A DNA stretch of 46,650 nucleotides from Gammaproteobacteria bacterium. Lineage in GTDB: Bacteria; Pseudomonadota; Gammaproteobacteria; UBA4575. Positions 1-46,650 of this stretch are shown here, in pieces. Within the stretch, counting starts at the first letter, position 1. Each line of letters starts with the position of its first letter. The notes beneath the pieces were generated by a model, which was not told the DNA's origin, ran no database searches, and saw only the letters and a program-made list of their open reading frames with translations. The position numbers and the translations under genes were made by a program. The stretch is taken from contig CBFHSW010000070.1 of assembly GCA_965658595.1 (NCBI GenBank), forward strand, positions 1 to 46,650, given 5' to 3'.

Positions 1-97
1 ACCATTCAGCCCAATAATCGACTAGTACGGGTTGATCACTTTGCAACACTTCTTCATCAAAAGTCGCGTCCGATATGCTTGTGATTTTTTCACTCAC
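1..97 (-). CDS. trxA: thioredoxin, N-terminal fragment (gene runs off the left edge)
   Basis: Reverse complement reads [34 protein letters not shown], the TrxA N-terminus ending just before the WCGPC site. GGAG lies 7 nt upstream of the GTG. Too short for the ORF track. Confidence 0.8.
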   Translation of the reverse strand, partial: [32 protein letters not shown]

Positions 98-221
98 ATT
101 AATACTCCATAGGTTTAAAATAGATTTGGAAATTATTCATATACAGCCCCATTCTTAGTAGCGCTATGACCAGCATATTATCAGAAAATAATTCTGTGCG
201 TACAAGGCAATTGACAACATA

Positions 222-1148
222 ATGGCGCAGTTCCGCTATAATCGGAGCATGAATAGTACACAAACGATAAGTATTTTAGGTGGTAGCGGATTTGTAGGCA
301 CTGATCTATGTGCCCAACTGACGCAAAAGGGTGCCAGCATTAAGCTCCTTACTCGAAATGTAGCGGCATGTGCTCACCTTACGTCCGTGCAGAATATTAC
401 TATCATTTGCGTGCAAGATTACTCACTGGCCTCACTCACTAAAGCTGTAAAAAACAGCGATGTGGTTATTAATCTGATTGGCATCCTCAATGAGAAAGGT
501 CACGATGGCCAAGAATTTTATGATGTTCATACTGAAATCACTCAACACGCACTGACAGCTTGTCAACAGCTGGGAATCAAACGCTATCTTCAATTAAGTG
601 CGTTGAATGCTGATGTTAACGGTCCTAGTCATTACCTTCGCAGTAAAGGTCATGCTGAACATCATTTACACTCGCAATGTGAAGATGTCGCCGTCACGAT
701 TTTTCAACCGTCTGTTATCTTTGGTGAGAACGACAGCTTCTTAAATCGATTTGCTCAGTTACTTAAATTTATACCCGTGCTTTTTCCACTGGCCTGCGCT
801 GACGCACGATTTTCCCCCGTCTATGTGGGTGACGTGGTTAAATCTATGGTCGACAGCATTGATGATAAAACCACTCATGCGCAGACCTATCCTCTGTGCG
901 GCCCTAATACATATACACTTAAAGAGCTGGTGGAATATACAGCCAGCGTCAGTGGACATCGTTGCAAAGTCATAAGCTTATCGCCCATGCTATCGAAGAT
1001 TCAAGCACAGGTATTTGAATACTTCCCCGGCAAACCACTCTCAATCGATAACTATAATTCACTCAAAGTTGATAGTGTATGCACTAATGATTCAAGCTGC
1101 ACAACCGCTTTGGAAGACATTGCACCCAATTATCTAGCCGATAAATAA
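222..1148 (+). CDS. NAD(P)H-binding Rossmann protein, complex I NDUFA9-like / atypical SDR
   Basis: N-terminal ILGGSGFVGTDL glycine-rich dinucleotide motif and YLRSK (YxxxK). 308 aa. The start could instead be M10 at 249. Confidence 0.7.
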   Translation: MAQFRYNRSMNSTQTISILGGSGFVGTDLCAQLTQKGASIKLLTRNVAACAHLTSVQNITIICVQDYSLASLTKAVKNSDVVINLIGILNEKGHDGQEFYDVHTEITQHALTACQQLGIKRYLQLSALNADVNGPSHYLRSKGHAEHHLHSQCEDVAVTIFQPSVIFGENDSFLNRFAQLLKFIPVLFPLACADARFSPVYVGDVVKSMVDSIDDKTTHAQTYPLCGPNTYTLKELVEYTASVSGHRCKVISLSPMLSKIQAQVFEYFPGKPLSIDNYNSLKVDSVCTNDSSCTTALEDIAPNYLADK

Positions 1149-1207
1149 ATCCTCATTAACGCGTGTACAATAGCCATTGATGATCTTTTAAACATTGATG
1201 GATTTAG

Positions 1208-2347
1208 ATGATGCAAGTCTACCTAGTGGGTGGTGCAGTTCGAGATAAATTATTAGGACTTCCAGTCAAAGAACGTGACTGGGTAGTAGTAGGCGCAGAA
1301 GCCCAAACACTTATTGCACGAGGTTATCGTCAAGTTGGGCGTGACTTTCCTGTTTTTTTACATCCCGACACTCAGGAAGAATATGCCTTAGCAAGAACTG
1401 AGAGAAAATCGGGTAAGGGACATCAAGGTTTCGTTGTTCACAGCAGCCCCGAGGTAACACTGGAGCAAGATTTGCTACGTCGTGATCTCACTATTAATGC
1501 CATTGCAGAAGATGCAGAGCACCAATTAATCGATCCTTATAATGGATTATCAGATCTAAAACAGCGCTGTCTTCGCCATATATCTCCCGCTTTTGCAGAA
1601 GATCCTCTGCGCGTTTTTCGAGTGGCACGTTTCGCCGCTCGTTTTCATGACTTGGGGTTTTTTATAGCTGAAGAAACACTAGAGTTAATGTCTCAATTGT
1701 GCGTCAGCGATGAACTTAAGTTTTTATCTAAAGAACGCATCTGGAGAGAAACCGAAAAAGCGCTAGCCTGTAATTCTCCACAAGTTTATTTTGATGTGCT
1801 TGAACAAGTTGGTGCAATTGGGTATGTGAGTGAGCTTTTCAATAATCAATCACCCAGTGACCAACTCAATCAGTTGAATCAAGTTCACAACCAACAATCT
1901 CGTTACATCGCATTATGTTTGTTATGTGTTGATGTCGATCAAAATGGTGAGACCGAAACCACTAGTGCAAAATTACAACAGCTACAAGAGCATTTCTTTG
2001 CGTCACAGAATCTTCAGGACATATGTAGCCTGATTGTAGAAAATAACCTGCTCAAATTAGATACTGACACACTCAACGCTGAGCAGATTTATCAGCTCAT
2101 ACAACGATTAGATGCCTTGCGTCGACCAGAGAGATTACAAGAACTGATCAAGCATATGGGGCAGCTTGATAACTTATTCAATGATATAACTATGTCCTCT
2201 TTTGAGTTCTTAAGCTTTTGCATTCAGCAGCTAACTGAACTCAAATTAGATCCTGCAAGCATGCAAACACTTAAAGGCAAGGCGATTGGTTTAGCATTGG
2301 AAAAAATGCGCATCGAGAAAATTAAACATCTTAAGCAGAATACCTAA
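1208..2347 (+). CDS. cca: CCA-adding tRNA nucleotidyltransferase (HD-domain motifs degenerate)
   Basis: [16 protein letters not shown]...ERDWVVVG and RRDLTINA head-domain motifs of class II nucleotidyltransferases. 379 aa. The C-terminal region lacks the HD dyad. Confidence 0.85.
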
Positions 2348-2402
2348 GTCACACATGCCTGAGTTTTAGGTTGTTATTGTTTACTCATTGATAATTGCGT
2401 AT

Positions 2403-3194
2403 TTATAAAAATAGTAATAACGCAGCACCCAAACCCAGCCGGTAAATTACAAACGGCAACATGCCTATCAGATTCACCAACTGCACAAATACTTTAATGC
2501 ATAGATAGGCCACTGCTCCAGAAATAACAAATAATACTGCAGTCGCCATCCAATCAATCTCAATACTATGTAATGACACCTTCATGAGCTTATAAGTGAT
2601 AGCCGCGAGAATAGTCGGTATTGACAACAAAAATGAGAAACGTGCTGCAGCTACTCTGTCACAACCCGTTAGCAAGGCTGCTGTCATAGTGACGCCTGCT
2701 CGTGAGGCACCAGGGATTAGAGCCAACACTTGTGCGCAACCTATTAAAAGCACTTGCTTGAAATTAAGTTGGTATTCATTTATCTGACACTTAGCGGCTT
2801 TATCCGCCAACAGTAATACTAGAGCAAAACCAATAGTGGCAAAGGCAATGATTTGACTACTACGGAAGTGCTGTTCGATTGATCCTGCCCAAATCAAGCC
2901 TACTAGCACTATAGGCAGGGTAGCGATCACGATTGATTTCAGTAAATGCAAAGACTGTTTTGCCTGTGCGTGATTAGGATGTGTCAAAGCCCATAACATG
3001 GATTGAATTTCTTGTCGGAAATACACTATCACAGCCATCAAGCTACCCGCATGAGCAACCACATCCATGAATAAACCTTGGTCCTGCCAATTAAATATTA
3101 TTGACACCAAAACCAAATGTGCAGAGCTTGAAATGGGTAGGAACTCTGTAATTCCTTGTATTAAACCCAAACAAATAATTTGTAACAAATCCAT
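2403..3194 (-). CDS. uppP: undecaprenyl-diphosphate phosphatase
   Basis: MDLLQIICLGLIQGITEFLPISSSAHL is the typical UppP/BacA N-terminus, and the protein is polytopic. The ORF is open to 3230; alternative starts are at 3206 and 3230. Confidence 0.9.
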   Translation of the reverse strand: MDLLQIICLGLIQGITEFLPISSSAHLVLVSIIFNWQDQGLFMDVVAHAGSLMAVIVYFRQEIQSMLWALTHPNHAQAKQSLHLLKSIVIATLPIVLVGLIWAGSIEQHFRSSQIIAFATIGFALVLLLADKAAKCQINEYQLNFKQVLLIGCAQVLALIPGASRAGVTMTAALLTGCDRVAAARFSFLLSIPTILAAITYKLMKVSLHSIEIDWMATAVLFVISGAVAYLCIKVFVQLVNLIGMLPFVIYRLGLGAALLLFL

Positions 3195-3352
3195 GATGGT
3201 CACCATACTCTTGCACACTGATAGGCTCAATTAAATTTCAACATCGAGTGTGACTCGATGCTGCAAAAAGCGCTTGTACTATTTACCCAGATAAAATTTC
3301 ATTGCACTGTGCTACATTATTCTTTTATTTAACAACTGCAAGGTCATCACCC

Positions 3353-4096
3353 ATGACATCACAACAAGCAAAAGTCGCCCTCGTCACAGGTTCAGCAAAG
3401 CGCATTGGTGCTGAAATCGTGCGTAGACTTCACAGCGAAGGCTACAATGTTATTCTGCATTATAATGGCTCTACCCAATTGGCTGAAAATATCGCAGAAC
3501 AACTCAACGCTGAGCGTGATAATAGCATCACATTGATACAACATAATCTGCTCGACTTTGAGAATATGTCAGCCTTTGCTGATCAGATAGTAGCAATCTA
3601 CGGCCGTCTCGATGTGTTAGTCAATAATGCCTCCACTTTCTATCCCACTCCTATGCAGGACATAGATTTTCAACAATGGGATGATTTAATGGGTGTAAAT
3701 GTGAAAGCGCCTTTGTTTTTGAGCAATGCCTTAGCACCTACCTTAAAAACGCATAATGGCAATATAATTAATATCGTTGACATCCACTCTGGCCGTCCTC
3801 TAAAAGACTACCCTATTTATAGCGTAGCGAAAGCAGGACTCAAAATGCTGACTAAATCTCTCGCACGTGAGTTAGCGCCAGAGATACGCGTGAACGGTGT
3901 TTCACCGGGTGCGATCATGTGGCCTGAGGTAGAAGATTACGAATCCACGCATGCTGAAATCATAGAGAGAACTGCTCTCAAGCGTGAGGGGCATCCAATA
4001 GATATTGCCAACTGTGTTTGGTTTCTAATCAATCAAGCTGACTACGTCACTGGTCAGATCATTGCTATTGATGGTGGACGAACTCTTAGCAACTAA
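3353..4096 (+). CDS. short-chain dehydrogenase, pteridine reductase (FolM/PTR1-like)
   Basis: VTGSAKRIGAEIV cofactor motif, NNAS, and YSVAK (YxxxK). It lies next to folK-folB. The ATG at 3353 (MTSQQAK) is preferred over the TTG at 3302. Confidence 0.7.
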   Translation: MTSQQAKVALVTGSAKRIGAEIVRRLHSEGYNVILHYNGSTQLAENIAEQLNAERDNSITLIQHNLLDFENMSAFADQIVAIYGRLDVLVNNASTFYPTPMQDIDFQQWDDLMGVNVKAPLFLSNALAPTLKTHNGNIINIVDIHSGRPLKDYPIYSVAKAGLKMLTKSLARELAPEIRVNGVSPGAIMWPEVEDYESTHAEIIERTALKREGHPIDIANCVWFLINQADYVTGQIIAIDGGRTLSN

Positions 4097-4153
4097 ATCA
4101 TCAAACAAACTTACATACAGGTTCAGAATAGACGGCTACTCTGGCAGTAGATA

Positions 4154-4648
4154 TCACATGGCGTTGATTTCTACCGTGGCTAGATTCAGTTGCGTCTTAT
4201 CAAAATCTTGCCAAATTTGCTTAATGCTTAATCCTAACTGTGGATGGATTAGGTCTGGTGCTATATCAAACAACGGTTTTAGCACGAACGCATATTTGGC
4301 AATATCTGGACTGGGGAGCTGTACATGAGGCTCACTCACAATCTGGTCAGCATATAATAGTTGGTCCAAATCTAGCGTACGAGATATGAACTGATTTTGA
4401 CTCATGCGGATGCGCAGGTGAGATGCTTCGATTTCTCGCAATCGGTTAAACATGCCTGTTGGCGTCAAATTTGTCTCAAATCCAACCACACAGTTGTAAA
4501 AGTCTTCGCCTTCAAATCCAGTAGCAGCGGTTTGATATACAGGTGAAACATCAACGTGACCGAATTCCAGCTTCAACTCATCGAGAACCTTGATGATGTG
4601 GAAGCGTTTATCGATGTTACTGCCCACCCCAACATAAACTCGGGCCAT
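4154..4648 (-). CDS. folK: 2-amino-4-hydroxy-6-hydroxymethyldihydropteridine diphosphokinase
   Basis: MARVYVGVGSNIDKR... and RTLDLDQLLY are HPPK hallmarks. It directly abuts folB. Confidence 0.9.
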   Translation of the reverse strand: MARVYVGVGSNIDKRFHIIKVLDELKLEFGHVDVSPVYQTAATGFEGEDFYNCVVGFETNLTPTGMFNRLREIEASHLRIRMSQNQFISRTLDLDQLLYADQIVSEPHVQLPSPDIAKYAFVLKPLFDIAPDLIHPQLGLSIKQIWQDFDKTQLNLATVEINAM

Positions 4649-5005
4649 TTACTCCTTTACTCCCCTTTCAATAGTGACACCGACGGCATCTGAACCCCTC
4701 ACCGCACCTGGTTTAGCGATAGTGAGGCGTAACCATAACACCCCAAATTCCTGCATTATTGTCTGTGCGATCAACTCTATTAATGTTTCCACCAACTGAG
4801 GCTGATTATCTCTGACGATATCTCGGATCTTCTGTGAGATAGCTTTGTAGTCTAGAGTATCTTCAAGGGCGTCAGAGGCTGCCGCAGAGGCAATATCAGT
4901 TCGCATTTCTAGATCAATTCGGATTTTCTGCTTAACCTGTCGTTCCCAGTCAAACACGCCAATCACTGCGTCCATGCTGAGGTTTTGTATAAAAACTGTA
5001 TCCAT
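4649..5005 (-). CDS. folB: dihydroneopterin aldolase
   Basis: MDTVFIQNLSMDAVIGVFDWERQVKQKIRIDLEM matches the FolB N-terminus, with a ...LVETLIE... core. The start is taken at the MDTV methionine; the ORF is open to 5056. Confidence 0.85.
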   Translation of the reverse strand: MDTVFIQNLSMDAVIGVFDWERQVKQKIRIDLEMRTDIASAAASDALEDTLDYKAISQKIRDIVRDNQPQLVETLIELIAQTIMQEFGVLWLRLTIAKPGAVRGSDAVGVTIERGVKE

Positions 5006-5182
5006 AGTCTTAAAATTATATCGTCTGTTTCCTATGATTGAGGAATGTGTCCCCACCAGAAACCCTATTATGCGCTAATTTTCACAATAATAGGATATAC
5101 ACAAATCAGCACTTCCCTTAGATTTAGCTTTCTGGTAGATTACGTCGCCCTAACGCATCATAAAACTTAACGAAGAAAACCC

Positions 5183-5419
5183 ATGTCTAGAGTATGCCAA
5201 GTCACCGGTAAGCGCCCTGTAGCAGGCAACAATGTCTCACACGCGCACAACAAAACACGTCGCAGATTTCTGCCTAACCTTCATACACATCGTTTTTGGG
5301 TGGAAAGTGAAGGCCGTTGGGTCAAATTACGTCTTTCAACCAAAGGCATGCGTATCATCGATAAGAAAGGGATTGATACGGTTATTGCTGAAATACGCTC
5401 ACGTGGCGAAACTGTTTAG
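5183..5419 (+). CDS. rpmB: 50S ribosomal protein L28
   Basis: [34 protein letters not shown] is a canonical L28 sequence. Confidence 0.97.
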
Positions 5420-5469
5420 AGACTAATCGATTCAACAACGACGAATAAAGAACCCATAGGACAACCATC

Positions 5470-5625
5470 ATGCGTGAGAAAATAAAACTCGTATCAAGTG
5501 CAGAGACAGGTCATTTTTACACTACGACCAAAAATAAGCGCACCATGCCTGACAAAATGGAAATCAAAAAGTACGACCCAGTCGTCCGCAAGCATGTAAT
5601 GTATAAGGAAGCGAAGATTAAATAA
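5470..5625 (+). CDS. rpmG: 50S ribosomal protein L33
   Basis: Hand translation gives [51 protein letters not shown]. It is 51 aa, so absent from the ORF track, and sits 50 nt after rpmB as in the rpmBG operon. Confidence 0.95.
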
Positions 5626-5898
5626 TCTTCGCCTTCATCCCCTAGCAGGCTATTGTTCTACAATAACGCCTCGAATAGAGCACCTATCCACTCGCTAGTT
5701 TCAACTCAAATCCTCTTATTGTTTAGAGCTTCTCTTCGCTATATCCCATTACGCCATGTCATTATCAATACTCATAGACCGTGTCTAAAGCGATTGTCTT
5801 ACAGCGGCTTAATCAATTTGTCGCGAAACAATCACTCAATTCACCAAGCAATCAAATGATGCGTCCAGATCAGAGATGTTGTGCTCAAATGAAGTCGT

Positions 5899-7086
5899 TT
5901 AGCTGTGGTTATAGATCGGTGCTAATGTGTACCCTCGCAATGACTGAGCGAACTCTTCTAGCACTCTAATACCACTTTGCTCAGCCTCGTGGCACCAGTC
6001 TGTTAATGCCTTGAGCATGCCCTCATTATCTTGATAACGTTGAGTCCATAGCGCCTTGAGACGCTCTTTATGCTCATAAACAACTCTAAGTGACTGATTC
6101 TCATGAAGTATGCTATTTAATTTAGCGATCTGACATTGTGTCATTCGGCTGGGTTCACGCACCAACATGGTCTGAACGTCGTTCAACACATGGCGATTGT
6201 CACTGATAGGCATGAGTTCAGATTTCAATACAGGCAGAGTTACTTGTTTGGCGTAATCCGCCATCAAATGCAGCTGGCTAGTCAGGAGTGCGCGCATGGT
6301 ATCGACATCAATGACGTCACGCGCCGATGTCTGTAAAGGTTGTGGCGCAACCTTCTTAACATTTGCTAATCCGAACCAAGATAACACGGTGATATACATC
6401 CAGCCGATATCAAACTCCCACCATTTAACAGAAAATTTAGCTGAACTAGGATAAGCATGATGATTGTTGTGCATTTCTTCACCGCCAATCAATATGCCGA
6501 TATTAGTTAGATTAGTGGAACCATCTTTCGGCTCAAAATTACGATATCCCCAATAGTGGCCAGCTCCGTTAATAATGCCAGCGGCAAAAATAGGAATCCA
6601 AGCCATCTGAACGGCCCAATAAGTTAATCCTATCGGCCCATAAAATAGCACACATAATATCAACCATAAGGTAATGCCAAGGTTACGATGACGTGAATAA
6701 AGGTTGTTTTCTATCCAGTCGTCGGGAGCACCATGGCCAAAATCTTTACAAATTTGTTCATCTTCAGCGGCTTTTCGATATAACTCCGCACCTTCAAAGA
6801 GTACTTTTCTTATGCCATACACATATGGGCTGTGTGGATCTTTTTTATCTTCGGTATGAGCGTGATGTTTACGGTGGATAGAAATCCATTCTTTTGTGAC
6901 TTGGGCGGTGGTAGCCCACAACCAAAATCTAAAAAAATGACTAATTATTGGATGCAAGTCAATGGCGCGATGAGCCTGACAGCGGTGTAAATATAGGGTT
7001 ACTGCAACAATGGTGATGTGTGTAGTCAACAAAACACACAATAATTGTCCCCACCAGGGTAAATCTATTAGACCTTCCAACATCAA
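5899..7086 (-). CDS. membrane fatty-acid (acyl-CoA/acyl-lipid) delta-9-type desaturase
   Basis: Three His boxes are present: HRCQAH, HRKHHAH and HNNHHAY. The N-terminal half has TM helices and there is a ~130-aa soluble C-terminal extension. Confidence 0.85.
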   Translation of the reverse strand: MMLEGLIDLPWWGQLLCVLLTTHITIVAVTLYLHRCQAHRAIDLHPIISHFFRFWLWATTAQVTKEWISIHRKHHAHTEDKKDPHSPYVYGIRKVLFEGAELYRKAAEDEQICKDFGHGAPDDWIENNLYSRHRNLGITLWLILCVLFYGPIGLTYWAVQMAWIPIFAAGIINGAGHYWGYRNFEPKDGSTNLTNIGILIGGEEMHNNHHAYPSSAKFSVKWWEFDIGWMYITVLSWFGLANVKKVAPQPLQTSARDVIDVDTMRALLTSQLHLMADYAKQVTLPVLKSELMPISDNRHVLNDVQTMLVREPSRMTQCQIAKLNSILHENQSLRVVYEHKERLKALWTQRYQDNEGMLKALTDWCHEAEQSGIRVLEEFAQSLRGYTLAPIYNHS

Positions 7087-7379
7087 CTATCCTTGAGGCA
7101 TATTGCCGAAACCACGTAGTGCGAGGATCATACTCGGCTTGCAATACCTGCGACAAGTATTAGATTTTTATCATGTATAACTACTGTCGATAAAAAAGCT
7201 CATCACGACATCCGATGGCGTGTAAAATCAAGCTCATGGGCATCAACATCAGTAATACTATTGAAACTCATTAGCCAAAATTTCAATCATTGTTTACAAA
7301 TCAAACACCTAAATATCGCATAACCTTGGTTTAAAGCAGCACATTTAATGAATACATTTAAAGAACTCACGTGATAACA

Positions 7380-8366
7380 ATGGATCTCAAGCCCACAACC
7401 GCAATCAATATCATTTTGTCGCCTAAAAGTGAGCAAATTCAGAATGATGATCAATTTTGTGTCGATTTTGACGTGGCTTCTGCAAACTCTGGGCAGGCCA
7501 TTCCTCTGCAAAACCTTCACACAGAAGTTATCCGTGAATGCTGGTCTGGACTGCAAGCCACAACCGAACAGGCTGACTGGCAATGCTTCACTAATGATGA
7601 ATTTTTATTGGCCAAGGTGCCCTCTGCTCTGTGTTCTGAGGCATTGGTAAATACAGCGATGGACACGGTCACACAGCGGGCCTATTCAGCCATCTTCGAA
7701 TTGATGCAAGAGCTTGGCTATCCACATTTATGTCGCACCTGGAATTACTTCTCTGAAATTACTGGAGGAGACGCACTCCCTCACAACCACTACCAATTAT
7801 TTTGCTCTGGTCGCAGTCGTGCCTATCAACAATATCAACAGCCGCAGCAATACCCAGCAGCAACTGTGGTGGGCTTACCTGAAGATGGTCTTCATATCTA
7901 TTTTTTAGCCGCTAAGCACGCAGGGCATGCGATTGAGAACCCACAGCAAGTAAGCGCTTACGAATATCCAAAACAGTACAGTCAGGATGCACCCTTGTTT
8001 GCTCGCGCTTTACTTCATCGCACGTCCACACAAACATTATTTTTTGTCTCAGGCACTGCAAGCATCATCGGACATAGCAGCCAGCATATTGATGATGTAA
8101 GACAACAAACTCATGCTTGTTTGGATAATATCGAGGCGTTAATTGAAACCGGACAGGAACAACATGCACTTGGTATAGCTAGCTTAGCGCAGTTCACACA
8201 GTTCAAAGTTTATGTGAAACATATGCAAGATTTCTCCCTCATTGAAGATCAGATACAACAACGATGCGGTCAACAGCCACAAATAGTTTATCTGCATGCA
8301 GATCTGTGTCGTAGTGATCTTTTAGTTGAGATAGAGGCATGTCATATTCAAGATAGCCTCAGCTAA
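7380..8366 (+). CDS. chorismate-transforming enzyme, FkbO/Hyg5/XanB2 family (chorismatase)
   Basis: CRTWNYFSEI...HYQLFCSGRSRAY and the C-terminal RidA/YjgF-like segment LFFVSGTASIIGHSSQHIDDVRQQTHACLDNIEALI resemble this family from memory. An alternative GTG start is at 7371. Confidence 0.6.
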   Translation: MDLKPTTAINIILSPKSEQIQNDDQFCVDFDVASANSGQAIPLQNLHTEVIRECWSGLQATTEQADWQCFTNDEFLLAKVPSALCSEALVNTAMDTVTQRAYSAIFELMQELGYPHLCRTWNYFSEITGGDALPHNHYQLFCSGRSRAYQQYQQPQQYPAATVVGLPEDGLHIYFLAAKHAGHAIENPQQVSAYEYPKQYSQDAPLFARALLHRTSTQTLFFVSGTASIIGHSSQHIDDVRQQTHACLDNIEALIETGQEQHALGIASLAQFTQFKVYVKHMQDFSLIEDQIQQRCGQQPQIVYLHADLCRSDLLVEIEACHIQDSLS

Positions 8367-8367
8367 C

Positions 8368-9180
8368 ATGCCAGAATTACCTGAAGTAGAAATTACACGA
8401 CGTGGTATAGAACCTCACATTCTTAATCAAACAATTACTCAAGTTATTATTCGCCAAGCACAATTACGCTGGCCGATACCAAAAAATATCAAGACTGATT
8501 GCACACAACAGGTGATTCAAACAGTTGCTCGTCGCGGCAAGTATTTACTCCTGAAGACTGAGCGAGGCCATTTAATTATGCATCTAGGCATGTCTGGAAG
8601 TTTACGAATTGCTGACACTGAGAGCACCATTCGCAAACATGATCACTTTGATCTGGTATTCAAGGATTTCAGCTTGAGGCTACACGACCCCAGACGTTTT
8701 GGATCTGTGTTGTGGGCTAAGCATGACCCTTTACAGCATAAACTCTTAGCTAAACTTGGGCCCGAGCCTCTCAGCTCAGAGTTTACAGCCGAGCATCTTT
8801 ATTACACATCACGCACTCGTCGTGTGGCAGTCAAAGAATTCATTATGCATTCTCATGTGGTGGTTGGGGTGGGAAATATTTATGCCACTGAAGCGCTTTT
8901 CATGGCGGGGATTAATCCTAAACGTGCCGCAGGGAGTATTTCCTTACAACGCTATGTCCGCCTTACACTAGCGATTAAAACCGTCCTCGCCAGAGCATTA
9001 GAATGTGGCGGTACAACTCTGAGAGACTTTAGCAATGAGCGCGGACAACCCGGATACTTTAGTATAGAACTGCAAACTTATGGACGCGCGCAACAACCCT
9101 GCGTGGTGTGTCAAAAGCCGCTGACCGCTATAAAGCAAGGTCAACGCACAACGACTTACTGCACGCATTGTCAAAAATAA
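8368..9180 (+). CDS. mutM: formamidopyrimidine-DNA glycosylase
   Basis: MPELPEVE catalytic N-terminus and a C-terminal zinc finger, CVVC...CTHC. Confidence 0.95.
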   Translation: MPELPEVEITRRGIEPHILNQTITQVIIRQAQLRWPIPKNIKTDCTQQVIQTVARRGKYLLLKTERGHLIMHLGMSGSLRIADTESTIRKHDHFDLVFKDFSLRLHDPRRFGSVLWAKHDPLQHKLLAKLGPEPLSSEFTAEHLYYTSRTRRVAVKEFIMHSHVVVGVGNIYATEALFMAGINPKRAAGSISLQRYVRLTLAIKTVLARALECGGTTLRDFSNERGQPGYFSIELQTYGRAQQPCVVCQKPLTAIKQGQRTTTYCTHCQK

Positions 9181-9182
9181 AA

Positions 9183-10822
9183 CTATTCGCCTTGCACTAC
9201 AGACAAACCCTCACCCCGTGGATCTGAAGCCGCACTCATATTATTGCTTTGCATGTGCTTGCTGATCACTTGCATATTGCCATAGCGATAACTAATCTCT
9301 TTTAAGGTATGACCTTTTTTGATTAACGCTTGCTGCACCTGTTGCGACAGTGCGTTTTTTTCAAACTGAATAACATCTGGCATATATTGATGATGGAAAC
9401 GTGCTCGACTAACTATCTTGTCACTAGAAGCACCCTGCTGGAACTCGATTAACGCTAATACCAACATGCTGATAATACGGCTACCGCCAGGTGTACCAGC
9501 GATTAATAATCGATCTTTAGAATAAGCAAATAGTGGTGTCATACTCGATAACATACGTTTACCCGGCTCGATAGCATTAGCCTCTGAGCCCACTAAACCA
9601 TAAACATTACCTACGCCAGGCGCGATGGCAAAGTCATCCATTTCATCATTCAGCAATATACCCGTGCCGGGTGCAACAAAACCGCTCCCGAAGGGATAAT
9701 TGATAGAGAGCGTTGCTGCGACATAATTACCTGCAGCATCTATGACAGAAAAGTGTGTGGTATCTTGACCCTCGCTGGCTTCTATATCAGCAAGTGATTG
9801 ACTGACACTGGCACGCTGGGGATCAAAGGTTTCAAATTTCTTTTGAGCATATTGTTTATCCAGCAACATCTGCATAGGGATCTGTGTGAAATCCGGGTCA
9901 CCTAAAAAAACCGCACGATCTTGGTAGGCTCTACGCATGGCTTCTGCTACCACATGCACCTGTTGAGTCTGTGATAGTTGATCTAATTCAATGCTATCTA
10001 ACATTGATAATATTTGCGTTACGACTACACCACCTGAGGTCGGCGGTGGTGGCAGCACTAGTGTCAAATCTTTATATGATGATTTTATTGGAGTTCGTAA
10101 TTTAATTTTATATTGATGCAAATCTTCAAGCTGCCAAATACCTCCTGCTTGCTGCACACCTTGCACTAACCTCTTAGCCAACTCACCATGATAAAAAACT
10201 TCCTGCCCATGTTCAGCAATCAGTTCCAAACTATTAGCCAAATCTTTTTGCACTAATTTCGATTTGTGATCTTGTGATGCCTGTATAAATATTTCATGTG
10301 CTGCAGGTGATTTCGATAAGGTTGATGCTCGCATTTTTATAAACTGCTGATGCTGTTCACCTGGCAAAAAACCCTCACGCGCATATTTTATTGCCGCCGC
10401 CAGATTAGTGGCCAGATCAAGATTGCCATAGTGTGCAGAGATATAATCTAAGGCTGCAATCACGCCGGGAATCCCCGCAGCAAGTGGTCCATTAACAGAG
10501 TCTCTAGTGGGTTTGCCTTGCTCATCTAAATACATATCTTTAGTCGCCGCTAGAGGCGCGACTTCACGACCATCGACCATAATATCGGTGTTCTTTTTTG
10601 CATCGTGTAGCAACCAAAAACCCCCACCGCCTATACCACTACCATAAGGCTCTACTACTGCCAGAGCAGCACTAATCGCTACAGCTGCATCAAATGCATT
10701 ACCTCCATTTTGGAGGATTTCTTCACCCGCCTGAGTTGCCAACGGATGCGCCGTAGCGATGGCATAGGGTGATGCCTGCACACCATGTAACAGCGCGCAT
10801 ATAATTATGATCACTTTGAACA

Positions 10823-10823
<1 letters not shown>
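9183..10823 (-). CDS. ggt: gamma-glutamyltransferase
   Basis: Signal peptide, a GQDTTHFSVID autoprocessing/nucleophile Thr region, and GTPGGSRI near the C-terminus. 546 aa. Confidence 0.9.
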
Positions 10824-11074
<251 letters not shown>

Positions 11075-11088
11075 TCAATAAAGAACTA

Positions 11089-11577
<489 letters not shown>

Positions 11578-11589
11578 TCAGTTGTGGAT

Positions 11590-12171
11590 TTATGTCGATA
11601 TAAGACCATATTCTACTTCACCTGCTTTCGACTGTCGCTGCCAAACCCAATCCACTGGTAACTCTGTTGGCAAACGGCCAGTCGCGGCCTCTATATAAAT
11701 ATTTGCATGCGCTTTAATAATCCCAGCGGTATGTATCTGCTTAAGTAACTCGGTCAAATCTACCTGATCAAATGGTGGGTCTATGAATACCACATCATAT
11801 TGCTGATCTGTTTGAGTGATATATTTAAATGCATCTTGATGAAATATATTCACCTGTGTGGCCTGCAAACGTTGCACTTGTTGTCGCAACATATCCACCA
11901 CCTGGCGATCCATCTCAATTAAATCAGCACTCAGCGCTCCTCTTGAGGCCGCCTCAAAACCCAAAACACCACTGCCAGCAAACAAGTCTAAGCAGTGGCA
12001 GCCGGTAATAGTTGCTTGCAGCCAATTGAATAATGTCTCGCGAGTGCGGCTAGCGGTAGGTCTCAGACCGGTGCGCATCATGACAGGTAGTTTGCTACCT
12101 CTCCACATACCACCAATAATTCTTACCTGCTGTGGCGCGTGAGTTAAGCTTATATTATTCTTGCTGCGCAC
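11590..12171 (-). CDS. rsmD: 16S rRNA (guanine966-N2)-methyltransferase
   Basis: VRIIGGMWRGSKL N-terminus, DLFAGSG SAM motif and FIDPPF catalytic motif. Confidence 0.85.
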   Translation of the reverse strand: MRSKNNISLTHAPQQVRIIGGMWRGSKLPVMMRTGLRPTASRTRETLFNWLQATITGCHCLDLFAGSGVLGFEAASRGALSADLIEMDRQVVDMLRQQVQRLQATQVNIFHQDAFKYITQTDQQYDVVFIDPPFDQVDLTELLKQIHTAGIIKAHANIYIEAATGRLPTELPVDWVWQRQSKAGEVEYGLIST

Positions 12172-13456
12172 TACCCACCACTACTGTTACAAACGATTTA
12201 GGATTCAAACGTCGTTTAAACGCACTTTTTATATCAGCAAGAGTGACCTTAGCAATTTGTTGTCGAAAGTCGTTTAAATAGGTTAAAGGTAAATCGTAAT
12301 ATCCAATCACTGATAAGTAACCCAAAATATCACGATTACTGTCTATTCTGAGAGGAAATCCATTGATAATACTCTGCTTACTGAGTGTCAATTCTTCTTG
12401 CGTTGGCCCGTATTGAATAAACTTATCGATCTCATCACGACAGACTGTGAGTGCTTCATCCACTTGATCCGCACGTGTTTGCAAGCCCAGCATAAAGGGT
12501 CCTTGGCGCAACAACGGCATAAAGTAACTATAAACACTGTAAGAAAGACCACGTTTACTGCGCACTTCTTCGACTAATCGTGAAGTAAAACCGCCACCAC
12601 CAAGCACATGATTACCCACATATAGCGTAAAGTAATCTGGATCACCACGTTGAATTCCTACCTGCCCCATTCGCACATGTGATTGCTGAGAGGGGAAATC
12701 AACTTTAATAACTTGCTGCTGATTTTCCATGACAGTCGGTATTGGTGGATGCGCTTGACCCTGTGGTAATGCTTCACTGATGTGCTCAGCTAACTCACGT
12801 GCAGCTGCTTGATCAATATCGCCTACGATCGCCAACACCGCACCAGTGGATACCATATGTGAGGCATGAAAATTCTTGATGTCGTCGCGCGTGATCCTCT
12901 CAATGCTCTGTATCGTGCCATCACCGCTTTGCGCAAATGGATGAGAACCATAGAGTGCTTGGTAGAAGTTATCACTGACTATTGCAGAAGGTGTTTGTTG
13001 CTTGTCTTCCAAGCCGATGAGCATGCGTTTTCTTTCACGTTGAAAATCTTTCCCCGGGAAAGATGGCTGCGCCATCACCTTAATATAAAGATCCAGAGCT
13101 TTTGAAAATAACTTGGGCTCTGACAAACTCCTTAACAACACACTGGAACGGTCCATATCGACGTTAGAGCTAAATTGGGCACCTACATCTTCAAATCCCG
13201 ATGCAATGGCGTCTGCATTCAATGTCCCTGCGCCTTTATTGAGGAGCGCATGTGTCAATTTTGATAGGCCTGCTTTCTGACCGTCGCGGGCTGTGCCTGC
13301 ATCAAATGTGATAGCAACATCTATCATCGGTAATTGTGTGGCCTCTACATGCATCACTTGTATGTCCGTAGAGGTTTTCCAAGTGTTGATTTCAGGTAAT
13401 GCAATAGCCGTTTGGGCCAACATTAAACTCAGTATAAAAACAATAACTTTCATCAT
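12155..13456 (-). CDS. M16-family peptidase, non-catalytic partner (no HxxEH)
   Basis: Signal peptide and M16 fold-length protein. The zinc-motif position reads LTHALLNKG instead of HxxEH. It is paired with the upstream active M16 gene. Confidence 0.8.
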   Translation of the reverse strand: MMKVIVFILSLMLAQTAIALPEINTWKTSTDIQVMHVEATQLPMIDVAITFDAGTARDGQKAGLSKLTHALLNKGAGTLNADAIASGFEDVGAQFSSNVDMDRSSVLLRSLSEPKLFSKALDLYIKVMAQPSFPGKDFQRERKRMLIGLEDKQQTPSAIVSDNFYQALYGSHPFAQSGDGTIQSIERITRDDIKNFHASHMVSTGAVLAIVGDIDQAAARELAEHISEALPQGQAHPPIPTVMENQQQVIKVDFPSQQSHVRMGQVGIQRGDPDYFTLYVGNHVLGGGGFTSRLVEEVRSKRGLSYSVYSYFMPLLRQGPFMLGLQTRADQVDEALTVCRDEIDKFIQYGPTQEELTLSKQSIINGFPLRIDSNRDILGYLSVIGYYDLPLTYLNDFRQQIAKVTLADIKSAFKRRLNPKSFVTVVVGSAQQE

Positions 13457-13466
13457 TTACTCACAA

Positions 13467-14804
13467 TTAATTAGTTGCATCTATAGTCACTGGAATCAGC
13501 ACTGCCACTGTTTTAGTATCTGCGATCAGATATTTTTGTGCTGCCGATCGAATTTGCTCTACAGTCACTGCTTTCACCTTAGCTTCATAATCCTTCATCA
13601 CTTGCCAACCCAGTCCAACTGATTCTAGAGTACCTATGAGATAAGCCTGACCTTGCACAGAATCTAATTTATAGACTTCACCTGCAACCACTTGAGCTTT
13701 GACTCTGGCTAATTCTTCAGAACTCACCAACTCGGTTTGCAGATTTTTGATCTCTCTATCTATTGCTTGCTCGAGTTCCTCTACGCTATGGCCTTTATTT
13801 GGTGTGCCTTCAAACATGAATAGACTCTCATATTGAGCGTACAAACTGTAGCCCGCACCGGCACTGGCAGCAATCTCTTGCTCTCGTATTAGATGCTTGC
13901 TCAGACGTGAACTTCTGCCTCCATCTAAAATACCGGCGAGGATATATAAAGCATACGCCTCCTCATCATTCTCAATAGTCTTGAGAGTGGGGACTTTATA
14001 TCCTATTAACATATACGGTAATTTAGCGACGGCTTTCAGCTCGACTCGACGTGTGCCTATTTGTGGTGTTTCAACTCTTGGTTTAACTTCTACCACTGGA
14101 CGCGTTGGAACCTTACCGTAGTATTTTTCTGCCATGGTAAAAATTTGTTCTGGCTTTACATCCCCAACCACTATCAAGGTAGCGTTAGCCGGTGAATAAT
14201 AACTCTCATACCAAGCTCTGAGATCTGCCACGTTCATGTTGTCTATATCATTCATCCATCCAATCACTGGATTCTGATAAGCACTATTGTTGAACGCCAC
14301 AGCATTGAACTGCTCATAAGTTAGTGCGTTAGGATTATCATCCGTTCTGAGACGACGTTCTTCTTTAACGACCTCAACTTCTTTCAGGAATTCGGCTTCG
14401 TCCAATGTTAATGCTGCCATTCGATCTGATTCTAATTTGAAGCTAGTCTCTAGCTGTGACACTGATAATAATTGGAAGTATGCCGTGTAGTCTCGGCTGG
14501 TAAAGGCATTATCACGGGCACCCACTTGGGCGAGGATTTGAGAGAACTCACCGAGTGGGTATTTAGGCGTACCTTTGAACATCATATGCTCTAACACATG
14601 TGATACGCCTGTAATCCCGCTGTATTCGTTAGCAGAGCCGACTTTGTACCAAACTTGAGCGGTCGCCACAGGTGCGCGGTGGTCCTCTTTTACCAGCACT
14701 TTTAGTCCATTAGAGAGTGTTTTCTCATGTAAATCGGCAAAACCTGTGACCGGTAATAAAATACTCACAGCCAGCACCATTATTGATAAAATGTATTTAT
14801 ACAT
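13467..14804 (-). CDS. M16-family zinc peptidase (insulinase/pitrilysin-like)
   Basis: HVLEHMMFKGT contains the inverted zinc motif HxxEH. A signal peptide is present. 445 aa. Confidence 0.85.
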   Translation of the reverse strand: MYKYILSIMVLAVSILLPVTGFADLHEKTLSNGLKVLVKEDHRAPVATAQVWYKVGSANEYSGITGVSHVLEHMMFKGTPKYPLGEFSQILAQVGARDNAFTSRDYTAYFQLLSVSQLETSFKLESDRMAALTLDEAEFLKEVEVVKEERRLRTDDNPNALTYEQFNAVAFNNSAYQNPVIGWMNDIDNMNVADLRAWYESYYSPANATLIVVGDVKPEQIFTMAEKYYGKVPTRPVVEVKPRVETPQIGTRRVELKAVAKLPYMLIGYKVPTLKTIENDEEAYALYILAGILDGGRSSRLSKHLIREQEIAASAGAGYSLYAQYESLFMFEGTPNKGHSVEELEQAIDREIKNLQTELVSSEELARVKAQVVAGEVYKLDSVQGQAYLIGTLESVGLGWQVMKDYEAKVKAVTVEQIRSAAQKYLIADTKTVAVLIPVTIDATN

Positions 14805-14968
14805 AAGCTTTTATTGTTTCAGTGTTGTTGATTCAGTTAAGGTCAGGTCAGATGATTCGAGTTACGAATAGGACACATCTCAGCATCTTTTGTTCATCAC
14901 TCATCTTTAGAGGATACCACTAAACATTAATCTGTTAGAAACACCATCCATGACAAAATCCATACACC

Positions 14969-15883
14969 ATGACTGAAAAGAATTTATTTGCTCGCCTCAA
15001 ACAAGGACTATCTAAAACGAGTGGCCTCATGGCTAGCAAGCCTGCGGATACCCAATCTGTCCAGCAAACTCTTGAATCTATTGAAGATGGGTTATTAATG
15101 GCTGATGTCGGCATAGATACGACTGAAAAAATTATGCAGCAACTGCATACTCAACTTCAATCTCAGCCCAAACCGCATAACGCAGAGGTGGTGAATAACT
15201 GCCTGCAACAAACCTTGTATAACATTCTTGAGCCGTGTAACAAACCTATGTTGCTTGGACGAATTAAGCCATTCTCAATTCTAGTCGTTGGGGTTAATGG
15301 TGCTGGCAAAACCACCACCATCGGTAAATTAGCCAAACGCTTAAAGAAAAATCGTAAATCCGTCATGCTGGCCGCAGGCGATACTTTTCGAGCGGCAGCT
15401 GTTGAACAACTCATCACTTGGGGCGAAAGAAACGACATCACAGTAATTTCACAGTCCTCGGGAGCTGATAGTGCCTCTGTGATCTTTGATGCTTTAAGTT
15501 CTGCCAGCGCCCGTTCCATTGATGTACTGATTGCCGACACCGCTGGACGTCTTCATACCCAGAACGACCTCATGTCCGAGTTACAAAAGGTTAAACGTGT
15601 CATGCAAAAAGTTGATACGGATGCACCTCATGAAACGCTGTTGGTATTAGATGCTAGCATGGGACAAAATGCATTACGTCAAGCTGAACAATTTCATGCA
15701 GCTATGGATGTGACCGGTCTATGTATCACTAAACTAGATGGAACCGCCAAAGGAGGCGTAGTGCTGGCTATAGCAGACAAATTAGGTTTACCCATACGTT
15801 ATGTTGGCGTTGGAGAATCCATCGAGGATCTGCAAGTATTTGATGCCAAGCAATTTTCCACAGCGTTAATGGGTGGTGAATAG
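14969..15883 (+). CDS. ftsY: signal recognition particle receptor FtsY (short form, no acidic A domain)
   Basis: GVNGAGKTTTIGKLA, DTAGRL and TKLDGTAKGG are SRP-GTPase motifs. The ftsYEX order is conserved. Confidence 0.95.
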   Translation: MTEKNLFARLKQGLSKTSGLMASKPADTQSVQQTLESIEDGLLMADVGIDTTEKIMQQLHTQLQSQPKPHNAEVVNNCLQQTLYNILEPCNKPMLLGRIKPFSILVVGVNGAGKTTTIGKLAKRLKKNRKSVMLAAGDTFRAAAVEQLITWGERNDITVISQSSGADSASVIFDALSSASARSIDVLIADTAGRLHTQNDLMSELQKVKRVMQKVDTDAPHETLLVLDASMGQNALRQAEQFHAAMDVTGLCITKLDGTAKGGVVLAIADKLGLPIRYVGVGESIEDLQVFDAKQFSTALMGGE

Positions 15884-15888
15884 AGCGC

Positions 15889-16566
15889 ATGATCCGTCTG
15901 CAAAACATAGCTAAGCGATATCCTAGCAGTGGCGAGGTGTTAGCGCAGGTCAACTTGGAGCTGGCTCGTGGTGAGCTTACTTTCCTAACAGGTGCCTCCG
16001 GCTCTGGTAAGAGCACGTTATTGAAGATAATTGCATTGATTACTGCTCCCACCAGAGGACAATTATATTTCAATGACAAAAATACTACTCGCGTCAGTCG
16101 TAAACTCATTTCACAGTATCGCTCAAAAATGGGATTAGTTTTTCAGGACCATCGATTGCTAAATGATCGAAATGTGTTTGAGAATGTTGCTCTTCCATTA
16201 AGGATAAACGGATTTGAACATAAAGAAATCCCAGGACGTGTGCGTGCTGCTCTGGATAAAGTAGGACTGTTACATAAAGAAAAATCAACACCTATCTCGC
16301 TATCTGGCGGTGAACAACAACGCGTTGGTATCGCTCGCGCCATAGTTCACAAACCAGTTTTACTATTGGCTGATGAGCCGACTGGGAATCTAGATCCAGA
16401 ATTATCTAGTGATATTATGAGTTTATTTCTGCAGTTTAGTCAGGTAGGAGTATCCACTTTGATCGCAAGTCATGATTTTGATCTCATCAAAAGTTATAAC
16501 AAACGTATCATGGCATTAAATGACGGTCATTTAAGTGAACTGTCTTATCAGTCAAGTGAGGCTTAG
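15889..16566 (+). CDS. ftsE: cell division ATP-binding protein FtsE
   Basis: Walker A GASGSGKST, signature LSGGEQQR and Walker B LLLADEPT. Confidence 0.93.
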   Translation: MIRLQNIAKRYPSSGEVLAQVNLELARGELTFLTGASGSGKSTLLKIIALITAPTRGQLYFNDKNTTRVSRKLISQYRSKMGLVFQDHRLLNDRNVFENVALPLRINGFEHKEIPGRVRAALDKVGLLHKEKSTPISLSGGEQQRVGIARAIVHKPVLLLADEPTGNLDPELSSDIMSLFLQFSQVGVSTLIASHDFDLIKSYNKRIMALNDGHLSELSYQSSEA

Positions 16567-16570
16567 GGTC

Positions 16571-17506
16571 ATGGCGGTCAAACCTACAAACGCTGGTAAA
16601 GCTCATTTCAGCCACTGGTTATTGCATCATCGCGAAAGCATAGTAAAAACACTCTCACGGTTCTGGCACACACCTATTTCGTTTATCTCTACTTTATTGT
16701 TGATCGCAATCGCATTCGCCATTCCTATCGCCATTCATATTATGTTTCACGCCGTCGATTCCATCACCAGCCAGTGGGACAAAGATAAGCAAATTACTCT
16801 GTTCCTGAACGCTGATGTGAACATGCAAGAGGCTGAAAAATTGGCCAGCACACTTCAGCAACAGCTACAGATCAGCGACGCTAGAGCAATAAACAAACAA
16901 CAGCTGTTGTCCACCTTCGCTCAGGAAACACAATATGCTTTGCTGGGTGAAAGCTGGAAAGATAATAATCCATTACCTCATATTATTGAGTTATCACCCT
17001 CTGCCCAAGCTGACCTAGAACAATTAGCCGGCTTATTTGCGACCCATCCCGATGTCGATCAAACTCAATTTGATTGGCTGTGGTTTCAACGTTTGGAAGC
17101 TATCAGCCAACTTATATTAACTGTGCAATGGGTGGTCAGTGTGTTGTTGATGCTCACGGTGGCTCTCATTATAGTAAATGTGGTGCGCTGGGAAATCGCT
17201 GGCCGCATGGCCGAGATTGAAATTATTAAATTAATTGGTGCAAGTGATAGTTATGTTCAACGACCATTTCTCTACTATGGAGGATTTCTTGGTTTACTAG
17301 GAGCATGTCTCGCTATTGCGATGACTTCTCTCAGTTGTTTACTCATCAACCAGTCTGTTTCACCCCTGATGGTGCTGTTTACCAGTGAATTTCGCCTGAT
17401 GAGCCTAGATCCACTCCAATCATTGTCTCTACTGTGTCTGGGAACAACGCTGGGATTATTATCTGCGGGGATCGCATCACGCGCTAAAATTCAGGCCATA
17501 GCATAG
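16571..17506 (+). CDS. ftsX: cell division permease-like protein FtsX
   Basis: Follows ftsE by 4 nt. It has one N-terminal TM helix, a periplasmic loop and three C-terminal TM helices. The ATG at 16571 is preferred over the overlapping upstream start. Confidence 0.85.
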   Translation: MAVKPTNAGKAHFSHWLLHHRESIVKTLSRFWHTPISFISTLLLIAIAFAIPIAIHIMFHAVDSITSQWDKDKQITLFLNADVNMQEAEKLASTLQQQLQISDARAINKQQLLSTFAQETQYALLGESWKDNNPLPHIIELSPSAQADLEQLAGLFATHPDVDQTQFDWLWFQRLEAISQLILTVQWVVSVLLMLTVALIIVNVVRWEIAGRMAEIEIIKLIGASDSYVQRPFLYYGGFLGLLGACLAIAMTSLSCLLINQSVSPLMVLFTSEFRLMSLDPLQSLSLLCLGTTLGLLSAGIASRAKIQAIA

Positions 17507-17628
17507 TCACCTAGAGGCTTGTACATATATACTCACATGTGCAAATAAACCACTAAATATCAGGTATATACTGGCTTATATCCATATATGAACAGGTTTT
17601 TTGCGACATCAACTGAATTTCTGTATAA

Positions 17629-17657
17629 GGAACTTATAGTCTGATTAGCACTCCTAA
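17629..17657 (+). promoter_or_regulatory. candidate sigma-E (sigma-24)-type promoter upstream of rpoH
   Basis: GGAACTT-N16-TCCTAA resembles E. coli rpoH P3 (GAACTT-N16-TCTGAT). It lies ~45 nt upstream of the rpoH ATG. Motif match only. Confidence 0.3.
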
Positions 17658-17700
17658 AATATGAGTGCTAAAATACCTGTAAATAACTTATCTTAAATCG

Positions 17701-18564
17701 ATGACCAATTCTTTAACCACTATTGCAGACCAAAATTTAACGCTAAAAGCGGGATCTCTAGACGCCTACATCAACGCGGCATATCAATTGCCTGTGTTGA
17801 CAGCGGAAGAAGAGAAAGCACTTGCTTATCGTTTAAAGAATGAACAAGACCTTGAAGCGGCAAGACAGCTGATTACTCATCATCTGCGTTTCGTCGTTCA
17901 GGTGGCACGTGGATATAATGGTTACGGACTGGCACTGGCTGATCTTATCCAAGAAGGTAATATTGGCCTGATGAAAGCTGTTAAGCGTTTCGACCCAGAT
18001 CTTAACGTACGTCTAGTATCGTTCGCTGTGCATTGGATACGTGCTGAAATGCATGAATTCATTCTGCGTAATTGGCGTATTGTTAAAGTCGCGACCACCA
18101 AGGCTCAACGAAAGTTATTTTTTAATCTTCGCAGCAAGAAATCGCGTCTGGCATGGTTGAATCAATCAGAATTAGAAACAATAGCCTCTGATCTTGGGGT
18201 TAAACCCAGTGAAGTCTTGGAAATGGAATCTCGTCTAAGCGGGCAAGATATCGGATTCGATGCGCCCGGTAGTGACAATGATTCAGAATATACTGTGAGT
18301 GCGCCTGAAGCATACCTGACTAACAGTGAAGATCCTGCTGAGTATGCTGAAAAGAACGACTTTATGAACCACCAGCTTGGTAAACTATCCGCTGGCATGG
18401 AATGTCTTGATGAGCGAAGTCGTGAAATCGTGCAGGCACGTTGGTTGAGTGATCAAAAATCAACTCTTCATCAGTTAGCAAGCAAATATCAAGTTTCGGC
18501 AGAGCGTATCCGTCAATTAGAATCTAACGCTTTGAAGAAACTTCAGGGCGCGATAGTCGCTTAA
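17701..18564 (+). CDS. rpoH: RNA polymerase sigma-32 (heat-shock sigma factor)
   Basis: RpoH box QRKLFFNLR and region 2 [18 protein letters not shown]. Its position after ftsX matches E. coli. Confidence 0.92.
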
Positions 18565-18601
18565 CCTACCTCTCTCTATTCACTTACAGTAGCTGTTATG
18601 G

Positions 18602-19516
18602 CTATAGAATTGTGATGTAAGGCAAGAACCTGTCTAGCAATAACATTGCAAATAACACCATTAAATAAACGATAGAGTAGACAAAAGTATTAATAGCTTT
18701 TGTGCGACTCTTAGTGATTTGCAAGCTGATTGAATAATATAAGAATCCAGCATTCAGCAATAAAGCACTGCCTAAATATAACCATCCAGACATGCCAGTG
18801 AAATAAGGCAGTACCGTCACCAAACTCATTAATACCGTGTATAGCGTTATCTGTAAGCGTGTGTAATCCTCGCCATGAGTGACGGGCAACATAGGGATAT
18901 CAACCTTGGCATATTCTTCTTTTCGATATATCGCCAAAGCCCAGAAATGGGGAGGTGTCCACGTAAATATAATTAGAAACAAAACTAACGCATCTGCATC
19001 CACACTGCCCGTGATTGCAGTCCATCCTAATAACGGCGGTGTTGCACCTGCGGCGCCACCGATCACAATATTTTGAGGCGTAGCACGTTTCAAATACATG
19101 GTATAAACCACTGCATATCCGACTAATGATAAAAACGTTAGTACGGCTGTGAGCATGTTGATTTTCATGATCAGCAGTACCATGCCTAGAGCTCCGATCA
19201 AGACGGCGAACATCAGTACGGAAGTTTTATCTAATGAACCACTTGGCAATGGTCGCAATTTAGTTCTATCCATAGCCGCATCAATACGACTATCGGCAAC
19301 ATGATTAATGGCAGCTGCTGAGCTAGCGACTAATGCAATACCCACCGTTGCATAAAATAACCGCAGTAAATCAACATTGGCAGGATCTGCTAATAACATG
19401 CCCACTATCGCTGTAAACACCATCAGCGCTACAACTTTTGGTTTGCAAAGTTCTAGATAATCTCGCCATTGACCTATTGCCTGCCTAGGTCGGCTAGTTA
19501 CAGATTTAACGGTCAT
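18602..19516 (-). CDS. cyoE: protoheme IX farnesyltransferase (heme O synthase)
   Basis: UbiA-family polytopic protein with NHVADSRIDAAMDRT and PPHFWALA motifs. Last gene of the oxidase assembly run. Confidence 0.9.
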   Translation of the reverse strand: MTVKSVTSRPRQAIGQWRDYLELCKPKVVALMVFTAIVGMLLADPANVDLLRLFYATVGIALVASSAAAINHVADSRIDAAMDRTKLRPLPSGSLDKTSVLMFAVLIGALGMVLLIMKINMLTAVLTFLSLVGYAVVYTMYLKRATPQNIVIGGAAGATPPLLGWTAITGSVDADALVLFLIIFTWTPPHFWALAIYRKEEYAKVDIPMLPVTHGEDYTRLQITLYTVLMSLVTVLPYFTGMSGWLYLGSALLLNAGFLYYSISLQITKSRTKAINTFVYSIVYLMVLFAMLLLDRFLPYITIL

Positions 19517-19532
19517 TAATAACCCTAGCTTG

Positions 19533-20537
19533 TTAATTTCTGGCAGATTTTAGCATATATGCACTCGACACAACGCTAAATAATAACAACAAGGCCACGC
19601 CATTGTGGGCCACTGCAATGGCTAATGGGAGCTTATAAACCACATTAGAAATACCCAAAATAATCTGAACTAGCAATAAAACTGAAGCAATTCTTGCCAC
19701 ATTTCTTAACATCGGTGCCTGCTTGGAATTCTTTGCTAGTAAATGTAGGTAACGTCCCAGAACCAGAAGGACCACGATGGCACCGATTCTATGGGTGTAA
19801 TGAATAGCGACTCTTGCAGGATGCTCGAGAACGCCATATTCATAATCTACACCGAGGCCTCGCCACATCACAAAACCATTGGCAAAATCCATTGGAGGCC
19901 ACCATTGTTGTTGGCAGGTCGGAAAATCAGTACATGCGAGTGCGGCATAATTTGAGCTCACCCATCCACCTAATGCGATCTGGCAGACTAAAACAATAAT
20001 GGCGACCACAGAGAAGTTGAATAATTTACCCGCTACCGAACTGTCAATTGCAGGGATGCTTTGCATTCCTCGTAAATATTGCCAGCCAAGTAGGTTAAAT
20101 AGTGTGAATCCACCGAGTAAATGACCCATAACGATGAGGGGTTTTAACTGTAGCGTTACTGTCCACATACCTAATGCAGCTTGAAACAAGAGTAGTGAAC
20201 CCAACGTAATACCATAAAATACATGGCGCTCACCATTACTATCTTTTCTCATTAAAAAGACTGCAATCACTAAAATCAAACAACCTAATATGCCCGCAAA
20301 ATAGCGGTGTATCATTTCACGCCAGGCCTTGCCGACCTCAACAGCACGCTCATAATCTGTATTAGCCAGTGCAATATCAACATCTGTAGTTGGAACGCCT
20401 AATAGGATTCCATAACAACCCGGCCAATCTGGGCAGCCGAGCCCAGCATCTGTTAAACGCACGTATGCACCTAAGACGATCACCACAAATGCAAGAATCA
20501 TGGCAGTCAGAATTACATTTCGAAGTGTATTATTCAT
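19533..20537 (-). CDS. ctaA: heme A synthase (COX15/CtaA)
   Basis: Eight-TM protein with conserved His-bearing helices (HRYFAG, HLLGG, HRIGA, HNGVA) and GCPDWPGC. Adjacent to the heme O synthase gene. Confidence 0.8.
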   Translation of the reverse strand: MNNTLRNVILTAMILAFVVIVLGAYVRLTDAGLGCPDWPGCYGILLGVPTTDVDIALANTDYERAVEVGKAWREMIHRYFAGILGCLILVIAVFLMRKDSNGERHVFYGITLGSLLLFQAALGMWTVTLQLKPLIVMGHLLGGFTLFNLLGWQYLRGMQSIPAIDSSVAGKLFNFSVVAIIVLVCQIALGGWVSSNYAALACTDFPTCQQQWWPPMDFANGFVMWRGLGVDYEYGVLEHPARVAIHYTHRIGAIVVLLVLGRYLHLLAKNSKQAPMLRNVARIASVLLLVQIILGISNVVYKLPLAIAVAHNGVALLLLFSVVSSAYMLKSARN

Positions 20538-20542
20538 TACTG

Positions 20543-21130
20543 TTAACCTATGTTTGAGATTTTAAGTAATTTCTTAATGTCTTTTAAGAGACCTCGTGAT
20601 GATGCTTTGTGATTGTACTTCATCATTAAATTACCGTTAGGATCTATTAAGTAAATGTAACCTGATTCAAGTTGCTCTGGTTGTTTAACTTGCTGCTCAA
20701 CTTGCAGGCTTTTCAACCCACCAATTTTCAAATATTGATGGCGGTTATGAATTTTTTGATCCATATCAAATGTTTGATTGGATGGGTGCACTAATACAGT
20801 TTGCACGCGACCAGAGTCTCTACCTGTCGCGATACGCGCTTGGCGCAATTTAAATAATGAGGCCTCACAATTCAGATCACAGTTTTTTGACTGGAATACC
20901 AAGTAAGTCCATTTAGTGGCTAACTGTTGCCTATCGAATACAGATTCATCGTTCATTTCTATCTGCAGTATTTCGATAGGTTGTGCAGGATGTATCAGTT
21001 GACCATTTGATACCGAGCCTAATGCGGGTAGCTGATCACGGTAGGTATACATCGCGATAGCGATCAATAACGGTACGATAAATACCACTATTAAATAATA
21101 ACCAGCTCTTTCATTTTTTTTAGTTTCCAT
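20543..21130 (-). CDS. SCO1/SenC-like thioredoxin-fold oxidase-biogenesis protein (membrane anchored)
   Basis: One N-terminal TM helix. WTYLVFQSKNCDLNCEASL carries a CxxxC at the Sco position and GYIYLIDPNGNLMMKY matches the Sco C-terminal strand. It sits between SURF1 and ctaA. Confidence 0.5.
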   Translation of the reverse strand: METKKNERAGYYLIVVFIVPLLIAIAMYTYRDQLPALGSVSNGQLIHPAQPIEILQIEMNDESVFDRQQLATKWTYLVFQSKNCDLNCEASLFKLRQARIATGRDSGRVQTVLVHPSNQTFDMDQKIHNRHQYLKIGGLKSLQVEQQVKQPEQLESGYIYLIDPNGNLMMKYNHKASSRGLLKDIKKLLKISNIG

Positions 21131-21132
21131 AA

Positions 21133-21849
21133 TTACCTTCTATTTCTGAGTAATGGCCTAATACTGTATAGCCACCACAATACTAAGACGGCCAAGGCCA
21201 TTGCATACCATTGAAAAGCATATCCATAATGTTTCTGGGAACGCATCTGATTGGCAGCCCAGTCACGCCGATAACCATCTGGTTCAGCCCCATCAAGACG
21301 CAAGGTAAAAGGTAGTAAACTTAAACCTAGTCTCTCACCTAGCGCTTGATAATCTACAAATTGTATTCTGCGTGGCCATCCAAAATCCTCACCCTCTGCA
21401 ATGCCACCGAGAGTAAATGAATCATCATAGGGAACATATACACTTCCTGAGATAGTCCTAGTGGTAGCGTCTAGTACAAGTTCAGGTATTTGAGTTCTAT
21501 TACTACTTTGTGCGATCCAGCCTCGGTCAACTAAAAACCACTTTCTGTCTGGTTCACTATAGAAAGGTGTTAGTACTGAGTAGCCTGCGATTCTATCGCG
21601 GATTTGATTATCCAAGATGAACTGTTTACTAGGCTGATATCGGCCTTGCAGTTGAATCTGTTGGTAACGCCACGCTTCAAAAGGAGCCGTTGGAATACCC
21701 CTTGCTACTTCGCTATCTATATATGTGATCTGTTGTGTTTCAATTTGATGTTTAACGTTGCCACGTTCTAATTGCCATGTTCCTAAACTCAAAAACAACG
21801 TTAAAGTTATTAGTGAACTCAATTGTACAAGCCAAAATCGTATGCCCAT
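21133..21849 (-). CDS. SURF1-family cytochrome oxidase assembly protein
   Basis: LSLGTWQLERGNVKH matches the SURF1 G-WQ-R-K signature, and both termini carry TM helices. The start is taken at MGIRF; the ORF is open to 21897. Confidence 0.8.
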   Translation of the reverse strand: MGIRFWLVQLSSLITLTLFLSLGTWQLERGNVKHQIETQQITYIDSEVARGIPTAPFEAWRYQQIQLQGRYQPSKQFILDNQIRDRIAGYSVLTPFYSEPDRKWFLVDRGWIAQSSNRTQIPELVLDATTRTISGSVYVPYDDSFTLGGIAEGEDFGWPRRIQFVDYQALGERLGLSLLPFTLRLDGAEPDGYRRDWAANQMRSQKHYGYAFQWYAMALAVLVLWWLYSIRPLLRNRR

Positions 21850-21922
21850 CTTAATCTCCAAAAGCATTATGCTCATATGCTCGCTATAATCCACCATACA
21901 ACTAGACTATAAAGCCAAACTA

Positions 21923-22132
21923 ATGCTTATAAAATTCCTTATCGTAATACTCTTCATCCTGATCGTTGGCAGCCTCGTTTCAGCCATGTTTCATCTTCTC
22001 ACTAGTAAAGAGAATAATGACAAGACTTTACGCGCACTCAAGTTCAGAATCGGCTTATCAGTACTAGCATTTGTAATATTAATTATCAGTGCTCTGCTAG
22101 GATGGATTCAACCTCATGGTATTGGAGGATAA
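21923..22132 (+). CDS. twin-transmembrane small protein (DUF2909/HIG1-like), oxidase-cluster associated
   Basis: 69 aa with two hydrophobic helices separated by a KENNDKTLRALKFR loop. It is embedded in the cox cluster and followed by a strong terminator. Confidence 0.55.
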   Translation: MLIKFLIVILFILIVGSLVSAMFHLLTSKENNDKTLRALKFRIGLSVLAFVILIISALLGWIQPHGIGG

Positions 22133-22140
22133 GCATACCC

Positions 22141-22171
22141 AAAAAAAAGGCGCCGTGTCGGCGCCTTTTTT
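22141..22171. terminator. bidirectional rho-independent terminator
   Basis: AAAAAAAAGGCGCCG-TGT-CGGCGCCTTTTTT: an 8-bp GC stem flanked by an A-run and a T-run, between convergent genes ending at 22132 and 22191. Confidence 0.85.
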
Positions 22172-22190
22172 GTCTTTAAATACTTTCGCT

Positions 22191-23063
22191 TTACAGTATA
22201 TATACAAATATAAACAATCCTAGCCAGACCACGTCAACGAAGTGCCAGTACCATGCCGCCGCCTCGAAGCCAAAATGATTGTCCGCAGTAAAGTGACCTC
22301 TAATACAGCGTACCAATATCACCGCTAAGATAATCGCGCCAATAGTTACATGGAAGCCGTGAAATCCAGTGAGTAAGAAGAACGTTGATCCGTAGACACC
22401 AGAGCCTAGTGTTAAACCAAGGTGAGAATAAGCTTCTACATACTCCAAACCCTGACAGTACATGAAGATTGCACCAAGCAATACTGTTAAAAACAAGCCA
22501 ATAATAAGCTGAGCTCGGTGACCTGCCTTAAGCGCATGGTGTGCCCATGTTAGCGTTACACCCGACGTTAATAGCAATGCAGTATTAATTGCCGGCAAAC
22601 CCCAAGCAGCCATAGTTTGGTAATCACCACCAATGTTACCTGGACCATTGGCATTATCCGGCCATGAACTCTCAAAGCCTTGATATAAGAATTCATTAGT
22701 CGTTACACCACTACCTTCACCGCTTAACCATGGCAGTGAATACACTCGAGCATAATAGAGAGCGCCGAAGAATGCTGCGAAGAACATCACTTCTGAAAAA
22801 ATGAACCAGAACATGCCCCATCTGAATGAGATACCAACTTGTTCGTTATAAATACCTTTTTCGCTTTCCTTGACAACCGTGCCAAACCAACCAAAAAGCA
22901 TGAATAGTAAGATACCAAAACCCACCAACATTGCTGGCGAGCCCCATGAGACATCGTTTAAGAAATTTGCAAAGCCAACTAGCAGTGTGCACACACCCAC
23001 TGAACCCACAATAGGCCAATGACTTCCGTGTGGTATGTAATATGAATTTTCAGCATGCGCCAT
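22191..23063 (-). CDS. ctaE: cytochrome c oxidase subunit III
   Basis: Seven-TM protein with GFHGFHVTIG and WYWHFVDVVWL signatures. Confidence 0.93.
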   Translation of the reverse strand: MAHAENSYYIPHGSHWPIVGSVGVCTLLVGFANFLNDVSWGSPAMLVGFGILLFMLFGWFGTVVKESEKGIYNEQVGISFRWGMFWFIFSEVMFFAAFFGALYYARVYSLPWLSGEGSGVTTNEFLYQGFESSWPDNANGPGNIGGDYQTMAAWGLPAINTALLLTSGVTLTWAHHALKAGHRAQLIIGLFLTVLLGAIFMYCQGLEYVEAYSHLGLTLGSGVYGSTFFLLTGFHGFHVTIGAIILAVILVRCIRGHFTADNHFGFEAAAWYWHFVDVVWLGLFIFVYIL

Positions 23064-23080
23064 GTTCTTTCCTCTATTTA

Positions 23081-23659
23081 TTAATTTATTGCCACCTGCA
23101 AGTCGCTTTCAATAGACACGCTCGCTTGTGGATTTTCTGCTGTTATATCAAAAAATGTATATGAGAGTGTTACCACTCTTACATCAGGAGGTAGTTTTGG
23201 GTTGATCATAAAACTCAGTGGCATAGCCACCTCTTGACCCGCTAGCACTTCCTGACTCTCGAAACAAAAACACTCTGTTTTTATTAGGTGCTTGTTTGCC
23301 TTGTAGGGTGTCACACTTGGTACTGCTTGCCCTATCATGCGGATATTTGTTTCGTTTCTTGCTAAAAAGTTAGTGGTGTAAACCTTTCCAGGTCTTACCT
23401 TTAACTGACTGACTTGTGGTTTTACCTGCCATGGCATTTGTTGATTCAATGAAGCATCAAACTCAACAATTACCCAACGCGAAGTATCTTCTACAATTTC
23501 TTTAGAGACGAGTTGTGCTTCATCATCGGTGAAACGCAATCCTGTTAAATCACAAAACACATCGTACAAAGGGACTAACACGTAACCAAAGCCAAACATT
23601 GATATACATACAATTGCTAGCTTAGTGACCAACCTTCTAAGTGATGTAGTTTCCTTCAT
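23081..23659 (-). CDS. ctaG: cytochrome c oxidase assembly protein CtaG/Cox11
   Basis: N-terminal TM helix, then YDVFCDLTG and the copper-binding CFCF motif (TECFCFESQ). Confidence 0.88.
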   Translation of the reverse strand: MKETTSLRRLVTKLAIVCISMFGFGYVLVPLYDVFCDLTGLRFTDDEAQLVSKEIVEDTSRWVIVEFDASLNQQMPWQVKPQVSQLKVRPGKVYTTNFLARNETNIRMIGQAVPSVTPYKANKHLIKTECFCFESQEVLAGQEVAMPLSFMINPKLPPDVRVVTLSYTFFDITAENPQASVSIESDLQVAIN

Positions 23660-23704
23660 TGAGTCTCTTTATTACCAAACAGTTAGTACTCACCTAGTGC
23701 ATGA

Positions 23705-23815
23705 CTAGGTATTAGCAACTAAAACATAGAATCCCACGTAAATCGCAACAGCCAATAACACCAACAGCATAACTGTGGTGTTAGCGGCTTTTTGTTGCTT
23801 ATTTTTATCTACCAT
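23705..23815 (-). CDS. 36-aa single-TM small protein between coxA and ctaG (cytochrome oxidase small assembly protein-like)
   Basis: Hand translation gives MVDKNKQQKAANTTVMLLVLLAVAIYVGFYVLVANT*. The ATG is 20 nt after the coxA stop. Not in the ORF track. The call rests on position and topology. Confidence 0.5.
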   Translation of the reverse strand: MVDKNKQQKAANTTVMLLVLLAVAIYVGFYVLVANT

Positions 23816-23835
23816 ATCAACGTTTCTCGACCCGA

Positions 23836-25413
23836 CTATTTAATAGCGGGTGGAGTAACAAAACTATGGTAAGGCGCTGGTGAAGCAATCGTCCACTCAA
23901 GACCCTCTGCATTATCCCATACTTGGCTAGTCGCCTTCTTACCGCCTCTGATAGCAGCAATCACAATGTATAAGAAGAGTAACTGAGATAATCCAAATCC
24001 AAACGCACCCACTGTAGCAATCATATTGTAATCAGAGAACTGCAGCGCATAGTCTGGTATTCGTCGTGGCATACCTGCCAACCCAACGAAGTGCATAGGG
24101 AAGAATGTTAAGTTCACAAAGATCGTTGATAACCAGAAGTGAGCTTTACCAAGGCCTTCGCTGTACATGTTGCCACACCATTTAGGCAACCAATAATAGA
24201 CCGAGGCAATGATCGCAAAGATAGAGCCTGGCACTAATACGTAGTGGAAGTGAGCAACTACGAAGTAGGTATCATGATATTGGAAATCCACTGGCGCCAG
24301 TGCAAGCATCAAGCCTGAGAAACCACCAATAGAGAACATCACAATGAAGCCCAAGGCAAATAACATTGGTGTTTCAAATGTCATCGCTCCACGCCACATT
24401 GTTGCAACCCAGTTAAACACCTTCACACCTGTCGGCACCGCAATCAACATGGTGGCGAACATAAAGAACAGTTCCCCTGCCAGCGGCATTCCCACAGTGA
24501 ACATGTGGTGAGCCCATACGATAAACGACAAGAATGCAATTGAACCTGTGGCATATACCATGGAGGCATAACCAAACAGTGGCTTCCTTGCAAATGTCGG
24601 GATAATACTCGAGACCACACCAAACGATGGTAGGATCAAAATATAAACTTCAGGGTGTCCGAAGAACCAGAAGATGTGTTGGAACATTACCGGATCACCA
24701 CCACCTGCTGCATTAAAGAAACTCGTTCCAAAGAACTTGTCTGTCAACAACATAGTGATACCACCAGCAAGTACTGGCATTACCGCAATTAACAAGTAAG
24801 CAGTGATTAACCAAGTCCATACGAACAGAGGCATTTTCATTAACGTCATGCCTGGTGCGCGCATGTTAAGAATAGTTGCGATCACGTTAATCGCACCCAT
24901 GATGGACGATAAGCCCATAAAGTGCATAGATAGAATAACGAATGGCAGTGCATCACCTGTTTGTAATGTGAGCGGTGGATAGAGTGTCCAACCACCTGCA
25001 GGACCACCGCCGTCCATGAATAATGTCGACAACATCATGGCGAATGCAAATGGGAGAATCCAGAAACTCCAGTTGTTCATTCTAGGTAGCGCCATATCTG
25101 TGGCACCGACCATCATTGGGATTAACCAGTTAGCAAGACCTGTGAAGGCCGGCATCACCACACCAAAAATCATCATAATGGCATGCATGGTTGTCATGGA
25201 GTTGAAGAACTGCGGATCAACAAATTGCAGACCCGGTTGGAACAATTCAGTTCGGATGACCAATGCCATCACTCCACCGATTAAAAACATAATAAACGAG
25301 AACCAGAGGTACAAAGTACCAATGTCTTTATGGTTAGTTGTAAACAACCATCGTTTAATTGAATAAGGACTCTCAGGATGATCGTCGTGATGATCGTCGG
25401 CAGCCGTACTCAT
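23836..25413 (-). CDS. ctaD: cytochrome c oxidase subunit I (aa3-type)
   Basis: TNHKDIGTLY, WFFGHPEVYILILP and HFHYVL heme-copper signatures. 525 aa. Confidence 0.97.
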   Translation of the reverse strand: MSTAADDHHDDHPESPYSIKRWLFTTNHKDIGTLYLWFSFIMFLIGGVMALVIRTELFQPGLQFVDPQFFNSMTTMHAIMMIFGVVMPAFTGLANWLIPMMVGATDMALPRMNNWSFWILPFAFAMMLSTLFMDGGGPAGGWTLYPPLTLQTGDALPFVILSMHFMGLSSIMGAINVIATILNMRAPGMTLMKMPLFVWTWLITAYLLIAVMPVLAGGITMLLTDKFFGTSFFNAAGGGDPVMFQHIFWFFGHPEVYILILPSFGVVSSIIPTFARKPLFGYASMVYATGSIAFLSFIVWAHHMFTVGMPLAGELFFMFATMLIAVPTGVKVFNWVATMWRGAMTFETPMLFALGFIVMFSIGGFSGLMLALAPVDFQYHDTYFVVAHFHYVLVPGSIFAIIASVYYWLPKWCGNMYSEGLGKAHFWLSTIFVNLTFFPMHFVGLAGMPRRIPDYALQFSDYNMIATVGAFGFGLSQLLFLYIVIAAIRGGKKATSQVWDNAEGLEWTIASPAPYHSFVTPPAIK

Positions 25414-25467
25414 GATTTACTCCTTGGTTTAAATACTAAAAATTAAAATCTAAATGTCTCGCTGAGT

Positions 25468-26280
25468 TTACTCAGCCATTGCATATTCTGTGTTTTGCTC
25501 AAGCGTAGTATTGGCCGCTAGGAACTGATCAAACTCAGCTTCTGGTACGGCTCGAACAACAATTGGCATAAAGCCGTGATCACGCCCACATAACTCAGCG
25601 CACTGTCCACGGTATACTCCCGGTTCGTTAATGCGCGTCCATGCTTCGTTAATGAATCCTGGGATAGCATCTTTCTTAACTGCAACCGCAGGCACCCACC
25701 AAGCGTGGATCACATCATTAGATGTAATTAAGAAACGGACTTTTTTACCTACGGGTAAAACTAGCTCGTTATTAACTTCCAATAAGTAGTTTTGGTTTTT
25801 GTTCTCGGCATTGTTAATTTGTGTTCTTGGAGTATCTAACACGCTGTAAAAATCTACACCTTCATCAATGTACTCATAGTGCCACAACCATTGGTAACCC
25901 GTGATTTTCACGGTTAGGTCATAGTCGCTGGTATCTTCCATCGCGATTAATGTTTTGGTCGCAGGAATTGCAAGACCGATCAAAATAACAAATGGGATGA
26001 AAGTCCAAATAGCTTCCGCAGTAGTGCTTTCGTGGAACGTGGCAGGGGTTACACCTTTAGATTGGCGATGCGCATAGATCGAGTAGAACATCACTGCAAA
26101 TACAACCACCGCAATGACGACACATAACCAAAATGCGATCATGTGCATGTTGTAAACATCTCCACTGATGTCTGACACGCCACGTGTCATATTGTAAGGC
26201 TGAACTGCATGCGCTGAACCCACCATTAGAAGAGTGCCGAATGTAACCAGCATCTTTTTGATCCAGGTATTAACCATCAT
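25468..26280 (-). CDS. ctaC: cytochrome c oxidase subunit II (no fused cytochrome c domain)
   Basis: Signal peptide, two TM helices, and the CuA site DVIHAWWVP...CAELCGRDHGFM. 270 aa. Confidence 0.93.
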   Translation of the reverse strand: MMVNTWIKKMLVTFGTLLMVGSAHAVQPYNMTRGVSDISGDVYNMHMIAFWLCVVIAVVVFAVMFYSIYAHRQSKGVTPATFHESTTAEAIWTFIPFVILIGLAIPATKTLIAMEDTSDYDLTVKITGYQWLWHYEYIDEGVDFYSVLDTPRTQINNAENKNQNYLLEVNNELVLPVGKKVRFLITSNDVIHAWWVPAVAVKKDAIPGFINEAWTRINEPGVYRGQCAELCGRDHGFMPIVVRAVPEAEFDQFLAANTTLEQNTEYAMAE

Positions 26281-26302
26281 CTGTGTAACTCCATTTCGAT
26301 TT

Positions 26303-26848
26303 CTATAAATTAATTTTTTCTGCCAGCGCGTTTTTGATCGATGAAGCTAAACTTTTACGTTCGTCCTCATTCAAAAATGCGCCAACCTCGTATTCTATGC
26401 CTTTGGATTTCATTACCAATCTGCCGTGTTGTGTCGGAGGGGCAGGGGGATATAGCTGAACGCTGGTCCATGCTGTCTGTAACTCATGCAAACGGGTTGC
26501 ATGGTCTCGCCCTGACTCAATACGAACACGATCTTGATCGATTGAAATCACTTCACATTCCCTTGTTTTGATACTGATCCAGTAAAGCACACCGGCCAGC
26601 GATAAAACTTCTGCACCTGCAAATGGAAGAATTACCCACAGGCCTTGGATCGCAAACACTACCGCGATACCAATAGACAAAATCGCTAAGCTCGCCACAA
26701 ATACTTTAGTATCGCGCCAGCTCATAGAGCAATTGGGTCTAATCACAAATCGCGATGACGCTGGTTCATTATCTGAGCTCAATTTCATCCTCAAAAAACT
26801 TCTGGTTTGCAGGCTTACTAAACCTATCGTTTCAACTGACTCTTCCAT
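26303..26848 (-). CDS. DUF2244-type integral membrane protein preceding coxB
   Basis: VIRPNCSMSWRD is followed by two TM helices (ILSIGIAVVFAIQGLWVILPFAGAEVLSL). AAGGA lies 7 nt upstream of the 26848 ATG. An alternative start is at 26788. Confidence 0.6.
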   Translation of the reverse strand: MEESVETIGLVSLQTRSFLRMKLSSDNEPASSRFVIRPNCSMSWRDTKVFVASLAILSIGIAVVFAIQGLWVILPFAGAEVLSLAGVLYWISIKTRECEVISIDQDRVRIESGRDHATRLHELQTAWTSVQLYPPAPPTQHGRLVMKSKGIEYEVGAFLNEDERKSLASSIKNALAEKINL

Positions 26849-27053
26849 CCAGTAGTCCTTGGTGCGGCATTATGCCGCATCATGAACCAATTGTCATAAC
26901 GGATGTTAGAGGTATACGGTTCGTTTAATTATCACTTTTAGGTTATTAAACACACTCTTGGCACTCAAATATGATCCAATTTTGCATGTACAAACTTAAA
27001 ATGTGGGAATATGGCACAGTACAAACGGTCAAATATAAATATTTTACAGGTTA

Positions 27054-27851
27054 TTAAGTTTTTTTAGCTGTGCCATATATCACTTCATAGGTGGCAGGGT
27101 ATATCCCTAGATTGTGCGCAGAAGCTGGATAGTTTGCTAACATTTTTGAAAATTTTGACTTTCCAAAGAGGCCCTTAGATGAACTTTTATGATGATTCGC
27201 GCCTACCGCCTTCAAATCCCTCAATAAATCGATAGGATGACGATATCCGATCTCGAGCAAAACCGTAGTCAACTCAATCTGTTCAAACCCTGCTATCAAC
27301 AAGGCTTTTTCAATCTCTTGCAAAGCTGCAAAAACGCCCACATGCGCATCCTCGTCAACCGCCCCAAAAGCCTGCCGTAATTCTTTTAAACTATCAGGCC
27401 CAAAAGTCGAGAAAACCAACACCCCATTGTCGTCTAACACCCTTCGACACTCTGAAAATACTGCTGGCAAGTCCTCGCACCACTGCAACATAGAATTACT
27501 CAAGATAAGATCAAAGGATTGATTTTGCAGGGGTAGATGAGCACTGTCTGCACATATGGATGGATGATTGACTGTCTCAGGTTGCTTCTGATTATGTTGG
27601 GCGTAACTCAGCATTGCCAAACTTAGATCAAGCGCAACGTAATACGTATTCTTGTGTTGCAGCAGCAACTTATCCCTACTCAAGCCGGTTCCACTGCCCA
27701 AGTCTAATAGGCGTTTAGCACGATTATCACCTCTAGATATTTGATCTAGGCACTCAAGCGTTAAGTCTATGGCCTGTACCTGCACTTTTGCCGCCGCATC
27801 GTAACTATTCGCCGCACCTGAGAAACATGATTGTATTTTGAATTTATCCAT
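27054..27851 (-). CDS. bioC: malonyl-ACP O-methyltransferase
   Basis: F..AA.SYD..A.VQ N-terminus, LDLGSGTG SAM motif, and LRDLKAVGANHH as in E. coli BioC (LKGIGATHL). It directly follows bioH. An alternative TTG start is at 27866. Confidence 0.85.
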   Translation of the reverse strand: MDKFKIQSCFSGAANSYDAAAKVQVQAIDLTLECLDQISRGDNRAKRLLDLGSGTGLSRDKLLLQHKNTYYVALDLSLAMLSYAQHNQKQPETVNHPSICADSAHLPLQNQSFDLILSNSMLQWCEDLPAVFSECRRVLDDNGVLVFSTFGPDSLKELRQAFGAVDEDAHVGVFAALQEIEKALLIAGFEQIELTTVLLEIGYRHPIDLLRDLKAVGANHHKSSSKGLFGKSKFSKMLANYPASAHNLGIYPATYEVIYGTAKKT

Positions 27852-27856
27852 ATTGC

Positions 27857-28633
27857 TTAAAAGCAAGCCCTCTTAGAATCTAGAAAAGAAGAAATTTGTT
27901 CAGCCACTCGCTGCGGACAGGACAATACCGGTGCATGACCTACCTGTGGCCACGACACCCATTCAGACTTTGATTGTTGGGCAAAATATTCTGCATTATG
28001 ACAATCCACGATGGCATCATCAGCGCCTAGAATAAAGTATTTTGGGCAAGCCAGACTGAGCAGTTGTTCAGAGAAGTCTGTTTCTAACAACTCCAGACCG
28101 ACTTGTAACTCACTCATACTCTGGCTAGAAACATCCTCATATGACCGGAACTGCTTGAGCACTGTTCGTGCATTTTCGTCCCCCACCACCTGTAATGCTT
28201 GAAAACTTTTAATAGTGGAGGCTGGATTAACATCAAAGTTTTTTTTCAATGCCAGATATTTATCAAAATCTATGCCTGAGCGAAGATTATCAGGGCTGAC
28301 AAATTTAGGTGTAGAAGCGATAAAAACAATACTTTTCACACACCTCGGATGACGTGCAGCCAGGCGAATGGCAATCAAGCCACCCATTGACCATGCCAGC
28401 ACATGACTAGCTGATTGATCAGAAGACAGATAATTCTCAGCCAATTTATCCACGTACTCATCTAGCTGTGCCAACGTCCCATGATCACAGGCCTCTTGAC
28501 TCCATGGCGGTATGACATTATTTATCTGGCAACATGTTTCTAATGCTGGAATAATTAAGTCCCATACGTGATGAGAAGAACCCCAACCAGTGAGCAATAA
28601 CAAGTTCTCTTTCATTCTCTGTTGTCCGATCAT
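27857..28633 (-). CDS. bioH: pimeloyl-ACP methyl ester carboxylesterase
   Basis: LLLTGWG, the nucleophile elbow AWSMGG, and FQALQVVGDENAR plus GLELLETD, which parallel E. coli BioH FLALQTMGTETAR and GLEILKTVD. The catalytic His lies in VGHAP. An alternative start is at 28615. Confidence 0.85.
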   Translation of the reverse strand: MIGQQRMKENLLLLTGWGSSHHVWDLIIPALETCCQINNVIPPWSQEACDHGTLAQLDEYVDKLAENYLSSDQSASHVLAWSMGGLIAIRLAARHPRCVKSIVFIASTPKFVSPDNLRSGIDFDKYLALKKNFDVNPASTIKSFQALQVVGDENARTVLKQFRSYEDVSSQSMSELQVGLELLETDFSEQLLSLACPKYFILGADDAIVDCHNAEYFAQQSKSEWVSWPQVGHAPVLSCPQRVAEQISSFLDSKRACF

Positions 28634-28637
28634 TTAA

Positions 28638-29249
28638 TTGAATTTCATGAATATATCAGTCGACCTTATTGCATATGTGATTGCAAGCTATTTGATTGGC
28701 TCCATCTCCTGCGCCATTATTTTTGCAGGCTGGATGAAGTTGCCAGACCCACGGCAATTAGGTTCTGGCAATCCCGGCGCCACCAATATGTTACGCACTG
28801 GGAGTAAAAAAGCCGCCGCTTTAACCCTAGCAGGTGACTTATTGAAAAGCTTACTACCTCTTCTAATCGCGCGCTATTTGAATGTTAATGAAGTGATTCT
28901 ATGTTGGATGGGAGGTGCTGCAATTATTGGTCATATGTATCCCATCTACTACCGATTTCAGGGTGGCAAAGGTGTCGCCACGACACTCGGAGTACTGCTG
29001 GCAATACATTGGCCGCTAGCATTAATCTGGTCAGGAGTATGGGTAAGCATGGCTAAACTATCACGCTATTCATCATTATCTGCACTCACCGCCACCGCCC
29101 TGCTACCCCTGGTCGCATGGAGTCTCGGTCTCTCTATTGAAGTCATCAGCTTACTAGTGATTATTTCAATACTGGTATTTTGGCGCCACCGCAGCAACAT
29201 TACTAAGCTCATTCACGGGCAAGAGAGCCGTATCAGCGGATCAAAATAA
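28638..29249 (+). CDS. plsY: glycerol-3-phosphate acyltransferase PlsY
   Basis: YLIGSISCAII, GSGNPGATN and FQGGKGVAT motifs. Confidence 0.93.
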   Translation: MNFMNISVDLIAYVIASYLIGSISCAIIFAGWMKLPDPRQLGSGNPGATNMLRTGSKKAAALTLAGDLLKSLLPLLIARYLNVNEVILCWMGGAAIIGHMYPIYYRFQGGKGVATTLGVLLAIHWPLALIWSGVWVSMAKLSRYSSLSALTATALLPLVAWSLGLSIEVISLLVIISILVFWRHRSNITKLIHGQESRISGSK

Positions 29250-30275
29250 TCATCTTCGCACTTCATCCAAGGGCCATCTTGGGTACACACGAACTTGTTT
29301 CGCTTCCAGTGTGCGTTTCTCGATAGCATGTAACAAACCCGCGTATGCCACCATCACACCATTGTCTGTGCAGACTTTTAGAGGCGGGAATAATATTTCT
29401 TTCCCCTGATCAGTAAAACCCTTGAATTTTTCACGCAAGGCTTGATTAGCGCTCACACCTCCTGCGATGACTAATGTATTGAGTTCGGTTTGTTGAAAAG
29501 CGCGAGCGCATTTCTCATACAGCGTGTCGACTATTGATGATTGAAACGCATACGCTGTCTCTTCCTGATCATGCTGACTTTGTGATGATTTTTGATAGCT
29601 CAGTAAGGTGTGTGTTTTGAGACCGCTAAAACTAAAGTCCAAACTATCGGCTTCCAACATGGACCTTGGGTATCTCATGGTTTTGTCGACAGCAGAGCGT
29701 GCCAGCTTCTCTATTATGGGCCCTCCGGGATAACCTAAACCCATATGTTTTGACACCTTATCGAATGCTTCACCCACAGCATCATCGCGGCTTTGGCCCA
29801 ATACTTGATAATCACCGAGGGCGCGCGCATGCACAATCAAGGTATGCCCACCCGACACCAGTAATGATAAAAATGGGAATTGTAATTGTTCAGGTGATTT
29901 TTGTGAGGCTTCAAGAAAAGGCACTAATAAATGCGCCTCCATATGATGAACTGGAATCGAAGGCACACCTAAAGCCCACGCTAGCGCCTCTCCAACAGAT
30001 GCCCCGACAAACAAGGCACCAACCAGACCGGGGCCTGCCGTATAAGCCACAGCATCAATGTCTTTAATAGTCAGTGATGCCTCTTGTAAACACGCTTTAA
30101 TCAAGGGCAGGCACTTACGCACATGATCGCGTGAGGCTAATTCAGGGACCACACCCCCATAATCAGCGTGTAATTCGACCTGAGAATAGAGACGTTCTGC
30201 TAGAATTTGCCCACTCTGATCAATGATGGCAATGCCAGTTTCATCACAAGATGACTCAATACCGAGGATTTTCAT
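29250..30275 (-). CDS. tsaD: tRNA N6-adenosine threonylcarbamoyltransferase
   Basis: MKILGIESSCDETGIAI, the HHMEAH metal site and SGGVSAN. It is divergent from rpsU, as is typical. Confidence 0.95.
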   Translation of the reverse strand: MKILGIESSCDETGIAIIDQSGQILAERLYSQVELHADYGGVVPELASRDHVRKCLPLIKACLQEASLTIKDIDAVAYTAGPGLVGALFVGASVGEALAWALGVPSIPVHHMEAHLLVPFLEASQKSPEQLQFPFLSLLVSGGHTLIVHARALGDYQVLGQSRDDAVGEAFDKVSKHMGLGYPGGPIIEKLARSAVDKTMRYPRSMLEADSLDFSFSGLKTHTLLSYQKSSQSQHDQEETAYAFQSSIVDTLYEKCARAFQQTELNTLVIAGGVSANQALREKFKGFTDQGKEILFPPLKVCTDNGVMVAYAGLLHAIEKRTLEAKQVRVYPRWPLDEVRR

Positions 30276-30317
30276 GAGATTTATAGGTTGTTTTTGCTAA
30301 AAATAGCGATTTAAGTG

Positions 30318-30345
30318 TTGAAATCGAGCATGGCACAATTATAAT
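30318..30345 (+). promoter_or_regulatory. candidate sigma-70 promoter for rpsU
   Basis: TTGAAA-N16-TATAAT lies ~127 nt upstream of the rpsU ATG, in the tsaD/rpsU divergent spacer. Motif match only. Confidence 0.4.
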
Positions 30346-30471
30346 CCATCGTCCCATGCGTCCATTGTACGATTCGTGAAAGCTATTTTACGCCAAAAAT
30401 GTTTGCGTAGAATAATTGAATCTCCCTATGGTCACATAATTTAAGCCCCAAACACACGATATTGAGGATTT

Positions 30472-30687
30472 ATGCCTGGAGTAAGAGTTAAAGAAAACGA
30501 GCCATTTGACGTAGCGTTAAGACGCTTCCGTCGTTCATGTGAAAAAGCCAGTGTACTTACAGAAGTACGCCGTCGTGAATTTTATGAAAAGCCCACATCA
30601 GTTCGCAAACGTAAAGCCGCCGCTGCAGTGAAGCGCAACCTCAAGCGCGTATCACGTACATCACTCAAGCGTAAGCGTCTTTACTAG
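30472..30687 (+). CDS. rpsU: 30S ribosomal protein S21
   Basis: [42 protein letters not shown] is nearly identical in pattern to E. coli S21. Confidence 0.97.
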
Positions 30688-30701
30688 ATTTATTATAATT
30701 T

Positions 30702-31157
30702 GTGTCAGACACTAGCCTGAAACAACAGCTCACTGCGGATATGAAATCCGCAATGAAAGCCAAAGATAAACAGCGTCTGACCACCATCCGCTTAATCCTT
30801 TCTGCCCTTAAGCAGGTTGAAGTTGATGAACGTATAGAGGTTGATGATGAGCGTCTAATTATCATTCTCGACAAGATGGCTAAGCAAAGACGTGAATCCA
30901 TCAGCCAATACAAGCAGGCAGGACGTGAGGACTTAGCTGAGATTGAACAGTCTGAGTTAGATATTATCAAGGCCTACCTTCCCGCAGCACTCTCCCAACA
31001 AGAGATTGCACAGTTAGTCGAACAAGCTATTACTGCCACCTCAGCCAGTTCAATGAAAGAGATGGGCAAAGTAATGGCTATGCTCAAGCCTCAACTCCAA
31101 GGTCGAGCTGATATGAGTCAAGTAAGCCAACTCATAAAAAGTCAATTGTCCAACTAG
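30702..31157 (+). CDS. GatB/YqeY domain-containing protein
   Basis: LKQQLTADMKSAMKAKDKQRLTTIRLILSALKQVEVDER is the typical YqeY N-terminus. GTG start, 14 nt after rpsU. Confidence 0.85.
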   Translation: MSDTSLKQQLTADMKSAMKAKDKQRLTTIRLILSALKQVEVDERIEVDDERLIIILDKMAKQRRESISQYKQAGREDLAEIEQSELDIIKAYLPAALSQQEIAQLVEQAITATSASSMKEMGKVMAMLKPQLQGRADMSQVSQLIKSQLSN

Positions 31158-31215
31158 TATTATTGCCTCTAAGACGTCACTATAGAGCGCATTACTCTAC
31201 CTACAGCCATCGCCC

Positions 31216-32283
31216 ATGACCGCGCTTAAAAACGATACTTTCATTCGTGCCCTACTCGGACAGCCGATAGACCACACGCCCATATGGATCATGCGCCAAG
31301 CAGGGCGTTACCTTCCTGAATATCGTGCCACGAGAGAAAAAGCAGGAGACTTCCTGACTTTGTGTAAGACTCCCGAGTTGGCTTGCCAAGTCACCATGCA
31401 ACCACTAGAACGTTTTGACTTGGATGCTGCCATCCTATTTTCAGACATACTGACTATTCCAGATGCCATGGGACTAGGATTAGAATTCCGTGAAGGTGAT
31501 GGACCAGTATTCACTCGCCCAATTCAAAGCTTACGTGACATAAAAAATCTGGCAGTACCTGACCCACATGATGAATTAGATTATGTCATGCAAGCTGTCT
31601 CAACCATACGCAGAGAACTCGATGGTCGTGTGCCATTGATTGGCTTTTCTGGTAGTCCATGGACTCTAGCTACTTACATGGTGGAAGGTGGTTCCTCTAA
31701 AGATTTCGCTAAAATCAAAGGTCTGCTTTACACCAGCCCTAAAGAAACTGAGCACTTGCTTGATATTATTAGTGACAGTGTTGCCAGCTACCTGAATGCA
31801 CAAATTGAAGCTGGCGCCCAAACTGTCATGATATTTGATACATGGGGCGGCACGCTCACACCTGAACATTATCGCTGCTATTCATTGGCACCGATGATAC
31901 GAGCTGTTGAAAAATTGCATCGTGAATATGACGGTGCAACCATACCTGTCATTTTATTCTCTAAGGGAGCTAATCATTCGCTTAATGAGTTAGCCGACTC
32001 AGGTGCTAATGGGGTGGGATTGGATTGGACTATCAATATTAACGATGCCAGCGACATCGTCGGTGACCGTGTCTCTTTACAGGGCAACTTAGATCCTACC
32101 GTGCTTTACAGCACACCTGAGACGGTTATTGAACAAGCCAAGAAAATTCTTGACGCTTACCCTAAGCATAGCGGCCATGTTTTCAATTTAGGGCATGGCA
32201 TACATCCAGGCATCAAACCTGAAAATGTAAAAGCTTTGGTAGACTTCGTTCATCAATATAGCCGCGACCAAAAATCCAGATAA
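31216..32283 (+). CDS. hemE: uroporphyrinogen decarboxylase
   Basis: [34 protein letters not shown] is the canonical HemE N-terminus. 355 aa. Confidence 0.95.
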
Positions 32284-32325
32284 AACACTTCAATCTGCAA
32301 TGACCATGAATGCTGATGGGTGTTT

Positions 32326-34815
32326 TTAAAACAGCTGCTCTATCGGTTTTTGTTCAATTGGTCCTTGGGTATCAGCATCAGTCTCTTGGTTAGTATTAAG
32401 CTGATGACGAGCTGGCACTTGATTAAGCAAGAAAGCTTCTTCAATCCCTTCTTCAAAATCATCATCAACAAGCAACCCTGTATCAGGATGCACTTTCAGC
32501 TGCACCATGTTGTTGGGCAATCGTGTCTGTGTGGAAGGCACACCTTTTAACGCAAAACGCATATAGTCAATCCAAATAGGTAATGCCGCCACTCCACCCG
32601 CTTCCCTGCGTCCCAATGACTGAGGATCATCAAAACCCAACCAAACAACTGTAGCGGCCTGTTTATGAAAGCCCGCAAACCAAGCGTCAGTTTGATCATT
32701 GGTTGTACCTGTCTTACCTGCAATATCTTTACGCTCTAATACTCTGGCTCTACGCCCTGTGCCATATTGGATCACATCATTGAGCATGCTGGTAAGTTGA
32801 TAAATATTTGACTCGCTCACCACACGCGGGGCAAAATCCTGTGGTGGCATGTCAGTGGACACTTGTTCATCAATCAGATCATTCTCCATCTCTGCTTCAG
32901 ATTTGAATTCCGACTCGAATTCTAATTCGAATTCTAATTGTGAGAACTCATTATTAATCTGCATACACTGCGCATCACAAATCACTGCAGGTCTAGCTGT
33001 AAATATGTCGTCTTCTTGAAACTTTTGGATACGCTCGATGAAATAAGGCTGCACCTCATACCCACCATTTGCGATCACACTATATCCTTGTGCTATTTGC
33101 ATCGGTGTCATCGCACTGCTTCCCAGCGCCAGTGTTAGATCATTTGGTAACTGTGCAGTATCAAAACCAAATTTAGCGATGTGTTGCTTGGCAAAAGATT
33201 TGCCGATATCTCTGAGCAGTCTGATTGAGACCATATTACGCGACTTGGTCAAAGCCAAGCGAAGTCGTGTCGGTCCAAAGAACTTGCCAGAATAATTATG
33301 GGGCCGCCAAGCATCTTCTGTTTGCTTGCTCTCAAATACCACTGGTGCATCATTGACTAAACTAGCCGGCGTAAATCCTGCTTCTAATGCTGCTGAATAT
33401 ATAAATGGCTTAAACGAAGAACCCGGTTGTCTGGACGCCTGTATGACACGGTTGAATTTACTATCATAAAAATCAAAACCACCCACTAAAGCCACTACCG
33501 ACCCATCCTCTGGATGAATGGAAACAATCGCACTTGAAGCGGCGGGTTTTTGCCGTAACTGCCAACCCAAATCAGTGTGTTGTACTCGAATCACATCACC
33601 TACTGCCAGCACATTAGTCACTTTTTCTGGTCTAGGTCCAAGTGCATTGACTGACAAATATTCTCTTGCCCACTTAACTGCCTCTAGATCTAGAGTGATG
33701 ATGTTTCGATCTACTATCACCTGAGCTGTAGTTTCATCCACCTGTGTAACAACACCCGGCTGTAAAGGACCAATATCGCTAAACTTACGTATCTGCTCTG
33801 ACAGAAGATCAGGATCTAGCATCACCTCTTGTTCAATTTGCATCTCTGCACCTCGATATCCATGACGCATATCGTAAGCCATCAAACCCGCTTGTAATGC
33901 TCGCACTGCAACTTGTTGTTTGTCTGCATCTATCGTCGTGTAAACGTTATAGCCTACCGAGTAAGCACTCTCTCCATAGGTCTCCACCATATACGCTCTT
34001 ACCATCTCACCGATATAAGGAGCATCTACCTCTACATTAATAGAGTGTTTTCGCGCCACAATGGGGGCATCCAGAAATTCCTGGTATTGCTGTTGTGTAA
34101 TCATTTTCAACTTATTCATGCGACCTAAAACATAGTCACGACGAATTTTTGCACGCTTGGCATTAGTCACAGGATTATAAGCAGAGGGAGCTTTAGGTAA
34201 ACCGGCGATCATAGCCAGCTGAGGAATTGTCAATTCTTGTATGGTTTTGCCGTAATAGACCTCAGCAGCCGCGCCCACACCATAAGCACGTTGTCCTAGG
34301 TATATTTTATTTAGATATAGCTCAAGGATTTCATTCTTAGATAGTGTTTTTTCAATTCTCAGGGCCAACAAGATTTCTTTTATCTTGCGTGAATAAGTTC
34401 GTTCTGGAGTGAGAAAGAAATTTCTCGCCAATTGCATAGTAATAGTGCTGCCACCTTGCACCTTACGGCCAGTCATAATCAAATTAAGACCCGCTCTGAT
34501 GATGCCTTGGTAATCAACACCCGGATGTGAATAAAAACGATCATCCTCTGCCGCCAAGTAGGCATTGACCAAATGAGCGGGCATTTCTTCATAAGAAACA
34601 GGAATTCTGCGTTTTTCACCAAACACTGCGATCAATTTTCCATCACGACTGAACACCTTAAGCGGTGTCTGTAGCTGCACATCTTTGAGTGTTTCCACTG
34701 ACGGTAATTGTTGTGAGTAAAAAACCACTACGGCCGCTGCTAGACCAATAATAGCGACAGACAGGATTAGAAACCGGATAAAAGCCGTTTTGAGAGCGCT
34801 CAAAGACAATGACAT
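32326..34815 (-). CDS. mrcA: penicillin-binding protein 1A (bifunctional glycosyltransferase/transpeptidase)
   Basis: GT51 motifs AAEDDRFYSHPG, GGSTITMQL and RKIKE. Transpeptidase motifs SSFK (SxxK) and KTGTT. N-terminal TM anchor. 829 aa. Confidence 0.93.
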   Translation of the reverse strand: MSLSLSALKTAFIRFLILSVAIIGLAAAVVVFYSQQLPSVETLKDVQLQTPLKVFSRDGKLIAVFGEKRRIPVSYEEMPAHLVNAYLAAEDDRFYSHPGVDYQGIIRAGLNLIMTGRKVQGGSTITMQLARNFFLTPERTYSRKIKEILLALRIEKTLSKNEILELYLNKIYLGQRAYGVGAAAEVYYGKTIQELTIPQLAMIAGLPKAPSAYNPVTNAKRAKIRRDYVLGRMNKLKMITQQQYQEFLDAPIVARKHSINVEVDAPYIGEMVRAYMVETYGESAYSVGYNVYTTIDADKQQVAVRALQAGLMAYDMRHGYRGAEMQIEQEVMLDPDLLSEQIRKFSDIGPLQPGVVTQVDETTAQVIVDRNIITLDLEAVKWAREYLSVNALGPRPEKVTNVLAVGDVIRVQHTDLGWQLRQKPAASSAIVSIHPEDGSVVALVGGFDFYDSKFNRVIQASRQPGSSFKPFIYSAALEAGFTPASLVNDAPVVFESKQTEDAWRPHNYSGKFFGPTRLRLALTKSRNMVSIRLLRDIGKSFAKQHIAKFGFDTAQLPNDLTLALGSSAMTPMQIAQGYSVIANGGYEVQPYFIERIQKFQEDDIFTARPAVICDAQCMQINNEFSQLEFELEFESEFKSEAEMENDLIDEQVSTDMPPQDFAPRVVSESNIYQLTSMLNDVIQYGTGRRARVLERKDIAGKTGTTNDQTDAWFAGFHKQAATVVWLGFDDPQSLGRREAGGVAALPIWIDYMRFALKGVPSTQTRLPNNMVQLKVHPDTGLLVDDDFEEGIEEAFLLNQVPARHQLNTNQETDADTQGPIEQKPIEQLF
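32905..32940. repeat. three tandem 12-bp units (GAATTC-containing) inside mrcA, encoding an acidic EFELEFESEF insert
   Basis: The plus strand reads gaattccgactc gaattctaattc gaattctaattg. On the coding strand this gives QLEFELEFESEF within the stretch EFSQLEFELEFESEFKSEAEMENDLIDEQ. Confidence 0.7.
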
Positions 34816-34977
34816 AGGACTAAAATAACTAAAAGTTCATGAGTGAGTAGTGTGACAAACAATTTGCCACAAAGTGCTTTTTATCACGAATCAAAAAAAC
34901 TCTCATCAACTATCAAGCGATGAGATGGAAATATAAAAATAAAATATAGATAAAACCCATAACTATAGGAAAGTTCA

Positions 34978-35052
34978 GTGTTTAACATCGGTCAATCTCA
35001 ACAACCCACTTTGGGCATTGATATCAGCACTAGTTGCATCAAAGTGTTACAA
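34978..35052 (+). pseudogene. pilM: pilM 5' remnant (type IV pilus assembly ATPase-like protein PilM, first ~25 codons)
   Basis: The GTG frame reads VFNIGQSQQPTLGIDISTSCIKVLQ, matching the PilM N-terminus (..TLLGIDISSTSVKLLEL..). Similarity then stops, and the frame terminates at 35149-35151 after 57 codons. Confidence 0.75.
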
Positions 35053-35060
35053 CCATCGCC

Positions 35061-35201
35061 ACATCAAAAGTGCCATTCTTTGGGGACTTACCGATTGCAG
35101 GAAGATTATTCAGAAATGAGAGTAAAAGTAATAATAAAAAAGAATTACTGATCTTCATGACCCCTAAAATAATCGATGAAGAATTAAACATCACGCTTTA
35201 A
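35061..35201 (+). pseudogene. pilQ: pilQ 3' remnant (secretin C-terminal ~45 codons, no start codon)
   Basis: A different frame reads TSKVPFFGDLPIAGRLFRNESKSNNKKELLIFMTPKIIDEELNITL*. This is the secretin C-terminal signature VPxLGDIPxxGxLF...ELLIFxTPxI. The stop lies 80 nt before aroK. Confidence 0.8.
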
Positions 35202-35280
35202 TCCAAAATCATCACATAAAACGCCCTGCGCTGATGGATTTTTTTGTTTAAAATGATATCAAATCATTCAATGCACAATT

Positions 35281-35808
35281 ATGCGCAAACACATCATCTT
35301 AATTGGCCCAATGGGTGCGGGGAAATCTTCGCTCGGTAAACGACTCGCCAAACGGCTAGATTGCCCTTTTTATGATAGTGACCATTTTCTGGAAGAGCGC
35401 ACTGGTGTCAAAATCACTACCATCTTTGAATTAGAGGGCGAAGATGGATTTCGTACACGCGAACACAATATGCTGGAAGAACTACTAACACATGATGCAG
35501 GAGTGATTGCTACCGGTGGAGGAATCGTCACCCATGACAGAAATCATATTATTCTTAGACAAGCGGACAATATCGTTATTTACCTGGTGGCCTGTGTAGA
35601 CTCTCAACTTAAACGCACCTCACATGACAAATCACGTCCTCTGCTTCAAACACCTGATCGTCATGCTAAACTGCAATCATTGGCCCAACAGCGCAGTCCT
35701 TTGTATGAACAGTTTGCAGACATCATTATCGATACTGACAAACAAAACATCAATCGATCTATCGACTTAATCATGCAACAACTTAAGCGATTAAAGCTTC
35801 TGAGTTAA
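35281..35808 (+). CDS. aroK: shikimate kinase
   Basis: ILIGPMGAGKSSLGKRLA P-loop, DSD, and GGG in the lid region. 175 aa. Confidence 0.95.
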   Translation: MRKHIILIGPMGAGKSSLGKRLAKRLDCPFYDSDHFLEERTGVKITTIFELEGEDGFRTREHNMLEELLTHDAGVIATGGGIVTHDRNHIILRQADNIVIYLVACVDSQLKRTSHDKSRPLLQTPDRHAKLQSLAQQRSPLYEQFADIIIDTDKQNINRSIDLIMQQLKRLKLLS

Positions 35809-35860
35809 AACCAAGATCACATCACCATTAGCCACTAAGTATTACTAATCAATAGACTCT

Positions 35861-36952
35861 ATGGAAACACTTACGGTACAACTCAATACACGCTCATACC
35901 CAATCTATATTGGGGAAGATATTCTCGAACGTGACAATCTCATCAGTCAACACATCAAAAGTCAGCGTGTCGTCATTATCAGTAATGAAACGGTTGCACC
36001 TTTATATCTGACACCATTAAAAAATGCTCTCAAGGCATTTGAATGCCATGAGATTATTTTACCTGATGGTGAGCAGTACAAAAACATGCTGACCTTGGAA
36101 ACTATATTTGATGCGCTTTTGGAACAACGCTGTCCACGCGATGCAACCATAGTTGCTCTCGGCGGCGGTGTGATTGGAGATATTACTGGTTTTGCTGCTG
36201 CCTGCTATCAACGTGGCGTCGACTTCATACAAGTCCCGACTACATTATTATCACAAGTGGATTCATCCGTCGGAGGTAAAACAGGCATCAATCATACCCT
36301 GGGTAAAAATATGATCGGGGCATTTTATCAACCGCAATGTGTGATAGCAGATATTCATACACTACAGAGTTTACCCCCACGTGAATTAAGCGCCGGTATA
36401 GCAGAAGTCATTAAATATGGATTATTGGGTGATAAAGATTTTTTTAACTGGCTAGAAAACAATATGTCCAGCCTAATGCAGCTGGATAGTGCTGCCGTGA
36501 CTTATGCCATACAGACTTCATGTCAGTGTAAGGCAGACATCGTTGCCAGCGACGAGCAAGAAAAAAGCGGCCGTCGTGCATTATTGAATTTAGGGCACAC
36601 CTTTGGACATGCTATTGAAACAGGCATGGGCTATGGCACCTGGTTACATGGTGAGGCCGTAGCTTGCGGGATGGCTGTGGCCGCTGAGTTTTCTGCCCGC
36701 TTAGGGTGGTTAGCTGATGATGACGTAGTCAGAATTAAACACGTACTGGAAAGCGCACATCTTCCTGTAGCGATACCACAACAATTAAGTGCAGAACAAA
36801 TGCTAGATTTAATGGCACTCGACAAAAAAGTACAAGCAGGCAAACTTAATCTGATTCTGCTAACAAAAATCGGGGAGGCAGTAATGACTCATGAGTATGA
36901 TCAAGCATTACTATTAGCCATGTTAACTGACTTAACTTCATCAACAAATTAA
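35861..36952 (+). CDS. aroB: 3-dehydroquinate synthase
   Basis: GGGVIGDITGFAAA, VPTTLLSQVDSSVGGKTGINH and the LNLGHTFGHAIE metal site. Confidence 0.95.
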   Translation: METLTVQLNTRSYPIYIGEDILERDNLISQHIKSQRVVIISNETVAPLYLTPLKNALKAFECHEIILPDGEQYKNMLTLETIFDALLEQRCPRDATIVALGGGVIGDITGFAAACYQRGVDFIQVPTTLLSQVDSSVGGKTGINHTLGKNMIGAFYQPQCVIADIHTLQSLPPRELSAGIAEVIKYGLLGDKDFFNWLENNMSSLMQLDSAAVTYAIQTSCQCKADIVASDEQEKSGRRALLNLGHTFGHAIETGMGYGTWLHGEAVACGMAVAAEFSARLGWLADDDVVRIKHVLESAHLPVAIPQQLSAEQMLDLMALDKKVQAGKLNLILLTKIGEAVMTHEYDQALLLAMLTDLTSSTN

Positions 36953-36956
36953 GCCT

Positions 36957-38099
36957 ATGGCCTCCCTGTCACTAGCGCCGTATGCTGTTACACAACAACA
37001 CTCCATAGGACGAGATACGTCCGAGATCTCATGTAATACTCGCTCAGAATTTCAAAGAGATAGAGACCGCATTATTCACTGTACAGCATTCCGACGCTTG
37101 GAATATAAAACTCAGGTCTTTATCAATCATGAAGGGGATTTGTATCGCACTCGTTTAACCCACTCTCTTGAGGTAGCACAGATTGCACGCTCCATTGCTC
37201 GTGCTTTGCTACTGAATGAAGATCTCACAGAAGCCATTGCTCTTGCCCATGATGTCGGTCATACACCATTTGGACATGCAGGACAGGATGCACTCAATCA
37301 TTGCATGCGAGAATATGGTGGCTTCGAACATAATTTTCAGTCTTTACGTGTGGTAGAACATCTAGAAGAAAAGTACCCTGAGTTCGATGGGTTGAATTTA
37401 ATGTTTGATACACGCGAGGGCATACTCAAACATTGCTCATTGAAAAATGCACGACATATGGGCGCTCTGGGTCAACGCTTCATTGATAGAACTCAACCTA
37501 GTCTGGAAGCACAACTGACCAACATTGCCGATGAAATAGCCTATAACAACCATGATGTTGATGACGGTCTGCGTTCCGGTCTAATCTCAATTCAACAGCT
37601 CAGAGAATGCAGCTTATTTGCCTCCCACTTTGAATCTGTTGAGAATCAATATCCCGGCTTATCCGATAAAAGAAAAGCTCAAACTGTGATACGTAACATG
37701 ATAGATCGTTGTGTGACCGATTTAATTGAGACCACTCAAAATAATATTACACAGCAAGAAATAAAAAGTATTGAGGATGTGCGTAACAATAACCAACCAC
37801 TGGCTGGCTTCAGTCCAGAAATAAAAACCCAGATTGTCGAGCTCAAATCATTTCTCCACAGCAACCTCTACCAACATGAACAGGTTGCGGCTATGAGTCT
37901 TAATGCTAAAACAACTATTAGCACTTTATTTGATGGCTTTTTTGAGGACAGCGCCTTACTGCCCCAAGAGCATCAAAAAAAGGCATTACACAAACAACAA
38001 AATCAAGGGGTTGATGGATATGCGCGTGTGATTTCAGACTATATTGCCGGCATGACCGACCGATATGCACAAGCTGAATACCAGCGCTTGAAAACTTAA
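36957..38099 (+). CDS. dgt: dGTP triphosphohydrolase-like HD-domain protein
   Basis: FQRDRDRIIHCTAFRRLEYKTQVF, RLTHSLEVAQI and LAHDVGHTPFGH. It starts 4 nt after aroB. Confidence 0.85.
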   Translation: MASLSLAPYAVTQQHSIGRDTSEISCNTRSEFQRDRDRIIHCTAFRRLEYKTQVFINHEGDLYRTRLTHSLEVAQIARSIARALLLNEDLTEAIALAHDVGHTPFGHAGQDALNHCMREYGGFEHNFQSLRVVEHLEEKYPEFDGLNLMFDTREGILKHCSLKNARHMGALGQRFIDRTQPSLEAQLTNIADEIAYNNHDVDDGLRSGLISIQQLRECSLFASHFESVENQYPGLSDKRKAQTVIRNMIDRCVTDLIETTQNNITQQEIKSIEDVRNNNQPLAGFSPEIKTQIVELKSFLHSNLYQHEQVAAMSLNAKTTISTLFDGFFEDSALLPQEHQKKALHKQQNQGVDGYARVISDYIAGMTDRYAQAEYQRLKT

Positions 38100-38103
38100 C
38101 TGC

Positions 38104-39021
38104 ATGGCTATCCAGCAACAAACAAGTTCTCTCTCTGTGCAGCAACTCAGAGCATTGGGTTTAAAACACGACCCCTTCTCATCACAAGTCGATGCAGATT
38201 CTCTCTACACAGACAGTCATCTTGAGATGATAGTGAATGTTATCCTGCAATCTCTTAAAGGAAACAATCAATCAATTGTGTTACTTGCTGAACGCGGCTT
38301 GGGAAAAACCACTCTTCTACGCAAAATATTACAACTCACCTATTCAGAATTTAAATCTTGCGCAATTCGTGCTACCGATACTCTTAGCTTTGAGGATGTA
38401 TGTGAGAAATTAAAAACCAAATGGAACGTGGGTGAGTCTTCATCCTCGGCATTAAACCTGAGCATTGAAAACCATCTCATCTGTTATTTAGAGCATCATC
38501 CCAAGTGTTGCTTGATTATTGATGATGCACATAGCATAGACATGGCCTGTCTTACCCAACTGTTTAACCTCAAAAGCCGACTTGATCAAACTCATCCGCA
38601 TTCGCTATTTTTTATTTTTGCGGGTGAAGCAGGCTTGAAACTGAAAATGATTCATTTGGATGAAAACACTGATTGTGACTGTGATCATTATCAAATTAAT
38701 GTGCGCCCGTTAAATCGCCAACAAACCACAGATTACATACAATATCGTATTAATCGTTGCATGATAGAACCTGAGACTTCTGCACAGACCATACTAGACT
38801 CAAGCCTCTGCGATGAAATCTATGCAAAGTCACAGGGTAATTTTGACCAAATACATGCATTAGGTACGGTCTCTTTAAAGCAACGTTTTGAACAACCAAA
38901 CTCATATTCCACATACGACTCACGAGCTCTGACGCAATACTTCTCAAAAAGACTGATTATTGTCCTAGCGCTATTAGTCACCTCTCTGTTGCTTTTATTT
39001 TCACCCTTCGTAAATTTTTAA
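38104..39021 (+). CDS. ExeA/GspA/MshM-like AAA ATPase ending in a single TM helix
   Basis: LGLKHDPF...DSLYTDSHLE leader, Walker A AERGLGKTT, Walker B CCLIIDDAH, and a C-terminal hydrophobic helix LIIVLALLVTSLLLLFSPF followed within 4 aa by the stop. Confidence 0.6.
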   Translation: MAIQQQTSSLSVQQLRALGLKHDPFSSQVDADSLYTDSHLEMIVNVILQSLKGNNQSIVLLAERGLGKTTLLRKILQLTYSEFKSCAIRATDTLSFEDVCEKLKTKWNVGESSSSALNLSIENHLICYLEHHPKCCLIIDDAHSIDMACLTQLFNLKSRLDQTHPHSLFFIFAGEAGLKLKMIHLDENTDCDCDHYQINVRPLNRQQTTDYIQYRINRCMIEPETSAQTILDSSLCDEIYAKSQGNFDQIHALGTVSLKQRFEQPNSYSTYDSRALTQYFSKRLIIVLALLVTSLLLLFSPFVNF

Positions 39022-39103
39022 CCAGCCTGCTGACACACCTATTGACAAGACAAACGCATCCAGTAGCCTCTACTAACATTACATAACACCTTAGCGATTG
39101 ACT

Positions 39104-40771
39104 ATGGCGGGTAAAATCCCACAAACCTTCATTGATCAAGTTGTCAACCAAACAGATATTGTTGATCTCATTGATAGCTACATCGATCTGAAGCCTAAAG
39201 GCAAAGAATATACGGCCTGCTGCCCATTCCATGGAGAAAAAACACCTTCATTCACGGTCAACCGAGAAAAGCAGTTTTATCACTGTTTTGGTTGCGGAGC
39301 GCATGGTACCGCCATAGGCTTTTTGATGGAGCACGAAGGTTTAGAATTTGTTGAAACCATAGAAGTACTCGCTCAACGTCTAGGGTTGGAAGTCAGCTAT
39401 GAAAAAGGCAGTCAAAAAAATGAGGGTTTATCCGACTTATATGCGGCACTAGAAAAGGCCAGTCATTATTATCAGCAACAACTCAGAAAACAACCTGAGG
39501 CAATAGACTATCTAAAGTCTCGCGGTATTACGGGTGCTGTTTCACAGCGTTTTAATATCGGTTTTGCACCACCGGGTTTTGACAACCTCAAAAAACACTT
39601 GGACATAAAACCACCCGTATTCATTAAAGCGGGCTTACTCAGTGAGAAATCACCCACCAAAATCTATGACCGCTTTCGTCATCGCATTATGTTTCCCATC
39701 AAAGATCCTCGCGGACGTGTCATTGCATTTGGTGGACGTGAAATTGATGGTAGTATGCCCAAATATATCAATAGCCCTGAGACTGATTTGTTTCATAAAG
39801 GCAGCACTTTATATGGGCTTTATGAAGCACGCCAAGCTTTAGGCAAAATAAAATCGCTGTTAATTGTAGAAGGCTATATGGATGTTGTAGCGCTCGCCCA
39901 ACACGGCGTGGACAACGCTATCGCTACTCTAGGAACTGCGACCACTAGTCAGAATATTCGCAATCTATTGCGTTACACGTCCAGTTTGATTTTTTGTTTT
40001 GATGGTGACCGAGCTGGTAAAGATGCCGCTTGGAAAGCACTGGAACAAATATTGCCAGAGTATAAAGATGGAATAGACATTCGCTTTGCCTTCATGCCAC
40101 AAGGGGAAGATCCTGATTCCTTGATTCGATCTGCAGGACAGCAGGCATTTCAAGGACATCTTGATAAAGCCTTACCCCTATCTGAATACTTTTTCACTAA
40201 ATTATCGGCAGAGGTCGACACTAGTTCGTTAGACGGAAAAGCAAAACTCGCCAATTTGGCTCAACCACTAATCAGCAAAATCCCAAAAATTGTATTCAGA
40301 GACTTAATGCTGAAAGAACTCAATGTGCGTGTAGGCGCCTCTATTTCCGCTCCTCATGCTGGCTCTAACTCAAGTGCGAATTCGTCTCCCTACTCGATCC
40401 CATCTGGTCAGCAAAAACGCACCCCTAAGTACACCAAAACACGCCTGGCAGTAGCATTATTATTGCGAGAACCTCAACTGGCTGAATACGCACTCGATGA
40501 AGAACAATTAAGCCAGCTACAATCTACACCTGGCATACCACTTCTAATTGAGCTATTAAATATTATTCAAATGGAACCAAGCCTCACCTCAAGTGCTCTA
40601 ATAGAGCGTTTTCATGGTCGAGACGAATACCCAATATTAAAGAAGTTGATCATGTGGGAATTGCCAGACATGAACAATCGAGAGCATTCATTTCGACAAA
40701 CTATGCAGCGTTTTCTTGAAGATATCCGTAAAAAAGAATTTGATGATTTAATCAATTCTGACCTAAGTTAG
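39104..40771 (+). CDS. dnaG: DNA primase
   Basis: Zinc-binding CPFHGEKTPSFTV...YHCFGCGAHG, and TOPRIM motifs EGYMDV and FDGDRAG. The ATG at 39104 is preferred over the TTG at 39098. Confidence 0.95.
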   Translation: MAGKIPQTFIDQVVNQTDIVDLIDSYIDLKPKGKEYTACCPFHGEKTPSFTVNREKQFYHCFGCGAHGTAIGFLMEHEGLEFVETIEVLAQRLGLEVSYEKGSQKNEGLSDLYAALEKASHYYQQQLRKQPEAIDYLKSRGITGAVSQRFNIGFAPPGFDNLKKHLDIKPPVFIKAGLLSEKSPTKIYDRFRHRIMFPIKDPRGRVIAFGGREIDGSMPKYINSPETDLFHKGSTLYGLYEARQALGKIKSLLIVEGYMDVVALAQHGVDNAIATLGTATTSQNIRNLLRYTSSLIFCFDGDRAGKDAAWKALEQILPEYKDGIDIRFAFMPQGEDPDSLIRSAGQQAFQGHLDKALPLSEYFFTKLSAEVDTSSLDGKAKLANLAQPLISKIPKIVFRDLMLKELNVRVGASISAPHAGSNSSANSSPYSIPSGQQKRTPKYTKTRLAVALLLREPQLAEYALDEEQLSQLQSTPGIPLLIELLNIIQMEPSLTSSALIERFHGRDEYPILKKLIMWELPDMNNREHSFRQTMQRFLEDIRKKEFDDLINSDLS

Positions 40772-40886
40772 GCTTTTGTCACCTAGTTGCGGGTATTTAT
40801 ACCCTATACATCTCATTTGGTAGGTGTGTGATATGAGAAAAACGATTATAATGAGAGGTTTAACCCAATAATTCATTTATATCTCT

Positions 40887-42725
40887 ATGGAACCAGAATC
40901 TACTAACGAACAACAAAATCAAGGTTACAGCCTTAAGAACTTGATTGCTAAAGGTAAGGAACAGGGTTACCTCACCTATGCCGAGGTGAACGACCACCTG
41001 CCCAATTCAATTGTAGATCCTGAGCAGATCGAAGATATCATCAGCATGATCAACGACATGGGTATAGTCGTGCATGAACAAGCACCTGATGAGCAATCCT
41101 TATTGATGTCTGAAACCGCCGCCACAGATGAAGATGTGGCGGAAGAAGCGGCCGCCGCATTAGCCTCTGTCGATAGTGAATTTGGTAGAACCACCGACCC
41201 CGTACGTATGTATATGCGTGAAATGGGCACCGTCAATTTGTTGACGCGTGAAGGTGAGATTAAAATTGCTAAGCGTATTGAAGAGGGGCTCGCTCAAGTT
41301 TTACTTGCGATAGGCCACTATCCGCGCTCAATTGAACAGTTATTACTTCTATATGCAAAAGTAGAAGGCGAAGAAATGCGCCTCACTGATTTAATCACGG
41401 GATTTATAGATCCAGATGCAGAAGATGAAATTTCCACTCCTACGGTTATCAATCAAGCTGACAGCAACAATCAAGATGATAAAGATGATGACGAAGAAGA
41501 GGAGGAAGTAGACACAGGGCCAGATCCAGAAGAGGCTCGTGAGCACTTTGAAGAACTTGCTGCTTTGTACAAAAAATCACAATCAGCGACGGTACAAAAA
41601 AGTCCCAAGAAATTGCTTGAGGCAAGAACAGCAGTTGCTGAGTACTTCATGCGCTTAAAGCTGAATCAAAAAATTATCGATGCACTAACAGCTAATCTAA
41701 GAACTACCGTCGAAGGCATCCGTAATCATGAACGCTTAATCATGGCGTTATGTGTCAATTACTCAGGTATGCCAAAGAAAAACTTTGTTGAGTCTTTTAC
41801 TGAAAATGCGACCAACAGCGAATGGATAGCTGATGTCATCAAGAAGAAATCAAAATTCTCTGAAGCGCTACTCGAAGTTCAAGAAGAAGTAGTCAAAGAA
41901 CAGAATAAACTAGGCGTGATTCAAACCAACTCTAAACTCACCATTGCTGAGATAAAAGAGATCAATCGCCGCATGTCCATTGGTGAAGCAAAAGCACGCC
42001 GTGCCAAGAAAGAAATGGTGGAAGCTAATTTACGACTGGTGATTTCCATTGCCAAAAAATATACCAATCGCGGACTGCAATTCTTAGACCTTATTCAAGA
42101 GGGTAATATCGGCCTTATGAAGGCTGTGGATAAATTTGAATATCGTCGTGGCTATAAATTCTCAACCTATGCGACATGGTGGATTCGACAAGCGATCACA
42201 CGATCAATCGCTGATCAAGCACGCACTATTCGTATTCCGGTGCACATGATTGAGACTATCAATAAACTTAATCGTATCTCACGTCAGATGTTGCAAGAGA
42301 TGGGACGAGAAGCCACACCTGAAGAATTGGCTGAGCGCATGGAGATGCCTGAGGATAAAGTGCGTAAAGTGCTTAAGATTGCCAAAGAGCCTATCTCTAT
42401 GGAAACGCCCATTGGTGATGATGAAGATTCTCATCTAGGTGACTTTATTGAAGATGCCAATATAGAATCTCCAGTGGAAGCTGCCTCCGGTGTTGGCCTG
42501 AGTGAAGCAACACGTGAAATACTTGCCTCACTGACACCACGAGAAGCAAAAGTATTAAGGATGCGTTTTGGTATTGATATGAATACTGATCATACTCTAG
42601 AAGAAGTTGGCAAACAGTTTGACGTAACACGCGAACGCATACGTCAAATCGAAGCTAAAGCTTTACGTAAACTTCGTCACCCAACTCGTTCAGAGCAGTT
42701 ACGTAGTTTCTTGGAACTGGAATAA
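40887..42725 (+). CDS. rpoD: RNA polymerase sigma-70
   Basis: Acidic region 1, [56 protein letters not shown], and region 4 [28 protein letters not shown]. Confidence 0.97.
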
Positions 42726-42738
42726 AATTTATCCCCCC

Positions 42739-42769
42739 ATAGCATATTAATACCCTATTAATATGCTAT
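42739..42769 (+). terminator. perfect 14-bp AT-rich hairpin after rpoD (possible terminator or processing element)
   Basis: ATAGCATATTAATA-ccc-TATTAATATGCTAT lies 14 nt after the rpoD stop. It has no clear T-run, so intrinsic terminator function is uncertain. Confidence 0.35.
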
Positions 42770-42808
42770 ATATATGATGAAATAAATAACGCATCAAACA
42801 CACTATTA

Positions 42809-42885
42809 GGGCCTGTAGCTCAGTTGGTTAGAGCAGGGGACTCATAATCCCTTTGTCGTAGGTTCGAGTCCTACCGGGCCCACCA
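42809..42885 (+). tRNA. ileX: tRNA-Ile2 (anticodon CAU, lysidine type); elongator tRNA-Met not fully excluded
   Basis: A 77-nt cloverleaf: acceptor GGGCCTG/CGGGCCC, D arm GCTC/GAGC, anticodon arm GGGGA-CTCATAA-TCCCT, T arm GTAGG-TTCGAGT-CCTAC, and an encoded CCA. C4, C5 and the G27-U43 pair match E. coli ileX rather than metT. ileX also follows rpoD in E. coli. Confidence 0.85.
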
Positions 42886-42961
42886 ATTCATATTCACCGC
42901 ATAATTCTATAGTACTGATTAGCTTAAGTTTTTAACTTGCTGCTATGAGGTATGTTAGACA

Positions 42962-43606
42962 ATGCGGAAGACAATCAGTAATCCACCCTATACTTTTACT
43001 AAGCGCGGCATCTATTACTTCACTCGTTTAGTTCCACTGAACATTCGTCATCACTATAAACAACCAAGAATTGTTTAGTCACTCAGAGCACGCTCAAGGA
43101 AAGACGCAGCAAAACATTCAAAGTCATTCACATACAACTAGATATTTACTGATCAGAACTTAGAATTAATCAGCATGATATCCCCTGCTCTAGCTTTCTA
43201 TTAAGTCAGCTCACTGTGAAGTCACGCGACTCATGGCAAATGCCATATGTTCATACAGCCACATAGGCGCAGACTACATAAAACTAGAAGTTCTGAACGA
43301 GTCATCCCATTGGTGTGCGCATCACTCTGGTCAGCACAAAGAATTAAACAGAATGTTACTGGAGAATATTGTTTTCCACATTACACCAAAAACGATAGAA
43401 CCAATGTTAACAGTGCCAGCGCAGCATTGAATAAGTGGATAAAGGTATTAACTAAGCATAAAGACAATACAATTCACGGTTTGAGGTACGTACTTGATGA
43501 CAGATTACGTGCTGATGACCAAGGCTGTCAGCAGGTGAATCATATTGTGCAGGATAGACTTTATCGAAGTAACAGGAAGGGTTTGCTAGCAATGCTTAAA
43601 TTATAG
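42962..43606 (+). pseudogene. decayed tyrosine site-specific integrase (phage/genomic-island type)
   Basis: N-terminal MRKTISNPPYTFTKRGIYYFTRLVPLNIRHHYKQPRIV has an in-frame TAG at 43076. It continues SLRARSRKDAAK, then shifts frame to QLDIY-TGA(43150)-SELRINQHDIP. The catalytic-domain piece reads LKTRSSERVIPLV...NSASAALNKWIK...HGLRYVLDDRLRA. The total of ~215 codons, against ~400 expected, implies internal deletion. Confidence 0.8.
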
Positions 43607-43683
43607 TACTCTGAGATCACTGAGTGTGTGCCTTTCATGCCACCTAATTATTCTCTAAGATAAACAATAGAGGAGAACAAATT

Positions 43684-43893
43684 ATGAAACTTAATAAAGA
43701 CAACCTACTTGGCTTCAGTAATGGAGCAGCTCTACAAAAACCGATGATTGGTGGTAAAAGCCCACAAATTGAAATTGACGATGATATGCTACAGGTAGAT
43801 TTTCAGGATGATTTAGATTCTGATGAAATGAGTAATATAGCTGATAATACTGGACAAACAGATTCGGACAATTCAGAAATCGCCCAACCCTAA
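43684..43893 (+). CDS. hypothetical small acidic protein (69 aa)
   Basis: GAGGAG lies 8 nt upstream of the ATG. The C-terminal half is very acidic (EIDDDMLQVDFQDDLDSDEMS...DSDNSE). I recognise no family. Confidence 0.45.
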   Translation: MKLNKDNLLGFSNGAALQKPMIGGKSPQIEIDDDMLQVDFQDDLDSDEMSNIADNTGQTDSDNSEIAQP

Positions 43894-43896
43894 GCC

Positions 43897-44058
43897 ATGA
43901 ATACGAGTCAACGTGCACTAGCATGGATAGCTTTATCTGTCATTAATTGGATCGCATTAGTCCCAGTTACGTTTGGTTCAATACAAGATACTGAGGTCAT
44001 TATTTGGTTTGCTATAACTACCTTGTTGGGTTTCTTTCTATTTAGAACAAAGAAATAG
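43897..44058 (+). CDS. hypothetical 53-aa two-TM membrane peptide
   Basis: Hand translation gives MNTSQRALAWIALSVINWIALVPVTFGSIQDTEVIIWFAITTLLGFFLFRTKK*. The ATG is 3 nt after the upstream stop, suggesting coupling. Not in the ORF track. Confidence 0.35.
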   Translation: MNTSQRALAWIALSVINWIALVPVTFGSIQDTEVIIWFAITTLLGFFLFRTKK

Positions 44059-44388
44059 TCATAACCATTGTAACGATCGGACTGTTAAGAATGTTGCTAA
44101 GATGGAACAGACTAGCTTCATGACTTCATCCCAAGTGTTGATAAGATGCATGAAACTGTCTCTTTGCTACAAGCAACGACAGCCGCTATGTCACTAATTC
44201 TTGCCATAAGTTTATTACTATCAGAGTCTATGCATTCTTCGATAGTTCACCTGATTCTCTCTTTTTGAGTGTTCAGTTGTAAGTCTTGGAGAGACTTTTA
44301 TATTTAAGAGCTCTCATATGTTCATACTGTATGACTTTGTGATCTAAGTTATTTTTCTCTACTCTGCCATAAATAAATTTGCAGCTGT

Positions 44389-44949
44389 TTATTCTGCCTC
44401 TGGGCCGATTTCATATATCTCGATATTGGCTTCTTCTATATCACCTGTCACAGCATCTACATCCACTTTAATTTCATAACCGAGTTGTGTCTGAATATCG
44501 AATTCATAGGTTATGGAACCATCAAAACCGACTTCATATTCTGATGACATCACTTTGCCAGGATGAAACATAAGTGCCGTTTTTTCTGCCTCTTTTTTTG
44601 TCACCTTAGCGAACTTTTTAAAGAGTGGATCATCAGCGGTGGTTTCTCGCTCTACCTCTCCAATAAAACCTTCCTCAGCATTACATTCAACATTATAAGT
44701 ATTGCCATCTTTCGCTTCTATATCGAACTCATAAATAGGGTCATCGCCTTCGATTTTCATTTCTAGCTTTCTGGCGTGCCCAGGGATCAAATCAATAGCG
44801 GCATCCAAACACGTTTCCACACTCACTATGTCCCAATCACGCACATCGTCCAAGTCTTGCATATCACTATGTTTATCTGCATGCAGTATTGAAGACGATA
44901 ATAATAATGCGGAAAATCCTGTTCTAACCATAAGTACTTTCATTGCCAT
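44389..44949 (-). CDS. secreted tandem PepSY-domain protein
   Basis: Signal peptide (LLLSSSILHA), then two repeats of the PepSY pattern: ..GHARKLEMKIEGDDPIYEFDIEAKDGNTYNVECNAEEG.. and ..HPGKVMSSEYEVGFDGSITYEFDIQTQLGYEIKVDVDAVTGDI.. Confidence 0.7.
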   Translation of the reverse strand: MAMKVLMVRTGFSALLLSSSILHADKHSDMQDLDDVRDWDIVSVETCLDAAIDLIPGHARKLEMKIEGDDPIYEFDIEAKDGNTYNVECNAEEGFIGEVERETTADDPLFKKFAKVTKKEAEKTALMFHPGKVMSSEYEVGFDGSITYEFDIQTQLGYEIKVDVDAVTGDIEEANIEIYEIGPEAE

Positions 44950-45256
44950 ACATCTCCTTAAAGATTACTCGAATAACATCTGAATAAATAACGCTTCACT
45001 CATGATAATCTAAAACCTCTCAGGAATATTCCATAAATTAATAATTAATTAATATTATTATCTATTTAATCAATAAATATAAGGCTTATAGTGCTTGATC
45101 AGGCGTCTCAGGGTGATCAGACTCGATCGAAAATACCTGCGAGAATATTCTTAGATAATATGGGCAATAAGATGCGTTGCTGATGCTAGATAGACTAGCG
45201 ATATGCGTTGTAGTGACAGCTGATTTTTTACAACCTTAGTGTTTGCAAACTATACT

Positions 45257-45724
45257 TTAGGGCTGAATATTTTCAAGCCAACGTTTCAGTAGTTCTATTG
45301 ATAAGCTACCAGACTTTGCTCGGCGTTGATGCGAAGGTAGATAAAAATATGACTTGGGTAATTCCCCTGCCCAGTTCTCATCTATGCTGTAACGTAATCT
45401 CTCTATATTGGCATTAGAGAATATCCAATTATCTAATGCCATTAAATTATGAGAGGTGAGAATTTTTTCAACTATGGCCAATTCATCTTTACCATCAGTA
45501 TTAATAAGAACAATGTTCTTTAATGCCTGCTGTTTCTGAATGGTCTCTAAATACTCCAACTCTTTTCGACAAGGTGGGCAATCATGTGACCATAAGATTA
45601 ATAAGAATTCATGTCCTTCGTATTGAGTCTGGATATCTTTTAATGAACCAACATCATAATGTTGTATCTCTGCATGAACTGATGATGCCAGTGCAACGAA
45701 TAAAGCTAGAAAAATGTTTTTCAT
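45257..45724 (-). CDS. periplasmic thiol:disulfide oxidoreductase, TlpA/ResA-like thioredoxin fold
   Basis: Signal peptide MKNIFLALFVALASSVHA and the active site LILWSHDCPPCRKE (CxxC). It starts 2 nt after the stop of the upstream BNR gene. Confidence 0.75.
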   Translation of the reverse strand: MKNIFLALFVALASSVHAEIQHYDVGSLKDIQTQYEGHEFLLILWSHDCPPCRKELEYLETIQKQQALKNIVLINTDGKDELAIVEKILTSHNLMALDNWIFSNANIERLRYSIDENWAGELPKSYFYLPSHQRRAKSGSLSIELLKRWLENIQP

Positions 45725-45726
45725 AA

Positions 45727-46650
45727 CTAATCTACATACTCAACTTTAATTAAACGAAAACCTTCGTCGTGCGTTTGCCAAGCTAAGTAGGCTTGTTCTG
45801 TAGTATGAATCAGCAATGGATGATCTGAAGCGCCCTGTGTTGACACCAAACTTTTTTCAGTGGACCAATGCTTTCCATCATCTCGTGAGACACGCGCTTT
45901 GATATGAGTCCGCTCACCATCAAAGCGTTTCCATACATTAATCAACAATCCATTGTGCATTAGAATCTGTGGGTGTGATGCTTGTGCAGAAGCATCCACC
46001 ACTGATACTCGCATCATTTCATTATTGTTTTGGTCATAACCGCCCACCATAACTCCAGAGTTAGTCGTACCCTGACTAAACCAACTGTAATAAAGACGGT
46101 TTTCATTGTCAGTTGTGATATCAGGTCCGTGATGTGGGCAAGCATCAGTCTGCCAATTATCCACAGAGGCACGAGCAAATTGCATGATCTGTTGTTGGTC
46201 ATCAATACTCATTAAGGCATGATCGCGAATATTGTCATCATATATATGTCGCCAAATTAAATGCAAATTATCTTGTGCATCTGTCACTGAACCAATGCGA
46301 CAACACTCACAGGTATGGTCCGCTAATTTAACCTCCTGCTGAAAGCTTTCTCCATGATCATCGGACCATGCATAATAAAGTGAAATACCCTTATATTTTT
46401 CACTCGTCTGTTTGGCTTTAAATTTATCACGCTTATCTAGCCATGCAATCGATACAATCCCCTGACTATTAATGTTCAGACTGTCAAACCGATGCCCCAT
46501 CACACCTAAGTTTTGATGCACGGTAACTGGTGGTGAAAAGCTCATGCCCTCATCTATGGAGCGTGAAAAGCGTATCTCACCTGTGTAGAAACCGTCTGTT
46601 TTCTTTGTCCATGAAACAAAAATTCTATTTTCACTATCGACCACAATTTT
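45727..46650 (-). CDS. BNR/sialidase-fold beta-propeller protein with Cys/His cluster (N-terminus off the right edge)
   Basis: Repeated Asp-box-like motifs SRSIDEGMSF, WSDDHGESF and SRDDGKHWS, plus HTCECCR and DACPHHGP. The frame stays open to the window end, and the 'M' at 46644 is an internal GTG (Val). Confidence 0.7.
   Translation of the reverse strand, partial: KIVVDSENRIFVSWTKKTDGFYTGEIRFSRSIDEGMSFSPPVTVHQNLGVMGHRFDSLNINSQGIVSIAWLDKRDKFKAKQTSEKYKGISLYYAWSDDHGESFQQEVKLADHTCECCRIGSVTDAQDNLHLIWRHIYDDNIRDHALMSIDDQQQIMQFARASVDNWQTDACPHHGPDITTDNENRLYYSWFSQGTTNSGVMVGGYDQNNNEMMRVSVVDASAQASHPQILMHNGLLINVWKRFDGERTHIKARVSRDDGKHWSTEKSLVSTQGASDHPLLIHTTEQAYLAWQTHDEGFRLIKVEYVD

Follow-up and report, generated by a model that had tools for sequence, protein, structure and literature searches.

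A deletion scar of the pilMNOPQ operon between ponA and aroK, one of a series of independent losses in uncultured Thiotrichales

Introduction

In Pseudomonas- and Acinetobacter-type genomes, the type IV pilus genes pilMNOPQ lie between a divergently oriented ponA gene and aroK-aroB, and in Escherichia coli the order is a divergent mrcA followed by hofMNOPQ-aroK-aroB. PilM, PilN, PilO, PilP, and the PilQ secretin are each required for the surface pili of type IVa systems. In Pseudomonas, type IV pili are known to have been lost in parallel both in the laboratory and in the clinic, for instance in P. aeruginosa pil mutants arising under phage selection and during chronic infection.

Here, we describe the ponA-aroK interval of a 46,650-nt stretch of DNA (referred to as the window, with positions counted from its first letter), which belongs to a clade of uncultured marine and estuarine Thiotrichales. 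A sequence-only reading of the window had interpreted this interval as a scar in which the 5' end of pilM is fused to the 3' end of pilQ. We consider it very probable that the spacer is a recent, lineage-specific pseudogene scar and one of at least eight independent deletions of the operon in the clade, and for these losses we infer a selective cause. Such a scar is by itself an ordinary kind of feature, the pseudogene remnant of a known operon in the canonical ponA/aroK context. It belongs to a natural set of parallel losses that is unusually clear, and we found no report in the literature of an environmental allele series of this kind at the pilMNOPQ locus.

Results

Direct re-reading of the window bore out the layout described earlier, with 465 nt (34816-35280) between the PBP1A start and the aroK ATG, and profile searches confirmed the identity of both neighbors. 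The left boundary is ponA (32326-34815, minus strand), which is divergent from pilM and encodes an 829-aa PBP1A with Pfam Transgly, PCB_OB, and Transpeptidase domains and an 800-bit match to the NCBIfam MrcA model. To the right lie aroK (35281-35808, plus strand; Pfam SKI, E 2e-51; NCBIfam AroK), encoding shikimate kinase, and aroB (35861-36952, plus strand; Pfam DHQ_synthase and DHQS_C), encoding 3-dehydroquinate synthase. No repeat, transposase, or insertion sequence (IS) element was found in the ponA-aroK spacer, and profile searches of the open reading frames detected no pilA, pilB, pilC, pilD, pilT, or other pil gene within the 46-kb window. An Rfam search of the locus at a permissive threshold returned only subthreshold noise (asponA inside ponA, and SCARNA7). 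The asponA match, to an RNA antisense to ponA, is weak (21 bits against a gathering score of 113; E 7.5e-4) and falls in the ponA 5' coding region (34534-34723, plus strand).

Public genomes and metagenomes were searched with aroK, ponA, and the PilQ fragment, and the contigs encoding the matches were then compared. The window and its relatives share a conserved gene order, tsaD-rpsU-yqeY-hemE-ponA on one side and, beyond the divergent spacer or pil operon, aroK-aroB-HD hydrolase-AAA_22-dnaG-rpoD on the other. A full pilM-N-O-P-Q operon lies between ponA and aroK, in the same place as the 465-nt spacer of the window, in the contigs L043, L050, L051, L038, L039/L040, and L045, so that the ponA-pilMNOPQ-aroK-aroB order assumed in the sequence-only reading was found intact in relatives with matching synteny. 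Three of these intact contigs (L043, L050, and L051) share 94 to 95% nucleotide identity with the window, and the two ponA genes of the window and L043 are 94% identical. The nearest relative with an intact operon, L043, belongs to another species (about 95% identity), and the parental junction sequences given below are therefore those that we infer from it.

The intact operon of the clade measures about 4.3 kb and has the gene order and flanks of its Pseudomonas and Acinetobacter counterparts, with the PilM N terminus and the secretin C-terminal motif conserved. In contrast to those systems, the PilQ proteins of the clade are short (463 to 472 aa; STN, Secretin_N, and Secretin domains) and lack AMIN domains, and the window keeps only 28 + 46 codons of the operon.

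Several irregular gene calls were noted among the relatives. P0139 and P0142, which fall in the cluster of the L043 PilQ (P0002) and so in the sister lineage of the window, are a 332-aa PilQ whose frame is lost after about 280 residues and a 347-aa PilQ truncated at the N terminus; these forms could be further lesions or the effect of contig edges or sequencing. The ponA gene of L051 (526-2852) and the pilQ genes of L048 (6339-8248) and L047 are called as two or three pieces, which may be due either to genuine frameshifts or to errors in long-read or low-coverage assemblies. P0024 of L047 was considered as another truncated secretin and discarded as a sequencing error, its contig being of low coverage ("4x") with several genes split. 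The uninformative P0027 of L046, which starts 81 nt from a contig end, was left out.

The spacer contains two short coding remnants. The first begins with a GTG at 34978, preceded by a Shine-Dalgarno-like AGGAAA, and belongs to a 57-aa frame that reads (V/M)FNIGQSQQPTLGIDISTSCIKVLQPSP... and stops at 35149-35151. This frame yielded no Pfam or NCBIfam match in profile searches because it is too short; in BLASTP, its peptide was identical to residues 1 to 28 of L043 PilM at 25 of 28 positions (E 8e-15), and the corresponding L043 gene (7177-8259) carries the PilM_2 domain (Pfam PF11104). The N-terminal ..TLGIDIS.. segment, the position beside ponA, and the same upstream intergenic DNA all agree with a pilM start. 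The pilM remnant (34978-35061, plus strand) comprises the GTG start and 28 codons, which are all that is PilM derived: past 35061, the frame runs on out of frame to its stop, and the complete actin-like ATPase fold of PilM (about 355 aa) is absent.

The pilQ remnant (35062-35201, plus strand) consists of the last 46 codons, or 47 when the shared GCC codon at 35058-35060 is counted, and the stop at 35199-35201. Its peptide matches the very end of the Pfam Secretin profile (PF00263, positions 124 to 169 of 169; E 8.8e-14; 51.9 bits against a cutoff of 27.5), and its best NCBIfam match is to the end of the PilQ model TIGR02515 (positions 384 to 427 of 428; E 4e-15), with a score of 55.6 bits against a whole-protein cutoff of 284. 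Against the 470-aa P0002, 48 of 50 positions are identical over residues 421 to 470 (E 1e-31). This secretin half of the spacer is a match far beyond chance, and it ends in the C-terminal motif ...SKVPFFGDLPIAGRLFRNESKSNNKKELLIFMTPKIIDEELNITL*, in agreement with the secretin pattern VPxLGDIPxLGxLF...ELLIFxTPxI. No in-frame start is inherited from pilQ, and with 46 to 47 of about 470 codons left, the signal peptide, the N-domains, and the complete secretin domain of a functional full-length PilQ are absent. The two stumps lie in different reading frames. Both frames thus match significantly at the termini that had been proposed for them from the letters alone, the N terminus of PilM and the C terminus of PilQ, and they are out of frame with each other, as had also been proposed.

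Alignment of the window with L043 by BLASTN produced two colinear segments, 27796-35061 with L043 1-7260 (94.1% identity) and 35050-45112 with L043 11262-21410 (91.8%; range, 91.8 to 94.6%). A single gap separates them; intact orthologues occupy the corresponding place in relatives, the flanking DNA is colinear to the left and right of the gap, and the spacer thus has the form of a deletion scar. What is missing from the window relative to L043 is 4,013 bp, from pilM codon 29 to pilQ codon ~423. The single deletion suggested by the sequence-only reading is supported by this comparison; its size, put there at about 5 kb, is not, because PilQ is short in this clade.

The two BLASTN segments overlap in a 12-nt junction zone (35050-35061, plus strand), in which a three-line alignment gives an imperfect 9/12 match: the pilM parent reads CAACTATCGCCA, the pilQ parent reads CAACCACAGCCA, and the window reads CAACCATCGCCA. 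Beyond this zone, TGTG follows CAACTATCGCCA in the pilM parent and CATC follows CAACCACAGCCA in the pilQ parent; the window reads CAACCATCGCCACATC. The tetranucleotide GCCA at 35058-35061 is common to both parents, and the crossover would most simply be placed within it. The C at 35054 fits the pilQ parent and not the pilM parent, both parents being reconstructed from L043. An earlier estimate of the junction, 35053-35060, overlaps the shared tetranucleotide and lies in the ambiguity zone. With a short shared sequence of which one copy is kept, and no IS element or site-specific recombination site, the junction has the features of a microhomology-mediated deletion.

The same operon has been deleted repeatedly with differing breakpoints, and we distinguished at least eight junction types in four lineages. 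Allele A (L028 and L033) keeps pilM through its stop codon and about 273 C-terminal codons of pilQ and lacks everything from pilN to the 5' half of pilQ; its deletion spans 2.3 kb, its pilM contains a nonsense codon, and the copy in L033 (form A2) has lost a further 16 bp. Retained pilM codons and C-terminal pilQ codons number 179 and about 18 in allele B (L029), 137 and 104 in allele C (L032), 66 and 113 in allele D (L030 and L035), 14 and 143 in allele E (L031), 45 and 38 in allele F (L002), and 28 and 46 in allele G (the window and L027). Allele D forms an in-frame fusion of 179 aa. Allele H, present on 9 contigs (L041 and L042), joins about 166 pilM codons to about 225 pilQ codons in an in-frame 396-aa fusion (P0013).

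Microhomologies at the junctions amount to 10 bp in D (AAAAGCAGTA), 5 to 7 bp in C, 2 bp in E, 2 bp in F, and 4 bp in G, and no mobile element or repeat was involved at the allele junctions examined. Known microhomology-mediated deletions (RecA-independent, slipped-strand, or illegitimate) likewise have single junctions with 2 to 10 bp shared, loss of the intervening DNA, and no mobile element; the mechanism here is no different, and it is the number of independent events at one locus that is unusual. Alleles A, A2, E, and H were each recovered on several contigs that come from different data sources, and alleles B, C, and F are represented by one contig each. Since alleles B, C, D, and E each keep sequence that the others lack, none of them can be the parent of another, and the same holds for F and G.

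We then used aroK plus 4.2 kb of downstream DNA for a tree and an identity matrix of the carriers. The window groups with the intact L043 (95%), and L002, the carrier of allele F, groups with the intact L038 (97.3%; 96% within the spacer remnants). Carriers of alleles A to E form one group whose members are 99.8 to 100% identical to each other, and allele H belongs to a distant lineage. A 3.2-kb contig, L049, contains an intact pilP-pilQ-aroK segment and is 99.5 to 99.8% identical to the A-E contigs over the shared DNA, which means that intact and deleted alleles coexist in a single species-level population. This population, with flanks that are 99.5 to 100% identical, harbors five junction types, one secondary 16-bp deletion, and the intact allele of L049. 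Judged by the sequence identities, intact and deleted alleles also coexist within the L038/L002 species. A raised density of single-nucleotide polymorphisms (SNPs) in the remnants was considered and rejected, as diversity in the remnants is about equal to that in the flanks.

Several contigs of these populations break exactly at the locus, with an overlap of exactly 55 nt between L004 and L002; such breaks would fit the response of an assembler to coexisting alleles. They also bear on the idea that the junction is an assembly artefact or chimera and that the real genome has the operon, since contigs related to the window (L001, L002/L004, L028, L033, and L034) break there and L001 has an N-gap and a spurious 120-nt insert. 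The junction of the window, however, is present in L027, an independently assembled JGI metagenome contig that is 99.67% identical to the window over 1.5 kb and differs by 5 SNPs, which shows that it did not arise by accident during assembly. Other alleles turn up repeatedly in different samples and sources, a microhomology of 4 bp is too short to mislead a k-mer assembler, and coexisting alleles would themselves produce contig breaks of this type, all of which makes an artefact exceedingly improbable. Behind the pilQ stop region, L001 itself (MAG contig CAYPHQ010000045, 580-710) carries a gap of 10 Ns, then some 120 nt that are unrelated and a second copy of the pilQ tail, an arrangement that probably arose as an artefact of scaffolding across the polymorphic locus.

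The timing of the losses was approached through the substitutions in the remnants. For the A-E group, the pilQ remnant compared with the intact L038 gene over 270 codons has a dN/dS of 0.043 at a dS of 0.52, against 0.063 at a dS of 0.54 for aroB as a reference and a baseline of 0.014 to 0.036 for intact-versus-intact pilQ. The pilM remnant of the same group, compared with L038 over 179 codons, has a dN/dS of 0.17, and intact-versus-intact pairs range from 0.14 to 0.18. In the window, the 46-codon pilQ tail encodes the same amino acids as that of L043 (P0002), with 5 synonymous and 0 nonsynonymous differences (dS 0.20; flanks, 0.2 to 0.27). By our own estimate, in which roughly one-fifth to one-fourth of sites are synonymous, neutrality would yield five out of five with a probability near 0.001. 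For the scar of the window, the case for recency covers only 46 + 28 codons. The substitutions in the remnants are not a neutral mix, which indicates that in each lineage the operon stayed functional and under selection until shortly before it was deleted. The losses are thus both recent and independent. A single ancestral deletion common to all lineages was ruled out: the alleles are not mutually derivable, intact alleles lie inside the same species-level groups, and the remnants have a low dN/dS.

These data also speak to whether the scar was formed in more than one step, with a smaller, A-like deletion (pilN to the 5' half of pilQ) coming first and a second one then trimming pilM and pilQ to the present junction. 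The short alleles B to G are all geometrically nested within A, allele A is common, and secondary lesions do occur, as on allele A in L033. Nevertheless, the window shows a single junction, its own lineage yielded no intermediate allele, and the purely synonymous differences in its pilQ tail speak against an extended period as a pseudogene. We therefore regard a stepwise origin of the scar as unlikely and a single deletion as the better description of allele G.

A different question is why the operon was lost. Multiple recent, independent loss alleles of genes under purifying selection, as found here, are a pattern expected of adaptive loss through phages or cost. A neutral cause is a possibility that we hold to be real but doubtful: the pilus would already have been useless, through a change of lifestyle or the earlier loss of another pil gene, and the operon would have been eroded in sublineages by deletion bias and drift. 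Stepwise decay is indeed apparent in allele A (the 2.3-kb deletion, the pilM nonsense codon, and the extra 16 bp in L033), the deletions are near maximal, as expected from the purging of useless DNA, and a large population with relaxed selection and deletion bias could give a similar picture. On the other hand, the genes of the intact alleles L043, L050, L038, and L049 are uninterrupted, a dN/dS in the remnants as low as that of housekeeping genes implies that purifying selection had acted in all three lineages up to a very recent time, and five junction types at no more than 0.5% divergence are a lot for pure drift.

All eight alleles keep both intergenic regions of the locus. The first, the divergent ponA-pilM region (34816-34977), is presumed to contain promoter or regulatory DNA for ponA and/or pilM; within it, the block at 34871-34913 (AAAGTGCTTTTTA...AAACTCTCA..AACTAT) shows almost no variation across all lineages, relatives with flanks of about 62% identity included, and presumably represents shared regulatory DNA. 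The second, the pilQ-aroK region (35202-35280, plus strand), contains TTTTTGTTTAAAATGA (35241-35256), 25 to 40 nt upstream of the aroK start, which is invariant in L002, L030, L038, L039, L043, L045, and the window with flanks down to about 62% identity. A -10-like hexamer, TAAAAT (35249-35254), lies within it, 26 nt upstream of the aroK ATG, and the element is a candidate that may be the promoter or a regulatory element of aroK itself. A consensus promoter and terminator scan of 34600-35500 found no site in the spacer and no full sigma-70 promoter. Between the pilQ stop and aroK, no significant terminator was detected, the hairpin after the pilQ stop being no better than shuffled sequences (z -0.95). 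It is plausible, as the sequence-only reading had supposed, that the retained ends keep aroK-aroB transcribed, a proposal that the promoter and terminator scans neither support nor refute.

The uniform retention of these ends raises the possibility that the stumps were kept for a function, either as a leader through which transcription from the pilM promoter would reach aroK-aroB or, where the stumps are joined in frame (alleles D and H), as a novel fusion protein. Every allele does keep the pilM promoter region, the start codon, at least 14 pilM codons, and at least about 18 pilQ codons, the absence of a significant terminator before aroK would suit a leader, and two of the eight alleles are in frame. 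Two in eight is, however, the chance expectation, and the H fusion is substituted in the most conserved secretin motifs (GDSPFAG and ELQIF). The kept lengths vary freely, from 14 to 179 codons of pilM and from 18 to 273 codons of pilQ, so no specific stump sequence seems to be required, and the invariant -10-like motif beside aroK means that this gene probably has its own promoter. A function for the stumps is therefore very unlikely in our view. Most simply, the boundaries of the deletions would be set by the need to spare the control regions of ponA and aroK.

Three further features of the window and its relatives were recorded. A 395-aa open reading frame (5899-7086, minus strand) combines most of a fatty acid desaturase domain (residues 10 to 225) with an internal fragment of an ISL3-family transposase (residues 296 to 386) and may be another rearrangement or deletion scar. 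The AAA_22 (ExeA-like) protein encoded downstream of aroB and the HD hydrolase (38104-39021, plus strand) has 305 aa in the window and close relatives, and its homologue in the distant L041, L042, L047, and L048 has 534 to 536 aa with a C-terminal SPOR domain. At the right end of the window (43000-46650), the G+C content is 0.37, versus about 0.43, and the open reading frames at 43247-43606, 45257-45724, and 45727-46644 have no Pfam match.

Discussion

For the scar in the window, we propose that one illegitimate, microhomology-mediated deletion of 4,013 bp would have joined pilM codon 28 to pilQ codon ~424. What was lost is pilM beyond codon 28, the whole of pilN, pilO, and pilP, and 90% of pilQ, and both intergenic regions that serve ponA and aroK were spared. 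With pilMNOP and the secretin gone, the lineage lacks what this locus contributes to the pilus at either membrane, the alignment complex of the inner one and the secretin of the outer one. From what is established for type IVa systems, its cells should be unable to form surface pili from the locus, to twitch, to take up DNA through pili, or to adsorb pilus-dependent phages, unless a second system is encoded elsewhere.

Because near-complete deletions have arisen repeatedly and are present at detectable frequency in a near-clonal population, loss seems to be favored. Repeated loss of the secretin machinery might most plausibly have been favored by escape from pilus-dependent phages or by the saving of cost, with nearly all of the dead DNA then being removed. 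Whether selection for loss is strong and ongoing is a more tentative matter: the locus might well reflect a natural "soft sweep" of many microhomology deletions, most plausibly driven by pilus-dependent phages, and we offer this as a reading that is possible but short of probable. Closely related cells of P. aeruginosa have likewise undergone repeated, independent inactivation of their type IV pili. Our series differs in that it comes from uncultured environmental populations and always involves large pilM-to-pilQ deletions.

Taken alone, the scar means that the strain cannot build type IV pili from this locus, with consequences for its movement on surfaces, its uptake of DNA, and the ease with which pilus-dependent phages infect it. 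The allele series extends further, as a replicated, sequence-level record of how a multigene machine is lost in nature, with its breakpoints, microhomologies, and follow-up decay. It also delimits the regulatory DNA that ponA and aroK must keep; if the soft-sweep reading is true, the series of breakpoints would amount to a natural deletion map of the DNA that these two genes need. Finally, the series provides a testable case for phage- or cost-driven selection against the pilus in planktonic bacteria.
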